From assembly GCA_959604355.1 (NCBI GenBank), contig CAUHAO010000001.1, forward strand, positions 779 through 64,778: DNA of 64,000 nucleotides. The letters are read 5' to 3'. Positions within the stretch are counted from its first letter, which is position 1. Each line of letters starts with the position of its first letter. Shown one piece after another: positions 1 through 64,000 of this stretch. This stretch comes from an uncultured Eubacteriales bacterium. GTDB lineage: Bacteria > Bacillota > Clostridia > Oscillospirales > UBA644. The notes under the pieces are model-generated. The model searched no databases and had not been told where the DNA came from. It saw only the letters and a program-made list of their open reading frames with translations. The translations under genes were made by a program, and so were the position numbers.

Positions 1-126
1 ACCGTCTAATTGGGGTGTGAAATATGGAACTTTGAGAACTGTCTGTTCGGGTTCAGCCATAGTAGGAATCATTGCAAGGCCGAGGATCATCGCGGTGACG
101 ATGATTGTTGCAAAAATCTTTTTCAT
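1..126 (-). CDS. Secreted protein, N-terminal part only (gene runs off the left window edge)
   Basis: ATG at 126 (minus strand) is preceded by AAGGA. Translation is MKKIFATIIVTAMILGLAMIPTMAEPEQTVLKVPYFTPQLDG, a basic n-region plus hydrophobic core, i.e. a signal peptide. It is absent from the ORF track because the window truncates it. Confidence 0.5.
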   Translation of the reverse strand, partial: MKKIFATIIVTAMILGLAMIPTMAEPEQTVLKVPYFTPQLDG

Positions 127-210
127 ATTGTTGTCCTTTCAAAAATCCGATTATACTGTAATCAGTATAACATAATTATCACAAAAAGTCAACATTGTTT
201 TCCTCAATAT

Positions 211-239
211 AAAAAACATGCAGAGCCTGAACTCTGCAT
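211..239 (-). terminator. Rho-independent terminator downstream of 256..1128
   Basis: Hairpin ATGCAGAG-N6-CTCTGCAT (218-239). On the minus strand it is followed by a U-run (plus-strand AAAAAA 211-216). Confidence 0.6.
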
Positions 240-255
240 ATTCCTGTTATTGTTT

Positions 256-1128
256 TTATTTTTCCTTTTTCTTGAAGAACATAAGGGCACAGCCTGCTGC
301 AACGACTGCGGAAAGGCTTATCACGCTTGACGCGCAGCCGCTCTTGCTCCCGGTCTGAGAAGGCGACTGAGTGGGAGCTTCTGTTGTCTGCTGTTCCGTG
401 CCTGTGAGCCTTATTCTGACGGGCATATCCGCGCCGGAGCCGGGGAATACGGACGAGGACTTAAACGCGACTTCGTTCCAGCCGTCATCTCTGTCGATAT
501 AGGCGAAAAGTACGGCGAATTCTTCGCCTATTTCAGGGTTTGCGGCGTGCGTCGTTCCGTTGGTCATATATTCCCACGGAATTTTGAATTCGATGGTATA
601 TTTTTCGGTATCTCGTGAGGAGTATCCGGTTACTTTTCCCGTCATGTCATCGGAAAATCCGCATTCGTCAGTAGTGTTATGTGTTCTTGCCGCAACAGCG
701 CCGCTGGAATAAGTTCCTACCGAGAACCAATAGTTGATGGCGGAATCCGCGTAGAGGTTAATCTGAACGCAGTCTGCGCCGCTTCCGCTTGTGTCACCCT
801 GAGCGTCCCAGTTGGTCGCAAAGCAGAGAGTCCTGTCGCCGAGTATCTCAACACCGACGTAAAGGTATGCTGAATCCCATGCAAGATTGAATGTGGCGGA
901 CATGTCTGTAGGCATTTCCCCGACCCAGACCGCCGTGCCGCCGAGGGAATCCACAAGGTCTTTGTCAACTGTGAAGCTTGCTGAGTATTCGCCTTCACCT
1001 ATATGGCCGTCGATAGTCACGTTGTCTTCATTTGATACTTCGAGGACTGTTGCTGAGGCAGATGCCGGAATGACGCAGAGAGAGACGACCGTCGCGAGAG
1101 CAAGGATCATAAGAAAAATTCTTTTCAT
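256..1128 (-). CDS. Secreted, C-terminally anchored protein with CBM9-like/DOMON-type beta-sandwich domain
   Basis: 290-aa ORF with GGAGA RBS and signal peptide MKRIFLMILALATVVSLCVIPASASA. The motifs TIDGHIGEGEY and AWDSAYLYVGVEILGD are typical of CBM9-like domains (recognised from memory). A T/S/P/Q linker leads to the C-terminal tail SGCASSVISLSAVVAAGCALMFFKKKEK. Confidence 0.65.
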   Translation of the reverse strand: MKRIFLMILALATVVSLCVIPASASATVLEVSNEDNVTIDGHIGEGEYSASFTVDKDLVDSLGGTAVWVGEMPTDMSATFNLAWDSAYLYVGVEILGDRTLCFATNWDAQGDTSGSGADCVQINLYADSAINYWFSVGTYSSGAVAARTHNTTDECGFSDDMTGKVTGYSSRDTEKYTIEFKIPWEYMTNGTTHAANPEIGEEFAVLFAYIDRDDGWNEVAFKSSSVFPGSGADMPVRIRLTGTEQQTTEAPTQSPSQTGSKSGCASSVISLSAVVAAGCALMFFKKKEK

Positions 1129-1186
1129 TTCAATATCTCCGTTGTTAATACTGTTTAAAATATTTTATCATATAATACGGCTCTTG

Positions 1187-2602
1187 TCAAGGTTCATGCT
1201 TTCTTTTTTTGAGGTAAATAATTGCAGATGCTATTACAGCTGCGGAGATGACTGCTTCTGCCGCAAGAATCAGCCATGTCAGGTCGTAGGGATTCGCTTT
1301 ATCGGAAATATCATCTGTGGGAATTTCCGTATGAGGCTCCGAGGGGGAATCTGTCGGATCTTCGGCAAATACTTCGTTCGGGTCAAAATCTTCTGACCAA
1401 TATTCGGGTGTTTGCCCCTGAACGCCGATTGCGCCGAATTTTGTAAGTCCGAGCAAACGGCAGTTGCTGCTGACGGTGTCGTGAAAATTTACGGAGTATT
1501 CGGTTATTTCAACAATAAGTTCGTCGGCAACGACGGATCGGTTGAGTACATAATATTGATCGAGCTGGAAACTGTAATTGTCAAAAGACGCGGAGTTTGC
1601 GCGATTCCAGTCAAGATAGATATTAACGCTGTCAACATCTTCATTGTCTTTTCTGAATGTCACTTTGAGCGCTGTGGGCTTTGCGATGCTTGTAAAAGTG
1701 TTATATCCCGAATCCCAAGTTCCGACGCCGGGGATTATATCGAAACCCGTTATTTCATATGCTTTTTTGTATTTGACAGTGAATGTTGCAAGGGCTGTTG
1801 TTGAGTTTGGAGTATGCTGGGTCCAGTATTCGTCGCAATAGAACGATTCCGGAGTGGGCATATAGACGAGTTGTTCGTAGAACGCCGACATCGGATCGCG
1901 GCCTTTCGAGGAAGTTGTCGCTTCGACGGATTTAGGCAGCACGAACGGGAGAAATTCCTCGAACGTCAGCGTGTCTATGCCGAAAGCATCATATGAGTCA
2001 GAGAAAAACTCCGTGCCGAGAGGAACATTTTTGTCATTGGTGAAGAATGAAAAGTCAGAGAGAAAAGCCCACGGTTTACCCCACCATGCGGCGTTTTCGA
2101 CGGCAACTTCCAGCATTGTAAGTTTTGCCGAATCAGCTGTGACGGAGTGGTCGAGGACGTAATACATATATGTGTGCGCGCCCGTGTCGGGAATGTCAAG
2201 GGCCTTTTCTTCGACTTTTACGCCTTTGCAGAAGAATTCAACAAGGACTTTGGATATACGCGCACGGTTGTAGTGTTTTCCCGAGCCGACACGTATCGCG
2301 GTTATTTCATAAGTGTTTCCGAAGTCAACGTCGATGGTAGTACCGGGTTTCCAGTTTATCGAGCCATCCGCATCGGGTTCGTTGTCGATCTGGTTTTCAT
2401 ACCAGTCGGATTCAAGACTGTCATCGAAAAGCCTCATCGGGTCATCGACGTCTTCGGCGACAGAGTTCACGACTGCGGAAACGGGAAGAATATGATGCAG
2501 GTTTTCCTTGTCAATCTGCGGTTCTTCGGTTTCGGCGAATGTAAAAACGAATGAGGACGCGAGGAGGGCAAGTGTCAAAGCAAAAATCAGAATTTTCTTC
2601 AT
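1187..2602 (-). CDS. Surface protein with signal peptide, two discoidin (F5/8 type C)/CBM32-like modules and a C-terminal TM anchor; paralogue of 3102..4796
   Basis: 471-aa ORF with AAAGGAGA RBS and signal peptide MKKILIFALTLALLASSFVFTFA. It contains two internally related modules (ILPVSAVVNSVAEDVDDPMRLFDD... and VLPKSVEATTSSKGRDPMSAFYEQ...). The C-terminal hydrophobic helix is followed by KKRKHEP. By eye it is about 55-60% identical to 3102..4796 along its whole length. The domain family call is tentative. Confidence 0.7.
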   Translation of the reverse strand: MKKILIFALTLALLASSFVFTFAETEEPQIDKENLHHILPVSAVVNSVAEDVDDPMRLFDDSLESDWYENQIDNEPDADGSINWKPGTTIDVDFGNTYEITAIRVGSGKHYNRARISKVLVEFFCKGVKVEEKALDIPDTGAHTYMYYVLDHSVTADSAKLTMLEVAVENAAWWGKPWAFLSDFSFFTNDKNVPLGTEFFSDSYDAFGIDTLTFEEFLPFVLPKSVEATTSSKGRDPMSAFYEQLVYMPTPESFYCDEYWTQHTPNSTTALATFTVKYKKAYEITGFDIIPGVGTWDSGYNTFTSIAKPTALKVTFRKDNEDVDSVNIYLDWNRANSASFDNYSFQLDQYYVLNRSVVADELIVEITEYSVNFHDTVSSNCRLLGLTKFGAIGVQGQTPEYWSEDFDPNEVFAEDPTDSPSEPHTEIPTDDISDKANPYDLTWLILAAEAVISAAVIASAIIYLKKRKHEP

Positions 2603-2855
2603 TGATCTGTTCTCCTTTTCAGAACTCCGACAGGTTAATGCCGGTCGGATTCGATGTTGTTGTCAAAGATAAACGTGAATCCCCGAGATCTTCGGTTATG
2701 CAATTGTCAACGACCGCAGACAAGGGAGCAAAGTGATAAAATTTTTCAAAATCGACGTCTTAATCACCGATTATACTGATATCGGCGGGAACAGCGACGG
2801 AGAATAAAAATAGCATAATCACAAGTGGTGCAATACAGACGATGATTCTTTTCAT
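2603..2855 (-). pseudogene. Decayed N-terminal remnant of a third paralogue of the 1187/3102 surface-protein family
   Basis: The minus-strand reading from ATG 2855 is MKRIIVCIAPLVIMLFLFSVAVPADISIIGD-TAA(2762..2760)-DVDFEKFYHFAPLSAVVDNCITEDLGD. Homology then continues only after a frameshift (FIFDNNIESD versus RIFDNNIETAW in 3102..4796). The remnant is cut off directly at the RBS of 1187..2602. Confidence 0.75.
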
Positions 2856-3101
2856 GGAAAATTTTCTTGTTTTTATAAAGCCGGGTATTATATAGGACTG
2901 CAGGTGTTTTTATGAAAAGAGCGGCTGAAAAAGTACAAATGGACTGTTATGCCGGAAAAGTTTGTTTATTAATTAATTATATCATATGAGATACTTATTG
3001 TCAAGCAATTTCCCGCCCGAATACATGTTTGAATATGTCGCAAAAAAAGAGTCCCGGCGGATAGTTACCGCCGGGACATTCTTTTATGGATTATTCGTAA
3101 A

Positions 3102-4796
3102 TCAGTCTTCTTTTTTCTTGAGAAGAACTACTGCCATAGCAACAAGAGCGATAGCTGCGCTGCTGATGACTGCGGATTTGCATCCGCTCGCCGGTTTGGG
3201 CTCGTCTGTAGGCTTCTGTGTGGGAGCGTCCGTAGGCTCAGCCGTAGGAGCGGTTGAGGGCTCTTCGGTAGGCTCAGCAGTGGGTTCCGCGGTGGGTTCT
3301 GCTGTCGGCTCGGTCGAGGGATCTTCAGTAGGCTCGGTCGAGGAATCTTCTGTAGGTTCGGTCGAGGGATCTTCTGTAGGCTTCTGCGTGGGCTCTTCAG
3401 TAGGCTTCTGTGTGGGAGTCTCAGTAGGCTTCTCTGTAGGCTTCTGCGTGGGCTTCTCTGTGGGCTTCTCTGTGGGCTTCTCTGTAGGCTTCTGCGTGGG
3501 CTCCTCTGTAGGCTCCTGTGTGGGCTCTTCTGTGGGCTGTTCGGAAGGAGTTTCTCCGGACTGCCATTCAGCGGTCCAATACTCGGGAACATCGCCGTAG
3601 TTACCTACAGCAGCGAACTTGGTAAGACCGAGAATGTTCGTGCCGTCGTCAAGGTCGTCGTGGAGGTTTTCGGAAGAACCGAGGATCTCTACATAGAGTT
3701 CGTCGGCGGTCACAGTTCTGTTAAGAACAAAGTACTGAGACAGCTGGAAGCTTAACATATCATAAGCCGCGGAGTTCATACGGTCCCAGTCGAGATAGAT
3801 AACGGTGGAATCTACGGTCTTTCCGCCGTTCTTGAAGGTCACTTTAACGCCTGTGGGTTTTGCGCACTGATCGCTGCAGTATTCATAGCCCATATCCCAG
3901 GTAGCAACGCCGGGGATGATATCGAAGCCGCGGATCTCATAAGCTTTGTCATATTTGACGGTAAACTTGGCGAGGTCTTTCGCGCTGTCGGGTATAGGCT
4001 GAGTCCAAAATTCGTTGTTATACATGGATTCTTCGGAGGGCATGAATATGAGGCTCTTATAGAAAGCGTCCATCGGATCCTCACCCTTGGAAGAATTGGT
4101 TGCTGTCACGGACTTCGGAAGAACATAAGGCATGTATTCGGTGAAGGATGAGAGGTCTACGCCGTATGCGAAATAGGAGTCGGAATAGAACTCTGTTTCA
4201 AGAGGAACATTCTTGTCAGAGGTGTAGAAGGAGACGTCTGCAAGGTATCCCCAGGCTTCGCCCCACCACAGACAGCCCCATTTTTCAGCATAGGTCATCT
4301 GTACGGTGACTTTGTCAGCGGTTACGGCTTTATCGAACTTAAAATACTGAGCAAGATGAGCCTCTTCCTCAAAAGATATTTCGGTGGAATCAACGACAGA
4401 ACCGCCGTTGAAGAATGTAAGTTTTACTCCGGTTATACGGACTTTATTGGAGTAGTCGCCGGTGCAGCAGCGTACGCCGGTGATGGGATATGCTTTGTCG
4501 AATTTTGCGGTAATCTTGGTACCGGGTTCCCATGCCTGGTCTTCACCGGGTGCAAGGTTGGATTTGCGCTGGTTTTCGTACCATGCGGTCTCGATATTAT
4601 TATCGAAAATACGCATCGGGTCATCGACGTCTTTTGCTATGCAACTGTCGATGGTCGCGGAAACGGGTGTGATGTGATAAAACTTGTCAAAGTCAACGTC
4701 TTCAGCGGCTCTTACTTTTATGGCTGCGGAAGCGGAGACGGAGAACAGAGAAACCATCATCACGAGCGCTATCGCGCATGCAATAATCTTTTTCAT
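3102..4796 (-). CDS. Surface protein with signal peptide, two discoidin/CBM32-like modules, a 118-aa Pro/Thr/Glu-rich linker and a C-terminal SGC-TM-KKKED tail
   Basis: The track ORF is 3102..4925. I place the start at ATG 4796 (MKKIIACAIALVMMVSLFSVSASA), which has an AAGGAGA RBS and a signal-peptide start. The upstream 43 codons have no RBS and no homology to the paralogue. Confidence 0.75.
   Translation of the reverse strand: MKKIIACAIALVMMVSLFSVSASAAIKVRAAEDVDFDKFYHITPVSATIDSCIAKDVDDPMRIFDNNIETAWYENQRKSNLAPGEDQAWEPGTKITAKFDKAYPITGVRCCTGDYSNKVRITGVKLTFFNGGSVVDSTEISFEEEAHLAQYFKFDKAVTADKVTVQMTYAEKWGCLWWGEAWGYLADVSFYTSDKNVPLETEFYSDSYFAYGVDLSSFTEYMPYVLPKSVTATNSSKGEDPMDAFYKSLIFMPSEESMYNNEFWTQPIPDSAKDLAKFTVKYDKAYEIRGFDIIPGVATWDMGYEYCSDQCAKPTGVKVTFKNGGKTVDSTVIYLDWDRMNSAAYDMLSFQLSQYFVLNRTVTADELYVEILGSSENLHDDLDDGTNILGLTKFAAVGNYGDVPEYWTAEWQSGETPSEQPTEEPTQEPTEEPTQKPTEKPTEKPTEKPTQKPTEKPTETPTQKPTEEPTQKPTEDPSTEPTEDSSTEPTEDPSTEPTAEPTAEPTAEPTEEPSTAPTAEPTDAPTQKPTDEPKPASGCKSAVISSAAIALVAMAVVLLKKKED
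3198..3551 (-). repeat. In-frame 12-nt-period tandem repeat encoding about 29 tetrapeptide units (PTEK/PTQK/PTEE/PTED/PSTE/PTAE...)
   Basis: The repetition is directly visible, e.g. gtaggcttctc/gtgggcttctc iterated on the plus strand. The translation on the coding strand is PTEEPTQEPTEEPTQKPTEKPTEKPTEKPTQKPTEKPTETPTQK...PTAEPTAEPTAEPTEEPSTAPTAEPTDAPTQKPTDEP. Confidence 0.9.
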
Positions 4797-4993
4797 AGTG
4801 ATATTCTCCTTGATAATGATAAAATTAGGATCACTTGGTACTGATATTATATCATGAACAGCGCAAATTGTCAAGTATGTTTTTAATATAAGGAAAATTT
4901 TCATTGAAAATGTATATAATAACACATCTGCTTGACAGAACCGTTCCGGAGTGGTATACTTTACGTTATACAGAAAGAAAAGAGGCTCGTTTA

Positions 4994-5926
4994 ATGATAT
5001 ACACAGTCACGCTCAATCCATCGCTGGATTATTATATGGAACTGCCGAGGCTCAAAAGAGGCATGGTCAACAGGTCGGAGGGCGAAAAGATTCGTGTAGG
5101 AGGCAAAGGAATAAACGTTTCTGCCGTTATTGCCGAACTCGGAGGCGAAAGCACGGCGCTGGGATTCGTCGCGGGCTTCACGGGCGAGGAAATAATAAAA
5201 AGGCTTGCCGCTTGCGGAATAAAAAATGACTTTATCCGCCTGTATGAGGGCGAAAGCCGGATAAATGTGAAGATTATTTCCGATAAGGATACCGAGATAA
5301 ACTGCTGCGGACCGGAAGTCTGCGCAGATGACGAAAAAATTCTGCTTGATATGCTGTGCGGGGTGAGATCGGGTGACACCGTTGTTTTTTCAGGCAGCGT
5401 TGCCCGCGGAATGAGTAAAACGTTTTATGCCGACGCGATGAAGACGCTTCCCGACGGGGTGAATACCGTCGTTGATACTTCGGGTGATGTGCTCGATGCT
5501 TGTCTGAGGTCTTCTCCTCTTCTTATCAAACCCAACAGATACGAGTTGGGAGAGCTTTTCGGCGTGAATATCGAAACGAAGGCGGACGCGCTTGAATATG
5601 CCACGAAATTGAGGCAAAAAGGTGCGAGAAACGTGCTTGTTACCATGGATGGGGACGGGGCTGTTCTTGTCGCAGAAAACGGTGCCGCTTTCAGCGCTTG
5701 TGCGCCGTCGGGAACGTTTGTGAGCGCGGTCGGAGCGGGAGACAGCACCGTAGCTGGATTTCTGGTGGAATATTTCCGCTCCGCAGACGCCGCAAAAGCC
5801 TTCCGTCTTGCGGTCGCATGCGGCACGGCGACGGCGTACAGCAACGGACTTGCGGGAAAAAAGGATATAGAGAGCGTCTTTGCTCGGGTCGCCGTGCGGA
5901 ATGAAGACATCAGCCGCGTTTTATGA
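4994..5926 (+). CDS. PfkB-family sugar-phosphate kinase (1-phosphofructokinase / tagatose-6-P kinase subfamily)
   Basis: N-terminus MIYTVTLNPSLDY, plus GGKGINVS and the C-terminal GAGDSTVAGF ATP/anion-hole motif. The start is moved from 4904 to ATG 4994, which has an AGAAAAGAGG RBS and the family-typical N-terminus. Confidence 0.8.
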   Translation: MIYTVTLNPSLDYYMELPRLKRGMVNRSEGEKIRVGGKGINVSAVIAELGGESTALGFVAGFTGEEIIKRLAACGIKNDFIRLYEGESRINVKIISDKDTEINCCGPEVCADDEKILLDMLCGVRSGDTVVFSGSVARGMSKTFYADAMKTLPDGVNTVVDTSGDVLDACLRSSPLLIKPNRYELGELFGVNIETKADALEYATKLRQKGARNVLVTMDGDGAVLVAENGAAFSACAPSGTFVSAVGAGDSTVAGFLVEYFRSADAAKAFRLAVACGTATAYSNGLAGKKDIESVFARVAVRNEDISRVL

Positions 5927-6140
5927 TTGCGACTTCCACAGATTTAAGGTCGTGCTTCTGAAGCGTAAGCTCATAGCCTCGCAGCCGTATCTGCACAGGG
6001 TCACCGAGCGGTGCTGTCTTTATGATTTTTACGGATGTTCGCGGGGTCAAGCCCATGTCGAGCAGCCGCAGACGTAATTCGCCGTCTTTTACTGTCGTTA
6101 TTATTGCTTCTGAGCCCACGGAAAGTCTGTCGAGAGTCAT
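5910..6140 (-). CDS. feoA: FeoA-family small protein (SH3-like)
   Basis: The 76-aa sequence MTLDRLSVGSEAIITTVKDGELRLRLLDMGLTPRTSVKIIKTAPLGDPVQIRLRGYELTLQKHDLKSVEV matches the FeoA pattern (rL.dmGl.pG..v.v......gdP..i.l.g..l.L). A GAGG RBS precedes it. No feoB lies in the window. Confidence 0.8.
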   Translation of the reverse strand: MTLDRLSVGSEAIITTVKDGELRLRLLDMGLTPRTSVKIIKTAPLGDPVQIRLRGYELTLQKHDLKSVEVAIIKRG

Positions 6141-6185
6141 ATTCGGACCTCACGTTTTTTTACTATGTTTATGTGTAAAACCAGT

Positions 6186-6223
6186 AAAAATTACTCCCGA
6201 TATGCAAAATAACATATCGGGAG
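6186..6223 (-). terminator. Rho-independent terminator after yfbR-like gene
   Basis: 11-bp perfect stem CTCCCGATATG-N8-CATATCGGGAG (6194-6223). On the minus strand it is followed by a U-rich tract (plus-strand AAAAA 6186-6190). Confidence 0.65.
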
Positions 6224-6249
6224 ATATTTACATATAATATAAATACTGT

Positions 6250-6825
6250 TCAGGACTGTTCGTCCACGGTTTCTGAGAAAGCAGGGAGAAATTCATCCAT
6301 AAAGTATTTCAGCGCGGGTAAATCGTTTTTTTCAAGTTTTTTGTATATGCTTTTCTTCGCGACGGAAAACTCTTTGTTCCCTGCGTTCATCTCTTCTATG
6401 CATTTAATATATGCACTGAGCACATCTGCAGCCTTGACATACCGCCATTCTTCGGGAAATGTGCTTTCGGCGTACAGAAGTTCTCTGTATCCGGGGCGCA
6501 TTTCCTCGGGTAAACGGTCGAGCAGGATCCTTTTGGCGTTGTCCTCCATCTTCGCATAACTTTCTTCGATATATGTGTTATGCTTTATCGGGGTCGGAAG
6601 ATCTCCGGTGACTATTTCGGACGCATCGTGATAAAGTGCGATAACGGCGCATTTATCTGCGTCTATATGCTCACCGAACCTTTCGTTTGCTATAATCGCA
6701 AGAGCATGGGCAAGAACCGCTGTCTGATGGGAATGTTCGCAGATGTTTTCTTTGCGTACATTGCGCATAAGCACCCAGCGGTCGATGTATTTCATTCTTG
6801 ACAGTACTGCAAAAAATTTGAACAT
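6250..6825 (-). CDS. yfbR: HD-domain 5'-deoxynucleotidase (YfbR family)
   Basis: MFKFFAVLSRMKYIDRWVLMRNVRKENICEHSHQTAVLAHALA...ALYHDASEIVTGDLPTPIKH carries the H..HD..D metal ligands and the YfbR-type N-terminus. I chose ATG 6825 rather than 6891, because 6891 would overlap the prs stop at 6851. Confidence 0.8.
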   Translation of the reverse strand: MFKFFAVLSRMKYIDRWVLMRNVRKENICEHSHQTAVLAHALAIIANERFGEHIDADKCAVIALYHDASEIVTGDLPTPIKHNTYIEESYAKMEDNAKRILLDRLPEEMRPGYRELLYAESTFPEEWRYVKAADVLSAYIKCIEEMNAGNKEFSVAKKSIYKKLEKNDLPALKYFMDEFLPAFSETVDEQS

Positions 6826-6850
6826 AGTATCGTTGTTATGACAGGTATGA

Positions 6851-8026
6851 TTACTGCTGCTGTTTTGCTTTGTATTCCATAAGAAGCGCATTTATCTTCT
6901 TCGCGGGCTCGAGCAGTTTTGTAACAGACTGGTTCTTATGCATCGCAAGGATGAAGTATGCGATGTATTTGGAGACGTCGGCGCCGATATACCACGGCTG
7001 GGCGAGCATTTCGGGGCTCTGATAGGTGAGATTTGTGGAAATGACGTAATCGAACACGCCGTTCTTATATGCTTCCTTGAATTTGTCAAGTCCTTCGGTG
7101 AAGAGCGCATATGTTGCGGTGAGGAATATACGACGAGCGCCATCCTTCTTGAGGTCATACGCAAGGCTGAGCATGGATTCGCCCGAGGCGATTATGTCAT
7201 CCGCTACGAGTATGTCCTTGCCTTTGACGGAAGAACCGAGGTATTCGTGAGCGATTATCGGGTTTCTGCCGTTGACGATGGTGGAATAGTCTCGTCTTTT
7301 GTAGAACATACCGAGGTCAAGGCTCATGACGGAGGAGTAGTAAATGTTTCTGTTCATTGCGCCTTCGTCGGGGCTGACGACCATGAGGTGATCTTTATCT
7401 ATTGTAATATCGGGGACTCTGTGGAACAGCGCCTTGAGTATCTGGTATGTCGGCATCGCGTTGTCGAAGCCCATCAAAGGTGTGGCGTTCTGAACGCGGG
7501 GGTCATGCGCGTCGAAAGTGATGACGTTGGCAACTCCCATGTTCTGCAGTTCCTGCAGGCTCTGTGCCGCGTCAAGACTCTCTCGGGAGCTTCTCTTGTG
7601 CTGACGGCCGCCGTAGAGTATAGGCATTATAACCGTTATTCTCTGTGCTTTGCCTCCGATAGCTCCGATTATACGCTTCAGATCCTGAAAATGGTCATCG
7701 GGGGACATCGGTACCTGCTGACCGAACATGGAATATTTGCAGTTATAGTTGCCGACATCGGTGATGATATACATATCGTATCCGCGTACGGTCTCGCCGA
7801 TGAGACCTTTGCCGTCGCCGGTATAGAAACGCGGGCAGGAAGCCTTTATTATTAAGGACTCTCTGTCTTCTTTGTTGTCGATTATGCCGGGATTGTTCTC
7901 ATAATAGTATTTCATCAGATGTCCGTCGATCATTTTACCGAGATCACGGGCGCTTTCCATGGGGATTATACCGATGGGAAAGAAATCCGTCTGGAAGTTA
8001 AGCATTGATATAGGCTGTCCGTCCAT
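6851..8026 (-). CDS. prs: Ribose-phosphate pyrophosphokinase family protein (long form)
   Basis: 391 aa with the PRTase/PRPP-binding loop ILVADDIIASGESM and the Prs-type blocks ITVIMPILYGGRQHKR and FDAHDPRVQN. A GGGAGG RBS lies 6 nt upstream. It is longer than the classical 315-aa Prs, so the exact class is uncertain. Confidence 0.7.
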   Translation of the reverse strand: MDGQPISMLNFQTDFFPIGIIPMESARDLGKMIDGHLMKYYYENNPGIIDNKEDRESLIIKASCPRFYTGDGKGLIGETVRGYDMYIITDVGNYNCKYSMFGQQVPMSPDDHFQDLKRIIGAIGGKAQRITVIMPILYGGRQHKRSSRESLDAAQSLQELQNMGVANVITFDAHDPRVQNATPLMGFDNAMPTYQILKALFHRVPDITIDKDHLMVVSPDEGAMNRNIYYSSVMSLDLGMFYKRRDYSTIVNGRNPIIAHEYLGSSVKGKDILVADDIIASGESMLSLAYDLKKDGARRIFLTATYALFTEGLDKFKEAYKNGVFDYVISTNLTYQSPEMLAQPWYIGADVSKYIAYFILAMHKNQSVTKLLEPAKKINALLMEYKAKQQQ

Positions 8027-8205
8027 AATGGGCCTCCCGAAAACTTATATATTGTATTTATTTCAACGTTATTTTTATTATAATATAATTTCTCAAAAAA
8101 ATCAAGCCCCGTGTATATAAGTTCAAAAAGAGTTTTTTCTTGTCGATATATGTCAAATCGAAATTCGCCTAAACGCCCCAAAACCGTACGTCGGAGTTCA
8201 ATGTT

Positions 8206-8235
8206 TTGACACATAAATATCGTAATATTTATATA
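8206..8235 (+). promoter_or_regulatory. Putative sigma-A promoter of the VTC/DUF4956 pair
   Basis: TTGACA (8206-8211), a 17-18 nt spacer and TTATAT/TATATA (8229-8235), about 25 nt upstream of the AAAGGAGA RBS. Confidence 0.45.
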
Positions 8236-8259
8236 GAACCTTCTGAAAGGAGACATTAG

Positions 8260-9015
8260 ATGCAGATAACCTCGTCTTTCAGCCGATACGAGAAAAAATA
8301 CCTTTTGACGGTTGAGCAGAAGGAAGAACTCCTCGGACGTATAGGCGAATATATACAGGCCGACGCGTACAGTATGGGCAACGCGATGTACCGTATCTGC
8401 AATATTTATTTCGACACGGAAAATTCCGACGTGATAAGATATTCGCTTTCATCTCCGTTCTACAAGGAAAAACTCCGTCTGCGCACATACGACACTCCGA
8501 AGTCGATGGATCAGAACGCGTTTCTCGAGATAAAGAAAAAGGTTAACCGGCTTGTGCTCAAACGCCGTGCGACGCTTACTCTCGGGCAGGCGTATGAGTT
8601 TCTTGAAACACGCAGGCGCCCGCAGGCACTGAGTTATATAAACAATCAGGTTCTTGACGAGATAGAGTATTATTTAGCCGTCAATCCCGTTCGCCCGGCG
8701 GTATACATCGCCTACGACAGAGCGGCGTATTACGATAAAAACGATCCCTCTCTGCGCATAACCTTTGATAAAAACATAATCACACGGCGCGACGACCTGT
8801 ACCTTGAACACGGCGTACATGGGCAGAATCTTCTCGGCGAAAATGAATGGCTCATGGAGATCAAAGTATCATCCGCGATGCCTCTTTGGCTCGCCAGACC
8901 GCTCGTGCAGATGGGACTTTTCCCCCGCAGTTTCTCAAAATACGGCACCGAATATGCCAATACCGTCAATGAAAACCGCGACATAAAACGAAATGAGGAC
9001 TCTTACGATGATTGA
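8260..9015 (+). CDS. VTC-domain (CYTH-like triphosphate tunnel) protein
   Basis: 251 aa. The N-terminal RYEKKYLL and the IYFDT...KLRLRTY strands resemble the bacterial VTC domain family (recognised from memory). Confidence 0.6.
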   Translation: MQITSSFSRYEKKYLLTVEQKEELLGRIGEYIQADAYSMGNAMYRICNIYFDTENSDVIRYSLSSPFYKEKLRLRTYDTPKSMDQNAFLEIKKKVNRLVLKRRATLTLGQAYEFLETRRRPQALSYINNQVLDEIEYYLAVNPVRPAVYIAYDRAAYYDKNDPSLRITFDKNIITRRDDLYLEHGVHGQNLLGENEWLMEIKVSSAMPLWLARPLVQMGLFPRSFSKYGTEYANTVNENRDIKRNEDSYDD

Positions 9016-9706
9016 AAGATTTTTTGCCACACAGTTCGGCACGACCTTTACCCTGGGCTCTTCTCTGCTGATAGTCGGTGTAGCCGCACTCCTTGGTATT
9101 CTTATAAGCCTTACATACATGGCGTGCAACAGACGTATCGGATATAATGTATCATTTGTCTTGTCTATAATAATTCTCCCGACCGTGATTTCCTTTATAA
9201 TAATGCTTATCGGCAACAATGTTGCCCGCGCGTTCACGCTTGCGGGTTCCCTCTCAATAATCCGCTACCGCAGCGAGCAAACATCTGCCAAAGACCTGTC
9301 ATATCTGCTTTTCGGTCTTGCGATGGGTCTTGCGTGCGGCATAGGCTATATAGGCTACGCGATGCTTTTCACGGTGCTTTTCTGTATCTGCTTCATCATC
9401 ATTTCGCGCCTGCGGTTCGGTGAGCGTAAATATTCGTATATGACGCTCAAAATACTCATGCCCGAAAACCTTAACTATCAGGATGCTTTCGACGATATTC
9501 TCAAAGAATATACGACCGACTATGAGATGCTTAAAGTCCGCACGACGGATTTCGGCACTATGTTCGAGGTCACGTTCCGCATCGCGATGCTTGCGTCTGT
9601 CAATCAGAAGGAATTCATCGACAAACTCCGTACACGCAACGGCAATATGAATATAGTCCTTACTATGCGCAACCGCGAAAACATCCTTGTCATCGCGGAC
9701 AAATAA
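9008..9706 (+). CDS. DUF4956-family membrane protein (usual partner of bacterial VTC-domain proteins)
   Basis: The N-terminal half is hydrophobic (about 4 TM segments) and is followed by a soluble C-terminal domain. I prefer ATG 9008 (GAGGA 8 nt upstream, ATGATTGA overlap with the VTC stop) over the track start 8993. Family assignment is from memory. Confidence 0.55.
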   Translation: MIERFFATQFGTTFTLGSSLLIVGVAALLGILISLTYMACNRRIGYNVSFVLSIIILPTVISFIIMLIGNNVARAFTLAGSLSIIRYRSEQTSAKDLSYLLFGLAMGLACGIGYIGYAMLFTVLFCICFIIISRLRFGERKYSYMTLKILMPENLNYQDAFDDILKEYTTDYEMLKVRTTDFGTMFEVTFRIAMLASVNQKEFIDKLRTRNGNMNIVLTMRNRENILVIADK

Positions 9707-9721
9707 AAACAAGGATTTCAG

Positions 9722-9747
9722 AGAGCCCTAATGCAGGGCTCTTTTTT
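9722..9747 (+). terminator. Rho-independent terminator
   Basis: AGAGCCCT-AATGC-AGGGCTCT followed by TTTTT. Confidence 0.75.
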
Positions 9748-9816
9748 CATGCCCATTAGACAGTATCCGAAGATTTTGCCGATTGTTACAGAATTTCAAA
9801 CTCTCGGCAAAACGGC

Positions 9817-9868
9817 TTGACAAACGTGTCTACATTGTGTAGACTATATATGTCTACAAAGTGTAGAC
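9817..9868 (+). promoter_or_regulatory. blaI-like promoter with two 17-bp perfect dyad operators
   Basis: TTGACA (9817-9822), a 17-nt spacer and TAGACT (9840-9845). GTCTACAttgTGTAGAC lies at 9828-9844 and GTCTACAaagTGTAGAC at 9852-9868. Both contain the TACA..TGTA core typical of BlaI/MecI/CopY operators. Confidence 0.7.
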
Positions 9869-9887
9869 AGAAAAGGAAGGCAGCATT

Positions 9888-10253
9888 ATGGATGATATCA
9901 GACTTGGTGCGGTGGAAGCCCGTTTCGCGGGAATTATATGGGAAAACGAGCCCGTGACAACGGTGCAGCTCATCGGGATTTGCGAAAAAGAACTGAAATG
10001 GAAGCGTACGACGACATATACGGTGCTCAAAAGGCTTTGCGAGCGCGGTTTATTCGTCAACAACGGCGGCGTGATAACGTCCGCGATGAATAAAAATGAT
10101 TTCAATTCCGCGCAGAGCGAAAAATTCGTCGAGGAGCGTTTCAACGGCTCTCTGCCCGCGTTTATAGCAGCTTTTACGGCACACCGCAAGCTTTCCGATG
10201 CGGAGATAAACGAGATAAGAGCGATGATAGAAGCAAGCCGCGGGGAGAATTGA
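9888..10253 (+). CDS. BlaI/MecI/CopY-family winged-helix repressor
   Basis: 121 aa. The segment IWENEPVTTVQLIGICEKELKWKRTTTYTVLKRLCERGL is the family wHTH. A C-terminal dimerisation helix follows, and an M56 sensor gene lies immediately downstream. Confidence 0.85.
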   Translation: MDDIRLGAVEARFAGIIWENEPVTTVQLIGICEKELKWKRTTTYTVLKRLCERGLFVNNGGVITSAMNKNDFNSAQSEKFVEERFNGSLPAFIAAFTAHRKLSDAEINEIRAMIEASRGEN

Positions 10254-10254
10254 C

Positions 10255-12252
10255 ATGAGCGAAGTGTTTCTCAAGGTCATCAATATGAGTATCGCCGCGG
10301 GTTGGCTCGTCGCGGCGGTCGTGCTGCTACGCAGCGTGTTCAGGAAGATGCCGAAGTTCGTTATGTGCATTCTCTGGGGCGTCGTCGCGCTGAGACTCAT
10401 ATGTCCGTTCACGGTGCAAAGCAAAGTCAGCCTTGTTCCCAGCGCGGAAACTTTTCCGTCGGAAATCATTTCGTCACAAGATGCCTCTTTTCGCGTTGAA
10501 ACGGGCTTTTATGAACTCAATTCTCGCGTCAGCGAATATATTGCGGAGCATTATCCTGAAGACGTGGCTGCTGACGCGAACAATGCCGTTGATACCGTTA
10601 CTGTGCTCTCGGCGGTGTGGCTCTCAGGCATCGCTGCTATGCTCGTGTACGCGCTCGTATCGTGGATGAAAGTCAGGCGCCGGGTGCGGGAAGCGGCGTT
10701 CTCGCAGGATAATATATGGGTCTGCGACGGTTTGCAGTCACCGTTCATCCTCGGCATTTTCCGCCCGCGGATATATCTGCCGTCCGACCTCGGAGGCACA
10801 GCTCAGGCGCACGTTATCGCGCACGAAAATGCGCATTTGAGGCGCAAAGACCACCTGTGGAAGCCTATCGGATTTCTGCTGCTGGCGGTGTATTGGTTCA
10901 ATCCGCTGATGTGGCTTGCATACATACTGCTTTGTCGCGATATCGAAGCCGCGTGCGACGAAAAGGTCATATCCGAGATGAATACCGACGGACGTGCGGA
11001 GTATTCGGAGAGCCTGCTTGAATGCAGTATTCCGCGCAGGGCGGTCACGGCGTGTCCGCTTGCATTCGGTGAAACAGGTGTGAAAGGAAGAGTGAAAAAT
11101 GTGCTCAATTATAAAAAGCCCGCGTTCTGGGTGATATTCGTATCGCTCGTACTCTGCGCGGCGGTCGCAGTATGCTTTCTTACCGATCCCATTGCCGGGC
11201 GGCTGTGGGATATCGAGAACATTGAAAAGGATATGTTTAACGACATTTTGTTTGTTTCGGTGGCACACGGCGGCGACGTGAAAACATATACCGATTACAC
11301 CTCAGACGACCTTGTCGAACGAACGTTGAAAAACATAAAGATAGATAAAAAACCGATGTCGCTGTCGTTCAACGAAAAATTTACGGCGACTTTTGCTCTG
11401 AAGGTTTACAGCAGAAAGACTTTCAGAGACCCTGTCACGCTAAATTTCAATACCGACGCGTCACAGGTACAGTTTGACGGTTCCGACGGACAGTCCTGTA
11501 TATATCGCATCAAAAATCCCGGAACGGTGCGGGATATGTTCGGTAAACTTACAAAAGCCGTTCCCGCGGAGGATCGAGAATTTGAGACTTATGTAATGAA
11601 TACTCCGAGCAGGGTGAGCGAGGGGTTTATTGATGTCTCACCGTCATTCACATTGAGCAAGAGAGACAAAACATTCACGTTTTATTTCTCACTGATAAGC
11701 AGTTATATAGCTCACGGGCATTACGAGCTCACGGACGACAAGCTTGTCATGAGTACCGACGACGGGTACGGATTTGTATATACGTTCAGGGTCGGTGACG
11801 GTATATTCTTTTACGATGAGGCAGAGTCGAACGGTATGATGATAGGCACGGATATCGAGGACGGGGCTGTGTTTTACCGTACCGATTCCAATAACGGGGC
11901 ATTCGTTTACACTCCTTTGGACCGTATCCAAGCCGACATCGACGGGGACGGTAAAGATGAGTGCTGCGAGCTTACCTGGGGCCCCACGTCGGGCATATAT
12001 TCTTTTTATTTCATAGCCTTCAAAGACGACGATGTACTGTGTAAGGATTTGTTTACACAGTTCTCTGCCGGCGGAACGTATAATCTAGATGATTTGTTTT
12101 TCGAAAAAGGTGACGACGGCACTCTTTACGTCTGCTCTGGTCCGTATATGGATTACGGCGCGAAAAAGATAGTTGATTATCGCTTTGCCGTAAGTTTTGA
12201 AAACGGGCATGTTTATCTTACGGACACCGAAAACGGTGAAAGACTTTCGTAA
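10255..12252 (+). CDS. BlaR1/MecR1-like M56 zinc-metalloprotease signal transducer with a non-PBP extracytoplasmic C-terminal domain
   Basis: 665 aa with N-terminal TM helices, the HExxH site HVIAHENAHLRRKDHLWK and a further TM. The about 350-aa C-terminal domain has no SxxK/KTG penicillin-binding motifs and ends with a DIDGDGKDE (FG-GAP/Ca-binding-like) motif. Confidence 0.8.
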   Translation: MSEVFLKVINMSIAAGWLVAAVVLLRSVFRKMPKFVMCILWGVVALRLICPFTVQSKVSLVPSAETFPSEIISSQDASFRVETGFYELNSRVSEYIAEHYPEDVAADANNAVDTVTVLSAVWLSGIAAMLVYALVSWMKVRRRVREAAFSQDNIWVCDGLQSPFILGIFRPRIYLPSDLGGTAQAHVIAHENAHLRRKDHLWKPIGFLLLAVYWFNPLMWLAYILLCRDIEAACDEKVISEMNTDGRAEYSESLLECSIPRRAVTACPLAFGETGVKGRVKNVLNYKKPAFWVIFVSLVLCAAVAVCFLTDPIAGRLWDIENIEKDMFNDILFVSVAHGGDVKTYTDYTSDDLVERTLKNIKIDKKPMSLSFNEKFTATFALKVYSRKTFRDPVTLNFNTDASQVQFDGSDGQSCIYRIKNPGTVRDMFGKLTKAVPAEDREFETYVMNTPSRVSEGFIDVSPSFTLSKRDKTFTFYFSLISSYIAHGHYELTDDKLVMSTDDGYGFVYTFRVGDGIFFYDEAESNGMMIGTDIEDGAVFYRTDSNNGAFVYTPLDRIQADIDGDGKDECCELTWGPTSGIYSFYFIAFKDDDVLCKDLFTQFSAGGTYNLDDLFFEKGDDGTLYVCSGPYMDYGAKKIVDYRFAVSFENGHVYLTDTENGERLS

Positions 12253-12331
12253 ATGCAGACATATATACCGAGGAAGGCATACTGAGGAAGGCGCGGTGCA
12301 CATTCTGCCATATATCCATAATACTTATATA

Positions 12332-12362
12332 AGAGGAGCGGCTCTGTTTCGTTCCTCTTTTT
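12332..12362 (+). terminator. Probable terminator after the blaR1-like gene
   Basis: AGAGGAGC-N-GTTCCTCT imperfect stem followed by TTTTT. Confidence 0.4.
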
Positions 12363-12421
12363 GCGTTTGTGTCAGAACGTTGACAAAATTTGTATTTATT
12401 ATAAAAAAACAGAATTACCCC

Positions 12422-12450
12422 TTGACAAATGGGGAAAATAGTGGTAAATT
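12422..12450 (+). promoter_or_regulatory. Sigma-A promoter of the hrcA-grpE-dnaK-dnaJ operon
   Basis: TTGACA (12422-12427), a 17-nt spacer and TAAATT (12445-12450). Confidence 0.7.
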
Positions 12451-12457
12451 ATCCGTG

Positions 12458-12484
12458 TTGGCACTCAAAACATGTGAGTGCTAA
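12458..12484 (+). promoter_or_regulatory. CIRCE operator (HrcA binding site)
   Basis: TTGGCACTC-N9-GAGTGCTAA versus the consensus TTAGCACTC-N9-GAGTGCTAA (one mismatch). It sits right after the -10 box and upstream of hrcA. Confidence 0.9.
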
Positions 12485-12502
12485 AACCGAAGGGGGTTAA
12501 AC

Positions 12503-13522
12503 ATGGATCTCGATGAACGTAAAAAACGCATACTTGATTCGGTCATATCCTCTTATATTGCGACGGGCGAACCCGTAGGGTCGAAGACATTGCTTGACAG
12601 CCTTGAACTCGGCGTTTCAAGTGCAACTGTACGAAGCGAGATGAACGAGCTTGAAAAACTGGGCTATCTGTGCAAGCCTCACACCTCGGCGGGGCGTATA
12701 CCGAGCGAGGATGGACTGAGGTATTACGTCAAAACTTCGCTAAATCAGTATACTCTTGATGAAAGAGACCTGAAAATGTTCATGCCGGCGTTCCGTTCAT
12801 GTGTCGGTCTGTTGGAGATGATACGAAGCGCGTCGTCGTGCCTTGCGGAGTTTTCGGGTTGCACCGTTTTCAGTGCATCTGCCGCGGGCGGGGATAATAA
12901 ATTCACCTTTGAGGTGATGCCCGCCGGAAAAAGAACTCTTGCAATAATGGCCATAAGTGACACGGGCACTGTCAAATCCGTATTTACGAAAGCAGATGAC
13001 GATGTAACCGCCGAAGATGCGCAGAAACTCACGAAGCTGCTCAATAAAATCTTCGCGAACTTCCCGGTCAATCAGATAGGCGGCGTGAAGGTGATGCTTT
13101 TCCGTGATGAGGTCGACCGCAACTGCCCGAAGATGAGCTGCGTTGTCGCACCCGTAATAAGCCTTGTTGATAAGATAAAATCATACGAGCTTTATATAAG
13201 CGGAAGCGAAAAACTGCTGTCGTACCCGGAATTTTCAAATGTCGAAGCGGCGAAAGAGTATTTCAGTCTGCTGAGCCGTCATGAGGATATCCTCGGGCAG
13301 CTGCTCGAAGCGGAGAAGAACGGCGACATCAACGTGCGCATAGGTGAGGAAAACAAAATACTCAAAAACCTGCATGCGAGCGTCATTTCCGTCGGAAGCG
13401 ACGCGAAGATACCGATAGTTATCGGAGTTCTCGGTCCGACGCGGATGAATTATTCGAAGGTCATCGCGGGATGCAAGCATGTCATGCTCAGCTTACAGGA
13501 GCATATAGATAAAGAATTCTGA
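12503..13522 (+). CDS. hrcA: Heat-inducible transcription repressor HrcA
   Basis: N-terminus MDLDERKKRILDSVISSYIATGEPVGSKTL (the HrcA wHTH). It is the first gene of a CIRCE-controlled chaperone operon. Confidence 0.92.
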   Translation: MDLDERKKRILDSVISSYIATGEPVGSKTLLDSLELGVSSATVRSEMNELEKLGYLCKPHTSAGRIPSEDGLRYYVKTSLNQYTLDERDLKMFMPAFRSCVGLLEMIRSASSCLAEFSGCTVFSASAAGGDNKFTFEVMPAGKRTLAIMAISDTGTVKSVFTKADDDVTAEDAQKLTKLLNKIFANFPVNQIGGVKVMLFRDEVDRNCPKMSCVVAPVISLVDKIKSYELYISGSEKLLSYPEFSNVEAAKEYFSLLSRHEDILGQLLEAEKNGDINVRIGEENKILKNLHASVISVGSDAKIPIVIGVLGPTRMNYSKVIAGCKHVMLSLQEHIDKEF

Positions 13523-13541
13523 CCCGAAAGGAAAAAATAAA

Positions 13542-14069
13542 ATGGCAAAGGAAAAGCACGAAAACAGCGAGAAGAATGAGAAAGATACCGCGCAAAACGG
13601 GCAGGAAGTTCAGGAAACTGTCGAAGCGCCTGCGGCAGAGGAAGAAAAAGCTGCTCCCGTTGACGATATGAAAGACAAATTCCTGCGTCTTGCGGCGGAT
13701 TTCGATAATTTCAAAAAAAGAAGCAGAGCCGAAAAGGACGCGCTTTACGGTGTGGCTGTCGCGGACACGGTGGAGAAATTTCTTCCGGTCATAGACGACC
13801 TTGAACGTGCACTTGCGGCGGCAAATGACGAGTCTCCTCTCAAAAAAGGAGTCGAGCAGATACTTTCAAAAGCGTCCGCCGTCATGTCGGGCATGGGTGT
13901 TACTGAAATAGGAAAAAAGGGCGAGAAATTCGATGTCGCGATGCATGAAGCGGTGATGCAATGCCAGAGCGACGAATTCGAAGGAGGCTGCGTGGCAGAA
14001 GTGTTCCAGAAAGGCTACAAGCTCGGCGACAAAGTCATAAGATACGCAAAAGTTAAGGTTACAGAGTGA
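13542..14069 (+). CDS. grpE: Nucleotide exchange factor GrpE
   Basis: RLAADFDNFKKRSRAEK... and the C-terminal KGYKLGDKVIRYAKVKV are GrpE hallmarks. It lies between hrcA and dnaK. Confidence 0.92.
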   Translation: MAKEKHENSEKNEKDTAQNGQEVQETVEAPAAEEEKAAPVDDMKDKFLRLAADFDNFKKRSRAEKDALYGVAVADTVEKFLPVIDDLERALAAANDESPLKKGVEQILSKASAVMSGMGVTEIGKKGEKFDVAMHEAVMQCQSDEFEGGCVAEVFQKGYKLGDKVIRYAKVKVTE

Positions 14070-14112
14070 TCAATCGGCATTTTTATATAAGTAAAACCAA
14101 TCAGGAGGATAA

Positions 14113-15948
<1,836 letters not shown>

Positions 15949-16019
15949 GATAATATAAACGCGGATTTGCCGGAGGCGGAAGAGCTTTCGGCAAATTCCG
16001 TCGCGTAACAGAGGATAAT

Positions 16020-17162
16020 ATGGCAGAGAAGAGAGATTACTACGAGGTGCTCGGTGTTTCCAAGGGCGCGTCGGATGACGAGATAAAAAAAGCGTACCGT
16101 CAGATGGCGAAAAAGTATCATCCCGACCTTAACCCCGGAAACAAAGAGGCGGAGCAGAAATTCAAGGAAGTCGGCGAGGCATACTCAGTGCTTTCCGACG
16201 CGGATAAACGTGCGCGCTACGACCAGTTCGGTCATGCGGGCGTGGATCAGTCCGGCGGCGGTGCGGGCGGATATACGAACGTAGATTTCGGAGATTTCGG
16301 AGACCTCGGCGATATATTCGGCAGCTTCTTCGGCGGCGGTATGGGCGGCCAGAGGAGACGTTCGTCGGCAATACCGGGCGAAGACGTGAACGTGTCGCTT
16401 CAGATAGATTTCAATGAGGCTGTATTCGGCTGCAAGAAGTCCGTAAACGTACGCAGAACAGTCAACTGCGACTCATGCGGCGGCAGCGGCGCGGCGGCCG
16501 GAACACAGCCTGAAACGTGCAAGGTTTGTAACGGCACGGGACGCGTGCGTCAGGTGCGTCAGACGATGTTCGGCAATATGCAGACTGAATCGACATGCTC
16601 CTCATGCAGAGGCACGGGCAAGATAATCACGAATCCGTGCAAGAAATGCGGCGGTACGGGTCAGGTCAAAAAATCGTCCGTAGAGGATATCGAAATTCCC
16701 GCGGGCATCAATAACAACCAGACAATACGAATCCGCGGCAAGGGCGGCATGGGACTCAGAGGCGGCGCTGCGGGAGACCTTAACGTTCACATTTCCGTCA
16801 AGCCCCACCCGATTTTTGAGCGCCGCGACTTCGACATATATTGTGATGTCCCGATAACCTTCGTGCAGGCATGTGCGGGCTGTACTCTTGATATCCCCAC
16901 CGTTGACGGCTCGGAGTTCAAGTATAAGATCCCGGAAGGCATCCAGCCCAACACGGTTTATAATTTCAAGGGCAAGGGCGTACCGTACTTAAACGAGAAA
17001 AACCGCCGCGGCGACATGTATGTGAAGATTGTCGTGGAGATCCCGAAGAATCTCACAACAAAACAGAAAGAGATCCTTGCGGAGTTTGAAAAGACCACAA
17101 CCTCGTCCAGCTATGAAAAATCCACGGGCTTCTGGAATAAAGTCAAAAACATGTTCAAATGA
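16020..17162 (+). CDS. dnaJ: Co-chaperone DnaJ
   Basis: J-domain with the [12 protein letters not shown] motif, a G/F-rich region, and four CxxCxGxG zinc-finger repeats ([32 protein letters not shown]). Confidence 0.97.
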
Positions 17163-17285
17163 AGCAAAGGCTTCGGATTTTGCACGGACAAATAATAATG
17201 ATCTTGTCGGGACTTTGTGTTTGCAAAGTCCCCGCTTGTTACAATACCCAACATAGTGAATAGGACTTTAGGAGGCAAATATATA

Positions 17286-18155
17286 ATGCTATGGCTTGTA
17301 ATGGCGGTACTGTCCGCCCTATTCGCAGGTCTGACAGCTATACTGGCCAAGTGCGGTATTAAAAAAACCGACCCCGATATAGCCACGGCATTGCGGACAA
17401 TCGTTGTAATGATTTTCTCCTGGGCAATGGTTTTTATTGTCGGTTCTGCCCGGACAATTACTCAGATAGAAACCTCTTCTCTGATTTTTCTGGTACTTTC
17501 CGGATTGGCAACAGGCGCTTCATGGATATGTTATTTTAAAGCATTGTCCATGGGAGATATCAATAAAGTTGTTCCCGTCGACAAATCAAGTACAGTTTTA
17601 ACAGTACTGCTTGCAATGATTCTTTTCGGAGAAACAAATAATTTTGCAGTCAAACTGATCGGCACGGGGCTTTTGGCGGCCGGCGTTTTTCTGATGATAG
17701 AGAAGAGAAGAACGGAGCAAAAGAAGATCGATCGTGCGTGGCTCCTGTACGCAATCGGTTCGGCGGTGTTTTCCGCCCTTACTTCGATTCTTGCGAAAAT
17801 CGGAATTACCGGGGTGGAATCAAACCTCGGTACGGCAATCCGAACGGGTGTCGTGCTTGTAATGGCGTGGGGCGTTGTGTTTATCAAGGGTAAGCAGTCG
17901 GAACTTCGATCCATTGATAAGAAAGAACTCCTGTTTATAGCGTTGTCGGGCCTTGCTACCGGCGGTTCATGGCTGTGCTACTATTACGCGATACGGAACG
18001 GTATTGTCAGCGTCGTTGTACCGATCGACAAGATGAGTATTTTGGTGTCCGTACTGTTCTCGGCGGTTGTATTTCATGAGAAACTCAGTAAAAAGGCGGC
18101 CTTCGGCCTTGCATTGATGACCGTGGGAACACTTGCAATGGCAATATGGGCATAG
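17286..18155 (+). CDS. EamA/DMT-family transporter (two EamA repeats, about 10 TM)
   Basis: Hydrophobic 289-aa protein made of two similar halves (..LSALFAGLTAILAKCGI.. / ..GSAVFSALTSILAKIGI..). The start is set at ATG 17286, with AGGAGG 9 nt upstream, instead of the track start 17217. Confidence 0.75.
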   Translation: MLWLVMAVLSALFAGLTAILAKCGIKKTDPDIATALRTIVVMIFSWAMVFIVGSARTITQIETSSLIFLVLSGLATGASWICYFKALSMGDINKVVPVDKSSTVLTVLLAMILFGETNNFAVKLIGTGLLAAGVFLMIEKRRTEQKKIDRAWLLYAIGSAVFSALTSILAKIGITGVESNLGTAIRTGVVLVMAWGVVFIKGKQSELRSIDKKELLFIALSGLATGGSWLCYYYAIRNGIVSVVVPIDKMSILVSVLFSAVVFHEKLSKKAAFGLALMTVGTLAMAIWA

Positions 18156-18193
18156 ATGATATTGTATCATTCGTCACTGCCGTACGCAGTAAA

Positions 18194-18234
18194 AATCGGT
18201 TGAGAGGCTCATCCCTCAGCCGATTTTATATTTT
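18194..18234 (+). terminator. Rho-independent terminator after the EamA gene
   Basis: AATCGGTTGAG-N10-CTCAGCCGATT (one G-T pair) followed by TTATATTTT. Confidence 0.6.
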
Positions 18235-18351
18235 GCGGACCTTCCTTGACGCGGCATTCAGCCCGGAGCTTTTGTTTAACTTTTTTCGTTTACGCCTCTT
18301 TACAATTCTGCTTTTTTATGATACAATATAAAATGACATATTATACTGGAG

Positions 18352-19329
18352 ATGAGACCCGTGACAGAAAATCAGATAACGTTCGAGGCGACGAAAATGT
18401 TCAGCGTCCCTGCCGAAATAGTGGACAAGCATCTTGACGCACCCGAAAAAGAACTGAAAGTGCTGCTTTTCCTTCTGCGAAACGTCAATTCCACGTTTCT
18501 TAAAAACACGATAATGGATAAGCTTTGCATGACCGAAAAAGAGCTTGACGACTGCATGAAATTCTGGGTCAGACGCGGCGTGCTTTTCAAAAACGCGGGT
18601 AAATATTCTCTTTCCAAACCGAATGTCAAGGCAAGCGACATAATGACATATACCGCGGAGGATGTTTCGAGCAGAGTAGACTCCGATGAAGGGCTGAAAT
18701 TCATTTACGACAAGACCGAACAGGTCCTTGCAAAGCCGCTCACGACAGCCGACGCGTCGTGTATCCTTTCGCTCGTCGATTACGCGGGACTTCCGACCGA
18801 GGTCATGGCGCTGCTGCTGCAATACTGCGCCGGCGACGGCAAGGTGACTTTGCGCCAGATAGAAAAAACGGGTTTCGATTGGGCTGACAAACAGCTCTTT
18901 ACATACGAAAAGGCAGAAGAATATATCGCCTCTCTGCGTGAAAAAAAGAAGACGGAAGCCCGTATCGCACGTATGCTCGGCATTTCCGACAGAGCGCTTA
19001 CAGACCCCGAAAAGAAGGTATTTGCGTCGTGGACCGAGATGGGCTATGACATGGATATGATAAAGATAGCGTACGAAAACACGGTCCGCCTCACGGGCAA
19101 GTATTCGTATCAGTATATGGATAAGATAATCACGAGCTGGAACGCGAAAGGCGTGAGAACTCCGGCCGACGCCGAAAAAGAGGCTTCACAGTCGGTGGTA
19201 GAGTCGAAAAAAACATCTCGCGCACCGAAAAAGCGTTACGAAAGCAAAATGGTCATAGACTCCGCCAAGGACGAGGAAATATCGTGGCAGATAATCCAGC
19301 AGTCCATGGCTGAAGGGGAGGACGAGTAA
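18352..19329 (+). CDS. DnaD-domain replication initiation / helicase-loading protein (DnaB/DnaD-like)
   Basis: The C-terminal DnaD repeat ...FASWTEMGYDMDMIKIAYENTVRLTGKYSYQYMDKIITSWNAKGVRT carries the YxxxIxxxW signature. A DnaI-like ATPase gene lies directly upstream of nothing and immediately downstream of this gene. The true start may be GTG 18361, which has better SD spacing. Confidence 0.8.
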   Translation: MRPVTENQITFEATKMFSVPAEIVDKHLDAPEKELKVLLFLLRNVNSTFLKNTIMDKLCMTEKELDDCMKFWVRRGVLFKNAGKYSLSKPNVKASDIMTYTAEDVSSRVDSDEGLKFIYDKTEQVLAKPLTTADASCILSLVDYAGLPTEVMALLLQYCAGDGKVTLRQIEKTGFDWADKQLFTYEKAEEYIASLREKKKTEARIARMLGISDRALTDPEKKVFASWTEMGYDMDMIKIAYENTVRLTGKYSYQYMDKIITSWNAKGVRTPADAEKEASQSVVESKKTSRAPKKRYESKMVIDSAKDEEISWQIIQQSMAEGEDE

Positions 19330-19332
19330 AAC

Positions 19333-20304
19333 ATGAACAGAAAAGAATGTTTTGCGGCGGCTCAGGCGGCTCTCGGTGAAAGACAGAGGCTGTTCAACGA
19401 GGAGCAGGCGGCGCTTCGCGAAGAAATTTTTGCGAAGATCCCCGCGTTGTATGAAATAGAGGACGAAATTCGGAAGGATATTGCGGATTTTGCCGCCTCG
19501 ATATTCAACGGGGCGACAGACGCGGATTTTGAGGCGTGCAAAGAGAAAAATCTCGATTTGCAGCGCCGTGAAGCGGAACTTCTTTATGAAAACGGCTTTG
19601 CGGCGGACGCTTTGCAGCCGAAGCATTATTGTCCGATATGCAAAGACACGGGCTTTTACAATGACGAACGCTGTGAGTGCTTCAAACGCGAGTTTTCCCG
19701 CGTGCTTCTTGAGAATTCAAACCTTGCGCGTACATACACAAATCAGACCTTTAAGACCTTCAGGCCCGAATATTATTCCGTAGCGGGGGAAGCAGAATGT
19801 GAAAGAATACGGACTCTTGCTGCATACCTCAAAAAATATGTTGCGAATTTCCCGAAAGGCAAAGACAACATGCTTTTTATCGGTATTCCCGGAACCGGCA
19901 AGACGTTTCTTTCCTGCGCCATCGCGCAGGCGCTGATGGAACGCGGATTTATTGTGTTTTACAGTCCCGTTCAGGAGCTTGTATCGACATTTGAGAACGC
20001 AAAATTCGGCAAAGACGGTGACAGCGACACGTCGATATATACGGACTGTGACCTGCTGATAATCGACGACCTGGGTACGGAATTTCAGACGCCTTTTTCC
20101 GATTCCGTGCTGTATAATGTGATAAACGACCGCATAAACCTCTGCAAGCCGATAATAATAAGCACCAATTATACGATAGACGAGATGGCGAATACATATC
20201 ACGACAGGCTTCTTTCCCGTCTGCGTCACGAGTTTAACACTTTCACATTCCCCGCGGTCGATGTTCGTGAACAGAAAAAACAGTACAAGGTGAAGAAAAA
20301 TTGA
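19333..20304 (+). CDS. dnaI: DnaI/DnaC-like helicase loader ATPase
   Basis: Walker A GIPGTGKTFLS and Walker B LLIIDDLGTE. An N-terminal zinc motif CPICKDTGF..CECF is typical of DnaI. Confidence 0.8.
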   Translation: MNRKECFAAAQAALGERQRLFNEEQAALREEIFAKIPALYEIEDEIRKDIADFAASIFNGATDADFEACKEKNLDLQRREAELLYENGFAADALQPKHYCPICKDTGFYNDERCECFKREFSRVLLENSNLARTYTNQTFKTFRPEYYSVAGEAECERIRTLAAYLKKYVANFPKGKDNMLFIGIPGTGKTFLSCAIAQALMERGFIVFYSPVQELVSTFENAKFGKDGDSDTSIYTDCDLLIIDDLGTEFQTPFSDSVLYNVINDRINLCKPIIISTNYTIDEMANTYHDRLLSRLRHEFNTFTFPAVDVREQKKQYKVKKN

Positions 20305-21143
20305 GTTTTAGACAAGGATTTCTGCGTTGTCCCGTGTGCGGGGCGCCGCTTTCCGCGTCCGATGACGGGCTTCGTGCGTTCTGCGTCAAAAATCATTCGT
20401 TTGACCGTGCGTCGGAGGGGTACTTCAATCTTATAGTCCGCAGCGGAAAATCCGCATCCGGAGATCCCCCCGAGGCTGTTGCGGCAAGAAGAGCGTTCTT
20501 TTCCGATCCCCACGGTTTCTACGCGCCGCTTGAAAAAGAACTGGAAAAAATCATTCTTTCACTTGATATCTCCGGATCGACGGCAGCGCTTGACGCCTGC
20601 TGCGGTGAAGGGTATTTTACGAGAGGAATGATGCGGTGTGCTACCGAAAAAACAAGAAAAACCGGCGCCTGCTTCGCGTTCGACCTCTCAAAGCGTGCCG
20701 TGAAATACGCGTCAAAATCAGATAAAAACACACAGTATTTTACCTCGAATATTTCCGATATCCCGTTAACGGACTCTTGCGTCGGCTTGCTTACTCATAT
20801 TTTTGCGCCGGTCTGTGAAAGCGAATTTCTCCGCGTTCTTTCGCCGGATGGATATTTCGTGCGCGCGTTTCCCGGTAAACGGCACCTGTGGCAGATGAAG
20901 TGCGAGCTTTATGACACTCCCTATGAAAACGATGAGGATGACGGTGTTTCGGACGCCTTTACGCTCACGGAGAGCCGCAGAGTGAAAAATACAGTCTGCC
21001 TCGACAGTACGGCGCTGAAAAACCTCGTGCTTATGACACCGTATTCTTTCAGAGCGAAAAAATCGGCTGTCGAACACCTGATTTCCCTCGACGGGCTGGA
21101 TGTTGACACCGATTTTATCGTAAATATATATAAAAAATCTTAA
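20301..21143 (+). CDS. rlmA: 23S rRNA (guanine-N1)-methyltransferase RlmA/RrmA family
   Basis: Zinc ribbon CPVCGAPL...C.KNHSFDRASEGYFNL followed by the SAM motif LDACCGEGYF. A TTG start overlaps the dnaI-like stop (AAGGTGA RBS). Confidence 0.8.
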   Translation: MSFRQGFLRCPVCGAPLSASDDGLRAFCVKNHSFDRASEGYFNLIVRSGKSASGDPPEAVAARRAFFSDPHGFYAPLEKELEKIILSLDISGSTAALDACCGEGYFTRGMMRCATEKTRKTGACFAFDLSKRAVKYASKSDKNTQYFTSNISDIPLTDSCVGLLTHIFAPVCESEFLRVLSPDGYFVRAFPGKRHLWQMKCELYDTPYENDEDDGVSDAFTLTESRRVKNTVCLDSTALKNLVLMTPYSFRAKKSAVEHLISLDGLDVDTDFIVNIYKKS

Positions 21144-21919
21144 TTCTGGCCAAGCTGCTTTTTGATGTGTGTCAATGCGCTTTTTTCGAGCCTTGACACT
21201 TGAGCTTGAGATATTCCGATTTCCGCGGATACCTCGACCTGAGTTTTTCCGCCGAAATAGCGCAGAGAAAGTATCTTTCTTTCACGAGCCGTAAGCTCTT
21301 TTATCGCGCGGCGCAGTTCTATCTCATCTATCCAGTCCGACGCGTTGTCGTGTTTGTCACTTACCTGATCCATGACGTATATCGCGTCGTCCGCGTCGCC
21401 GAATATCGGCTCAAACAGAGATACGGGTGCGGTTATCGCTTCCATCGCGATGACGACTTCCTCTCTCGATATTCCTATTTCTGCGGATATCTGCTCTACC
21501 GTCGGCTCGGTATTGAGTATCGACGTTAGCTTCTCTTTCGCATTCAGCGCGCGATACGCGGTGTCTCTCATCGAACGGCTCACGCGTATGGCGTTGTTGT
21601 CGCGCAGATAGCGCCGTATTTCGCCGATTATCATGGGCACGGCGTATGTCGAGAAACGCACCTGCTGGTCGAGGTCAAAGTTGTCAAGAGCTTTTATCAG
21701 CCCCACGCATCCGACCTGAAACAAGTCGTCGAGATTGTCGGCGCGTCCCGAAAAGCGCTGTATAACACTCAACACAAGTTTGAGATTTCCGGTTATGAAT
21801 TCTTCACGGGCCTTTTTGTCGCCTTCTTTTATACGTCCGAGTAGAATGACCTGCTCGTTTTCGGACAGAACCTTGAGGTCGGACGTGTTTATTCCACAGA
21901 TTTCAACTTTATTTATAAT
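21140..21919 (-). CDS. sigG: Sporulation sigma factor SigG (forespore late sigma)
   Basis: YAVPMIIGEIRRYLRDNNAIRVSRSMRDTAYRA and GISQAQVSRLEK match SigG rather than SigF. Upstream of the track start (GTG 21775) the frame stays open and encodes IINKVEICGINTSDLKVLSENEQVILLGRIKEGDKKAREEFITGNLKL, which is collinear with the B. subtilis SigG N-terminus (NKVEICGVDTSKLPVL). An in-frame TGA at 21925-21923 bounds the ORF. The start is therefore probably ATT 21919 or ATA 21916, behind GGAAGGTGA. Confidence 0.8.
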   Translation of the reverse strand: MINKVEICGINTSDLKVLSENEQVILLGRIKEGDKKAREEFITGNLKLVLSVIQRFSGRADNLDDLFQVGCVGLIKALDNFDLDQQVRFSTYAVPMIIGEIRRYLRDNNAIRVSRSMRDTAYRALNAKEKLTSILNTEPTVEQISAEIGISREEVVIAMEAITAPVSLFEPIFGDADDAIYVMDQVSDKHDNASDWIDEIELRRAIKELTARERKILSLRYFGGKTQVEVSAEIGISQAQVSRLEKSALTHIKKQLGQN

Positions 21920-21950
21920 GGATCACCTTCCGAAGCGGCTTTCTGAAAAA

Positions 21951-21979
21951 AGTATTACCCTTCGCAAAGTGATTTATAC
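21951..21979 (-). promoter_or_regulatory. Candidate forespore (sigma-F/sigma-G type) promoter of sigG
   Basis: The minus strand reads GTATA-N15-GGTAATACT. This is close to the reported sigma-F pattern GYATA-N(14-15)-GGnnAnAHT. Confidence 0.4.
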
Positions 21980-21990
21980 GGGAGAATGAA

Positions 21991-22377
21991 TTGGAAAAAA
22001 TTAGGTTTTTGCGCATTTTCGGCATAATTCGTGTCATTGTCACAATAATTCTGGCGGTCACGTTGTTCTGCGTCTTTTCATCGGAAAGCGATCTGCCGAG
22101 TGCGACGGTATGCACGCTGAAACTTTATACGGGATATGATTGCCCTCTCTGTGGATGCACACGTGCGACGGTGTGTCTGATGCATTTGCGCATAGCCGAC
22201 GCGTTTGCGTATAATCCCGTTTACACCTGCCTTATCGCACCTGCCGCGCTGATATTTATTTTACAGGATATTTTTACGGTCATACGCCGCTTTTTCTCGG
22301 AAGACGCTCCGCTTTCGGCTGCCGAAACGCTGATATTCCTCATTTGCGGCAAACTTCCGCGGGGTGGATGCGAATGA
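21991..22377 (+). CDS. DUF2752-family membrane protein
   Basis: The motif YTGYDCPLCGCTRA followed by hydrophobic helices is the DUF2752 hallmark (from memory). TTG start as in the ORF track. Confidence 0.55.
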   Translation: MEKIRFLRIFGIIRVIVTIILAVTLFCVFSSESDLPSATVCTLKLYTGYDCPLCGCTRATVCLMHLRIADAFAYNPVYTCLIAPAALIFILQDIFTVIRRFFSEDAPLSAAETLIFLICGKLPRGGCE

Positions 22378-22568
22378 GATTTTCTCTTTATAACTTTTAT
22401 CTTTTGCCCGTGATTTTCGGGTGGATCGCGGTGGGCGTATGCGCCGCGGCATACATGTCTTATATAAAAAAAAATGAGGCAGACCCGCGCGTAGCGCGCC
22501 TCATACCCATATTTGCATGCATCTTTGCGGCACTTTTTGTCGCATGGGGCATAATACGCAATTTATGA
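22374..22568 (+). CDS. Small two-TM membrane protein, translationally coupled to the DUF2752 gene
   Basis: ATGA start/stop overlap at 22374-22377. The 64-aa sequence MRFSLYNFYLLPVIFGWIAVGVCAAAYMSYIKKNEADPRVARLIPIFACIFAALFVAWGIIRNL has two hydrophobic helices. Confidence 0.45.
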   Translation: MRFSLYNFYLLPVIFGWIAVGVCAAAYMSYIKKNEADPRVARLIPIFACIFAALFVAWGIIRNL

Positions 22569-22615
22569 CATCACGCCCTTCCGGGCTGATATATGAAAAT
22601 TCGGAGGAAAATCAA

Positions 22616-23725
22616 ATGCTCGAATACACAAGCGATACCCGCAAGATCCAGGAGCTTCTTGACGGCGACAGCGGTCATGTCGTGCTGCAAAACGGCGTAT
22701 ACGACATCTCGCGTTCTCTCGTCATCCATGACAACACACGCCTTACACTCATGCCCGGCGCGGTACTGCGTCTTGCCGACGGCGCGAACACCTATCTTAT
22801 CGTCAATGACGGTTACGGCAAGCAGGCGGATATAGGTAAGAAGATCACAAAGAACGTGACCATCGAAGGCGGCGTCTGGGACGGCAACAATGTGCACCAG
22901 ACGCGTACTTCCGACGAGGAAAGAGACGCATATAAGGAATTCCACGACGAATGTTATTACGGTATGCTCACCCGCTTCATAGGAATGGAAGACTTTACTC
23001 TGCGCGACATCACTATTAGAAATCCCGAGGCATACTCGATGCAGATATCCCATGTTGACCGCTTTACCGTCGAACATATCCGTTTCGACTACAACATGCT
23101 GCGCGGCAACATGGACGGGGTTCATATCAACGGTCCAGCCAGAAACGGCAGAATAGTCGATATCAAGGGCGCAACGAACGATGACCTTGTCGCGCTCAAC
23201 TGCGACGATGTGTGGTCAACGGAGATCACTCACGGTCCCATTGAAAACATCCTTGTTGACGGACTTTGGTCCGATAACGGCTACACGGCAGTACGTCTGC
23301 TTTCAAGCGGCGACCCGATGAACAATGTCCAGATTCGCAACATATTCGGCACATACAGATATTATGCCGTCTCGTTTACTCACCACGGCTGCCCTCCGGG
23401 AGGTCTGGTGTGGATGGACAATATTTCCATTGACGGCGTCTTTACATCAAAGCCGACCGACACCGTTAAGAATCCTCAGCCCGTGATATGGTTTGCGTGG
23501 GGCACACACAGCGGCAACGTCACCGTCAGAAACGTACACCGTGACGAATACGCGGATACGACGGCGCCGACGATTCAGATCGATCCCGACGCGTCCGTTG
23601 ACAGGCTCCTTGTTTCTGATTGCACTCAGAAATTCCATAATTGCCCCGAAATACCGCTTATAGTAAACAACGGTACGATAGGCAAGCTTATCACGGAAAA
23701 CGCAGAAGGCTACGGAAATAAATAA
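22616..23725 (+). CDS. Right-handed beta-helix protein, glycoside hydrolase family 28 / pectate-lyase-superfamily-like, no signal peptide
   Basis: Repetitive beta-helix rungs are present. NMDGVHING and ATNDDLVALN resemble the GH28 NTDG and GDDC(I/V)A(I/L) blocks. The start is set at ATG 22616 (GGAGGA 7 nt upstream) instead of 22517. Confidence 0.55.
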   Translation: MLEYTSDTRKIQELLDGDSGHVVLQNGVYDISRSLVIHDNTRLTLMPGAVLRLADGANTYLIVNDGYGKQADIGKKITKNVTIEGGVWDGNNVHQTRTSDEERDAYKEFHDECYYGMLTRFIGMEDFTLRDITIRNPEAYSMQISHVDRFTVEHIRFDYNMLRGNMDGVHINGPARNGRIVDIKGATNDDLVALNCDDVWSTEITHGPIENILVDGLWSDNGYTAVRLLSSGDPMNNVQIRNIFGTYRYYAVSFTHHGCPPGGLVWMDNISIDGVFTSKPTDTVKNPQPVIWFAWGTHSGNVTVRNVHRDEYADTTAPTIQIDPDASVDRLLVSDCTQKFHNCPEIPLIVNNGTIGKLITENAEGYGNK

Positions 23726-23745
23726 CATCACGGAGGGCTATGCTT

Positions 23746-26700
23746 ATGGAGATCATCCTCGGAAGAACGGGAAGCGGCAAAAGCACGCTTGCCGCCGAAA
23801 GAGTTTCCGCCCTCATTGATGCCGAACTGAAAAACAAACGGTCGGGCACGGCGTTGAGGGATAAAATACTCATCATCGTGCCCGACCAGTATACTATGCG
23901 CACCGAAAGATACTACATGGAGCGTCTCGGCGAGCACGCGATGACGTACGTCGGAATAATGTCATTCAAGCAGCTTTGCAGACTCGTTTCCGCATCGTAC
24001 GGAGGCACAGCGTCAGTACCTCTCGGTGACGGCGGTAAAAACGTGCTTACGGCGAAGGCTCTTGAAGCGGTCGCACCGATGCTTGAATATTTCAACGCGC
24101 AAAATCCGAAAATCAGCTTTTATGCGATGCTTGCACGGAGTATAACTCAGCTCAAAGCTGCAGGAATAACTCCCGACGAGCTGATGAAAACCGCAGATAG
24201 TGCAAGGAGTGACAAACTGCACGATATCGCGCTTGTTTACGGCGCGTATGACGCATTATTGGAAAACGGCGTGTTTGACCCGACAGACAGCCTTAATATT
24301 CTTGCGCAGACAGTCGTTGCGGACCGCATTTTTGAAGGCACTCACATACTCTTCGATAATTTCAGAACTTTCGCGTGGCAAGAGCTTCGAACCGTATGTG
24401 CGTTTATTGACGGCGGTGCGGACGTTACTGTGACTTTGCCCGCCGACAGCGAAGCTGCACGCAAATATTCGCTGCTTGACTCTGTGTCGGAGCAGGCGGC
24501 ACGGCTCATTGCGGCGTCGCACAGGGCAGGCAGACCTTTTACCGTCACACGTCTCGGAGAAAACCGACGTACAAGCAGAGAAGATCTGGTTTTTCTTGAA
24601 AAAAATCTCTTTTCGGAAGCACAGGACACGTTTGACTCCACGCCCGACAGCATACACCTTTATAAGGCCTCGGACATTTCCGACGAGGTCGATTTTGTCG
24701 CGTCCGAAATCACCGCAATGATACGCGACGCAGGCTGCAGACCCGACGATTTCATAGTCACGGCGCGAAATATTGACGACTACTCGGCGATCCTCGACCC
24801 CGTGTTCTCAAAATACGGTCTGCCGCTGTTTTACCATAAGAAAACGCCCTTGCGCCAGAAAAAGCCGGTTGCTCTCATAGACGCGCTGTTTTCTTCCGTG
24901 GTTTTTGGACTTGAAAGGGAAACCGTGCTTGCACTGCCGAAAACGGGTCTTACGAACCTTTCGGTCGAGGATATTTCGCTTTTTGAAAATTACGTTGAAA
25001 AATGGAACATACAGTACGGCGGTTTTCTGCATGACTTCACGCAGAGCGTCAACGATTACGGAAAGCCGCAGGACGAACGCGACAGAGCGCTGCTTGACCG
25101 TATAAACGGCATACGGCGTTTCGTTGTCGGGATATTCACGGATTTTGCCTCAAGTGTCCGCGGAGAGCGTACAGTAAGAGAAATATCCGCAGCGGTATAT
25201 GCGGTATTCGAAAAACTTGATATGGAAAAAACGCTCGAAAGAGTGGGCGCGGAATACAGACGTTTTGGTGAGGACGCGCTTTATGCGGAACAATGTCGCA
25301 CTTATGAGACCGTGATATCAGCGCTTGACGAATTTGTACTCGCGGCGGGCGACGACACGGTGGACGTCTCGAGATACAGAGAACTCCTGTTTTCGATAAT
25401 CGACGAGACGGATATAGGGATAATTCCCACGTCGAACGACAGCATTATCATCGGCGGCGCAGAGACCGTACCGTTTCTTTCACCGAAATACATTTTCGTC
25501 CTCGGGCTCAATGACGGAGTTTTTCCTCCCGCTTTCAAGGACTCAGACCTTATAGACGACGATGACAAGGTAATCATAGAGACGGAGCTTGAAAAGCAGA
25601 TAGGTCAGACGGCGCGCGACAGTATGATGTACGAGCGTTATCTTGTTTACAACGCATTTTCCGCGGCGACGGACGGGGTGTATATTTCCTACGACGGCAG
25701 AGCTTCGGAATCGTACGCGGTAAACGAACTTCGCCGTATTTTCCCGGCTCTTGAAACGGATACCGCGCCCGAAGGGACGACTCACGGCGGAGTGATGAAG
25801 AGGCTTCAATGTAAAGGTGCCGCCTTTGACATGTATGTCAGAACGGGTGATGCCGCTCTCAAAGAATATCTCCTCGGAAGCGAGTACGCGAAGTTCATCC
25901 GCGGTGAGGCTCTGCCCGGCGGAGAAAAGCTGTCACTTCGTAGCGCAGAGAGAATTTTCGGCAGAAATATCACTCTTTCCGCGTCAAAGGTTACAAAATT
26001 CAACGAATGCAGATTTTCATATTTCTGCCAGTATGGCATGAATCTCAGGGAAGAACGCCCCGCACGGCTCGACAGTCTCAATGTCGGCAACTTTATTCAT
26101 GCGGCTCTCGAAACGATAATGCCGCAGGGAATAGACAGGGACGATGACAGCTTACGTGTACTGGTAGAAACCTTTACAAGCAAGTATTTTGAGTTTATAG
26201 ATGACGGTAAGGCAAGCACGGCAAGATACTTCCGACGTCTGACGGATAAACTCTTTCGACTGCTCCGTATTTTTCGCGACGACATGAAGGATATGAAGTT
26301 TATACCCAAGGATTTCGAGGTTGAAATCGACCGTGACGGAGATGTCGAGCCGCTGAAGATAGGTTTCGACGGCGGAAGCGTTACTTTTGTCGGAAAAGTC
26401 GACCGAGTGGATGAGTTTGACCGCGGTGACGGAAGAAAATATATAAGAGTTATCGACTATAAAACGGGTGCGAAGACTTTCGACATAAAACATATTTTTT
26501 ACGGTATCGACGTGCAGATGCTGCTGTATCTGTATGCATTGAGCGCGTGTGACGGCAGGTATAAAGGTATGCTGCCTGCGGGCGTGCTGTATCTTAATTC
26601 GGACGCGAAACTTGTCGATGTGCCGCGTGACGGCGACGAAGAGTCCGCGTATGAGATTCTTGACCGTCAAAGAAGGAGAACGGGTATGCTGCTGGACGAC

Positions 26701-27039
26701 GATGATGTTATTGCAGCGGCGGGAGTAAAATATGTTCCGACATACAAGGTCGGGAGAATAGAATACAGGAATATCGCTACGGCGGAACAGTTCGGAAAGC
26801 TTTTTGAGTATATTTCCGACGCGCTCGTGAAGGTTGCAAAGGCTCTTGGTGAAGGAAAAATAGGCAAAGGGCCGTTGTACGACTCGCAATATGACCCGTG
26901 CAGATACTGCCTTATGAATAAATACTGCGACAGTGAGCAGGCAGTGGCGTGTGCGGGGCGTGAAATGGACAAGAAGCCCGACCCGAAGACGATATACGAC
27001 TTTATCGATAAAGAAAAGGCGGGTGAGAACGATGCCTGA
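23746..27039 (+). CDS. addB: ATP-dependent helicase/nuclease subunit AddB
   Basis: Walker A GRTGSGKST. The C-terminal RecB-type nuclease has VIDYKTG and the AddB Fe-S cysteines (CRFSYFCQYG ... CRYCLMNKYC). It lies directly upstream of, and overlapping, addA. ATG 23746 has better SD spacing than ATG 23740. Confidence 0.92.
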   Translation: MEIILGRTGSGKSTLAAERVSALIDAELKNKRSGTALRDKILIIVPDQYTMRTERYYMERLGEHAMTYVGIMSFKQLCRLVSASYGGTASVPLGDGGKNVLTAKALEAVAPMLEYFNAQNPKISFYAMLARSITQLKAAGITPDELMKTADSARSDKLHDIALVYGAYDALLENGVFDPTDSLNILAQTVVADRIFEGTHILFDNFRTFAWQELRTVCAFIDGGADVTVTLPADSEAARKYSLLDSVSEQAARLIAASHRAGRPFTVTRLGENRRTSREDLVFLEKNLFSEAQDTFDSTPDSIHLYKASDISDEVDFVASEITAMIRDAGCRPDDFIVTARNIDDYSAILDPVFSKYGLPLFYHKKTPLRQKKPVALIDALFSSVVFGLERETVLALPKTGLTNLSVEDISLFENYVEKWNIQYGGFLHDFTQSVNDYGKPQDERDRALLDRINGIRRFVVGIFTDFASSVRGERTVREISAAVYAVFEKLDMEKTLERVGAEYRRFGEDALYAEQCRTYETVISALDEFVLAAGDDTVDVSRYRELLFSIIDETDIGIIPTSNDSIIIGGAETVPFLSPKYIFVLGLNDGVFPPAFKDSDLIDDDDKVIIETELEKQIGQTARDSMMYERYLVYNAFSAATDGVYISYDGRASESYAVNELRRIFPALETDTAPEGTTHGGVMKRLQCKGAAFDMYVRTGDAALKEYLLGSEYAKFIRGEALPGGEKLSLRSAERIFGRNITLSASKVTKFNECRFSYFCQYGMNLREERPARLDSLNVGNFIHAALETIMPQGIDRDDDSLRVLVETFTSKYFEFIDDGKASTARYFRRLTDKLFRLLRIFRDDMKDMKFIPKDFEVEIDRDGDVEPLKIGFDGGSVTFVGKVDRVDEFDRGDGRKYIRVIDYKTGAKTFDIKHIFYGIDVQMLLYLYALSACDGRYKGMLPAGVLYLNSDAKLVDVPRDGDEESAYEILDRQRRRTGMLLDDDDVIAAAGVKYVPTYKVGRIEYRNIATAEQFGKLFEYISDALVKVAKALGEGKIGKGPLYDSQYDPCRYCLMNKYCDSEQAVACAGREMDKKPDPKTIYDFIDKEKAGENDA

Positions 27040-30000
27040 GCAAATTAACTGGACAGAAGGCCAAAGGACCGCGATGACGGACTTTTCGAGCATGATAGTC
27101 AGCGCCGCGGCAGGTTCGGGCAAAACGGAAGTTCTTTCGCGCCGGGTAGTGAATTATATCGTTGCCGGAGGAAGCGCTGAAGACCTGCTTATCGTCACTT
27201 TTACGCGTCTTGCCGCCGCGGAAATGCGCAGCCGTATAGCAAAACATCTCGCGCAGACAGATGATGCCGACGACCATATTCGTCTTGAGAGGCTCATGCT
27301 TTACAAAGCCGATATTTCCACTATCGACAGTTTTTTCGGCGATATAGTGCGCAAAAATTTCAAGCAGGCGGGAGTACAGCCCGATTTCGGTATGCTTTCC
27401 GACGCGGAGGCTGCGCTGATACGCAGAAAAGTGCTCTCGGAAATGCTTGAAAAGCATTACAGTGCCCCCACGGCAGAATTTGAGATGCTTCTTCAGACGC
27501 TCGGCGGCGAAAAGCTTGACGAAGGGCTTTATGATGGCATAGACAGGCTTTATGACAGTGTCATGTCGCTGCCGTTTCCGAAAAAATGGATGTCCGAAAA
27601 ACTGAAAAACTATTCTTCGGCGAGCAGGTGGATCGACGCGATGTGCGAAGATATGCTCAAAGATATTACGGAATGTGTTGACGTGTACGATGAAGTAATA
27701 AGCTCGGGTGCGTTGGAAAACTTTGATTTCGCATACGCGGAATTTGACGCCCTCAAAGCATTGAGGGACGCTCTCGCGGCGCGGGACTGGGACGGGGCGT
27801 GTGCGGCAGCAAGATACAGGTTCGTCAGCTTGCAGGGCAAAGCGAAAAAATTCGACTCTATGAACAAAATGCACGCGCGGTACAGACTTTTTCGCTCGTA
27901 TGCACAGGAATTTTTCAAGCAGGATGAAAAGCTTATTTCGCAGGTTTTCTTAATATCTGAAGAAACCGTTAAGGAAGAACTTGAATTGCTCAGACCTTCG
28001 GCGGAATGTCTTTTCGCGCTGACGGGAGAGTATATTGACGGTGTTTTCGCGGAAATGGGCCGTAAAAACAAATATTCGTTCGACGTCATAAGTCAACTTG
28101 CGCTTGCCCTTGTCGTAAAAGAGGAGTCATATGATTTTGATACGGGCAATTTTGAGGCGACGGACTACACGATGGGGCTGCGCGAAAAATACGCAGAGGT
28201 TCTCGTCGACGAATATCAGGATACAAACGACTTGCAGGACGCGTTTTTCAAAGCGCTCACAAACAATGGCCGCGGTCCGAGATTTTTCGCCGTCGGCGAC
28301 GTAAAGCAGAGCATATACGGATTCCGCAACGCCAATCCGCATAATTTCATGCGCCGTTACAAAGAGGCGCAAAAAAGAGTAGATCTCAGTAAGAATTTTC
28401 GCAGCCGTCGGGGTGTGCTGGATTTTGTCAACTTCGTCTGCGGACAGTTGTTTTCCGAAGACGTGGGCGGCGTGGAATACGATAGAACGCAAGCACTTGA
28501 ATACGGAAATCCTGACTATAAAGAGCGCGTCGAAAATGATGTCGAAGTCAATTTTCTCGCCTATGATCCGTTGGCGACGAGCAACGCCGCGCAGTCTATG
28601 CGTTTCGCAACAATGGCGGCGCGGAGAATAAAAAAGGCTGTCGCGGAAGAGACGGTAACAGAGAAAAAAATAACACGCGCGATGCGTTACGGTGATATCG
28701 CGGTGTTGCTGCCGACGTTTAAGAACATAGGCCCCGTTTATCAGCGTGTTTTTGAAGAAGCGGGCATACCGTATGTGTCCAAGTCCGATTCGTCGTATCT
28801 TACGACGGTAGAAGTCGCGACCGTCATTGCGCTGCTAAAAGTCATCGACGACCCGTATCGAGACGTGCCGCTGTTCGCGGTGATGTATTCTGATTTGTTC
28901 CGTTTTTCCGCGGACGAGCTTGCAGAGATACGTCTTTGCGACAGACGTGTGTCGCTTTATGACGCGGTGAAAAAAGCTGCCGAAAACGGTGACGGAAAGT
29001 GTGCGGAGTTTATAAGCACGCTTGATAAATATCGCCTCATTTCAAACGATTTTCCCGTCCATAAGCTCATATGGAGAATATATACGGACACGTCGTACCC
29101 CGAAGCTGTGGCGTGCACTTATTCGGGGAAAGCGAAACGTGACGCTCTGATGCAGTTCTACACGTTCGCGCGGGACTACGGTCAAAACGGTGACGGTGAC
29201 TTATATCGCTTTATTCAGTATGTTGAAAGTGCAGATAAGACCGCGAAGGCAGATAATTCAATGCCGACAGGCGGCGACTGTGTTAAGATAATGACAGTAC
29301 ATGCATCAAAGGGACTCGAGTTCCCGATGTGTATAGTCTCGTACGCGCCGAGGGAAAACAGCGAAAAAGGCACTGTAATGGGCTTTGACCGTGAGCTCGG
29401 TGTCGCGATGCGCATACGCAACGCCGCGATGACGTTTGAGAAGAAAACGCTCATGAATTATGCCGTTTCCTCTCGTGCGGCAAGAGAGGACGTGTCGGAA
29501 AATCTGCGGCTTTGCTATGTTGCGCTCACGAGGGCGAGAGAGAAGCTCGTGCTGTATTTCGCGCTTAAAAAAGACATTTCACCTAACGATGCCGCGGGCG
29601 AAAAGGGAGATAAAATCTCCCCCCTCCATGTTTCGCAGCTGTCGGGAGCGAGAGATAAATTTTTCGCTGCTCTTGCACGGCATCCCGATTTTGATGTGTC
29701 GAAAGTCGTGCCTTTCGATGTTGAATATCTTCCGTGTGAGTCGCATGCGGATATAAATTGGGCTGTTTCGGCGGAAAAACTGAGCAACACCGCGGAAAAC
29801 AGCACCGCGCAGGAGGAATTCGTGCTTGACACGGCAGAACTCGACCGACGTTTCGCATTCAGATACACGGCATCGCATATTCCCGCGAAAGTGAGCGTCA
29901 CGGAGATAGCCAAAAACAAGCTCTACGACTGCGGGAGCGCTCAGATGGTCGAGCCTGAGTTCTCCGTTGAGAAGCCGATGTTTCTTTCCGACGCCGCCGC

Positions 30001-30514
30001 GGGCACGGCAAGGGGCACGGCGATACACACCTTCCTCGCATGCGCGGATCTCGAAAAAGATATCACGGCGCAGGCTAAAGCGCTGCTCGACGGCGGAAGA
30101 ATATCCGAGCAGGGGTATGAGGCAATTATTGCACAGAGGGAAGCGTTCGACATGTTCAAGAGGTCCGAACTGTATGCGCTTATAAAGAGCGCCGACGACG
30201 TAAGACGTGAGGAAAATTTCGTAGTGCGTATACCGGCGTCGAAGCTTTCCCCCGATGCCGAAGGCACGGTGCTGATGCAGGGCGCGATAGACCTGATGTG
30301 CGAATATGCCGACGGATTCGTTGTCGTTGACTACAAGACGGACCGAGCAGATTCGGCGACGATCTCGGCAAGATATACCGAGCAGCTGAAATATTACGCA
30401 TACGCGGTGCAAAAGTGTTACGGAAAGCCCGTGAAACGACTCTGTATATGGTCTTTTCATCTCGGATACGCGATAGATATCCCGACGGATGATATCCCGG
30501 CGGACGCGGAATGA
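27032..30514 (+). CDS. addA: ATP-dependent helicase/nuclease subunit AddA
   Basis: UvrD/Rep helicase motifs AAAGSGKT and VDEYQDTN. The C-terminal nuclease motif is GAIDLM...VVVDYKTD. ATG 27032 overlaps the addB stop (ATGCCTGA). The track ORF start 26933 lies inside addB. Confidence 0.95.
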   Translation: MPEQINWTEGQRTAMTDFSSMIVSAAAGSGKTEVLSRRVVNYIVAGGSAEDLLIVTFTRLAAAEMRSRIAKHLAQTDDADDHIRLERLMLYKADISTIDSFFGDIVRKNFKQAGVQPDFGMLSDAEAALIRRKVLSEMLEKHYSAPTAEFEMLLQTLGGEKLDEGLYDGIDRLYDSVMSLPFPKKWMSEKLKNYSSASRWIDAMCEDMLKDITECVDVYDEVISSGALENFDFAYAEFDALKALRDALAARDWDGACAAARYRFVSLQGKAKKFDSMNKMHARYRLFRSYAQEFFKQDEKLISQVFLISEETVKEELELLRPSAECLFALTGEYIDGVFAEMGRKNKYSFDVISQLALALVVKEESYDFDTGNFEATDYTMGLREKYAEVLVDEYQDTNDLQDAFFKALTNNGRGPRFFAVGDVKQSIYGFRNANPHNFMRRYKEAQKRVDLSKNFRSRRGVLDFVNFVCGQLFSEDVGGVEYDRTQALEYGNPDYKERVENDVEVNFLAYDPLATSNAAQSMRFATMAARRIKKAVAEETVTEKKITRAMRYGDIAVLLPTFKNIGPVYQRVFEEAGIPYVSKSDSSYLTTVEVATVIALLKVIDDPYRDVPLFAVMYSDLFRFSADELAEIRLCDRRVSLYDAVKKAAENGDGKCAEFISTLDKYRLISNDFPVHKLIWRIYTDTSYPEAVACTYSGKAKRDALMQFYTFARDYGQNGDGDLYRFIQYVESADKTAKADNSMPTGGDCVKIMTVHASKGLEFPMCIVSYAPRENSEKGTVMGFDRELGVAMRIRNAAMTFEKKTLMNYAVSSRAAREDVSENLRLCYVALTRAREKLVLYFALKKDISPNDAAGEKGDKISPLHVSQLSGARDKFFAALARHPDFDVSKVVPFDVEYLPCESHADINWAVSAEKLSNTAENSTAQEEFVLDTAELDRRFAFRYTASHIPAKVSVTEIAKNKLYDCGSAQMVEPEFSVEKPMFLSDAAAGTARGTAIHTFLACADLEKDITAQAKALLDGGRISEQGYEAIIAQREAFDMFKRSELYALIKSADDVRREENFVVRIPASKLSPDAEGTVLMQGAIDLMCEYADGFVVVDYKTDRADSATISARYTEQLKYYAYAVQKCYGKPVKRLCIWSFHLGYAIDIPTDDIPADAE

Positions 30515-30531
30515 TATTTTTGCAAAATCGC

Positions 30532-30560
30532 TTGACTTTTCGTGCGTATTGTGGTATCAT
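30532..30560 (+). promoter_or_regulatory. Sigma-A promoter
   Basis: TTGACT (30532-30537), a 17-nt spacer and TATCAT (30555-30560), about 35 nt upstream of ATG 30595. Confidence 0.55.
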
Positions 30561-30594
30561 TATTAAAATGAAAAAATACTGCGGAGGAATAATC

Positions 30595-31374
30595 ATGAGC
30601 AGAAAAATAAAGAATTTCGGCATCCAGCTCTGGACGGTACGCGACCTTATCCATACCGAAGAGGGCATTGATGACACTTTCGGTAAACTCGCCGAGATGG
30701 GATATGAGGAACTTCATACCGTCGGCATCCCCACTACTGCGGAAAGATACTATGAGCTTGCTGCAAAGCACGGTCTTCGCATCTGCGGCACACATTGGAG
30801 CTGGGATGATATGATGAACGACCCCGAGAAGGTCATGGCAGATCACAAGGCGATGCACACCACTAATATCGGTATCGGCGGTATGCCCGGCGACTACGCG
30901 CAAAGCCCGGAGAAACTACGTGAGTTCTGTGAGACAGTGAACAAGTTCGCGGAGAAAGTTAACAAGTACGGCTTCAAATTCACATATCACAACCACGCGT
31001 GGGAATTTGCGAAACTTGAGGGCAAGAGAGTTTATGACTATCTCGTCGAAGGTTTCGACCCCAAGACAACATCATTCTGCTTTGACACATATTGGGCTCA
31101 GGCGGCAGGTTGCGACCCGATTCAATGGATAAGAAAGCTTGAGGGCCGTCTTGATATACTTCATCTTAAAGATATGAAGTTTATGGATGACGACAAAGAA
31201 CAGGGTCCCCGTATATGCGAGATCGGTCAGGGCAACATGAATTTTGACGGTATTGTCGATGCTGCTCTTGACACAGGTGTCAAGAACTTCATCGTTGAGC
31301 AGGACTACTGCCCCGGCGATCCTCTTGCAAGTGCGAAGATAAGCGCTGATTATATCAAAGAGCATTATATGTAA
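30595..31374 (+). CDS. Sugar phosphate isomerase/epimerase (xylose isomerase-like TIM barrel)
   Basis: 259 aa. FGIQLWTVRD at the N-terminus, ...FTYHNHAWEF... and ...ILHLKD...IVEQD are typical metal-ligand strands of this family. GGAGGA RBS. Confidence 0.7.
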   Translation: MSRKIKNFGIQLWTVRDLIHTEEGIDDTFGKLAEMGYEELHTVGIPTTAERYYELAAKHGLRICGTHWSWDDMMNDPEKVMADHKAMHTTNIGIGGMPGDYAQSPEKLREFCETVNKFAEKVNKYGFKFTYHNHAWEFAKLEGKRVYDYLVEGFDPKTTSFCFDTYWAQAAGCDPIQWIRKLEGRLDILHLKDMKFMDDDKEQGPRICEIGQGNMNFDGIVDAALDTGVKNFIVEQDYCPGDPLASAKISADYIKEHYM

Positions 31375-31394
31375 TTCAATAACAGACACGGAAG

Positions 31395-31418
31395 TCCGCG
31401 GCAAGAGCCGCGGATTTT
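31395..31418 (+). terminator. Rho-independent terminator
   Basis: TCCGCGG-CAAGAG-CCGCGGA followed by TTTT. Confidence 0.75.
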
Positions 31419-31438
31419 CGACTTTTTTATGAAAAGAC

Positions 31439-31512
31439 TTTACTTTTGAAGATAAATGTATTATAATCTGCTTGTGATAAAATCTGCTTGTAGTGCAGAA
31501 TTTTGTAGTGCA
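31439..31512 (+). promoter_or_regulatory. Promoter plus repeat-rich leader/operator of the acyl-CoA synthetase gene
   Basis: TTTACT-17-TATAAT (31439-31467). AATCTGCTTGT occurs twice (31465-31475, 31481-31491). TTGTAGTGCA occurs twice (31488-31497, 31503-31512). An inverted repeat TCTGC-N7-GCAGA is also present. Confidence 0.5.
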
Positions 31513-31541
31513 AAAAATCGTAAGAAAGCAGGAAACAAAGA

Positions 31542-33176
31542 ATGCCCATAACGGAAATTCTTGAAAAAAATGTCGCGCTTTACGGCGATGACGTCGCTCT
31601 TGTGGAGATTAATCCCGAGGTGCCCGAAGGAGAGGATAAGACCTGGAGGGAGTACGAACTCGTCGAGGCAAGCCATACCGAAAGATACCGTTCCGAGATA
31701 ACATGGAAAGAGTTCAACGCAAAGTCGAACCGTTTTGCTAACTTGCTGCTCAAACGCGGAGTCGGCAAGGGCGACAAGGTTGCCATTCTTCTGATGAACT
31801 GCATCGAATGGCTGCCGATATATTTCGGAGTGCTCAAAACCGGCGCAATAGTCGTGCCGATGAACTACCGCTATACCGCAGACGAAATAATGTACTGCTC
31901 TCGTCTCGCGGAAGTAAGCGTTCTCGTGTTCGGTCCCGAGTTTATCGGACGTGTAGAGAATCTGTCGGGCACTTTGCCGCTTGTTCATTCGCTTTTCTTT
32001 GTCGGTCATGACTGCCCGTCGTTTGCCGACAGTTATTATAATCTCGTTAAAGACTGCAGCGACGTGTCGCCCGATATAAAGCTTACAGACGACGATGACG
32101 CGGCAATATATTTCTCTTCCGGCACAACGGGCTTCCCGAAAGCGATACTTCATACTCATCGCAGCCTTATGTGCGCGTGCCGAACCGAAAACAACAACCA
32201 TAAACAGACAAAAGAAGATACGTTCCTCTGCATCCCGCCGCTGTATCACACGGGCGCGAAAATGCACTGGTTCGGTTCTTTTCTCGTCGGCGGAAAAGGT
32301 GTATTGCTCAAAGGTGTAAAGCCCCAGTGGATACTCAAAGCCGCTTCGCAGGAAAAGTGCTCCATAGTCTGGCTTCTCGTGCCTTGGGCACAGGATATTC
32401 TCGACGCGATAGACCGCGGTGATATAAATCTGGACGATTACGATCTTTCAAACTGGAGACTCATGCATATCGGTGCGCAGCCTGTACCCCCGAGTCTTAT
32501 AAAGAGGTGGAAGAAGGTCTTCCCTCAGCACGATTATGATACAAACTACGGCCTGAGCGAATCGACCGGCCCGGGATGTGTACATCTGGGCATGGAAAAC
32601 ATACATAAAGTCGGAGCTATCGGTATTCCCGGCGAAGGCTGGCAGGTGAAAATCATCGACGAGCAGGGTAATACCGTCAAGCAGGGCGATGTTGGTGAAC
32701 TTGCCGTCAAAGGCGACGGCGTTATGAAGTGCTATTTCCGTGACCCCGTTGCGACCGCGGCGGTACTTCACGACGGATGGCTTTATACCGGAGATATGGC
32801 GCGTATGGACGAGGACGGATTCATATTCCTCGTTGACCGCAAAAAGGACGTTATAATCACGGGCGGCGAAAACCTTTACCCCGTGCAGATAGAGGATTTT
32901 ATCCGTACAAACGACGCGGTCAAAGATGTGGCGGTCATAGGCATGCCCGACACGCGTCTTGGGGAAATTGCCGTTGCGATAATCGAGCTTAAGTCCGATC
33001 ATGAGTGTACGCAGGAGCAAATGGAGGAGTTTTGCCGTGCTTTGCCGCGCTACAAGCGTCCTCGTAAATACATTTTTGCCGATGTCCCGCGTAATCCTAC
33101 CGGAAAGATAGAGAAGCCGAAGCTGCGTGAAAAATACTGCGGCAAGAGCCTTGTCGAAGCGCAGATAAAAGGCTGA
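31542..33176 (+). CDS. AMP-dependent synthetase/ligase (acyl-CoA synthetase family)
   Basis: AMP-binding signature YFSSGTTGFPKAILHTH, plus YTGDMARMDEDGFIFLVDRKKD and the C-terminal PRNPTGKIEKPKL catalytic Lys region. Confidence 0.88.
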   Translation: MPITEILEKNVALYGDDVALVEINPEVPEGEDKTWREYELVEASHTERYRSEITWKEFNAKSNRFANLLLKRGVGKGDKVAILLMNCIEWLPIYFGVLKTGAIVVPMNYRYTADEIMYCSRLAEVSVLVFGPEFIGRVENLSGTLPLVHSLFFVGHDCPSFADSYYNLVKDCSDVSPDIKLTDDDDAAIYFSSGTTGFPKAILHTHRSLMCACRTENNNHKQTKEDTFLCIPPLYHTGAKMHWFGSFLVGGKGVLLKGVKPQWILKAASQEKCSIVWLLVPWAQDILDAIDRGDINLDDYDLSNWRLMHIGAQPVPPSLIKRWKKVFPQHDYDTNYGLSESTGPGCVHLGMENIHKVGAIGIPGEGWQVKIIDEQGNTVKQGDVGELAVKGDGVMKCYFRDPVATAAVLHDGWLYTGDMARMDEDGFIFLVDRKKDVIITGGENLYPVQIEDFIRTNDAVKDVAVIGMPDTRLGEIAVAIIELKSDHECTQEQMEEFCRALPRYKRPRKYIFADVPRNPTGKIEKPKLREKYCGKSLVEAQIKG

Positions 33177-33279
33177 AAATGAAAAAGTGCCGCGGATTTT
33201 TGCAGAAACAGCGAAAGTTCGCGGTTTTTCAGTATATTATCCCGTTTTGACGGATAAAAATAACCACGGGTGCGATGTT

Positions 33280-33947
33280 ATGAAATCCAACATAGCCGGT
33301 AAGACCTGTACCGCATGCTCGTCCCACGTCGAAAAGGCAGCAAGAAGCGTACAGGGCGTAAGGATACTTCCGCGGACGTTGTCGTTGTGCTGAAAAAACT
33401 CGGATGCGACGTGTGGATGGTGACGGGCGACAATGAGATGCCCGCGCGTGCCGTGGCTCAAAGCGTTGGCATGGATAACGTCATCGCGGGTGTGTTTCCG
33501 TCACAGAAAGATGAAAGAATACCAGCTTTGCGCTCCGACGGACGTTTTACCGTTATGGTCGGTGACGGTGTAAATGATGCGGCTGCGCTCACGAGCGCCG
33601 ATGGCGGACTTGCCATAGGCACGGGAATCGATATAGCGACGGAATCTGCCGACATAGTGTTGATGAAAAAGACTTGCGGGATGTGGTGGATTCAATACCT
33701 CTGAGCCGTGCGACGGTTCGCAGTATAAAGCAGAATCTTTTCTGAGCTATGATGTACAACTCTCTCGGAATACCTATTGCGACGGGAGCGCTCTATCCTA
33801 TATTTTGCGACGAGAGCGCTTTATCCTATATTCGGCATTCGATCGTCAGTTGTCTCCATGTTCGCTGCGGCGACAGGGCTGGGGTCGCTCTGTGTCGCTA
33901 TAAATGCTCTGCGATTAAAGAATTTCAATAAACAAGGAGAAAAAATC
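33280..33947 (+). pseudogene. copA: Decayed copper-translocating P-type ATPase (copA) remnant
   Basis: The N-terminal HMA fragment MKSNIAGKTCTACSSHVEKAARSVQGV is joined at about 33360, out of frame, to the C-terminal HAD region KDTSADVVVVLKKLGCDVWMVTGDN...MVGDGVNDAAAL...ESADIVLMKK. A frameshift follows near 33680 (DLRDVVDSIPLSRATVRSIKQNLF). There is a TGA where the conserved Trp of NLFWA belongs (33743-33745). A 19-nt near-identical direct repeat (33786-33804 / 33814-33832, offset 28 nt) shifts the frame again. Confidence 0.85.
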
Positions 33948-34163
33948 ATGAAAAAAACTCTTCTTATTGACGGAATGATGTGCATGCACTGCGCGGCACA
34001 TATCGAAAAAGCGCTCAAAGCCGTGGAAAGCGTGAGTTCAGTCGTAGTTGACCTTAACAGCAAGACGGCTGTCGTCACCGCCGCTTCCGATGTTTCAGAT
34101 GCGGTTCTCGGGAAGGCGGTCGAGGACGCCGGATACACAGTGACCGACATAAAGGGAGAATGA
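33948..34163 (+). CDS. copZ: Heavy-metal-associated (HMA) copper chaperone CopZ-like
   Basis: 71 aa: MKKTLLIDGMMCMHCAAHIEKALKAVESVSSVVVDL... with an MxCxxC metal site and AAGGAGAA RBS. The track ORF 33777 fuses it to the copA remnant frame. Confidence 0.85.
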   Translation: MKKTLLIDGMMCMHCAAHIEKALKAVESVSSVVVDLNSKTAVVTAASDVSDAVLGKAVEDAGYTVTDIKGE

Positions 34164-34167
34164 TACT

Positions 34168-34809
34168 ATGAAAATTCTTTTTCAGGGCGACAGCATAACT
34201 GATGCAGGAGCCAGTGCAGCTCAGAAAAAAGGCTCATCGCTCGGCAGCGGTTACCCGAAATACGCGGCGGAATATCTGCGTGAAATGTTTTCCGACAAGG
34301 AGTTCGATTTTATCAATCTCGGAATAAGCGGCAACCAGACTAAGGATATCGTCGAGCGTATTCAGACCGATATAATCGACGTAAAGCCCGATCTTACGTC
34401 GATACTCGTCGGGATAAATGACGTGTGGCATCACTTCGGAGATAAGCAATGGATCCCAAACGATGTCTTCGAGGAGCGTTATCGTACTATCCTTGAAGCG
34501 ATAAAGAGCACGGGCTCGCATATAGTCATGATGGAGCCGTATTTTATACCTGTTGACGACGACGAGGAAAGGTTCCGCGTAGATTTGCCAAACAAGGTGA
34601 GTGTGATACGCAAACTCGCCCGTGAATACGCCGAGGTGTATATTCCGCTTGACGGTTATATTGCTGCGGAGTGTGTGCGCCGTGAGCCCAAAGAACTTTC
34701 GGAAGACGGCGTGCATCCGTCCCCGGAGGGCGCGAGATTTATCGGCAGGATATATGCCGATGCTGTCGCTCCGATAATAGAAAAGCATTTTGCAAACGGC
34801 GGCAAGTAA
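34168..34809 (+). CDS. SGNH/GDSL-family hydrolase
   Basis: Block I MKILFQGDSITDAG, block III GINDV and block V EDGVHPS (DxxH). Confidence 0.85.
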   Translation: MKILFQGDSITDAGASAAQKKGSSLGSGYPKYAAEYLREMFSDKEFDFINLGISGNQTKDIVERIQTDIIDVKPDLTSILVGINDVWHHFGDKQWIPNDVFEERYRTILEAIKSTGSHIVMMEPYFIPVDDDEERFRVDLPNKVSVIRKLAREYAEVYIPLDGYIAAECVRREPKELSEDGVHPSPEGARFIGRIYADAVAPIIEKHFANGGK

Positions 34810-34815
34810 GTCCGA

Positions 34816-34839
34816 AGCGTCCCGAAAGGGACGCTTTTT
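34816..34839 (+). terminator. Rho-independent terminator
   Basis: AGCGTCCC-GAAA-GGGACGCT followed by TTTT. Confidence 0.8.
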
Positions 34840-34937
34840 CCGTTGAAGTCGAATGGACAGGAACAAAAGTGGATAATATTTGGGAAAAAAGTCAACAATA
34901 CGTTGATATAGTTAAAAAAAAGTTTGCAACGTCCCTA

Positions 34938-34966
34938 TTGACAAATCAATTCATGTGTGATAAAAT
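34938..34966 (+). promoter_or_regulatory. Sigma-A promoter upstream of tRNA-Leu
   Basis: TTGACA (34938-34943), a 17-nt spacer and TAAAAT (34961-34966). Confidence 0.6.
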
Positions 34967-35066
34967 AGTTAGGCAAGGTGAATTTTGAATTGAGATCCTT
35001 TCGTTTAGGCGGAAAAGGTCACTTGATTGAGGTTCAGATTTCGATTTTTGCAAAAGTACTAAATAT

Positions 35067-35153
35067 GCGGGTATGGCGGAATTGGCAGACGCGCTAGATT
35101 CAGGTTCTAGTGAAAGCAATTTCATGCAGGTTCAAGTCCTGTTACCCGCACCA
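35067..35153 (+). tRNA. tRNA-Leu (anticodon CAG), type II with long variable arm, CCA encoded
   Basis: Hand-folded cloverleaf. The acceptor GCGGGTA pairs with TACCCGC. The D arm is GCG-GAATTGGCAGA-CGC. The anticodon arm is CTAGA-TTCAGGT-TCTAG. The variable arm is TGAAA-GCAA-TTTCA. The T arm is GCAGG-TTCAAGT-CCTGT. Discriminator A and CCA follow. Confidence 0.92.
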
Positions 35154-35157
35154 TCAT

Positions 35158-35207
35158 ACGGACTCAAGCCTTGTGCCATTCGGCATGTGGTTTCAGTCCG
35201 TTTTTTT
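35158..35207 (+). terminator. Terminator after tRNA-Leu
   Basis: ACGGACT...AGTCCGT outer stem with inner TGCC/GGCA pairing, followed by TTTTTTT. Confidence 0.6.
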
Positions 35208-35356
35208 ATACAAAAGCACATTTCTGACTGAAAACAGGGAGATCGGCCGCACAAGAGTAGGGATAAGAGCAAGGACGAAATCATTTCAGGGGGAGAAGCA
35301 GCGCATACGCGGCCGGTCTGACATATTATAAAACAAAAGGGAGATTTGGGTAAACA

Positions 35357-36301
35357 ATGAACAAAATCACAATCATAGGAACAGGAAGTGTCGGTTCTAC
35401 AATCGCGTATACGCTGACCCTCAACGGGTTAGCGTCGGAAATTGTAATGATCGACGTCAACACCGAGAAAGCTATCGGTGAAGCGCTTGATATAAGGCAG
35501 GGTACGCCGTTCTGCTCGCCATGCACCATATACGCGGGTGATTACAGCGATGCGGTCAACTCCGATATAGTCATTTTGACATCGGGTGTTGCACGCAAGC
35601 CGGGACAGTCGCGCCTTGACCTTGCACAGACGAATGTAAATATAGCTAAAAGCATAATTCCGAATATCATCCGTTACGCTCCGGACGCGAAATACGTCAT
35701 CGTCAGCAATCCGGTTGATATAATAACATATACTTTCAATAAAATTTCCGGACTTCCCGAAAAACAGATAATCGGATCCGGCACGATACTCGATACCGCG
35801 CGTCTGCGTTCGAGACTTTCGGAATGCTACAAAATAAATCAGAAGAACGTACATGCCTATGTTATGGGCGAACACGGAGACTCTGCGTTCGTGCCGTGGT
35901 CGCTTGCGAATATCTCCAACGTACCGATAGAGGCGCTCCAGGGCTCGATAAAGGGACTCAGTGATGAATATCCCGTCATAGATTTTGACGAGATCGAGAC
36001 TTACGTGCGTAAATCCGGCGCGCGTGTCATCGAGCGCAAAGGTGCAACGTTCTATGCTGTTTCGGTAGCAGTATGCCACATATGCAGATGTATCCTTTCG
36101 GGTATAAACACGACGATGACAGTCTCCACGCTCATGCACGGCGAATATGGTATAAATGACGTATGCCTGAGCGTACTCAACCTTGTCGGAGGCGGCGGTC
36201 TGCATGGAAAAGTATTGCCTCATCTTACGGATGAAGAGATACAGCAGCTGCGTCACAGCGAGAAATGCCTTAAAGAAGTCATGAAGGATATAAACATCTG
36301 A
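35357..36301 (+). CDS. L-lactate/malate dehydrogenase family enzyme (LDH-like fold, Arg at the substrate-discriminating position 102; probable malate dehydrogenase)
   Basis: Rossmann IIGTGSVGSTIAY, catalytic GEHGDS (His195), and LDTARLR (Asp168/Arg171). The specificity loop is SGVARKPGQSRLDL, versus GANQKPGETRLDL in B. stearothermophilus LDH. Confidence 0.85.
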   Translation: MNKITIIGTGSVGSTIAYTLTLNGLASEIVMIDVNTEKAIGEALDIRQGTPFCSPCTIYAGDYSDAVNSDIVILTSGVARKPGQSRLDLAQTNVNIAKSIIPNIIRYAPDAKYVIVSNPVDIITYTFNKISGLPEKQIIGSGTILDTARLRSRLSECYKINQKNVHAYVMGEHGDSAFVPWSLANISNVPIEALQGSIKGLSDEYPVIDFDEIETYVRKSGARVIERKGATFYAVSVAVCHICRCILSGINTTMTVSTLMHGEYGINDVCLSVLNLVGGGGLHGKVLPHLTDEEIQQLRHSEKCLKEVMKDINI

Positions 36302-36315
36302 CGGAGGGAACGAAA

Positions 36316-37692
36316 ATGGAATACCGTATAGAACACGATTCGATGGGCGAGATGAAAGTTCCCGCTGATAGACTGTGGGCAGCGCAGACCCAGAGAAGCC
36401 ATGAGAATTTTGAAATAGGAGTAGGTATCGAAACGATGCCTGCGGAGATAATACATGCTTTCGGCATACTGAAAAAGGCTGCGGCTCTTGCAAATCATGA
36501 GCTTAAACCCGAAAAGATGACCGATGAGAAACTCGCGGCGATAACCAAGGCATGCGACGAGGTCATCTCGGGAGAACTTAACGGTCATTTTCCGCTTGTC
36601 GTATGGCAGACGGGATCCGGCACGCAGTCCAATATGAACACCAATGAAGTCATCTGCAACCGCGCAAACCAGATCGCGGGAAAAGTTCTGACGCATCCCA
36701 ACGATGACATCAACATGAGCCAGTCGTCCAACGACACGTTCCCGACGGCTATGCATATTTCGGCGGTCGTGGCAATAGAAGATAAACTGATACCCGCAAT
36801 TGAACTTCTTATCGGGACTTTTAAACGTCTCGAAGCGGAAAACGAGGGCATTGTCAAATCCGGCAGAACGCATCTGCAGGACGCGACGCCGATAAAATTC
36901 AGCCAGGAGATAAGCGGCTGGCGCGCAAGCCTCGAACGTGACGCTGAGCTGCTGCGTGCCGCGGTCAAGCCTCTTTATGAACTCGCGCTCGGAGGTACGG
37001 CCGTCGGAACAGGGCTCAACGCACCGAAGGGCTTCGATACTCTTGTTGCGGCGAAAGCGGCGGCTCTTACGGGCAAACCATTCGTTACCGCGGCAAATAA
37101 ATTCCATGCCCTGACATCGAAAGATGAGCTCGTATTCGCTCACGGTGCTATAAAGGCGACGGCGTGCGACATGATGAAGATAGCAAATGACGTCCGTTGG
37201 CTTGCATCCGGTCCGCGCGACGGTCTGGGTGAGATACATATACCCGAAAACGAACCCGGCTCGTCGATAATGCCCGGCAAGGTCAACCCGACGCAATGCG
37301 AGGCGGTCACGATGGTTGCCGTGCAGGTAATTGGAAACGACGTGGCGGTGGGAATGGCGGCCTCTCAAGGCAACTTCGAGCTCAACGTGTTCATGCCCGT
37401 CGCGGCTTACAACTTTTTGCAGTCTGCGCGTCTGCTTGCGGAAGCGATAGTTTCGTTTAATAATAAATGCGCCGTAGGCATCACCGCGAATAAGGAGAAA
37501 ATGCATGATAATTTGCACAATTCCCTTATGCTCGTGACCGCGCTCAACCCGTATATCGGTTACGAAAACGCCGCGAAGACCGCAAAAAAGGCGTTCAAAG
37601 ACAATATTTCACTCAAACAGGCGTGTGTCGAACTCGGATTCCTCACAGAGGAGAGGTTCGACGAGGTGTTCCATCCGGAGCAGATGGTATAA
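36316..37692 (+). CDS. fumC: Class II fumarate hydratase
   Basis: Signature GSSIMPGKVNPTQCEA. The N-terminus MEYRIEHDSMGEMKVPADRLWAAQTQRS is typical of FumC. Confidence 0.95.
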   Translation: MEYRIEHDSMGEMKVPADRLWAAQTQRSHENFEIGVGIETMPAEIIHAFGILKKAAALANHELKPEKMTDEKLAAITKACDEVISGELNGHFPLVVWQTGSGTQSNMNTNEVICNRANQIAGKVLTHPNDDINMSQSSNDTFPTAMHISAVVAIEDKLIPAIELLIGTFKRLEAENEGIVKSGRTHLQDATPIKFSQEISGWRASLERDAELLRAAVKPLYELALGGTAVGTGLNAPKGFDTLVAAKAAALTGKPFVTAANKFHALTSKDELVFAHGAIKATACDMMKIANDVRWLASGPRDGLGEIHIPENEPGSSIMPGKVNPTQCEAVTMVAVQVIGNDVAVGMAASQGNFELNVFMPVAAYNFLQSARLLAEAIVSFNNKCAVGITANKEKMHDNLHNSLMLVTALNPYIGYENAAKTAKKAFKDNISLKQACVELGFLTEERFDEVFHPEQMV

Positions 37693-37706
37693 GGAGGAAC
37701 GGAGAA

Positions 37707-38504
37707 ATGATGAAGGTGAGTTACTTTCCGGGCTGTACATTAAAGAATAAGGCCCTGGATCTTGATACATATGCCCGCAGAAGCGCTCAGGTGCTGGGCG
37801 TTGAACTTGAAGAAACAGAAGACTGGCAGTGCTGTGGCGGTGCGTTTACGACCTCCGCCTCGGAGATCGCTACAAAGCTTTCTTCGGTACGCGCACTGAT
37901 ACAGGCAAAAAAGAAAGACCGCCCGCTCGTGACGGTCTGTTCGGCATGCCACAATGTAATAAAACAAACCAACCACGCGATACAGACCAACGAGGAGTTT
38001 GCAGCGCGTGTAAATAATTATTTGGGCGAAGACGGTCCTTACGACGGCTCCGTGCAGGTGTTGCACTATCTTGAACTTCTTCGTGACGTAATAGGGTTTG
38101 AAAAGATAAAACAGAGCGTCGTCAAACCCTTAACAGGCAGAAAAATTGCGGCGTATTACGGATGCCTGCTGCTGCGCCCGGGAAAGACGATGCGGATGGA
38201 TGACGTGGAAAATCCGAAGATAATGGAAGATTTTATCCGCGCCATAGGCGGCGAACCAGTCATATACGCGCTGCGCAACGAGTGCTGCGGCGGGTATATC
38301 GCGTTGGAACAGCCCGACTCTGCGAAAAAGAAGAGTGCGGCGGTACTTGACAATGCAGTTAACTGCGGGGCGGAGATGATAGTAACGGCGTGCCCGCTTT
38401 GTAAATACAACCTTGAGAAAAACGGCGGCGCAGACATACCCGTCGTATACTTTACGGAACTGCTTGCCGAAGCGTTGGGCGTAAAGGGGGATAAAAATGA
38501 ATAA
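37707..38504 (+). CDS. hdrB: HdrB-like CCG-domain protein (heterodisulfide reductase subunit B family)
   Basis: Two CCG domains: ...EDWQCCGGAF...TVCSACHN... and ...NECCGGY...TACPLCKYN. The start is ATG 37707 (AAGGAGGA RBS), not the track start 37623 inside fumC. Confidence 0.85.
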   Translation: MMKVSYFPGCTLKNKALDLDTYARRSAQVLGVELEETEDWQCCGGAFTTSASEIATKLSSVRALIQAKKKDRPLVTVCSACHNVIKQTNHAIQTNEEFAARVNNYLGEDGPYDGSVQVLHYLELLRDVIGFEKIKQSVVKPLTGRKIAAYYGCLLLRPGKTMRMDDVENPKIMEDFIRAIGGEPVIYALRNECCGGYIALEQPDSAKKKSAAVLDNAVNCGAEMIVTACPLCKYNLEKNGGADIPVVYFTELLAEALGVKGDKNE

Positions 38505-38883
38505 AGAAGACCTCAAAAAAGAGATAATCCGTTCGAGCGGTGTCAATGTACTCAAATGTATGCGCTGTGGCAAATGCTCCGGCACATGCCCCGCATACGA
38601 CGAGATGGAATATCATCCGCACGAATTCGTATATATGGTCGAAACCGGCGATATTGACGCGCTGATGAAGTCGCAGTCGATATATAAATGCCTGACGTGT
38701 TTCGCGTGCGTGGATCGATGCCCGAGAGGTGTCGAACCAGCGAAGATTGTGGAGGCAGTGCGCCTTGCGGTCATCCGTCAGAAGGGCAATAACCACCTTC
38801 TCGCTGATGAGATTCCGTCAAAGATCGACGAGGATATGCCCCAGCAGGCGATAGTCACCGCGTTCAGAAAATATACGAAATAA
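38497..38883 (+). CDS. hdrC: HdrC-like 2x[4Fe-4S] ferredoxin-type subunit
   Basis: CMRCGKCSGTCP and CLTCFACVDRCP motifs. There is an 8-nt overlap with the hdrB-like gene. Confidence 0.85.
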   Translation: MNKEDLKKEIIRSSGVNVLKCMRCGKCSGTCPAYDEMEYHPHEFVYMVETGDIDALMKSQSIYKCLTCFACVDRCPRGVEPAKIVEAVRLAVIRQKGNNHLLADEIPSKIDEDMPQQAIVTAFRKYTK

Positions 38884-38895
38884 GGAGGAAACGGA

Positions 38896-40890
38896 ATGCA
38901 AAGAATAGGTGTTTTCGTGTGCCATTGCGGCACAAACATAGCCGGAACGGTCGATGTAGCAGCCGTTTCCGAAGCTCTCGGACATGAGCCCGGCGTAGTA
39001 TTTTCGACAAATTATCAATACATGTGTTCCCAGGCGGGGCAGGACATGATAAAGGACGCGATAGCCGAGCATAAACTTACGGGTATCGTTATATGCTCCT
39101 GCTCACCGCGTATGCACGAAGCAACATTCCGCAAGACTGCCGCGGCGGCGGGAATAAACCCGTATATGATGGAAATAGCAAACATCCGCGAGCAATGCTC
39201 ATGGGTACACAAGGATATGCAGACCGGTACGGAGAAGGCGATAATCTTAGGCCGCGCCGCGATAGCGAAAGTTCATCTCAATACACCTCTTACTCCCGGA
39301 ACATCCGCTGTTACAAAGCGTGCGCTCGTCATCGGAGGCGGGATAGCGGGCATACAGACCGCGCTGGATATCGCAGATGCGGGATTTCCCGTCGATATAG
39401 TGGAAACGAAGCCTACCATCGGCGGCAAAATGGCTCAGCTTGACAAAACCTTCCCTACCCTCGACTGTGCAGCGTGTATCCTCACTCCGAAAATGGTCGA
39501 TGTGGCACAGAATGAGAATATCCGTATTTTCTCATATTCCGAAGTGACTGCGGTCAAAGGTTTCGTCGGCAATTTTGATGTTACAATAAAACGCAAAGCG
39601 CGTTACGTCAGAGAAGACATCTGCACGGGCTGCGGTGCATGCACCGAAAAATGTCCGCAGAAAAATGTTCCCAACGAGTTCAATCTCGGAATGGATAACC
39701 GACGCGCCATATATATCCCGTTTGCGCAAGCTGTTCCGAAGGTTGCGACAATCGATCCCGACAGATGCAATATGCTCAAAAACGGCAAATGCGGAGTGTG
39801 TGCGAAAGTCTGCACCGCGGGAGCTATAGATTATAAGGCAAAAGACGAATTTATCGAAGAAAAATACGGAGCGATAGTCGTCGCTACCGGCTTCAATCCC
39901 ATTTCGATGGAGAAATTCGACGAATTCGCATACTCTCAGTCCAAGGATGTCGTCACGTCGCTCGAATTTGAGCGTCTGATGAATGCCGCGGGCCCCACGG
40001 GCGGAAAACTGCTGCGCCCTTCCGACGGAGAACACCCCCACACGATAGTTTTCGTACAGTGCGTCGGCTCACGCTGTGCGGCATGTGAGGAAAAGGGTAA
40101 GGAATACTGCTCCAAGATATGCTGTATGTATACCGCGAAGCACGCGATGCTCACGCGCGACAAATATCCCGACACGGACGTTTATGTATTCTATATCGAT
40201 GTGCGTACTCCCGGCAAGAATTTCGATGAATTCTACCGCCGCGCGGTCGAGGAATACGGCGTGCATTATATAAAAGGCATGGTAGGAAAAGTCACACCGG
40301 AGGGCAAAAAGCTCTTGGTTCGCGCGTCTGACCTCATTGCTGATAAACAGCTCAATATCGAGGCGGACCTCGTCGTACTCGCGGCGGCGATAGAGCCCGA
40401 CAAATCCGCGCGTTCTCTTGCAACGATGCTTACAGCGTCCATGGATACGAACGATTTCTTCACAGAGGCGCATCCGAAGCTGCGTCCCGTCGAAAGCCCG
40501 ACAGCGGGAGTTTTCCTCTCGGGTGCGTGCCAGGGGCCGAAAGATATTCCCGAGACGGTCGCTCAGGCCGGTGCCGCGGCGTCGAAAGTAATCGGGTTAC
40601 TTTGCAAAGATAAGCTCACCGGCAACCCCTGTGTTGCATATCCCGACGAAATGATGTGCAACGGTTGCTCGGCATGCGAAAAAGTATGCCCCTACGGTGC
40701 GATAACTTATGTGGATAAAGAATTCCGTATGCCCGATCGCACGACGCGTATTCGCCGTGTGGCACAGGTCAATGAAGCCGTCTGTCAGGGCTGCGGCGCC
40801 TGCACGGTAGCATGCTGTTCCGGCGCTATGGATCTCAAAGGCTTTAAGAATAAACAAATAATGGCGGAGGTGGACGCGATATGCCGATAA
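38896..40890 (+). CDS. hdrA: HdrA-like FAD- and FeS-containing subunit (heterodisulfide reductase subunit A family)
   Basis: N-terminus GVFVCHCGTNIAG and FAD fold ALVIGGGIAGIQTALDIADAG. Ferredoxin-type motifs are CTGCGACTEKCP, CGVCAKVCTAGAI, CNGCSACEKVCPYGAI and CQGCGACTVAC. Confidence 0.9.
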   Translation: MQRIGVFVCHCGTNIAGTVDVAAVSEALGHEPGVVFSTNYQYMCSQAGQDMIKDAIAEHKLTGIVICSCSPRMHEATFRKTAAAAGINPYMMEIANIREQCSWVHKDMQTGTEKAIILGRAAIAKVHLNTPLTPGTSAVTKRALVIGGGIAGIQTALDIADAGFPVDIVETKPTIGGKMAQLDKTFPTLDCAACILTPKMVDVAQNENIRIFSYSEVTAVKGFVGNFDVTIKRKARYVREDICTGCGACTEKCPQKNVPNEFNLGMDNRRAIYIPFAQAVPKVATIDPDRCNMLKNGKCGVCAKVCTAGAIDYKAKDEFIEEKYGAIVVATGFNPISMEKFDEFAYSQSKDVVTSLEFERLMNAAGPTGGKLLRPSDGEHPHTIVFVQCVGSRCAACEEKGKEYCSKICCMYTAKHAMLTRDKYPDTDVYVFYIDVRTPGKNFDEFYRRAVEEYGVHYIKGMVGKVTPEGKKLLVRASDLIADKQLNIEADLVVLAAAIEPDKSARSLATMLTASMDTNDFFTEAHPKLRPVESPTAGVFLSGACQGPKDIPETVAQAGAAASKVIGLLCKDKLTGNPCVAYPDEMMCNGCSACEKVCPYGAITYVDKEFRMPDRTTRIRRVAQVNEAVCQGCGACTVACCSGAMDLKGFKNKQIMAEVDAICR

Positions 40891-41321
40891 ACGATGAAAA
40901 ATACAGACCGCTTATCGTGGCGTTCTGCTGCAACTGGTGCTCTTACGCGGGCGCGGACCTTGCGGGCAACAACCGTCTGGCGTATCCTGCGGACGTGAAG
41001 ATAATCCGCGTGCCTTGCTCCTGCCGCGTCAATCCCATGTTCGTTCTGCGCGCGTTCCAGAGAGGCGCAGACGGCGTTATCCTTTGCGGTTGCCATCCCG
41101 GTGACTGCCATTATACTTCGGGCAACTATTATACCCGCCGCCGTATGGCGCTGCTGTTCTCGATGCTCGACTACCTCGGTATCGAACGTGAGCGTACCCG
41201 CGTGGAATGGGTATCCGCTGCCGAAGGCGCGAAGTTTGCAGCGACAATGGAAGATTTCTGCGGTACCGTCGCCGCACTCGGCCCGAATAAGAGACTGGAG
41301 GATCTGAGATGCAAAAAATAA
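40881..41321 (+). CDS. mvhD: MvhD/FlxD-like [2Fe-2S] subunit (methyl-viologen-reducing hydrogenase delta subunit family)
   Basis: FCCNWCSYAGADLAG...IRVPCSCRVNP...GADGVILCGCHPGDCHY is the MvhD signature. There is a 10-nt overlap with hdrA. Confidence 0.88.
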   Translation: MPINDEKYRPLIVAFCCNWCSYAGADLAGNNRLAYPADVKIIRVPCSCRVNPMFVLRAFQRGADGVILCGCHPGDCHYTSGNYYTRRRMALLFSMLDYLGIERERTRVEWVSAAEGAKFAATMEDFCGTVAALGPNKRLEDLRCKK

Positions 41322-42301
41322 AACGTGAAATCCTCATAGACAAAGCAAAACAGTTGCTTGCGGACGGCACAGTCAGCCGTGTCCTCGGATGGAAAGAGGG
41401 CGAATTCTGTTACGATGTCACTCCCGCGGTCTTCCGTGACGCGAAAGCTCTTGAAAAGGATTTCATTTTCGGGGATTTCTGCGGTGCGAACTTCTCCAAA
41501 TATCTCGTTTCCGAGACAAGGAAGGACGACGGTAAAGTCCTCGTATTTCTCAAACCCTGTGATACATACAGTTTTAATCAACTTCTCAACGAACATCGTT
41601 TTGACCGCGAAAAGGTTTATGCCGTAGGTATTCCGTGCGAAGGTATGCTTGACGTGAGCAAGATCCGCAAAGCGGCAGAAAGCTTCACGGACATTGACAC
41701 TGATGGAGACAAAGTCACGGTTCATACGCTCTATGACGGCGACACAGTACTTGACCGTGCGGAAATTCTCGCGGAGCGCTGCCTGAGCTGTAAGTCCAAG
41801 AAGCATGTCGCGTACGACGAGCTTCTCGGAGAAGACGGAGAAGTTGCCGACAGCAATCGCTTTGACGAGGTTGAAAAGCTTGAAAAGATGACTCCCGACG
41901 AGCGTTTCGCGTTCTGGCAGGGAGAGCTTTCACGCTGCATACGCTGCAATGCGTGCAGAGACGTATGCCCCGCTTGCACTTGCGAAAAATGCGTTTTCGA
42001 CAATCCCGAATCGGGCGTTGAAAACAAGGCAATAAGCGACTCTTTTGAAGAGAAAATGTTCCATATCATCCGTGCGTTCCATGTCGCGGGACGCTGCACG
42101 GACTGCGGCGAATGCTCCCGCGTATGTCCGCAGCATATTCCTCTGCACCTGCTCAACCGTAAATTCATAAAAGACATAAACGCCTTCTACGGCGATTATC
42201 AGGCAGGCGCAACTGTGGGGCAGCGTGCTCCGCTGACTGATTTCACGACCTCAGACCTTGAGCCTTCCGACGCGGTGAAAGGAGGAAACGGCAATGCGTA
42301 A
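41309..42301 (+). CDS. FeS oxidoreductase subunit, FlxC / sulfhydrogenase-beta / AsrA-like (tentative)
   Basis: 330 aa with CIRCNACRDVCPACTC and CTDCGECSRVCP motifs. The architecture parallels that of the next gene. There is a 13-nt overlap with mvhD. Confidence 0.65.
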   Translation: MQKIKREILIDKAKQLLADGTVSRVLGWKEGEFCYDVTPAVFRDAKALEKDFIFGDFCGANFSKYLVSETRKDDGKVLVFLKPCDTYSFNQLLNEHRFDREKVYAVGIPCEGMLDVSKIRKAAESFTDIDTDGDKVTVHTLYDGDTVLDRAEILAERCLSCKSKKHVAYDELLGEDGEVADSNRFDEVEKLEKMTPDERFAFWQGELSRCIRCNACRDVCPACTCEKCVFDNPESGVENKAISDSFEEKMFHIIRAFHVAGRCTDCGECSRVCPQHIPLHLLNRKFIKDINAFYGDYQAGATVGQRAPLTDFTTSDLEPSDAVKGGNGNA

Positions 42302-43325
42302 AATACAGACAAATAATCTTGACGTTCTCTTTGCTGCGATATCCGCAACGATGAAGCTCTATATTCCCGTCGATACGGATGCCGGCGCGCAGTATATGCC
42401 GTGGCGCGATGGCGTGAAATTTTCATCAGCGCTCAATACCGCCCGCAGCGCAAAAGACTTCTTTTTTCCACAGTCCGAGGACCTTATGGCGTTCAAAGTC
42501 GAAGGCAAACGCATTGAAATAATCGACACACGCAAAGAGTCAGAGGATTTTGCAGTATTCGGCGTGCGTGCGTGCGACGTGCGCGGTTTTGAGGTGCTTG
42601 ACCGCGTCTTTCTGAACGAACCTGTGGATACATATTACAAAAACAGACGAGAGCACGGCATTATAATCTCTCTTGCCTGCAACCGTCCCTCCGAGACCTG
42701 CTTCTGCGGCACTTTCGGCATCGACGCGTCGCAGCCCGGTGGCGATATCGTGTGCCACATGACGTCGGACTTCCTTTATCTCGACGCAAAGACCGAAAAA
42801 GGCGAAGCTCTGCTTTCGTCGCTCGGCAGTATATGCGAAGAGTGCGACGGCGCGGCGGTAGAGGCAGAGAAAGAAATCATCCGCGGACGTTTGGAAAAGC
42901 TTCCGCTTGCAGACGTGAAGGCGGACAAATTCGGCAAGGACAAGACGAAAGAATTCTTTGATGATCCCGCATGGGCTGAGCTTTCCGAAGCATGCCTCGG
43001 CTGCGGCACATGTACTTTCGTATGTCCGACATGCCAGTGTTACGATATAAAGGATTTCAAGACAAATGACGGCGTGCGCCGTTTCCGTTGTTGGGATTCG
43101 TGCATGTATTCGGACTTTACCAGGATGTCCGCAGGACAGCCGAGACTGACACAGCTTGAACGCTTTCGCCAGCGCTTCATGCACAAGCTCGTTTATTATC
43201 CCACCAACAACGAAGGCGTTTTCAGTTGCGTCGGCTGCGGCAGATGTATCTCAAAATGCCCGATAAAGATGAACATAGTAAAAGTCATGAAAAAACTCGG
43301 GGAGGGGGATAAGAACGATGACTGA
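42294..43325 (+). CDS. FeS oxidoreductase subunit, FlxB / anaerobic sulfite reductase subunit A (AsrA)-like
   Basis: 343 aa with CLGCGTCTFVCPTCQCYD and CVGCGRCISKCP motifs. There is an 8-nt overlap with the upstream gene. Confidence 0.7.
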   Translation: MRKIQTNNLDVLFAAISATMKLYIPVDTDAGAQYMPWRDGVKFSSALNTARSAKDFFFPQSEDLMAFKVEGKRIEIIDTRKESEDFAVFGVRACDVRGFEVLDRVFLNEPVDTYYKNRREHGIIISLACNRPSETCFCGTFGIDASQPGGDIVCHMTSDFLYLDAKTEKGEALLSSLGSICEECDGAAVEAEKEIIRGRLEKLPLADVKADKFGKDKTKEFFDDPAWAELSEACLGCGTCTFVCPTCQCYDIKDFKTNDGVRRFRCWDSCMYSDFTRMSAGQPRLTQLERFRQRFMHKLVYYPTNNEGVFSCVGCGRCISKCPIKMNIVKVMKKLGEGDKNDD

Positions 43326-44151
43326 CATGAGAGATCCGCTCATTCCCGTTGTAGGCGAGGTCGTCGATATCCGCCTGGATACGCCCGATATAAAGACTTT
43401 CCGTGTCGTTACACCCGACGGCAAGAAGGCGTTTGACCACCGCCCCGGACAATGTGCTATGCTTTCGATCCCCGGTGTCGGTGAGGCCATGTTTTCCATA
43501 ACATCGTCCCCGACAAATACCGGATATATGGAGTTCTCCATTAAAAAATGCGGTTGTGTTACCGATTTCCTCCACAGTATGGAAGTCGGACAGCAGATTA
43601 CTATCCGCGGCCCTTACGGCAAGCCTTTCCCGGTAGACGACGCGTTTGTCGGAAAAAATCTTTTGTTTATCGCCGGCGGCGTCGGCCTCGCGCCTCTGCG
43701 CTCTGTCATAAATTATTGCCGCCATTATCGCGATCGTTACGGCAAGATTGACATTGTTTACGGCTCACGCTCCAAGGACGATCTGCTTGACTATAAGGAG
43801 ATCGTCGACGAGTGGGCAAATGATACGGACGTACATGTGCACCTGACCATCGACCGAGAGCAGGAAGGTTGGGACGGACATGTCGGATTCGTTCCGAACT
43901 ATGTCAAGGAATTGAGCTTTGATACCAATAAGATAGCTGTACTTTGCGGTCCGCCGATAATGATAAAGTTTACGCTTGCAGGGCTGTACGAGCTTGGATT
44001 TGAGAAAACTCAGATATACACGACGCTCGAACTGCGTATGAAATGCGGCATCGGTAAATGCGGACGCTGCAACGTCGGCTCAAAATACGTCTGCAAGGAC
44101 GGACCCGTGTTCCGTTTTGACGAACTGGACGAACTTCCGGACGAATATTGA
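43318..44151 (+). CDS. FAD/NAD(P)H-binding FNR-like subunit with C-terminal [2Fe-2S] (FlxA / AsrB / PyrK-like)
   Basis: RPGQCAMLSIPGVGEAMFSITSSP (flavin barrel), LLFIAGGVGLAPLRSV (NAD(P)H fold), and C-terminal CGIGKCGRCNVGSKYVCKDGPVF. Confidence 0.82.
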   Translation: MTDMRDPLIPVVGEVVDIRLDTPDIKTFRVVTPDGKKAFDHRPGQCAMLSIPGVGEAMFSITSSPTNTGYMEFSIKKCGCVTDFLHSMEVGQQITIRGPYGKPFPVDDAFVGKNLLFIAGGVGLAPLRSVINYCRHYRDRYGKIDIVYGSRSKDDLLDYKEIVDEWANDTDVHVHLTIDREQEGWDGHVGFVPNYVKELSFDTNKIAVLCGPPIMIKFTLAGLYELGFEKTQIYTTLELRMKCGIGKCGRCNVGSKYVCKDGPVFRFDELDELPDEY

Positions 44152-44174
44152 TAAAGTGAGAGGACTGAAGAATA

Positions 44175-44849
44175 ATGGAGAATACGGTAAATATATATCT
44201 TTTCGGCAAACAGTATACCGTGCCGGAGGATCTTACGATCATGCGTGCCATGGAATATTCGGGCTATCAGCTCGTGCGTGGCTGCGGTTGCCGCAATGGT
44301 TTTTGCGGCGCGTGTGCGACGATATACCGCATAAAAGGGCAGAGAGAACTCAAGACCTGCCTGGCGTGCCAGACGAAGGTCGAGGAAGGCATGTACATCG
44401 CGACGCTTCCTTTCTTTCCGCTCGTAAAACAAATCTACGACATCGAAAAAATCTCCCCCACCCAGCAGATAATGATGCAGCTTTATCCCGAGATTTACGC
44501 CTGTGTCGGCTGTAACGCCTGCACGAAAGCATGCACCCAGAGCCTTGATGTTATGCAATACATAGCTTACGCTCAGCGCGGCGAATTTGATAAATGCGCG
44601 GAGGAGTCTTTCGACTGTGTTATGTGCGGAGTATGTTCTTCACGTTGCCCCGCGGGCATATCCCATCCGCAGGTCGCAATGCTTGCGCGCCGTATAAACG
44701 GCAAATATCTCGCGCCAAAGACCGAGCATCTTGAAAACCGTGTAAAAGAGATAAACGACGGTACCTTCACGGATCTCATAGAGGCGCTTATGGGCAAACC
44801 AGTCGAAGAACTCAAAGAACTTTACAACAACAGAGAAATAGAGAAATAA
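44175..44849 (+). CDS. Succinate dehydrogenase/fumarate reductase iron-sulfur subunit-like protein (FrdB/SdhB-like)
   Basis: N-terminal 2Fe-2S-type GCGCRNGFCGACA...CLAC, then CVGCNACTKAC and CVMCGVCSSRCP cluster motifs. 224 aa. Confidence 0.75.
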   Translation: MENTVNIYLFGKQYTVPEDLTIMRAMEYSGYQLVRGCGCRNGFCGACATIYRIKGQRELKTCLACQTKVEEGMYIATLPFFPLVKQIYDIEKISPTQQIMMQLYPEIYACVGCNACTKACTQSLDVMQYIAYAQRGEFDKCAEESFDCVMCGVCSSRCPAGISHPQVAMLARRINGKYLAPKTEHLENRVKEINDGTFTDLIEALMGKPVEELKELYNNREIEK

Positions 44850-44860
44850 GGAGGGGCGAC

Positions 44861-46462
44861 ATGTATCCGGAAAGTATGAAAAAATCTCTTGCGGCTGTCG
44901 AGGCGGCACGAGAGGCGAATATAGCGTATGAGCCCGCGCGAATGACGGCTCAGCAGAAGGAAGATCTTCTTGCACAGTATCACCCCGACTACAAAAAAAG
45001 CGAATTCCGTACTCTTGAAATAGGGCCCAACAAAGGCGAAGCCGTACCGAAGGAGCTTTGTCAGATGCTTCAGGCCAACAGCCGTATCAGCGCGGCAGAT
45101 GTTGATCTTGATAATCCGAAATACGACGTTGACGTGCTCGTTATCGGCGGAGGCGGCGCGGGTTCTTCCGCGGCAATAGAGGCGGACAACGCCGGCGCAA
45201 ATGTAATGATAGTTACAAAACTCCGTATCGGTGACGCGAACACGATGATGGCGGAGGGCGGCATTCAGGCGGCGGATAAGCCCAACGACAGCCCCGCGAT
45301 ACACTTTCTTGACGCTTTCGGAGGCGGACACTTTGCGGCAAAGCGCGAATTGCTTTCCAAACTCGTATGTGACGCTCCCGAAGCAATACAATGGCTCAAT
45401 TCGCTGGGCGTGGAGTTCGATAAAGCTCCCGACGGCACGATGATAACCACCCACGGCGGCGGTACATCCCGCAAGCGTATGCACGCGGCAAAAGATTATT
45501 CCGGCGCGGAAATAATGCGTACATTGCGTGACGAAGTTCTCAACAGAGGTATCCCTGTCGTTGACTTTACGTCCGCGGTAGAGCTTATCCTTGACGAGAA
45601 CGGCAACGCTGCAGGCGCTGTGCTGATGAACATGGAAACAAAAGAGCTCATGGTCGCGCGTGCAAAGACCGTTATTATCGCGACCGGCGGTGCGGGACGT
45701 ATGCACTACCAGGGTTTCCCGACATCAAACCATTACGGTGCGACGGCGGACGGACTTGTGCTCGGCTACCGTGTAGGTGCAAAACTTCTTTACGCGGATA
45801 CTCTTCAGTATCATCCCACGGGCGCGGCATTCCCGCAGCAGATATTCGGTGCTCTTGTTACCGAAAAAGTGCGTTCGCTCGGTGCAAAACTGGTAAACAG
45901 AGACGGAAAGGTGTTCATGCATCCGCTCGAAACGCGTGACGTTGCGGCGGCGTCTATAATCCGTGAATGCTCGACTCGCGGAGAGGGCGTTGATACGGGT
46001 GACGGACTTGCGGTCTGGCTTGACACGCCGATGATCGAGAAAATCGGCGGCGAAGGCACGATAGAAAAACGTATTCCGGCCATGATGCGTATGTTTGCGC
46101 AGTACGGCATAGATATCCGCAAAGAGCCCATACTTGTTTATCCGACTCTGCACTATCAGAATGGCGGACTTGACATAAACGTTGACGGGGAAACGACGAA
46201 CGTTCGCAATCTCTATGTTGCGGGTGAGGCTGTCGGCGGAATCCACGGCAGAAACAGGCTTATGGGAAACTCCCTGCTCGATATAATCGTTTTCGGACGC
46301 AGTGCGGGCAAGAACGCCGCGGCAAGAGCAAAAGATGTTTCCGTCGGTGCGCTTACTCTTGACCATATAGCGAAATTTAAGGCGGAAATGGAAAAAGCGG
46401 GCATAAAGACAGACGCCGTGTCGCCGAAACTGCTGCCAGACTACACCCGTAAAAATAGATAA
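44861..46462 (+). CDS. Fumarate reductase/succinate dehydrogenase/L-aspartate oxidase-family flavoprotein (FrdA-like, soluble type)
   Basis: VLVIGGGGAGSSAAIEA (FAD), LQYHPTG, PLETRDVAA, TLHYQNGGL and GEAVGGIHGRNRLMGNSLLD are the catalytic blocks. Asn replaces the His used for covalent FAD (ANTMMAEGG versus SHTVAAEGG). There is an N-terminal extension of about 95 aa. Confidence 0.85.
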   Translation: MYPESMKKSLAAVEAAREANIAYEPARMTAQQKEDLLAQYHPDYKKSEFRTLEIGPNKGEAVPKELCQMLQANSRISAADVDLDNPKYDVDVLVIGGGGAGSSAAIEADNAGANVMIVTKLRIGDANTMMAEGGIQAADKPNDSPAIHFLDAFGGGHFAAKRELLSKLVCDAPEAIQWLNSLGVEFDKAPDGTMITTHGGGTSRKRMHAAKDYSGAEIMRTLRDEVLNRGIPVVDFTSAVELILDENGNAAGAVLMNMETKELMVARAKTVIIATGGAGRMHYQGFPTSNHYGATADGLVLGYRVGAKLLYADTLQYHPTGAAFPQQIFGALVTEKVRSLGAKLVNRDGKVFMHPLETRDVAAASIIRECSTRGEGVDTGDGLAVWLDTPMIEKIGGEGTIEKRIPAMMRMFAQYGIDIRKEPILVYPTLHYQNGGLDINVDGETTNVRNLYVAGEAVGGIHGRNRLMGNSLLDIIVFGRSAGKNAAARAKDVSVGALTLDHIAKFKAEMEKAGIKTDAVSPKLLPDYTRKNR

Positions 46463-46486
46463 TCATTCGGAAAGAAGAAAAAGAAA

Positions 46487-46840
46487 ATGACACTTGAAAC
46501 TTTAACAAATCTTTTTGAAGCACTCACTATATTCTGTTTCGGCTTGTCCTGGCCGATATCCATCCGCAAATCCTTGATTTCACGTACCGCAAAGGGCAAG
46601 AGCCTTTTCTTTGAGGTTTTCCTGCTTATAGGTTATGCTTTCGGTATAGCACGCAAAGTCATCCAGGTATCCTGCATGGGCCATGTTATTGAATTCACGA
46701 GCCTGGAAGGTTGGATATTTTTCCTGAGCTTCTTCTTCTATATTCTTAACTTTATCGAGATTTCCATCGACGTATGTCTCTACTTCCGCAACTCCAGACT
46801 TGACCGTGAGGCTCAAGAACGCAACCTCGCCAAAAACTAA
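46487..46840 (+). CDS. Small 3-TM membrane protein (PQ-loop/SemiSWEET-like motif, tentative)
   Basis: 117 aa with three hydrophobic helices. The first ends in ..GLSWPISIRKSLISRTAKGKSLFF, which resembles a PQ-loop. It starts 24 nt after the frdA-like stop. Confidence 0.45.
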   Translation: MTLETLTNLFEALTIFCFGLSWPISIRKSLISRTAKGKSLFFEVFLLIGYAFGIARKVIQVSCMGHVIEFTSLEGWIFFLSFFFYILNFIEISIDVCLYFRNSRLDREAQERNLAKN

Positions 46841-46921
46841 GTTGTCTCAGAGAGTCTTACGAAGGCCGAGGCTTCAGAAAACGCGGAAAAGAAACAATTC
46901 GTAACGAATGGAGAGAACACT

Positions 46922-47833
46922 ATGACCGATATTTCAAAAGAAGTTTTTGAAAAGTACCAGGTGCGGAAAACAGAGGCACAAAAGACAAAGTTCATAGATT
47001 TCATCCTCTCGAAATTCCCTGATGCAAAAGTAGAAAAGGGCGGCTTCCTTAACAGCAGAAATATCGTTGTCGGGGACGTCGATAATGCGAAAATCGTTCT
47101 CGGAGCGCACTATGACACGTGCTCGGTGCTTCCGATACCGAATTTCATCATGCCGAAAAATATAGCTCTTTCGCTGCTTTACGGTTTGTTAATCGCTATT
47201 CCCGTAATAATCATCGCGGGCGCGGCTACATTTGCGGTAAAAGCGCTGACGGATAGTATTCTTCTTGCGGAATTGACGTATTTTGCCGTGCTTATCGCGC
47301 TTTTTGCGATTTTGTTCGCGGGAAAGCCGAATAAACACACCGCAAACGACAATACGTCCGGCGTCATCACACTTCTTGAGATAATGGAGGCTATGAGTGA
47401 CGACGAAAAACAAAAAACGGCGTTCGTGTTTTTCGATAATGAGGAAAACGGGCTTTTCGGGTCTATGTTTTTTTCAAAGATTCATAAAGACGCGATGAAA
47501 GACAAGCTTCTGCTCAACTTCGACTGCGTGTCGGACGGCGACGAGATACTCATTATTCCGGGCAAAAAAATTCCCGAGACGCAGAAAGACTTGCTGTGTG
47601 CGGCATATCACGGCGCGGACGGCAAAAACGTCACCGTCGAAAAAAGTGCGGCTGGGATATATTATCCATCCGACCAGAGGAATTTTCCGTGCGGCATCGG
47701 TGTCGCGGCGTTCAAGAAGGGCAAATTCGGGCTTTATCTTGACCGAATACATACCGTGCGCGATACGGCGTTTGACGAACGCAATGTGGAGCTGCTGTGT
47801 GGCTGCACGGCAGAACTCGTAAAAAACATATAA
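46922..47833 (+). CDS. M28-family zinc peptidase with internal TM segments
   Basis: GAHYDT, NTSGV and FFDNEENGLFGS (metal ligands of the M28 aminopeptidase family). A hydrophobic insert spans about residues 80-135. Confidence 0.7.
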   Translation: MTDISKEVFEKYQVRKTEAQKTKFIDFILSKFPDAKVEKGGFLNSRNIVVGDVDNAKIVLGAHYDTCSVLPIPNFIMPKNIALSLLYGLLIAIPVIIIAGAATFAVKALTDSILLAELTYFAVLIALFAILFAGKPNKHTANDNTSGVITLLEIMEAMSDDEKQKTAFVFFDNEENGLFGSMFFSKIHKDAMKDKLLLNFDCVSDGDEILIIPGKKIPETQKDLLCAAYHGADGKNVTVEKSAAGIYYPSDQRNFPCGIGVAAFKKGKFGLYLDRIHTVRDTAFDERNVELLCGCTAELVKNI

Positions 47834-47840
47834 AGCAAAA

Positions 47841-47871
47841 CCCGTCGGCAAAAACCGACGGGTATATTTTT
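47841..47871 (+). terminator. Rho-independent terminator
   Basis: CCCGTCGG-CAAAAA-CCGACGGG followed by TATATTTTT. Confidence 0.8.
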
Positions 47872-47920
47872 AATTTTCGCGGAAAAAATAGGAGTAAATT
47901 TACATTCGGAGGCGAAGATT

Positions 47921-48142
47921 ATGGATAAAGGTATAGGCACAAAAACGGATAACGGTATAAAGATAACCCGCCGCGACCGCGTGTTTCGCGCGTGGGAAGA
48001 CTCTATGGAGCTCGTTCGGAATTACGAGATATGGGCAAAAGAGATCGACGATAAGGCGATTTCGGGTATATTCGCGAAATTCGCGGAGGATGAATGTATC
48101 CATGCGGCTAAATTTCTCGACTTACTGCATGAGATGGAATAA
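47921..48142 (+). CDS. Small ferritin/rubrerythrin-like two-helix protein (hypothetical)
   Basis: 73 aa with GGAGG RBS. ..NYEIWAKEIDDKAISGIFAKFAEDECIHAAKFLDLL carries one ExxH motif, like half of a di-iron four-helix bundle. Confidence 0.45.
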   Translation: MDKGIGTKTDNGIKITRRDRVFRAWEDSMELVRNYEIWAKEIDDKAISGIFAKFAEDECIHAAKFLDLLHEME

Positions 48143-48189
48143 AAAAAGGATGCGCAGAGCCGTACTTTGAAGGACAGTCGTCTTATGTA

Positions 48190-48225
48190 GGAAACGGTGC
48201 AGTCCGTGAGGACTGCACCGTTTCC
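48190..48225. terminator. Strong 16-bp hairpin between convergent genes (bidirectional terminator candidate)
   Basis: GGAAACGGTGCAGTCC-GTGA-GGACTGCACCGTTTCC, with a T-rich tail (CTTTGTTTC) on the plus strand. Confidence 0.65.
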
Positions 48226-48383
48226 CTTTGTTTCAGGCGGTTTTCAGAGGATTTTCCTGTTCGGCTTTTCTGACTGCTTGCGCGCCTTTTCAACCGCGGA
48301 GAGCAATTCTTTTTGCTCTTTTCCATAGTTGCATGTACCCTAAGCAACTGTGTCCTTGCGCATCTTTGGCCCAAGGAGGGGAT

Positions 48384-49250
48384 TTACTCTCTTGTAACGG
48401 TGACAATGTAGCTCCCCGTATTATCCGGAGAGATCACCGCATTTGAGTAGCTGTCCGGCAATATCAGAGTATCATCAGCTGCTGTTTTTTGCCGTGATAT
48501 TAAATAGTTGTCAACCTCGTACCAAACGCCATCCTCTAAGGAAAGTATGTATTCTTCTAATGTCAAATGGTTGTTATATATAATTTTTGCATGGGGCTCA
48601 CCGACATATCGAATATGCCAGGGTTCAAATCTCATGCCCGTTTCACTCTTGCCATAAGAGGGATATCTGATTATAAATCCATATTCCCAGCAGTTCGAAT
48701 TGACAAACTGTCCCGCAGCTGTTTTAATAAATCCTAAGCCGGCGTTATATTGCACATAAACATCAAGAGCGAGCCCTGTTTGGTGTTCGCTTGCACCCGG
48801 GATATTCGCGGTTAAAGGATCTTCATCATACAGTTCCTGCTGCTCCTCCTCGGTACGATAGGCACTGGACACAAACAATTTACTGCCGGTTTTTTCATTG
48901 ACCGCAAGAGTTAGTTTTTCAAACGCTTCGTGTAAACAGTCATTTATTTGCACGTCCGTATCTTTATATTGAGAGATGGACGGCACAAAGTCCTCTTGTA
49001 AGAGGTATTCTGTGTTTATGAGCATGGCACTTTGATCGAACTTAACCCGCTCATTTGCTTTAAGCTCGCTCAGCGTGAATCGGTTCATATTATCCGGAAC
49101 AACTGTATTCATTTCAACTCTATTGCAATTCACACCGATCTTTTCGCCTAAGATGTAGAGATAGTGCGGCTTAAAATGAAGTACAACTGCGCCTCCTATG
49201 ACTAAGGCAATAACACAGAAAAGCACTATCCGCTTTGCCTTCTTTTGCAT
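48384..49250 (-). CDS. vanY: VanY/M15B-family D-alanyl-D-alanine carboxypeptidase, N-terminally membrane anchored
   Basis: SAYRTEEEQ, GASEHQTGLALDV (HxxxxxxD zinc site) and FEPWHIRYVG (second His). N-terminal TM helix IVLFCVIALVIGGAVVL. Confidence 0.85.
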   Translation of the reverse strand: MQKKAKRIVLFCVIALVIGGAVVLHFKPHYLYILGEKIGVNCNRVEMNTVVPDNMNRFTLSELKANERVKFDQSAMLINTEYLLQEDFVPSISQYKDTDVQINDCLHEAFEKLTLAVNEKTGSKLFVSSAYRTEEEQQELYDEDPLTANIPGASEHQTGLALDVYVQYNAGLGFIKTAAGQFVNSNCWEYGFIIRYPSYGKSETGMRFEPWHIRYVGEPHAKIIYNNHLTLEEYILSLEDGVWYEVDNYLISRQKTAADDTLILPDSYSNAVISPDNTGSYIVTVTRE

Positions 49251-49261
49251 ATGTTATCCTT

Positions 49262-50056
49262 TCAATAATCGTTTGTAATATCACCGTTGCCGCTTACCGG
49301 AACAGGTTCTCCCATATATGTTGGTTTGGGTTTGAATATGGTTATTGCAAAATCCTTGCACCTCGCAAGTATTTCACGGCACTCCCGGAGGGTTTGTCCT
49401 GCGTATATATGATAGTCAGAGGCGACACCGTATGCTTCTATACCAAACTTTTCAGCGATATACAGAGCTCGGTACAGATGATATTTCTGCGTAACAATGA
49501 TAATCTTGTCCGCCTTAAATATCTCCTTGGCGCGGTAAATACTTTCATAGGTAGAAAAACCTGCGTGATCCATAAAGATGTCTTCAGAGGCAATCCCTGC
49601 ATCAACAGCATACTGTTTCATTGCGCCGACCTCGTTGTATTCTTTGCGTCCGTGGTCTCCGCTCATAAGGAGTTTCGGTGCAGCACCGACGTTATACACC
49701 TCGATGCCGCGTGTCAGCCTGTCCTTAAGCATATCGCTGGGTATGCCGTTATTCTTGACTTGACAGCCAAGGACGAGAATGCAATCCACATCTGTAAGTT
49801 TTGCGGCATCCTCAGACGTGATAATCCGATCCGAAGCAACACTTTTCACATATCCGCTTATCCCGAATACCGAGCCGATTCCCACTGCAAGAAGACAGAG
49901 AACGATGATAACAAACGATTTAATGCGCTTATTTTTCTTAATCTTTTTGTCACCTGTGAGACTTACAGTTTCCGTTTTGTTTTGCTTATCACAAGTGCAA
50001 GACCGACTGCTGTCGTAATCAGCCCCGTTATGATCGGAAAAACCCCTTTTTTCCAT
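49262..50056 (-). CDS. sanA: SanA/YdcF (DUF218) family protein
   Basis: An N-terminal TM helix is followed by ILVLGCQV...PSDMLKDRL..G...Y..GAAPKLLMSGDHG...YNEVGAMKQYA...FMDHAGFSTYES..RAKEIF...IIIVTQKYHLYRALYIA. Confidence 0.8.
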   Translation of the reverse strand: MEKRGFSDHNGADYDSSRSCTCDKQNKTETVSLTGDKKIKKNKRIKSFVIIVLCLLAVGIGSVFGISGYVKSVASDRIITSEDAAKLTDVDCILVLGCQVKNNGIPSDMLKDRLTRGIEVYNVGAAPKLLMSGDHGRKEYNEVGAMKQYAVDAGIASEDIFMDHAGFSTYESIYRAKEIFKADKIIIVTQKYHLYRALYIAEKFGIEAYGVASDYHIYAGQTLRECREILARCKDFAITIFKPKPTYMGEPVPVSGNGDITNDY

Positions 50057-50074
50057 TTGCAGTCTCCTTTTTCC

Positions 50075-52768
50075 TTATAAGTTCTCATTTTTCAGAGCAT
50101 CAATCGGGTTATCCTTCTTGATCTTGCTCATGGAGTACATCATAGTAACGAATACCACCAGGAACACACTCAGCACAGCAATGCCGATAGCTGTCCAAGG
50201 CAGATGGAATGTCGTTTCATAGCCTTCCATAATAGCAAGATAAATGAGGTAAGTGATACCGCAGGATACAGGCAGCCCGAGAAGCAGAGCCTTAGAGCCG
50301 TACAGCAGACACTCAAAGTTCATCATCTTATTGAAGCCCTTTGCCGTCATGCCAACCGATTTCAGCATTGCAAATTCTCTGCGGCGCAGACTGATATTGG
50401 TAGAGATAGTGTTGAATACATTGGCCGCGGCAATCAGAGAGATCAGCACGATGAAGCCGTAGGAGAACACCTGAATGATGGTTACTAAGTTTCTGTTAGA
50501 TTCTTCCATCTCAGCAATATTTTGTAAATCCTTTGCATTAAAACCGTTATCGCTCAGAATTGTTTGCACTGCGGTATAACTTTCTGCGTGGCTGCTGGAA
50601 GAAAGCATATAGTAATAGAGGTTATCTTCAGTATCAAAATCTTCAAAAATAACATCAGCAAAGCTTATAGGATAGATCAGTAACATTCTACTATAGAGGT
50701 TGCTAATAAAAAATGGTTTTTCTGTTATAACCTTGCCTATTTTGAGCGTCGTGGTTATATAAGCCTCCTCAATCGGCAGATCCAAGTATTTGTTATCTTC
50801 AGAATCGTCATTGCCGTCTTTAACATAGCGAACAATGCCGTCTTCCACCTCACCGCAGCACGAATATCCTTTAATTCTTCTTTCTGCCCGAGAGATGAGT
50901 TCGCTTTTGTCACCTCTAAGGAAGTTGATTGTTTCATATTTCTGTTTGTTGTTATTAAATCTTGTAATTCCGTCAACAACAACGGCAAGCGGGCTTTCCG
51001 GATTCATATACATTTGCTCGTTCAAATCATATTCTTTGAGCAAAGCTTTATATGTTTCATCATCAACAAAAGAAATATAGGCATACATATTTCGTACCGA
51101 AGTGCTATCGCTTTGCCCCCAATTTGTATCAAGAAAGGTGATTCCTTCATCTGTCAAATATTCATTCTTGATTTCTGCGTTAATAAACCGTTCCTGAGCA
51201 TAGGCTGCATCGGTTACTGACTTTGCTGACTTCATTCTGTTCAACAGCTCGTCAGGTGTAATATTATCAAATTCATCTCCGGAAATGCTGACGTTCAAAT
51301 CGTGTCCCACGGATCCGAACCCACCGCTAACAGACTCCATTAAATAATTCGTAAATGCGGAAGAAGATACAAACAGCACGATGCTCATAAACAAACTGAT
51401 TACTTTTGTTCTGTATTTCATCTTGCTGCGTTTGTAGTGCTTGCTGGCAAGCATTCCCGGCAAACCGAAAAGTTTGTAGGTCAGTTTAGATGTTTTAATA
51501 GGTTTTGTGTTTTTTACATCTATATTCTGCCGGATGGCTTCGACTGCAGATACCGTTGTCGCTCTTTTTGACGGTATCCAAGCAGAAATCAATACAGTAA
51601 TAATGGCAACTGCGACGGCGATAATGATTGATATAGGAGAAACGCTTAGTTTCATATCAATCGGAAATCCCATAGAACGGAATTTGTCACCGATAAACAT
51701 CAATGTCACGCCGATACCGCCTACACCTGCAAGTACGCCTAAAGGTATTCCGATAACACTCACTACTGATGCTTCGAACAGCACCATACGTCGGAGCTGT
51801 TTCTTCGTTGCTCCAACCGATGAGAGCAGTCCGAACTGCTTTGTTCTTTCAGAGACCGAAATAGAAAAGGCATTGTAGATCAGAGATACGGATCCAAAGA
51901 TGATCAAACCGATTACGATAGCGGAAAGGCTGTAAAGCATAGTCGAAAAGTTATCGTACCGTGATGTGCCTAAATACATTAATACTTCGGTATTTAGGTC
52001 TCCCGAAAAGCCCATTTTTTTCATAAAACCATAGATTTCTTTCGGATTGTCCATTCGGAAATACACATCGTACAGATAGTCTGCAGAAGGTTCTTTATCT
52101 GCAAGCGTGATTGCCGTGTATCCGGGGGCATCGAAGTCTTCAATTCGCCAATTCAAACGCTCATAAAAACCAACAACCGCATACGTGCGGATTTCACGGA
52201 CCTCAAGAGTTTCTCCGTTTAATATTTCATTACCGTTCTCATAAATATAGCAAGGATTATTTTGCCTCATTGGATACCCGTTAAGCATACGCTTACCGAG
52301 TTCCAATGTTATAGTGTCCCCAATATTGTATTTTACACCGCCGTTCGTATATAAATGCTCCGGCAGCAGGATCTCGTTTTCGGAAGTAGGATAATTGCCC
52401 GAAATAATATGAATTGGAAATACCGACTCAACATTCTTTCCTGCACCGAGCAGATAGATATACGGTTTAAACTCATTCTCACAGCCCTCTGCGACAGCAT
52501 ATCCGAGCTGTTGCAGGTAAACCGCGTCCTCGACATCTCCGCTCGTCCGAACATCTTCATATGTTTCGTATGCAGTATCCGTTTCTCTGCCGTGCCAGTT
52601 ACCGACGGAATATATAGCGGTTTCAAGAGCGTAATTCATAACGCTGCTTGCAAAAGTTGTTACCGCACAGATCATTGCCGCCGAGAGAATAATACCGATG
52701 ATAGTTACAATAGTCCTTGTTTTATTCTTTTTTAACGACTGAAGCGTTACTTTATTAAATACATTCAT
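50075..52768 (-). CDS. Large (897 aa) tandem FtsX/MacB-type ABC transporter permease
   Basis: Each of two FtsX-type 4-TM units is preceded by an extracytoplasmic domain of about 230-290 aa (judged from the hydrophobic segments). The ATG overlaps the ATPase stop by 4 nt. Confidence 0.85.
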   Translation of the reverse strand: MNVFNKVTLQSLKKNKTRTIVTIIGIILSAAMICAVTTFASSVMNYALETAIYSVGNWHGRETDTAYETYEDVRTSGDVEDAVYLQQLGYAVAEGCENEFKPYIYLLGAGKNVESVFPIHIISGNYPTSENEILLPEHLYTNGGVKYNIGDTITLELGKRMLNGYPMRQNNPCYIYENGNEILNGETLEVREIRTYAVVGFYERLNWRIEDFDAPGYTAITLADKEPSADYLYDVYFRMDNPKEIYGFMKKMGFSGDLNTEVLMYLGTSRYDNFSTMLYSLSAIVIGLIIFGSVSLIYNAFSISVSERTKQFGLLSSVGATKKQLRRMVLFEASVVSVIGIPLGVLAGVGGIGVTLMFIGDKFRSMGFPIDMKLSVSPISIIIAVAVAIITVLISAWIPSKRATTVSAVEAIRQNIDVKNTKPIKTSKLTYKLFGLPGMLASKHYKRSKMKYRTKVISLFMSIVLFVSSSAFTNYLMESVSGGFGSVGHDLNVSISGDEFDNITPDELLNRMKSAKSVTDAAYAQERFINAEIKNEYLTDEGITFLDTNWGQSDSTSVRNMYAYISFVDDETYKALLKEYDLNEQMYMNPESPLAVVVDGITRFNNNKQKYETINFLRGDKSELISRAERRIKGYSCCGEVEDGIVRYVKDGNDDSEDNKYLDLPIEEAYITTTLKIGKVITEKPFFISNLYSRMLLIYPISFADVIFEDFDTEDNLYYYMLSSSSHAESYTAVQTILSDNGFNAKDLQNIAEMEESNRNLVTIIQVFSYGFIVLISLIAAANVFNTISTNISLRRREFAMLKSVGMTAKGFNKMMNFECLLYGSKALLLGLPVSCGITYLIYLAIMEGYETTFHLPWTAIGIAVLSVFLVVFVTMMYSMSKIKKDNPIDALKNENL

Positions 52769-53448
52769 CTGCGGAGCACCTCATCACGGGTGATTTTTCC
52801 GTCCTCTATGGCAAGGATACGGTCTGCCTGCAAAGCAATGTTTTCATCGTGGGTGATGATAATCAGCGTTTGGTTATACTTCTGATTAGATATCTTCAGC
52901 AGATCCACAATTTCCTGACTGTTTTTTGAGTCAAGATTTCCGGTCGGCTCATCGGCAAGCACAACCGAAGGCGCGTTCATCAAGGCTCTGCCGATGGATA
53001 CTCTTTGTTGCTGTCCACCTGAAAGCTGATTCGGTAAATGATTTTCACGACCGACAAGCTTTAATGTGGTCATCAGCTCCTTCAATCTGTCCTGATTGAC
53101 CTTCTGACCGTCCATAAGCACAGGAAGGGTAATATTTTCGGTTACATTAAGAACCGGAATCAGGTTGTAGAACTGGTAAATAAGTCCAACCTGACGGCGG
53201 CGGAAGATTGCAAGCTGCTCATCGTTTTGAGCATATACATCACTCCCGTCCATATAGACTTTTCCGCTTGTGGGTTTATCGACACCGCCCAGGATGTGAA
53301 GCAAAGTGGATTTGCCCGAACCTGATGAGCCGATGATGGCGACAAATTCACCTTTGTTTACGGAGAATGATACATTATCCAACGCCTTTACCTGATTTTC
53401 TCCCTTGCCGTACGTCTTGCAAAGGTTTTCAACTCTTAATATTTCCAT
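52765..53448 (-). CDS. ABC transporter ATP-binding protein (MacB/BceA-like)
   Basis: Walker A GSSGSGKST, Q-loop, signature LSGGQQQR and Walker B VVLADEPT. AAGGAGA RBS. Confidence 0.93.
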   Translation of the reverse strand: MEILRVENLCKTYGKGENQVKALDNVSFSVNKGEFVAIIGSSGSGKSTLLHILGGVDKPTSGKVYMDGSDVYAQNDEQLAIFRRRQVGLIYQFYNLIPVLNVTENITLPVLMDGQKVNQDRLKELMTTLKLVGRENHLPNQLSGGQQQRVSIGRALMNAPSVVLADEPTGNLDSKNSQEIVDLLKISNQKYNQTLIIITHDENIALQADRILAIEDGKITRDEVLRR

Positions 53449-53558
53449 GTGAAATTCTCCTTAATTGTAGTTATGTGTTCATTATACAATGTCAAAATGA
53501 CACGGCGGTGACTCTAAAATAACAAAAACGTCACTTAACGAAAAAAAGGAGCCGCCGA

Positions 53559-54563
53559 TCAGACGGTTCCCTTGTGAAAACGAACGGTGAATTTCGCACC
53601 CTTCGGTACTTGGTTTTCTGCTTTAATAGTACCGTTCTGAACGGTAATTATCATTCGTGCCAATGCAAGACCTATGCCGAAACTCTTATCGTCGGAATTC
53701 TGCCCTTTGTAGAAGCGTTCAAAAATATGCGGGAGATCTTCTTTTGATATGCCGCTGCCGGTGTCTGTTATGATGATTTCAGTATACAGAGCATTGTCGG
53801 ATGCTTTTATATCAACAACTCCGCTCTCGGGTGTGTGTTCCATACAGTTCTTGACGATGTTTGTAATTGCTTCGCAAGTCCACGAGATATCACCGGAAAA
53901 ATCGCCTTCTGCGGATACCCTCAATGTTTGATTTCTCAAATCCATAGGAACGAGCAAAGGTGCAGTTGCTTTACTGATAAGCTCGTCAAGGGATATTTTT
54001 TCCGTTTTGAACTTTACTGTTCCTGCATCCAATTTAGATATTTTCAATAAAGCAGTAATCAGCCATTCTATGCGGGAAAGAAGCTCGTAGAGGTCGTGAG
54101 ACAGTTTCTGCCGCCGTTCTTCGGTAATGTTCGGCTCAGATATAAGGGATACAAGCAGGTTGATAGAGGTAAGCGGGGTGCGGATCTGGTGAGAAATATC
54201 TGCGAGAGAGTCGGCAAGAAAAATCTTATCATCCTGCAAACTCTGCTGCTGCTCTCTCAAACAAATGGTCATTTTATAGACTTCACTCCGTAAAATGCCG
54301 AGTTCACCCTCAGAATACTTTTCAATAGCAACTTGTCGATCACCGTGCATTATTTTGTTTATATCTGCGGCAAGATCGGATATGCGTTTGTATCTCTTAT
54401 GTGTAGTAAAAAGATAAATGAGCATAAAAACTACACAAACGATAAGCATTAAAAAGCCGAAACGACCTTCCCACACAAATGCCGCTGCGGTTGCAACACC
54501 GCCGACCAAGCTGTATAACAATAATGTTTTTCTTACTTCGGAATTTCTCAGTAATTTCATCAC
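53559..54563 (-). CDS. Sensor histidine kinase, intramembrane-sensing type (two TM helices separated by about 4 residues)
   Basis: H-box ISHQIRTPLTSI, N-box IVKNCMEHT, G1 DTGSGI and G2 FGIGLALA. TM1 is LLLYSLVGGVATAAAFVW and TM2 is FGFLMLIVCVVFMLIYLF, with only EGR between them. Confidence 0.9.
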   Translation of the reverse strand: MMKLLRNSEVRKTLLLYSLVGGVATAAAFVWEGRFGFLMLIVCVVFMLIYLFTTHKRYKRISDLAADINKIMHGDRQVAIEKYSEGELGILRSEVYKMTICLREQQQSLQDDKIFLADSLADISHQIRTPLTSINLLVSLISEPNITEERRQKLSHDLYELLSRIEWLITALLKISKLDAGTVKFKTEKISLDELISKATAPLLVPMDLRNQTLRVSAEGDFSGDISWTCEAITNIVKNCMEHTPESGVVDIKASDNALYTEIIITDTGSGISKEDLPHIFERFYKGQNSDDKSFGIGLALARMIITVQNGTIKAENQVPKGAKFTVRFHKGTV

Positions 54564-55231
54564 GCATCAACCCTATAGCCGAGGCCGCGAACCGTCTTAA
54601 TGATCGTCGGGTTCTGCGGATCGTCCTCAATCTTTTCTCTGAGCCGCTTGATATAGACGGTTAGAGTGTTATCGTTTACAAATTCACCCGCAATGTCCCA
54701 AATCGCTTCAAGAAGCTGTGTTCTTGTGAGAATTGCTCCGCGATTGTTTAGGAACACGAGGAGCAGGCGATATTCAAGAGCCGATAGATATAAGTCCTTG
54801 CCGTGCTTACTTGCTGTGCCTTTCACAGTATCCACAACAATATCTCCGAGATGAATAGCCGTTCCTGCTCCTCCGGTAAGACGGAGAACGTTTTTTATTC
54901 TTGTTACAAGCTCCCGCGGTCTGAACGGCTTGGAAATATAATCGTCTGCTCCCAATTCAAATCCCGTAACCGTACTGTATTCATCGCCTGATGCAGTAAG
55001 GAAGATTACCGGAATACCGTAATTGGACTTAATTGCAGAACAAACAGAAAAACCGTTCCCGTCAGACAAAGAAATATCGAGTAAGGCAAGATCAAACTGT
55101 TCGCTCTCTAAAAGTTTCAATGCTCCGGATTGCCCCGTTGCATTTTTAACCTCATACCCCTCAGCGGACAAAAATTCAGTGAGGTTAGCTATAATTCCTT
55201 TATCATCTTCAACTAACAGAATTCTCGTCAT
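54560..55231 (-). CDS. OmpR/PhoB-family response regulator
   Basis: Receiver domain (ILLVEDD, LALLDISL, K in ISKPF) plus winged-helix output domain (LTRTQLLEAIW...TVRGLGYRV). There is a 4-nt overlap with the kinase gene. Confidence 0.93.
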   Translation of the reverse strand: MTRILLVEDDKGIIANLTEFLSAEGYEVKNATGQSGALKLLESEQFDLALLDISLSDGNGFSVCSAIKSNYGIPVIFLTASGDEYSTVTGFELGADDYISKPFRPRELVTRIKNVLRLTGGAGTAIHLGDIVVDTVKGTASKHGKDLYLSALEYRLLLVFLNNRGAILTRTQLLEAIWDIAGEFVNDNTLTVYIKRLREKIEDDPQNPTIIKTVRGLGYRVDA

Positions 55232-55235
55232 ATGC

Positions 55236-56099
55236 TCAATCCTTACTTCGTAATTCTATTAAGATCACTTCCGGTCGATTGTTGAAACGAAACGGAATGA
55301 TACTGTTTCCGATACCTCTGCTTACGATCATATTTGTGTTTTTCTCTGTGTATAGTCCTGCATCATACTCAGGAAATAACCCTTGATTTGGAGCTGCCAA
55401 CCCGCCTGCAAACGGTAATCTGAACTGACCGCCGTGTGCGTGACCGCAGAGAACTAAATCCACATTGCTATCGCAATATACATTGAACAGTTCCGGTCTG
55501 TGAGAGAGCAGAACCGTGTAGGTATTATCTTCATTTGTCAGTTCCTGTATCTGAATTTTCATAACGGTTTCAGCGTCGTCAAACAAACAGTCTGTCTGGA
55601 AGTTCGGGTCTTCGACACCGAGCAATGTAAGCGTTTCTCCTGACTTCGTAATCTCCACTCGCTCATTTTCGAGAACAACAACGCCCAATTCCGTTAACCC
55701 TTGCTTAAGTTCATCATATTCAGGCGCCATTGCTTCGTGATTTCCCGTTACAAAATAGCAAGGGGCAATTTTTATAGCTTCTTGCGCAAACTGCAAAGCA
55801 ATCTCGATGTCGGTATTGCGAGAGTCGATAAGATCTCCGGTTATGGCAATAATATCAGGCATCGCATCCTTCAGCATTGATAGGAGCTTTTCATTATCAT
55901 TACCCATCTCCGCATTATGCAGATCGGAAATGTGAGCAATTCGATAACCGTCAAAGGCGTCCGCCAAATTATCGCTCGATACCGTGAATGTATTTAATTC
56001 AAGTGCCGTATTGCTCCAAGCAATCCATACAACCAAAGAAAACAGAAGGACTGCAACGACAGCAATCACAATAATTTTCTTTTTCTTCTTTGCGGTCAC
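55236..56099 (-). CDS. Membrane-anchored metallophosphoesterase (YkuE-like)
   Basis: IAHISDLHN, GDLID, GNHE, LLSHRPE and CGHAHGGQFRLP are the calcineurin-like phosphoesterase motifs. There is an N-terminal TM helix, and a GTG start behind AAGGAGG. Confidence 0.85.
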   Translation of the reverse strand: MTAKKKKKIIVIAVVAVLLFSLVVWIAWSNTALELNTFTVSSDNLADAFDGYRIAHISDLHNAEMGNDNEKLLSMLKDAMPDIIAITGDLIDSRNTDIEIALQFAQEAIKIAPCYFVTGNHEAMAPEYDELKQGLTELGVVVLENERVEITKSGETLTLLGVEDPNFQTDCLFDDAETVMKIQIQELTNEDNTYTVLLSHRPELFNVYCDSNVDLVLCGHAHGGQFRLPFAGGLAAPNQGLFPEYDAGLYTEKNTNMIVSRGIGNSIIPFRFNNRPEVILIELRSKD

Positions 56100-56145
56100 A
56101 GCAACCTCCTTGAATTATTTTATTTTTTACACTTCTTCAAATTAC

Positions 56146-56192
56146 ACTATATCACAAATGCAAATAATACTCAATAATTGTGACATTATTGT
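56146..56192 (-). promoter_or_regulatory. Promoter of the MPP-RR-HK(-ABC) unit with an upstream 11-bp-phased direct repeat (candidate response-regulator site)
   Basis: The minus strand reads ACAATAAT-gtc-ACAATTAT, followed by TTGAGT (-35), a 17-nt spacer and TGA-TATAGT (extended -10). Confidence 0.5.
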
Positions 56193-56292
56193 TATAATTT
56201 AGTTTGTTTTTATTTGAAAATACGAAAATCGGCGGCAAGGATTTCTCCCTGTCGCCGTTGTCAATAGATGTGAATGATGGATTTTTCTGTTT

Positions 56293-57387
56293 TTAAAACA
56301 TTATCCGCATCAGATCGGATGTTATAGTGTTGCAGACCACCCATCCCTTTGGTGTAATGGCAAAAACCTTGTCATCGAGTTTTGCAAGTCCCGCCGCGGC
56401 GAGTTTTTGCGCGTAAAGGCGGGCGTCGGACGAAAGTTTTGCCGCATCATAGCCGTCGCAGGTGCGCAGGGCAAGAATGAGTTCTTCTTCGGCGGCACTT
56501 TCGGGGGTGAGCGTTTCTTCCGTGATAGTGTCAACGCGCCCGTTCAACGCGATAAAGGCGTTGATATCACAGGGGTTTTTGTATCTTCGTATGCCGTCGA
56601 AGCCCACAGCACCCGCACCGAGACCGATATACGGATGACGTTTCCAGTAACCGCTGTTATGAACGGACCGAAAGCCTTTTCGGGCAAAATTCGATATCTC
56701 GTAATGCTCGTAGCCGTGCGAAATGAGGAAATCAGATACGAAAATATATTCTTCTTCGGAGTCTTCGGGGTCGAGTTCTTTTACACCGCAGAGAGCTAAT
56801 TGGGTGTTCTCCTCTACCGTAAGAAGGTATGCCGAAACGTGCTCCGGTGTAAAGCTTATCACCTTTTCAAGCGTTTTTTGGAGTCGTTCGTGTCTGTTTT
56901 CCGTCGGAAGTGCGGTCATTATGTCCACGGAGATGTTTTTCGCGCCGTTTCTGCGCAAATCGTTGTATGCTTGCTCTGCCTGTGCGGCAGTATGGACTCT
57001 TCCGAGAAACTGCAGCTGCCCGTCATCGAGAGACTGAATCCCCATACTTATGCGATTGAACGTGCCGTTTGCCACAAGAGGCAGGACGTTGACAACGCTC
57101 TCGGGGTTTATTTCTGCCGTACGTTCCGCGTCGGAGATATCGAATTTGCGGGCGAGCGCATCCAGTATTTTTGCGAGATTCCGTGTGCCGATAAGTGACG
57201 GAGTGCCGCCGCCCAGATAAATGCTTTCAGGCGCTCCCGCCGCGTCAAGTGTCTCTATCTGCGAGCAGAGCGCCTTTGTGTAGTCATCATAAGTGTCCTG
57301 TGCCGAAGGCACGGAAAAGAAGTCGCAGTAGCGGCATTTCCGTGCGCAGAACGGAATATGGACGTAGACCGAAAACGTATCATTCAT
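56293..57387 (-). CDS. hemW: Radical SAM heme chaperone HemW (HemN-like, oxygen-independent coproporphyrinogen oxidase family)
   Basis: [25 protein letters not shown] (CxxxCxxC). The lepA-hemW synteny is conserved. ATG 57387 overlaps the lepA stop by 8 nt. The track start 57525 lies inside lepA. Confidence 0.88.
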
Positions 57388-59191
57388 CGTCGTATTTGAG
57401 TACCGCCATGAACGCTTCCTGAGAAAGCTGGACCGTGCCGAAGGAACGCATACGCTTTTTGCCTTCCTTCTGCTTTTCAAGAAGCTTCTTCTTACGGGTA
57501 ATGTCGCCGCCGTAGCATTTCGCAAGCACGTCCTTACGCAGTGCTTTTACGGTTTCTCTTGCGATTATCTTTCCGCCTATCGCCGCCTGGACGGGAATCT
57601 CGAAAAGTTGGCGCGGTATGTTGTCTTTGAGACGTTCGCATATTTTTCTGCCGCGGGTGTAAGCGTTGTCGGAGAAGACTATGAATGACAGTGCGTCCAC
57701 TATCTCTCCGTTGAGCAGAATGTCGAGCTTGACAAGATTGCTCTTGACGTAATCAAGGAATTCGTAGTCGAACGACGCGTAACCGCGGGTGCGCGATTTG
57801 AGGGCGTCGAAAAAGTCGTAGATTATTTCGTTGAGGGGAAGCTCGTAATGTAAGTCTACACGGCTTTCGTCAATGTAGCTCATGTTCTTGAATATGCCGC
57901 GGCGCTCGGTGCATAGATCCATTATCGTGCCGACAAATTCGGACGGCGCGAGGATGTCAGCTTTTACAAAAGGCTCGTAAGCCGCTGCGATCTCTCCGGG
58001 GTTGGGATAAAGTGTCGGGTTGGAGACGAAAACTGTTTCACCGCTCGTCTTTTCGACTTTGTATATAACGCTCGGCGCGGTAGTGATGAGGTCGAGATTG
58101 TATTCGCGTTCAAGGCGCTCCTGAATGATGTCCATATGCAACAGACCAAGGAATCCGCAGCGGAAGCCGAAGCCGAGAGCGGTGGAATTTTCTTTTTCAA
58201 ATGACAGAGACGCATCGTTAAGTTGGAGCTTTTCCAGAGCGTCGCGCAGGTCTCCGTATTTCGAGCCGTCGGCGGGAAAGATACCGCTGAAGACCATCGG
58301 CGTGACTTTTTTGTAGCCCGGCAGAGGCTTATCTGTCGGATTTTCGGCAAGTGTGACGGTGTCGCCGACCTGCGTGTCGCGAACGGTCTTTATCGACGCC
58401 ATTATGTAGCCGACTTCGCCCGCGGAGATGCCGTCTTTAGCTTCAAATCCGAAGGGGCGCATATTGCCTACTTCCACAACGTCGAACTCTGCCCCCGTCG
58501 CGATCATCCTTATGCGGTCGCCCGCTTTGAGAGTGCCGTCAAATACGCGTACATAGACGATGACGCCTCTGTAACTGTCGTAAACGGAGTCAAAGATAAG
58601 CGCGCGCAACGGTGCCTCGGGGTTGCCCTTCGGCGCGGGCACGCCTTTGACGATGTATTCAAGCAGACTTGACATGTTTTCGCCTGTTTTCGCGGACACT
58701 TTCGGGCTTTCTTCCGCGGGGATTCCGATAACATCCTCTATTTCTTTTATAACTCTGTCGGGGTCCGCAGAAGGAAGGTCTATCTTGTTTATTACGGGCA
58801 GCACCTCGAGGTCGCCGTCTACTGCAAGATACGTGTTGGCGAGCGTCTGCGCCTCAATGCCCTGTGACGCGTCAACGACGAGCAGTGCACCTTCGCACGC
58901 CTGCAGACTGCGCGCGACTTCGTATGAAAAGTCGACGTGGCCGGGAGTGTCGATGAGGTTTAATTCATAGGTTTTGCCGTCCTCTGCGGTATAGTTCATT
59001 TTTATAGCGCGGGCTTTTATGGTGATGCCGCGTTCGCGTTCAAGGTCCATATTATCCAGAAGCTGGTCTTCCATTTCGCGGATCTCGACGGTTTTAGTCA
59101 GTTCCATCAGACGGTCGGCAACGGTGGATTTTCCGTGGTCGATATGGGCTATTATGCAAAAATTTCTCGTCAAAGAAATATCGTGTGACAT
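57380..59191 (-). CDS. lepA: Translation elongation factor 4 (LepA)
   Basis: [14 protein letters not shown] (G1), DTPGHVDF (G3), NKIDL (G4), and the LepA-specific C-terminal domain ...[21 protein letters not shown]. Confidence 0.97.
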
Positions 59192-59339
59192 ATTCGATTC
59201 TCTTTCGGTAAAAATAACATTCAAATATACATTTATTATATATTAAAACTGCGGTTTTGTCAACGGTCTGAAAGAATTGAATTGTGAATAATTGACGAAA
59301 AGAGAAAAATATAGATTTCTAATTTGTTGTAAATTTCTC

Positions 59340-59368
59340 TTGACAAAAAGATAAAAATAGTATATAAT
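59340..59368 (+). promoter_or_regulatory. Consensus sigma-A promoter of ptsH
   Basis: TTGACA (59340-59345), a 17-nt spacer and TATAAT (59363-59368). Confidence 0.75.
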
Positions 59369-59439
59369 AATAAAATCAGGAATACGTTATTCTGTTATAT
59401 TTTTCCCCACACGGGAACGACGAGAGGATGATGTTCGTT

Positions 59440-59709
59440 ATGACAAATAAAAATGTTACGGTAATCAATTCCGTCGGGTTACATGCCAGACCTGCGACTT
59501 ACTTTATCACAAAAGCAAACGAGTTTAAAAGTTCTGTCTGGATAGAAAAAGGCGACAGACGTGTCAATGCCAAGAGTCTGTTGGGCGTTCTCAGTTTAGG
59601 TGTCGTCAAAGACAATGTGATCAATATAATCGCCGACGGTGTGGATGAAAAACAGGCCATTGAGGCGCTCAGCGAAATAATCGAGTCCAGTTTTTCCAAT
59701 CTCAGATAA
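59440..59709 (+). CDS. ptsH: Phosphocarrier protein HPr
   Basis: GLHARPA (His15 site) and VNAKSLLGVLSLG (Ser46 site). The start is ambiguous between ATG 59428, 59431 and 59440. Confidence 0.9.
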   Translation: MTNKNVTVINSVGLHARPATYFITKANEFKSSVWIEKGDRRVNAKSLLGVLSLGVVKDNVINIIADGVDEKQAIEALSEIIESSFSNLR

Positions 59710-59739
59710 AACGGTGAAAGAAAAGATATTTGTAATGAC

Positions 59740-59775
59740 GGCAGTACATTCTTTATTGTGAGTGTACTGCCTTTT
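59740..59775 (+). terminator. Rho-independent terminator after ptsH
   Basis: GGCAGTACA-N14-TGTACTGCC followed by TTTT. Confidence 0.7.
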
Positions 59776-59790
59776 CAATTCGGGGTTGAT

Positions 59791-61596
59791 ATGGATCTGT
59801 TGCAAAAGGCGAACAGCCTTCCCGGTGAACCGGGTGTATATATAATGCACGACAAGCACCATAGGGTGATATACGTCGGAAAAGCGAAAAATCTCAAAAA
59901 CCGAGTTACAAGCTACTTTCGCAACGGTTTTCACACGCCGAAAACGGAAAAACTTGTGTCTCAGGTCGAGGATTTCGACGTAGTCATCACCGCGACGGAG
60001 CTTGACGCACTGCTCACCGAGATAAGTCTGATACGTCTGCACAAGCCGTTTTACAACATACTGCTCAAAGACGGCATACGAGGCTATCCGTTTATAAAGC
60101 TTACGACGCGCAAACTCGCAAACGGCGTAAAGATACCGCTTCTGATGCTCGAAAACAATAAGAAAAACAGCAAGGACAAGTATTTCGGTCCGTTCATATA
60201 TCGAATGGACGCGAAGGCGATAATCGACATAGTTTCGTCCGCGTTTGCGCTGGCAGACTGTCCGCAGAACGACTCTTCCGCCGGAAAACGCTGTATAAAT
60301 TACCAAATAGGCAAATGTGCGGGTTTCTGCGCGGAGGATTATACACAACAAAAGGCTGACGCGGTGTATAATGAGATAGCGAATATCCTCGGCGGAGACA
60401 CGGATGCTGTTGAAGAGCGCACTCGCAATGAAATGACCGACGCTGCGGAAAAACTTGATTTTGAAGCGGCGGCAAAGTACCGTGACCGTCTGCGCGCACT
60501 CGATGCGCTCGCTCAAAAGCGCCGTCCTATAGTCGGACAGAAACGTAATGCGGATTATTTCGCTTTCAGACAAATTTCGGATGGGCAATGCTCGATTTTC
60601 GTGTTGCAGCTGCGCAACGGCTATGTGGTCGGACAGCGTTGCGACATATTCGACGAGAATTTTTCGGATGAACTCATGGGGGACTATGTTCAGCGTTTTT
60701 ATTCAGAAACACCGCCGCCCGCGCACGTTTATCTTGAAAAAGAATACGAGTGGTTCGCGCTTTATAATGAATGGCTCGGCGGAGTGCTTACGCTGCCGAC
60801 ATTTGAGTGCGATAAAGAAATATTGACCATCGCACGCCGCAATGCTGAAGAGCGCCTGTTGCAGTATACGGGCAGGGCTGAAAACGGACAGCGCTTGCAG
60901 GACGCGTTCAATGATTTTACCGGCATACCGTCTGTGCATCGCATGGAAATATACGACGTGAGCCACCTTGCGGGTGTTGACACTGTCTGCGGAATGGTCT
61001 GTGCGGAAAACGGCGTGCTTGTCAAAAGCGCGTATAAAAAATTCCGTATCGCCGCCGCGATGGGCGGTGATGACACAGCGTGTATGAGCGAGGCGGTGAC
61101 TCGCCGTCTGCAGAGATTCCTCGACGGTGACGAGAATTTTGCCCCGCTTCCTGACCTGATAATCTGTGACGGCGGAAAAGGACAAATACACGCGGTCATC
61201 GACGTGGTGCGTTCGCTCGGGCTCGATATTCCCGTCATTGGTTTCAAGAAAGACAGCCGCCACCGCACTAAGGCTGTAAGCTATGCTGACGGGCGTGACA
61301 AACCGCTCGCTGCGGAGACTGCGGTTTTCGCATTCTGCGGCAGGCTGCAGGAAGAAGTTCACCGCTATGCGATAAGCTATCACCGCCAGCTGCGCGACAA
61401 ATACGCGGTGCAGACACAGCTGACAAAGATAAACGGTATAGGGAAAGTCAAAGCGGCGGCGCTGCTACGCAAATTCGGCGGGCTTGAAAAAATGTTTGCC
61501 GCATCGGATGAGGAGTTGCTTTCAGTCAAAGGCATAACCGTTAAAGACGTGGCGAATATACGCGCGGCGAACGAAAATAAAGGAAATGAAGAATAG
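59791..61596 (+). CDS. uvrC: Excinuclease ABC subunit C
   Basis: GIY-YIG domain (PGVYIMHDKHHRVIYVGKAKNLKNRVTSYF), UVR domain (EAAAKYRDRLRAL), and a C-terminal (HhH)2 domain (INGIGKVKAAALLRKFGGL). ATG 59791 is preferred over the GTG 59758 track start, which lies inside the ptsH terminator. Confidence 0.95.
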   Translation: MDLLQKANSLPGEPGVYIMHDKHHRVIYVGKAKNLKNRVTSYFRNGFHTPKTEKLVSQVEDFDVVITATELDALLTEISLIRLHKPFYNILLKDGIRGYPFIKLTTRKLANGVKIPLLMLENNKKNSKDKYFGPFIYRMDAKAIIDIVSSAFALADCPQNDSSAGKRCINYQIGKCAGFCAEDYTQQKADAVYNEIANILGGDTDAVEERTRNEMTDAAEKLDFEAAAKYRDRLRALDALAQKRRPIVGQKRNADYFAFRQISDGQCSIFVLQLRNGYVVGQRCDIFDENFSDELMGDYVQRFYSETPPPAHVYLEKEYEWFALYNEWLGGVLTLPTFECDKEILTIARRNAEERLLQYTGRAENGQRLQDAFNDFTGIPSVHRMEIYDVSHLAGVDTVCGMVCAENGVLVKSAYKKFRIAAAMGGDDTACMSEAVTRRLQRFLDGDENFAPLPDLIICDGGKGQIHAVIDVVRSLGLDIPVIGFKKDSRHRTKAVSYADGRDKPLAAETAVFAFCGRLQEEVHRYAISYHRQLRDKYAVQTQLTKINGIGKVKAAALLRKFGGLEKMFAASDEELLSVKGITVKDVANIRAANENKGNEE

Positions 61597-61753
61597 AAAG
61601 AAAAATCCTTTTTGCTGCGCGCAGCGTTTGCGTCAAACCTCGGCGCAGTCGTCAGAGATTTTTACGTCGATGTACAGGATTTCCGGTGCAAAAGCAAAGT
61701 TTTTATTACGCGGATTTTTCCTTATATTATAGGTTACAAAATTTACAGACTCA

Positions 61754-61785
61754 TATAAAAACGCCCCGACATTTGTCGGGGCGTT
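61754..61785 (-). terminator. Rho-independent terminator after the DUF362 gene
   Basis: AACGCCCCGAC-ATTT-GTCGGGGCGTT. On the minus strand it is followed by TTTTTATATG. Confidence 0.75.
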
Positions 61786-61801
61786 ACTGTTATTTGTATG
61801 T

Positions 61802-62689
61802 TTAATCGATGCTTATGAGTTCGTATTCCTTTGTGCCGTAGCCTATTTCCGCGGCGGCGTCGATAGTGTGAGTGCCGTGACGCGATTCGACACGTTCGAG
61901 AAAATGTTTCTGTCCGGGGTCTTCGGTCGCGGCATAAACAAGGTCGATGCACGCTTTGTCTATGGCAACCGGATCGCAGGAGGCGAGGATTCCTATATCT
62001 TTCATGCACGGGTTCTCCGCAACGGCGCAGCAGTCGCAGTCAACGGAGATGTTTTTCATTACGTTGATATATACGGCGTTTCCGTTAAATAGCTTGATTA
62101 CGGAACCCGCGGCGTCAGCCATGGATTCGAGAAAAAGATCCTGTGCCGGAATATTTTCCCAGACTATATCCGGATTATCTGTGTATCCGGCTGAGTGAAT
62201 GAGACATTTTCCCGCGGTAGACGCGCAACCGATAGAAAGCTGCTTGAGTGCACCTCCGAATCCGCCCATCGGGTGTCCCTTGAAGTGCGAGAGCACGAGA
62301 AGGGAGTCATAATTCTTGATGTTTTTACCGACGAGGTTCTTTTTCAGCACCTTTCCGTCGGGGATGTCGAGTACGAGGTCGGGGCCTTCCGAGTCGAGCA
62401 GTTCTACGTTAAAGTATTTGTTCCATCCGTGATATTCAATGAGCTTGACATGCTTTTCGGTGGTGTTGCGCTCGCCGCCGTAAGCTGTGTTGCATTCAAC
62501 GACCGTGCCTCCGATCTCGTTTATCATCGGGCGCCATAATTCGGGACGAAGGAAGTTCTGATTTCCCTTTTCGCCCGAATGGAGTTTGACTGCAACGTTT
62601 CCCGTAAGCTGTTTGCCTACGAGTTTATACAGCCTGACGACGTTTTCGGGTGTGATGTCGCGTATGAAATATACTTTTGATTTTGTCAT
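61802..62689 (-). CDS. DUF362-family protein (conserved, function unknown)
   Basis: 295 aa: MTKSKVYFIRDITPENVVRLYKLV...VAVKLHSGEKGNQNFLRPE...LSHFKGHPMGGFGGALKQLSIGC...DCDCC. Family assignment is from memory. Confidence 0.5.
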   Translation of the reverse strand: MTKSKVYFIRDITPENVVRLYKLVGKQLTGNVAVKLHSGEKGNQNFLRPELWRPMINEIGGTVVECNTAYGGERNTTEKHVKLIEYHGWNKYFNVELLDSEGPDLVLDIPDGKVLKKNLVGKNIKNYDSLLVLSHFKGHPMGGFGGALKQLSIGCASTAGKCLIHSAGYTDNPDIVWENIPAQDLFLESMADAAGSVIKLFNGNAVYINVMKNISVDCDCCAVAENPCMKDIGILASCDPVAIDKACIDLVYAATEDPGQKHFLERVESRHGTHTIDAAAEIGYGTKEYELISID

Positions 62690-62835
62690 TTTTTTGTCCT
62701 CCGGTGTTATGCTGTTATATATTGGAATATTTCTTCATTGTTTTCGGAATCTGTCCCTTCATCGCGTGAAGGAGGTTTTTCGGGTTTCAGTTGCCGCAGA
62801 CGTAGAGGCGCAGATATTTACATATGTAATGGGTT

Positions 62836-64000
62836 TTACCGGCTCTTAAGTCTTAGAGAAATTACGGCCTCTATATGAGGCGTGCGGGGGAACATGTCAA
62901 AGGCTTTGAAGGCTTCGGCTTCATATGTTGGCAATGCGGACGGATCGGGAATGTTTTCTCCGTCTGCGGGGATATCCGTAAGACACGGTGCTGTCAGACG
63001 TGCCACATCGCGCGCCTGAGTGTGCGGGTCACAGCTGATGTAGACTATTTTTTCAGGTGCGAGGCGTTTGAGCTGACGTAAAGCGTCGTCGGAAAGCCCT
63101 TTGCGCGGTGGATCGACGATAACTATATTGGGAAGGCTGTTACCTTTACAAGCGTCTGCGATAACGTCGAGTGTGTCCGCGGCATCGGCGGCAAAGAATT
63201 CAGCGTTCTTTATACCGTTGAGCGCGGCGTTTTCCTTTGCGTCTTTTATCGCGTCCGCGACGACCTCAACGCCGATAACGCGCTTGGCAGGCGCATTTGC
63301 GGCGATGCAGAGGGTTATTGAGCCCGTGCCGCAATAGAGGTCGAGGACGGTGTCGTTTTCGGTGATCTGCGCCATGTTGATAGCCTCAGTGTAAAGGTTC
63401 TCGGCTTGCATGGTGTTTATCTGCCAGAACGCCGCCGGGCTGATGCGGAACTTCAGACCGCAGAGCGTGTCTTCTATTTTAGTGTCGCCCCAGAGATGGA
63501 TATATTTGTCGCCGAGGACGGTGTTGCCTACGCGTTTGTTGACGTTGACGTAGACCGCCGCGAGGTCATCGAATTTTTGCAGACGTTTTATTATTTCGTC
63601 TGCGTGCGGCAGGGTGTCCGTGGCGAGGACGAAGCAGACGAGGAGTTTCCCCGAATGTTTCGCGCGCCGCAGATAAAGATGTCTGAAAACGCCCGTGTTG
63701 AAAGCCTCGTTATAGGGTTTGATGTTGTATTGAGCGATAAATTCGCGTACTGTGACGGCTACCTGTTCGAAAAGCTTGTCCTGCAGTACGCACGCGCAGC
63801 CGTCGCAACTGCGGTGACTGTTTGCCGCATAGAACCCGAATTTTCCGTCCGCGGAAAGGGGGTAGAGGACTTTGTTGCGGTAGTATTCGGTTTCGGGCGA
63901 CGGTTCGACGAATGGCGCGGATTCTTCGAAAATGTAAAGCCCCGCTTTTTCGTATGCGTCCGCGACGATTTTTGACTTATATTCAAGTTCTTTTTCGTAT
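62836..64000 (-). CDS. rlmD: 23S rRNA (uracil-C5)-methyltransferase RlmD/RumA family, 5' end beyond the window
   Basis: C-terminal SAM-MTase blocks VLDLYCGTGSITLCIA, VIGVEVVADAIKDAKENAALNG, IVIVDPPRKGL and YISCDPHTQARD. The frame stays open from 63411 to the window end. It encodes ...CDGCACVLQ... (an Fe-S Cys cluster region), so the track entry 62836..63411 is only the part after an internal Met. Confidence 0.85.
   Translation of the reverse strand, partial: YEKELEYKSKIVADAYEKAGLYIFEESAPFVEPSPETEYYRNKVLYPLSADGKFGFYAANSHRSCDGCACVLQDKLFEQVAVTVREFIAQYNIKPYNEAFNTGVFRHLYLRRAKHSGKLLVCFVLATDTLPHADEIIKRLQKFDDLAAVYVNVNKRVGNTVLGDKYIHLWGDTKIEDTLCGLKFRISPAAFWQINTMQAENLYTEAINMAQITENDTVLDLYCGTGSITLCIAANAPAKRVIGVEVVADAIKDAKENAALNGIKNAEFFAADAADTLDVIADACKGNSLPNIVIVDPPRKGLSDDALRQLKRLAPEKIVYISCDPHTQARDVARLTAPCLTDIPADGENIPDPSALPTYEAEAFKAFDMFPRTPHIEAVISLRLKSR

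Follow-up and report, generated by a model that had tools for sequence, protein, structure and literature searches.

The seven subunits FlxABCD-HdrABC of Desulfovibrio vulgaris reportedly act in ethanol metabolism with DsrC as the proposed acceptor, and the case for bifurcation in Flx-Hdr complexes of any kind comes from genetics and from analogy with Mvh-Hdr. The thiol:fumarate reductase TfrAB of Methanothermobacter is said to use CoM-SH plus CoB-SH as its donor. For the 'succinate operon' of Pseudoclostridium thermosuccinogenes (CDQ83_RS03365-03315), NADH-dependent fumarate reduction coupled to ferredoxin reduction was proposed in 2019/2020 (PMC7282089), the same hypothesis standing in the 2019 preprint of Koendjbiharie and van Kranenburg as that preprint is used in PMC7282089. 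This operon is highly expressed and co-regulated about 4-fold, and succinate formation is abolished by added H2 (PMC7282089). An HdrABC-FlxABCD-KorABCD-TfrAB complex was likewise proposed in 2019 for sulfur-oxidising tubeworm symbionts (PMC6315080), and a homologous cluster is co-expressed in Endoriftia (PMC11636981). Hydrogenobacter thermophilus possesses a soluble five-subunit NADH-dependent fumarate reductase that is irreversible, as summarised secondhand (Miura 2008, via PMC13147460); within the excerpts of the literature searched, no other biochemically characterised soluble multi-subunit NADH-dependent fumarate reductase was found cited. Neither the searched literature nor a 2026 copy of the PDB yielded biochemical or structural proof of a complex joining Flx-Hdr to a fumarate reductase.

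The cluster described here, located in a window of 64 kb (the whole stretch of DNA that was analysed), has the same order as the P. thermosuccinogenes operon, i.e. fumC, then the seven genes for Flx-Hdr, the fumarate reductase pair and a small hypothetical gene. FrdA (533 aa) and FrdB (224 aa) are identical in length in both, orthology being judged from gene order, lengths and descriptions. The two operons differ in that an LDH-type mdh lies directly upstream in the operon here, whereas RS03370 of P. thermosuccinogenes is 342 nt away and not co-regulated; furthermore, the small downstream protein has 117 aa here and about 83 aa there, and the present host is a clostridial bacterium of a mesophilic gut or rumen lineage. 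The novelty implied in the earlier note is therefore not borne out, since the same hypothesis had been published for P. thermosuccinogenes (PMC7282089) and for the symbionts (PMC6315080). The symbiont cluster shares with the present one the Flx-Hdr genes together with a TfrAB-like fumarate reductase, its HdrA being proposed to bifurcate electrons of NADH between fumarate and a low-potential acceptor; however, it is part of the rTCA cycle of autotrophs and has 2-oxoglutarate:ferredoxin oxidoreductase genes interspersed, an arrangement also seen at the related locus L085, whereas the cluster here has no kor genes in the window and looks fermentative (mdh, fumC, exporter). The Desulfovibrio system has the same seven subunit types and cofactor motifs, but the order flxABCD-hdrABC instead of hdrBCA-flxDCBA, and lacks frd genes. 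The H. thermophilus enzyme, in the secondhand account, is likewise a soluble, NADH-linked enzyme of several subunits, one of them homologous to FrdA, but the genes encoding it are dispersed over the genome and it is not reported there as bifurcating.

Organisation of the gene cluster

All 12 ORFs were confirmed on the forward strand at the coordinates given in the earlier note (35357-46840), as follows.

35357..36301, + strand: LDH-family NAD-dependent dehydrogenase (Ldh_1_N/Ldh_1_C), predicted malate dehydrogenase (oxaloacetate to malate)
36316..37692, + strand: class II fumarate hydratase FumC (malate to fumarate; Lyase_1 4e-105, FumaraseC_C)
37707..38504, + strand: HdrB-like protein (CCG domain x2; two non-cubane 4Fe-4S sites predicted)
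38497..38883, + strand: HdrC-like protein with two 4Fe-4S clusters (Fer4_8/Fer4_17, dicluster domain)
38896..40890, + strand: full-length HdrA by homology, with FAD and N-terminal, inserted and C-terminal ferredoxin-type cluster domains
40881..41321, + strand: MvhD/FlxD 2Fe-2S connector (FlpD 1.2e-53)
41309..42301, + strand: FlxC-like FeS protein (Fer4_8/9/17, weak FrhB_FdhB_C match), so named from its position in the D-C-B-A order
42294..43325, + strand: FlxB-like FeS protein of the sulfhydrogenase beta/AsrA family (Fer4_22 1e-29)
43318..44151, + strand: FlxA, NAD(P)H-binding FAD flavoprotein with C-terminal 2Fe-2S (FAD_binding_6, NAD_binding_1, DHODB_Fe-S_bind)
44175..44849, + strand: divergent FrdB/TfrB-N-like FeS subunit (Fer2_4 and Fer4 families)
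44861..46462, + strand: divergent FrdA/TfrA-like flavoprotein (FAD_binding_2), predicted fumarate-reducing subunit with non-covalent FAD
46487..46840, + strand: small three-helix membrane protein (AF2 model), 117 aa, family unassigned

The five overlaps of 8–13 nt were reproduced exactly on remeasuring, namely 8 nt between hdrB and hdrC (38497/38504), 10 nt between hdrA and mvhD (40881/40890), 13 nt between mvhD and flxC (41309/41321), and 8 nt each between flxC and flxB (42294/42301) and between flxB and flxA (43318/43325), as were the remaining six gaps of 11–24 nt (14, 14, 12, 23, 11 and 24 nt in operon order). A ribosome-binding site of the GGAGG/GGAG type directly precedes the start in 10 of the 12 genes, frdB and the 117-aa gene having only purine-rich stretches instead. 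The mechanical ORF start of hdrB at 37623 was rejected in favour of ATG 37707, which is preceded by AAGGAGG. No convincing internal terminator was found across the cluster, in agreement with the earlier note: terminator-like sites are weak and not commoner than in shuffled sequence (26 vs 18.7 ± 4.4), and a strong hairpin appears first at 47840-47863. An operon structure is thus supported by the shared orientation of all 12 genes, by the five overlaps and by the lack of a credible internal terminator. Upstream of gene 1, a tRNA-Leu(CAG) gene (35067-35153) separates it from the strongest promoter-like site. Domain searches of the cluster also upheld the claimed absence of hydrogenase, formate dehydrogenase, MetF/MetV, DsrC and membrane-anchor genes, and the 64-kb window contains no genes for ferredoxin, Rnf, Ech or hydrogenase.

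Predicted functions of the encoded proteins

The first gene product (Ldh_1_N, 1.5e-42) scores above the NCBIfam L-LDH cutoffs and below the MDH cutoff; however, it has arginine (R80, GVARKPG) at the Gln102 specificity position, invariant in 43/43 orthologues and shared with PDB 1y6j from C. thermocellum. By the Q102R rule, which reportedly describes the change from LDH to MDH specificity, it is predicted to be a malate dehydrogenase. The gene is found in 44 of 50 related loci with room for it, and fumC, whose product passes the TIGR00979 cutoff (696.9 against 664.75 bits), in 49 of 51.

Domain matches bore out the earlier assignments of HdrB with two CCG domains, HdrC, HdrA, MvhD, the FeS-protein pair and the AsrB-like flavoprotein. 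HdrB matches methanogen HdrB 7bkb_B (2e-36) and, below all NCBIfam cutoffs, SdhE/MfrE (1.3e-43), HdrB (3.4e-43) and the TfrB C-terminus (2e-12), thus scoring equally well with SdhE/MfrE, which is the CCG subunit in fumarate reductases of type E; its ten motif cysteines are all kept in 52/52 loci. The HdrC-like protein (TIGR03290, 2.4e-18) keeps eight cysteines in 53/53 loci. HdrA aligns over its full length with HdrA of M. wolfeii (5odc_A, 3e-206, residues 3-662 vs 5-649), matches NCBIfam HdrA2 with 786 bits and keeps its cluster cysteines in 53–56 of 56 loci. Its homology, together with that of HdrB, HdrC and MvhD (VhuD, 1.2e-37), relates the module to methanogen MvhADG-HdrABC (5odc and related structures), from which it differs in lacking the hydrogenase, in having FlxABC as the donor module and in the proposed acceptor, fumarate via FrdAB instead of heterodisulfide. 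HdrA is predicted to be the bifurcating flavoprotein, although a complete HdrA is by itself no proof of bifurcation. The genes mvhD, flxC and flxB are found in 63/63, 64/64 and 66/66 loci, respectively. FlxC has 16 conserved cysteines, 15 of them in 64/64 loci and C58 in 60/64; FlxB matches ShyB (9.5e-53), AsrA (2.6e-40) and the beta subunit of P. furiosus sulfhydrogenase I (9nez_B, 4.8e-47). FlxA, the predicted electron entry point, matches HydG (4e-60) and AsrB (8e-58), and C243/248/251/259 are kept in 72/72 loci. Judged from these matches, the part list of a Flx-Hdr module is complete, with the predicted ligands conserved.

The 'FrdB-like' assignment holds with respect to the clusters, since the protein has an SdhB-type 2Fe-2S motif (C39-x4-C44-x2-C47...C62) and two complete CxxCxxCxxxC motifs for 4Fe-4S, with 15 cysteines kept in 74–76 of 76 loci; the likeness to SdhB in the PDB is, however, weak and motif-level only (E about 8e-4), and the best NCBIfam match is the TfrB N-terminus (2.4e-10). 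Since HdrB matches the TfrB C-terminus, FrdB and HdrB would together resemble a split TfrB. 'FrdA-like' likewise holds for the FAD_binding_2 domain (1.1e-67, residues 91-472) and for the similarity to E. coli FrdA (6e-49), but the Succ_DH_flav_C domain was absent in the domain search. Below all cutoffs, the flavoprotein scores best against TfrA (331 bits), then SdhA/FrdA (279) and NadB (272), and barely matches APS/PAPS reductase, which speaks against the grouping with aspartate oxidases or APS reductases that the earlier note had named as a refutation. By alignment, the fumarate-site residues, two histidines, two arginines and a Thr-Glu pair, are intact: H318, T334/E335, R359, H431 and R466 correspond to H232, T244/E245, R287, H355 and R390 of E. 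coli FrdA. N127 replaces the covalent-FAD histidine, His44 of E. coli FrdA, and all these positions are invariant in 80 loci except for one histidine at position 127. Absence of this histidine favours fumarate reduction over succinate oxidation, as in His44 variants of E. coli FrdA and in soluble fumarate reductases. The membrane-bound FrdABCD/SdhABCD thus have the flavoprotein's catalytic residues and the 2Fe-2S motif of the FeS subunit in common with the present proteins, but the anchor, the covalent-FAD histidine and Succ_DH_flav_C are missing here, and two four-cysteine motifs replace the 3Fe-4S motif. With TfrAB the cluster shares CCG clusters feeding an FrdA-type flavin, TfrA being the top-scoring named family; the scores nevertheless fall far short of the equivalog cutoffs (718 and 385), TfrB corresponds to two separate proteins here, FrdB and HdrB, the flavoprotein lacks the C-terminal domain and bears a 90-residue N-terminal extension, conserved and without Pfam match, and the donor would be NADH via HdrA in place of CoM-SH plus CoB-SH. 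The AF2 model of FrdA is of low confidence (pLDDT 57.5).

The small membrane protein has no Pfam or NCBIfam match even at E<=10, 1866 homologues all named 'hypothetical', and an AF2 model (pLDDT 79; helices 3-31, 40-62 and 73-116) for which fold comparison gave no significant match. Its gene is directly downstream of frdA in 23 of 79 loci, and in 48 of 79 this slot is occupied by an Asp-Al_Ex (AAEx) permease, of a family that includes a succinate exporter (PMC9527358). The P. thermosuccinogenes counterpart shares the regulation of its operon and has been put forward as a possible transporter of succinate (PMC7282089); the protein is an accessory member of the system and a candidate for succinate export.

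Conservation and alternative explanations

Every informative related locus (52/52 to 75/75), i.e. every one long enough to show the core genes, retains the core hdrBCA-mvhD-flxCBA-frdBA, a grouping that exceeds chance. The arrangement is conserved in hundreds of gut species, this FrdA type being encoded by at least 596 species genomes, and a shorter form occurs in archaea: Bathyarchaeota have hdrA-mvhD-hdrC-hdrB-frdB-frdA without flx. In Maledivibacter halophilus the full gene set recurs in another order, and hdrB directly adjoins frdB-frdA both there and in the archaea. Other lineages have 2-oxoacid:ferredoxin oxidoreductase genes interspersed among those of the cluster, or sucCD after them. 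HdrA and MvhD are 88–90% identical among gut relatives and 42–55% to archaea, FrdB is 50–59% identical in Bathyarchaeota, WOR-3 and other bacteria, and a natural FrdB-FrdA fusion was found (P0242). A linkage of hdrA-mvhD with frdA-like genes, for which the earlier note had suggested a neighbourhood search, is thus kept across Clostridia, other bacteria and Bathyarchaeota. Gene content and this linkage also sustain the claim that the FrdAB-like pair, fed by Mdh and FumC, is the sole substrate-specific partner of Hdr-Flx, and a soluble NAD(P)H:fumarate reductase fed by Hdr-Flx is considered probable.

The alternative surviving best is a non-bifurcating soluble NADH:fumarate reductase, with Flx-Hdr as a mere electron wire, no ferredoxin reduced and the excess energy lost. 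The five-subunit enzyme of H. thermophilus, in its secondhand description, would be a precedent (Miura 2008, via PMC13147460), and the cluster has no ferredoxin gene; however, the strongly constrained MvhD and full-length HdrA, the latter complete with its two ferredoxin domains, would make an expensive wire, the H2-sensitive succinate formation of P. thermosuccinogenes fits ferredoxin coupling (PMC7282089), and the cluster adjoins ferredoxin-consuming 2-oxoacid oxidoreductases in other lineages. We regard this explanation as unlikely.

Flx-Hdr might instead reduce a disulfide, DsrC-like or of low molecular weight, at HdrB, the thiol then reducing fumarate through FrdAB. Such a carrier is kept as an option in published models (PMC6315080; thiols are mentioned in PMC7282089), both HdrB CCG motifs are fully intact and compatible with a disulfide substrate, and TfrA is the nearest family of the flavoprotein. 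It is nevertheless improbable: a CCG domain is missing from FrdB and no other thiol-oxidising module is recognisable in either FrdA or FrdB, so that FrdAB would be unable to oxidise a thiol by itself, the cluster contains no DsrC-like gene, and hdrB directly adjoins frdB-frdA in archaea and Maledivibacter. 

Co-located but separate functions, with reduced ferredoxin or some other donor feeding FrdAB while Flx-Hdr serves an unrelated acceptor, would agree with WOR-3, where frdBA stands without adjacent hdr genes on a 15-kb contig, and with the Flx-Hdr genes that reportedly occur without Frd in many anaerobes. The genes are, however, co-regulated in P. thermosuccinogenes (PMC7282089). Moreover, core synteny is perfect in all informative gut loci and the linkage survives both rearranged gene order and domain-level phylogenetic distance, and such independence seems quite improbable. 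Finally, it is very improbable that the flavoprotein is an L-aspartate oxidase, reduces some other enoate or belongs to a complex running in reverse, in which succinate is oxidised with confurcation: FAD_binding_2 enzymes of gut bacteria do reduce varied substrates and the NadB score is near that for SdhA/FrdA, but it is under every NadB cutoff, an FeS partner subunit, even fused to the flavoprotein, is atypical of NadB, the C4-dicarboxylate site residues are all kept, the genes immediately upstream are fumC and mdh, sucCD or members of the succinate-exporter family lie nearby, and non-covalent FAD disfavours succinate oxidation.

Proposed electron flow

The reading that we slightly favour as a whole is a membrane-free FrdAB wired to an NADH-oxidising, ferredoxin-reducing Hdr-Flx. 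Given the gene content, cofactor-binding and catalytic residues and conserved Hdr-Frd linkage observed here, Hdr-Flx-FrdAB may form a physical complex with NADH as the likely donor. NADH would be oxidised at FlxA (FAD, 2Fe-2S), and FlxB/FlxC and then the 2Fe-2S centre of MvhD would carry the electrons to the FAD of HdrA. By way of HdrC and then of HdrB with its two CCG-type clusters, the high-potential electron would pass straight to the FeS chain of FrdB, a transfer without a thiol carrier for which the likeness to a split TfrB argues, and would reach the non-covalent FAD of FrdA, where fumarate would be reduced. The low-potential electron would reach ferredoxin by way of the ferredoxin domains of HdrA, giving overall 2 NADH + fumarate + Fd(ox) -> 2 NAD+ + succinate + Fd(red). 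Fumarate plus NADH provides -58 kJ/mol (PMC13147460), enough to pay for ferredoxin reduction by a second NADH; that the system also bifurcates electrons to ferredoxin we hold to be about an even chance or marginally better. Succinate would leave through the small membrane protein encoded downstream or, in most relatives, through an AAEx permease.

To the published proposals the present analysis adds the conserved core, the archaeal short form, the FrdB-FrdA fusion, the features of FrdA and the split TfrB. The cluster is proposed to represent a cytoplasmic reductive branch, from oxaloacetate through malate and fumarate to succinate, of a quinone-independent fermenter.

Organization and transcription signals of the operon

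The twelve plus-strand open reading frames listed in the earlier note are all present exactly as described, together with its five overlaps at 38497/38504 (8 nt), 40881/40890 (10 nt), 41309/41321 (13 nt), 42294/42301 (8 nt) and 43318/43325 (8 nt) and remaining intergenic gaps of 11-24 nt. Its view that no internal terminator interrupts the genes also holds, since only weak candidates were found and not in excess (26 versus 18.7 +/- 4.4 in shuffled sequence), and the first strong hairpin is located downstream of the cluster at 47840-47863. That observation is thus confirmed with minor corrections, such as the true start of hdrB, which is the ATG at 37707. A ribosome-binding site of the GGAGG/GGAG type precedes ten of the twelve genes; frdB and the gene for the 117-aa protein have purine-rich stretches only.

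Genes of the operon in their order, and the gene that follows it (all on the + strand)
35357-36301, +, gene 1: dehydrogenase of the LDH family by Pfam, NCBIfam and PDB comparisons
fumC, +: FumC, with an NCBIfam score exceeding the equivalog cutoff
hdrB, +: HdrB with two CCG domains
hdrC, +: dicluster HdrC with two 4Fe-4S motifs
hdrA, +: full-length HdrA with FAD and with ferredoxin domains (inserted and C-terminal); residues 3-662 align with M. wolfeii HdrA at 3e-206
mvhD/flxD, +: MvhD-type connector of the Flx module
flxC, +: FlxC-like, weakly typed FeS protein
flxB, +: FlxB-like FeS protein of the sulfhydrogenase-beta/AsrA type
flxA, +: FlxA of the AsrB/HydG type with FAD, NAD(P) and 2Fe-2S domains
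frdB, +: FrdB-like protein of 224 aa with an SdhB-type 2Fe-2S motif and two full CxxCxxCxxxC motifs
frdA, +: FrdA-like flavoprotein of 533 aa, no textbook FrdA
46487-46840, +: small three-helix membrane protein of 117 aa
46922-47833, +: M28-family peptidase gene with a hydrophobic central segment, 81 nt 3' of the 117-aa gene

The M28 peptidase gene was rejected as a member of the operon, as it occurs in none of the 80 related loci; it may be co-transcribed, because no terminator separates it from the 117-aa gene. The strongest promoter-like site, at 34938-34966 (11/12 match, with TG), was not taken as the promoter of the operon because a tRNA-Leu(CAG) gene (35067-35153, + strand) intervenes before gene 1, and the site more probably drives that tRNA, which is followed by an imperfect hairpin with a T-run at about 35160-35210. 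No clear operon promoter was found in 35154-35356. A search for the Rex operator (TTGTTAAN4TTAACAA, up to three mismatches) returned 6 sites against 3.3 expected, and the candidate at 35347-35364 lends no support to Rex control since it overlaps the start codon and carries three mismatches; the window showed neither a Rex-like gene nor a convincing Rex box.

Elsewhere the window is an ordinary Firmicute chromosome with hrcA-grpE-dnaK-dnaJ, addBA, lepA-hemN and uvrC, and the 64 kb contain no genes for Rnf, a hydrogenase, quinone synthesis or a ferredoxin. At 33315-34163 (+) a metal-transporting ATPase appears to survive as remnants or to be split in an unusual way: of two adjacent short ORFs, one (129 aa) matches only the C-terminal part of the HAD/P-type ATPase hydrolase domain, and the other (128 aa) has an HMA heavy-metal domain. 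At 8260-9706 (+) a VTC-domain protein is followed by a DUF4956 membrane protein, resembling polyphosphate polymerase-like systems, and this pairing is, to our knowledge, uncommon in annotated Firmicute genomes.

Properties of the encoded proteins

Gene 1 scores below the NCBIfam cutoffs for malate dehydrogenases (NF004863, 269 versus 283; TIGR01763, 210 versus 352) and above those for L-lactate dehydrogenases (351.7 versus 339 and 325.6 versus 303.55), so that by overall sequence its product is a protein of the LDH clade. Its Arg80 (GVARKPG), invariant in 43 of 43 orthologues, aligns with Gln102 of L-lactate dehydrogenases, and the same arginine is present in PDB entry 1y6j, deposited as the L-LDH of C. 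thermocellum. According to the classical Q102R specificity rule, arginine at position 102 (LDH numbering) selects oxaloacetate, and because of this rule the product of gene 1 is read as a probable malate dehydrogenase of LDH descent. It may represent a natural LDH-to-MDH switch of the Q102R type, which annotation pipelines would label LDH.

The FrdA-like flavoprotein departs from canonical FrdA in several respects. It carries a conserved N-terminal extension of 90 residues without a Pfam match, and Pfam detected no Succ_DH_flav_C domain; both that domain and the membrane anchor (FrdCD/SdhCD/SdhE) of quinol:fumarate reductase are missing from the cluster, in which no anchor gene is present. The catalytic His and Arg residues are common to this protein and the quinol:fumarate and succinate:quinone reductases, with H232, T244, E245, R287, H355 and R390 of E. 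coli FrdA aligning with H318, T334, E335, R359, H431 and R466, all invariant in 80 loci. In contrast, the histidine linking the covalent 8-alpha-histidyl FAD of quinol:fumarate reductase (His44 of E. coli FrdA) is absent and replaced by Asn127, a residue found in 79 of 80 loci and invariant in nine distant relatives. FAD bound non-covalently speaks in favour of a one-way reduction of fumarate. An AF2 model of the protein, built from a shallow alignment, reached a mean pLDDT of 57.5.

The family scores of the flavoprotein were 331 bits for TfrA, 279 for SdhA/FrdA, 272 for NadB and 208 for flavocytochrome c, none of which reaches its cutoff. The best match, TfrA (NF004900), falls well short of the 718 bits set for that family and leaves the C-terminal 125 profile positions unmatched; thus, unlike the thiol:fumarate reductase TfrAB, the operon encodes a flavoprotein without a TfrA equivalog score. 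The earlier note had named L-aspartate oxidases and APS reductases as the groups to be distinguished from the flavoprotein, and in profile and PDB scores it is placed nearest to TfrA, not to NadB or AprA. The L-aspartate oxidase profile TIGR00551 demands 452.75 bits against the 272 obtained, and a stand-alone flavoprotein of the NadB type is at odds with the constant pairing with FrdB, which in one case is a fusion. That fusion, the 727-aa database protein P0242 from the representative search, is a natural FrdB-FrdA protein; its FrdB-like N-terminal half (2Fe-2S and two 4Fe-4S motifs) is joined through a region equivalent to the N-terminal extension of the FrdA-like protein of the window. Resemblance to the APS/PAPS reductase alpha subunit is negligible, amounting to a marginal PDB match (8a8o_A, 9.4e-07) versus 1e-49 to 1e-60 for FrdA/SdhA.

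The FrdB-like protein finds its best named match in the TfrB N-terminus, restricted to profile positions 19-100, and HdrB matches the TfrB C-terminus (positions 413-487); because of these two matches, FrdB and HdrB together resemble a TfrB split in two. In the thiol:fumarate reductase, TfrB is a single polypeptide with SdhB-like clusters and two CCG domains, whereas the window has two separate genes, frdB and hdrB, 5.7 kb apart. HdrB scores equally well against the HdrB family and against SdhE/MfrE, the CCG subunit of type E fumarate reductases. The Flx and Hdr subunits of the operon correspond to FlxABCD-HdrABC, sharing with it FlxA (FAD/NAD(P)/2Fe-2S), two FeS subunits, an MvhD-type FlxD, HdrA with FAD and ferredoxin domains, a two-CCG HdrB and a dicluster HdrC. 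A disulfide acceptor such as DsrC is expected in that system, but no DsrC-like or other thiol-carrier gene is encoded in the cluster or elsewhere in the 64-kb window. The cluster-binding cysteines of the operon's proteins are all kept in 52-76 related loci. HdrA is represented in the 2026 PDB copy by methanogen complexes only.

The slot after frdA is occupied by a protein of the 117-aa type in 23 of 79 loci (absent from 56) and by a 420-aa Asp-Al_Ex (AAEx) permease in 48 of 79, and the alternation of two unrelated membrane proteins in this position suggests that both serve product export. The AAEx family includes a succinate exporter (PMC9527358). The 117-aa protein, which has an invariant FCFGLSWPISIRKS...KGKSL motif (also given as FCFGLSWPISIRKS..TAKGKS) and whose 1866 homologues all lack a Pfam domain, may accordingly be an uncharacterised small dicarboxylate exporter or an accessory to an exporter. 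A SemiSWEET/PQ-loop assignment, raised from its motif, found neither a Pfam match (E<=10) nor a Foldseek hit in the PDB below E 0.6, with no SemiSWEET in the top 50, and a match to E. coli SdhD at rank 25 (E=3) is no evidence for a role as anchor. In Yeguia hominis (locus L019) the permease gene (L019:11628-12890) is directly followed, at L019:12925-15042, by genes for a Rex-type repressor (Put_DNA-bind_N and CoA_binding), a thioredoxin-like 2Fe-2S protein and a SpoIIE-domain protein.

Distribution, gene order and published precedents

The FrdA-like protein has more than 8000 close relatives in databases, from Clostridia, Ruminococcaceae and similar groups, named only 'FAD-dependent oxidoreductase'. 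When one genome was scanned for each species, relatives turned up in at least 596 genomes, the best 80 of which are gut and rumen Clostridia MAGs and the cultured Yeguia hominis NSJ-40. The co-occurrence of hdrA-mvhD with the frdA-like gene and fumC, proposed in the earlier note as a check, is borne out in these best 80 loci, scored wherever the contig extends far enough: the core hdrB-hdrC-hdrA-mvhD-flxC-flxB-flxA-frdB-frdA is collinear and co-oriented in 52 of 52 up to 75 of 75 loci. The gene fumC is found in 49 of 51 and mdh in 44 of 50 related loci.

The search for distant relatives covered every 50%-identity cluster and recovered full-length FrdA-like proteins with the N-terminal extension down to about 40% identity. 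Maledivibacter halophilus has an identical gene content in changed order (fumC-frdB-frdA-hdrB-hdrC-hdrA-mvhD-flxC-flxB-flxA). In a Candidatus Bathyarchaeota genome, genes for a 2-oxoacid:ferredoxin oxidoreductase are followed by hdrA-mvhD-hdrC-hdrB-frdB-frdA without flx, and in a second archaeon hdrB-frdB-frdA diverge from a group made up of an hdrA/mvhD fusion and genes for a ferredoxin and for the oxidoreductase. Neither a Flx nor a hydrogenase module is encoded beside these archaeal loci (L081:744-9415 and L087:2406-11656). An FCB-group-like metagenome contig interleaves kor genes with hdrA, a flxD/C fusion, flxB, flxA, hdrC, hdrB, frdB and frdA. In another MAG (L086) a 1479-aa GltD-like protein replaces FlxABC, and sucCD come after frdA. 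This protein (L086:3263-7702), GltD/NfnB-like with Fer4_20 and several Pyr_redox_2 and FeS domains, is encoded between hdrB and mvhD; frdBA and sucCD are followed further on by a methylmalonyl-CoA mutase gene. In WOR-3, frdBA stand by themselves. Conservation across the distant members is highest for FrdA (54-61% identity) and FrdB (50-59%), and the gene contexts of these members indicate that the conserved unit is HdrABC-MvhD-FrdAB and that the electron-input module varies.

In Pseudoclostridium thermosuccinogenes, a 'succinate operon' has been described that encodes fumarate hydratase, a Flx-Hdr complex of seven genes, fumarate reductase and a hypothetical protein that may transport succinate; it has been proposed to couple the reduction of fumarate by NADH to that of ferredoxin, it is highly expressed and co-regulated about 4-fold, and adding H2 abolishes succinate formation (PMC7282089). 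The order and domains in the window match the published description and coordinates of that operon (fumC, hdrBCA, mvhD, two FeS flx genes, flxA, frdB, frdA and a small gene). Compared by gene size, its RS03320 (1602 nt, 533 aa) and RS03325 (675 nt, 224 aa) equal the frdA and frdB of the window in length, and its fumC (1365 versus 1377 nt in the window) and hdrB (783 versus 798 nt) are close. Another precedent comes from tubeworm symbionts, for which a complex of HdrABC, FlxABCD, KorABCD and TfrAB (HdrABC-FlxABCD-KorABCD-TfrAB) was put forward (Rubin-Blum et al. 2019, PMC6315080); its HdrA would split the electrons of NADH between Kor or ferredoxin on one side and TfrAB, reached either directly or via DsrC, on the other. 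Co-expression of the symbiont genes was reported by Mitchell et al. 2024 (PMC11636981), and a 2026 survey restates the bifurcation idea (PMC13147460). The five-subunit enzyme of Hydrogenobacter is the sole soluble multi-subunit NADH-fumarate reductase that was found to be cited as characterised (PMC13147460). A purification, assay or structure of a bifurcating fumarate reductase was found for no member in the openly accessible literature, which is not proof of absence.

The interpretation given in the earlier note is therefore sound as a hypothesis and not novel, since it has been published twice (PMC7282089, PMC6315080) and has been in print since 2019; the window holds an operon of this predicted class from a gut-type Clostridia lineage. 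What is added here is the breadth of the distribution, the Flx-less archaeal core, the fusion protein, the reading of FrdB and HdrB as a split TfrB, and the atypical architecture of FrdA.

Proposed electron route and its meaning

We infer that the encoded proteins form a complex, that NADH is its donor and that it bifurcates. On the route with the best support, NADH would reduce FlxA, from which electrons would pass over FlxB/C and MvhD to the FAD of HdrA. One branch would then lead through HdrC, HdrB and FrdB to the FAD of FrdA and to fumarate, the other through the ferredoxin domains of HdrA to ferredoxin. Direct transfer from HdrB to FrdB is favoured because FrdAB comes without a thiol-oxidising module, because TfrB is the fused equivalent, and because hdrB adjoins frdB in the archaea and in Maledivibacter. 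The reaction of fumarate with NADH yields -58 kJ/mol (PMC13147460), which would cover the cost of ferredoxin reduction by a second NADH, estimated from standard potentials at about +25 to +30 kJ.

On a wider reading, offered tentatively and with slightly more doubt than belief, the proteins would form a true supercomplex. Its HdrA would send electrons from NADH both to ferredoxin and, with HdrC-HdrB as a plain wire to FrdB-FrdA and no thiol carrier, to fumarate; HdrABC-MvhD-FrdAB would be an ancient exchangeable module of Clostridia, other bacteria and Bathyarchaeota. Hundreds of Clostridia species of gut and rumen that lack quinones would have in it an unrecognised route to succinate and, through reduced ferredoxin, to energy conservation. 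The input modules of HdrABC-MvhD-FrdAB would be FlxABC, the giant GltD-like protein, or none encoded nearby. If this supercomplex reading is true, it would be an Hdr-type bifurcating enzyme with a carbon-carbon double bond as the high-potential acceptor. Tractable organisms in this respect are Pseudoclostridium thermosuccinogenes, for which CRISPRi has been set up (PMC9044749), Yeguia hominis NSJ-40 and Maledivibacter halophilus.

If the complex bifurcates, fumarate would constitute a new class of acceptor for Hdr-type flavin-based bifurcation, and energy would be conserved in its reduction with no need for quinones, cytochromes or a reductase in the membrane: the approximately 58 kJ/mol of NADH:fumarate would go into reduced ferredoxin, on which Rnf, hydrogenases or 2-oxoacid synthases could draw. 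The variants from archaea and those linked to the rTCA cycle are relevant to ferredoxin reduction for reductive carboxylation. A bifurcating complex would concern gut ecology as well, because succinate, for which Bacteroidota and Negativicutes usually receive the credit, serves in cross-feeding and signalling, the characteristic flavoprotein being present in at least 596 species-level genomes, mostly of uncultured gut and rumen Clostridia. It would also explain how Clostridia without respiratory chains profit from forming succinate.
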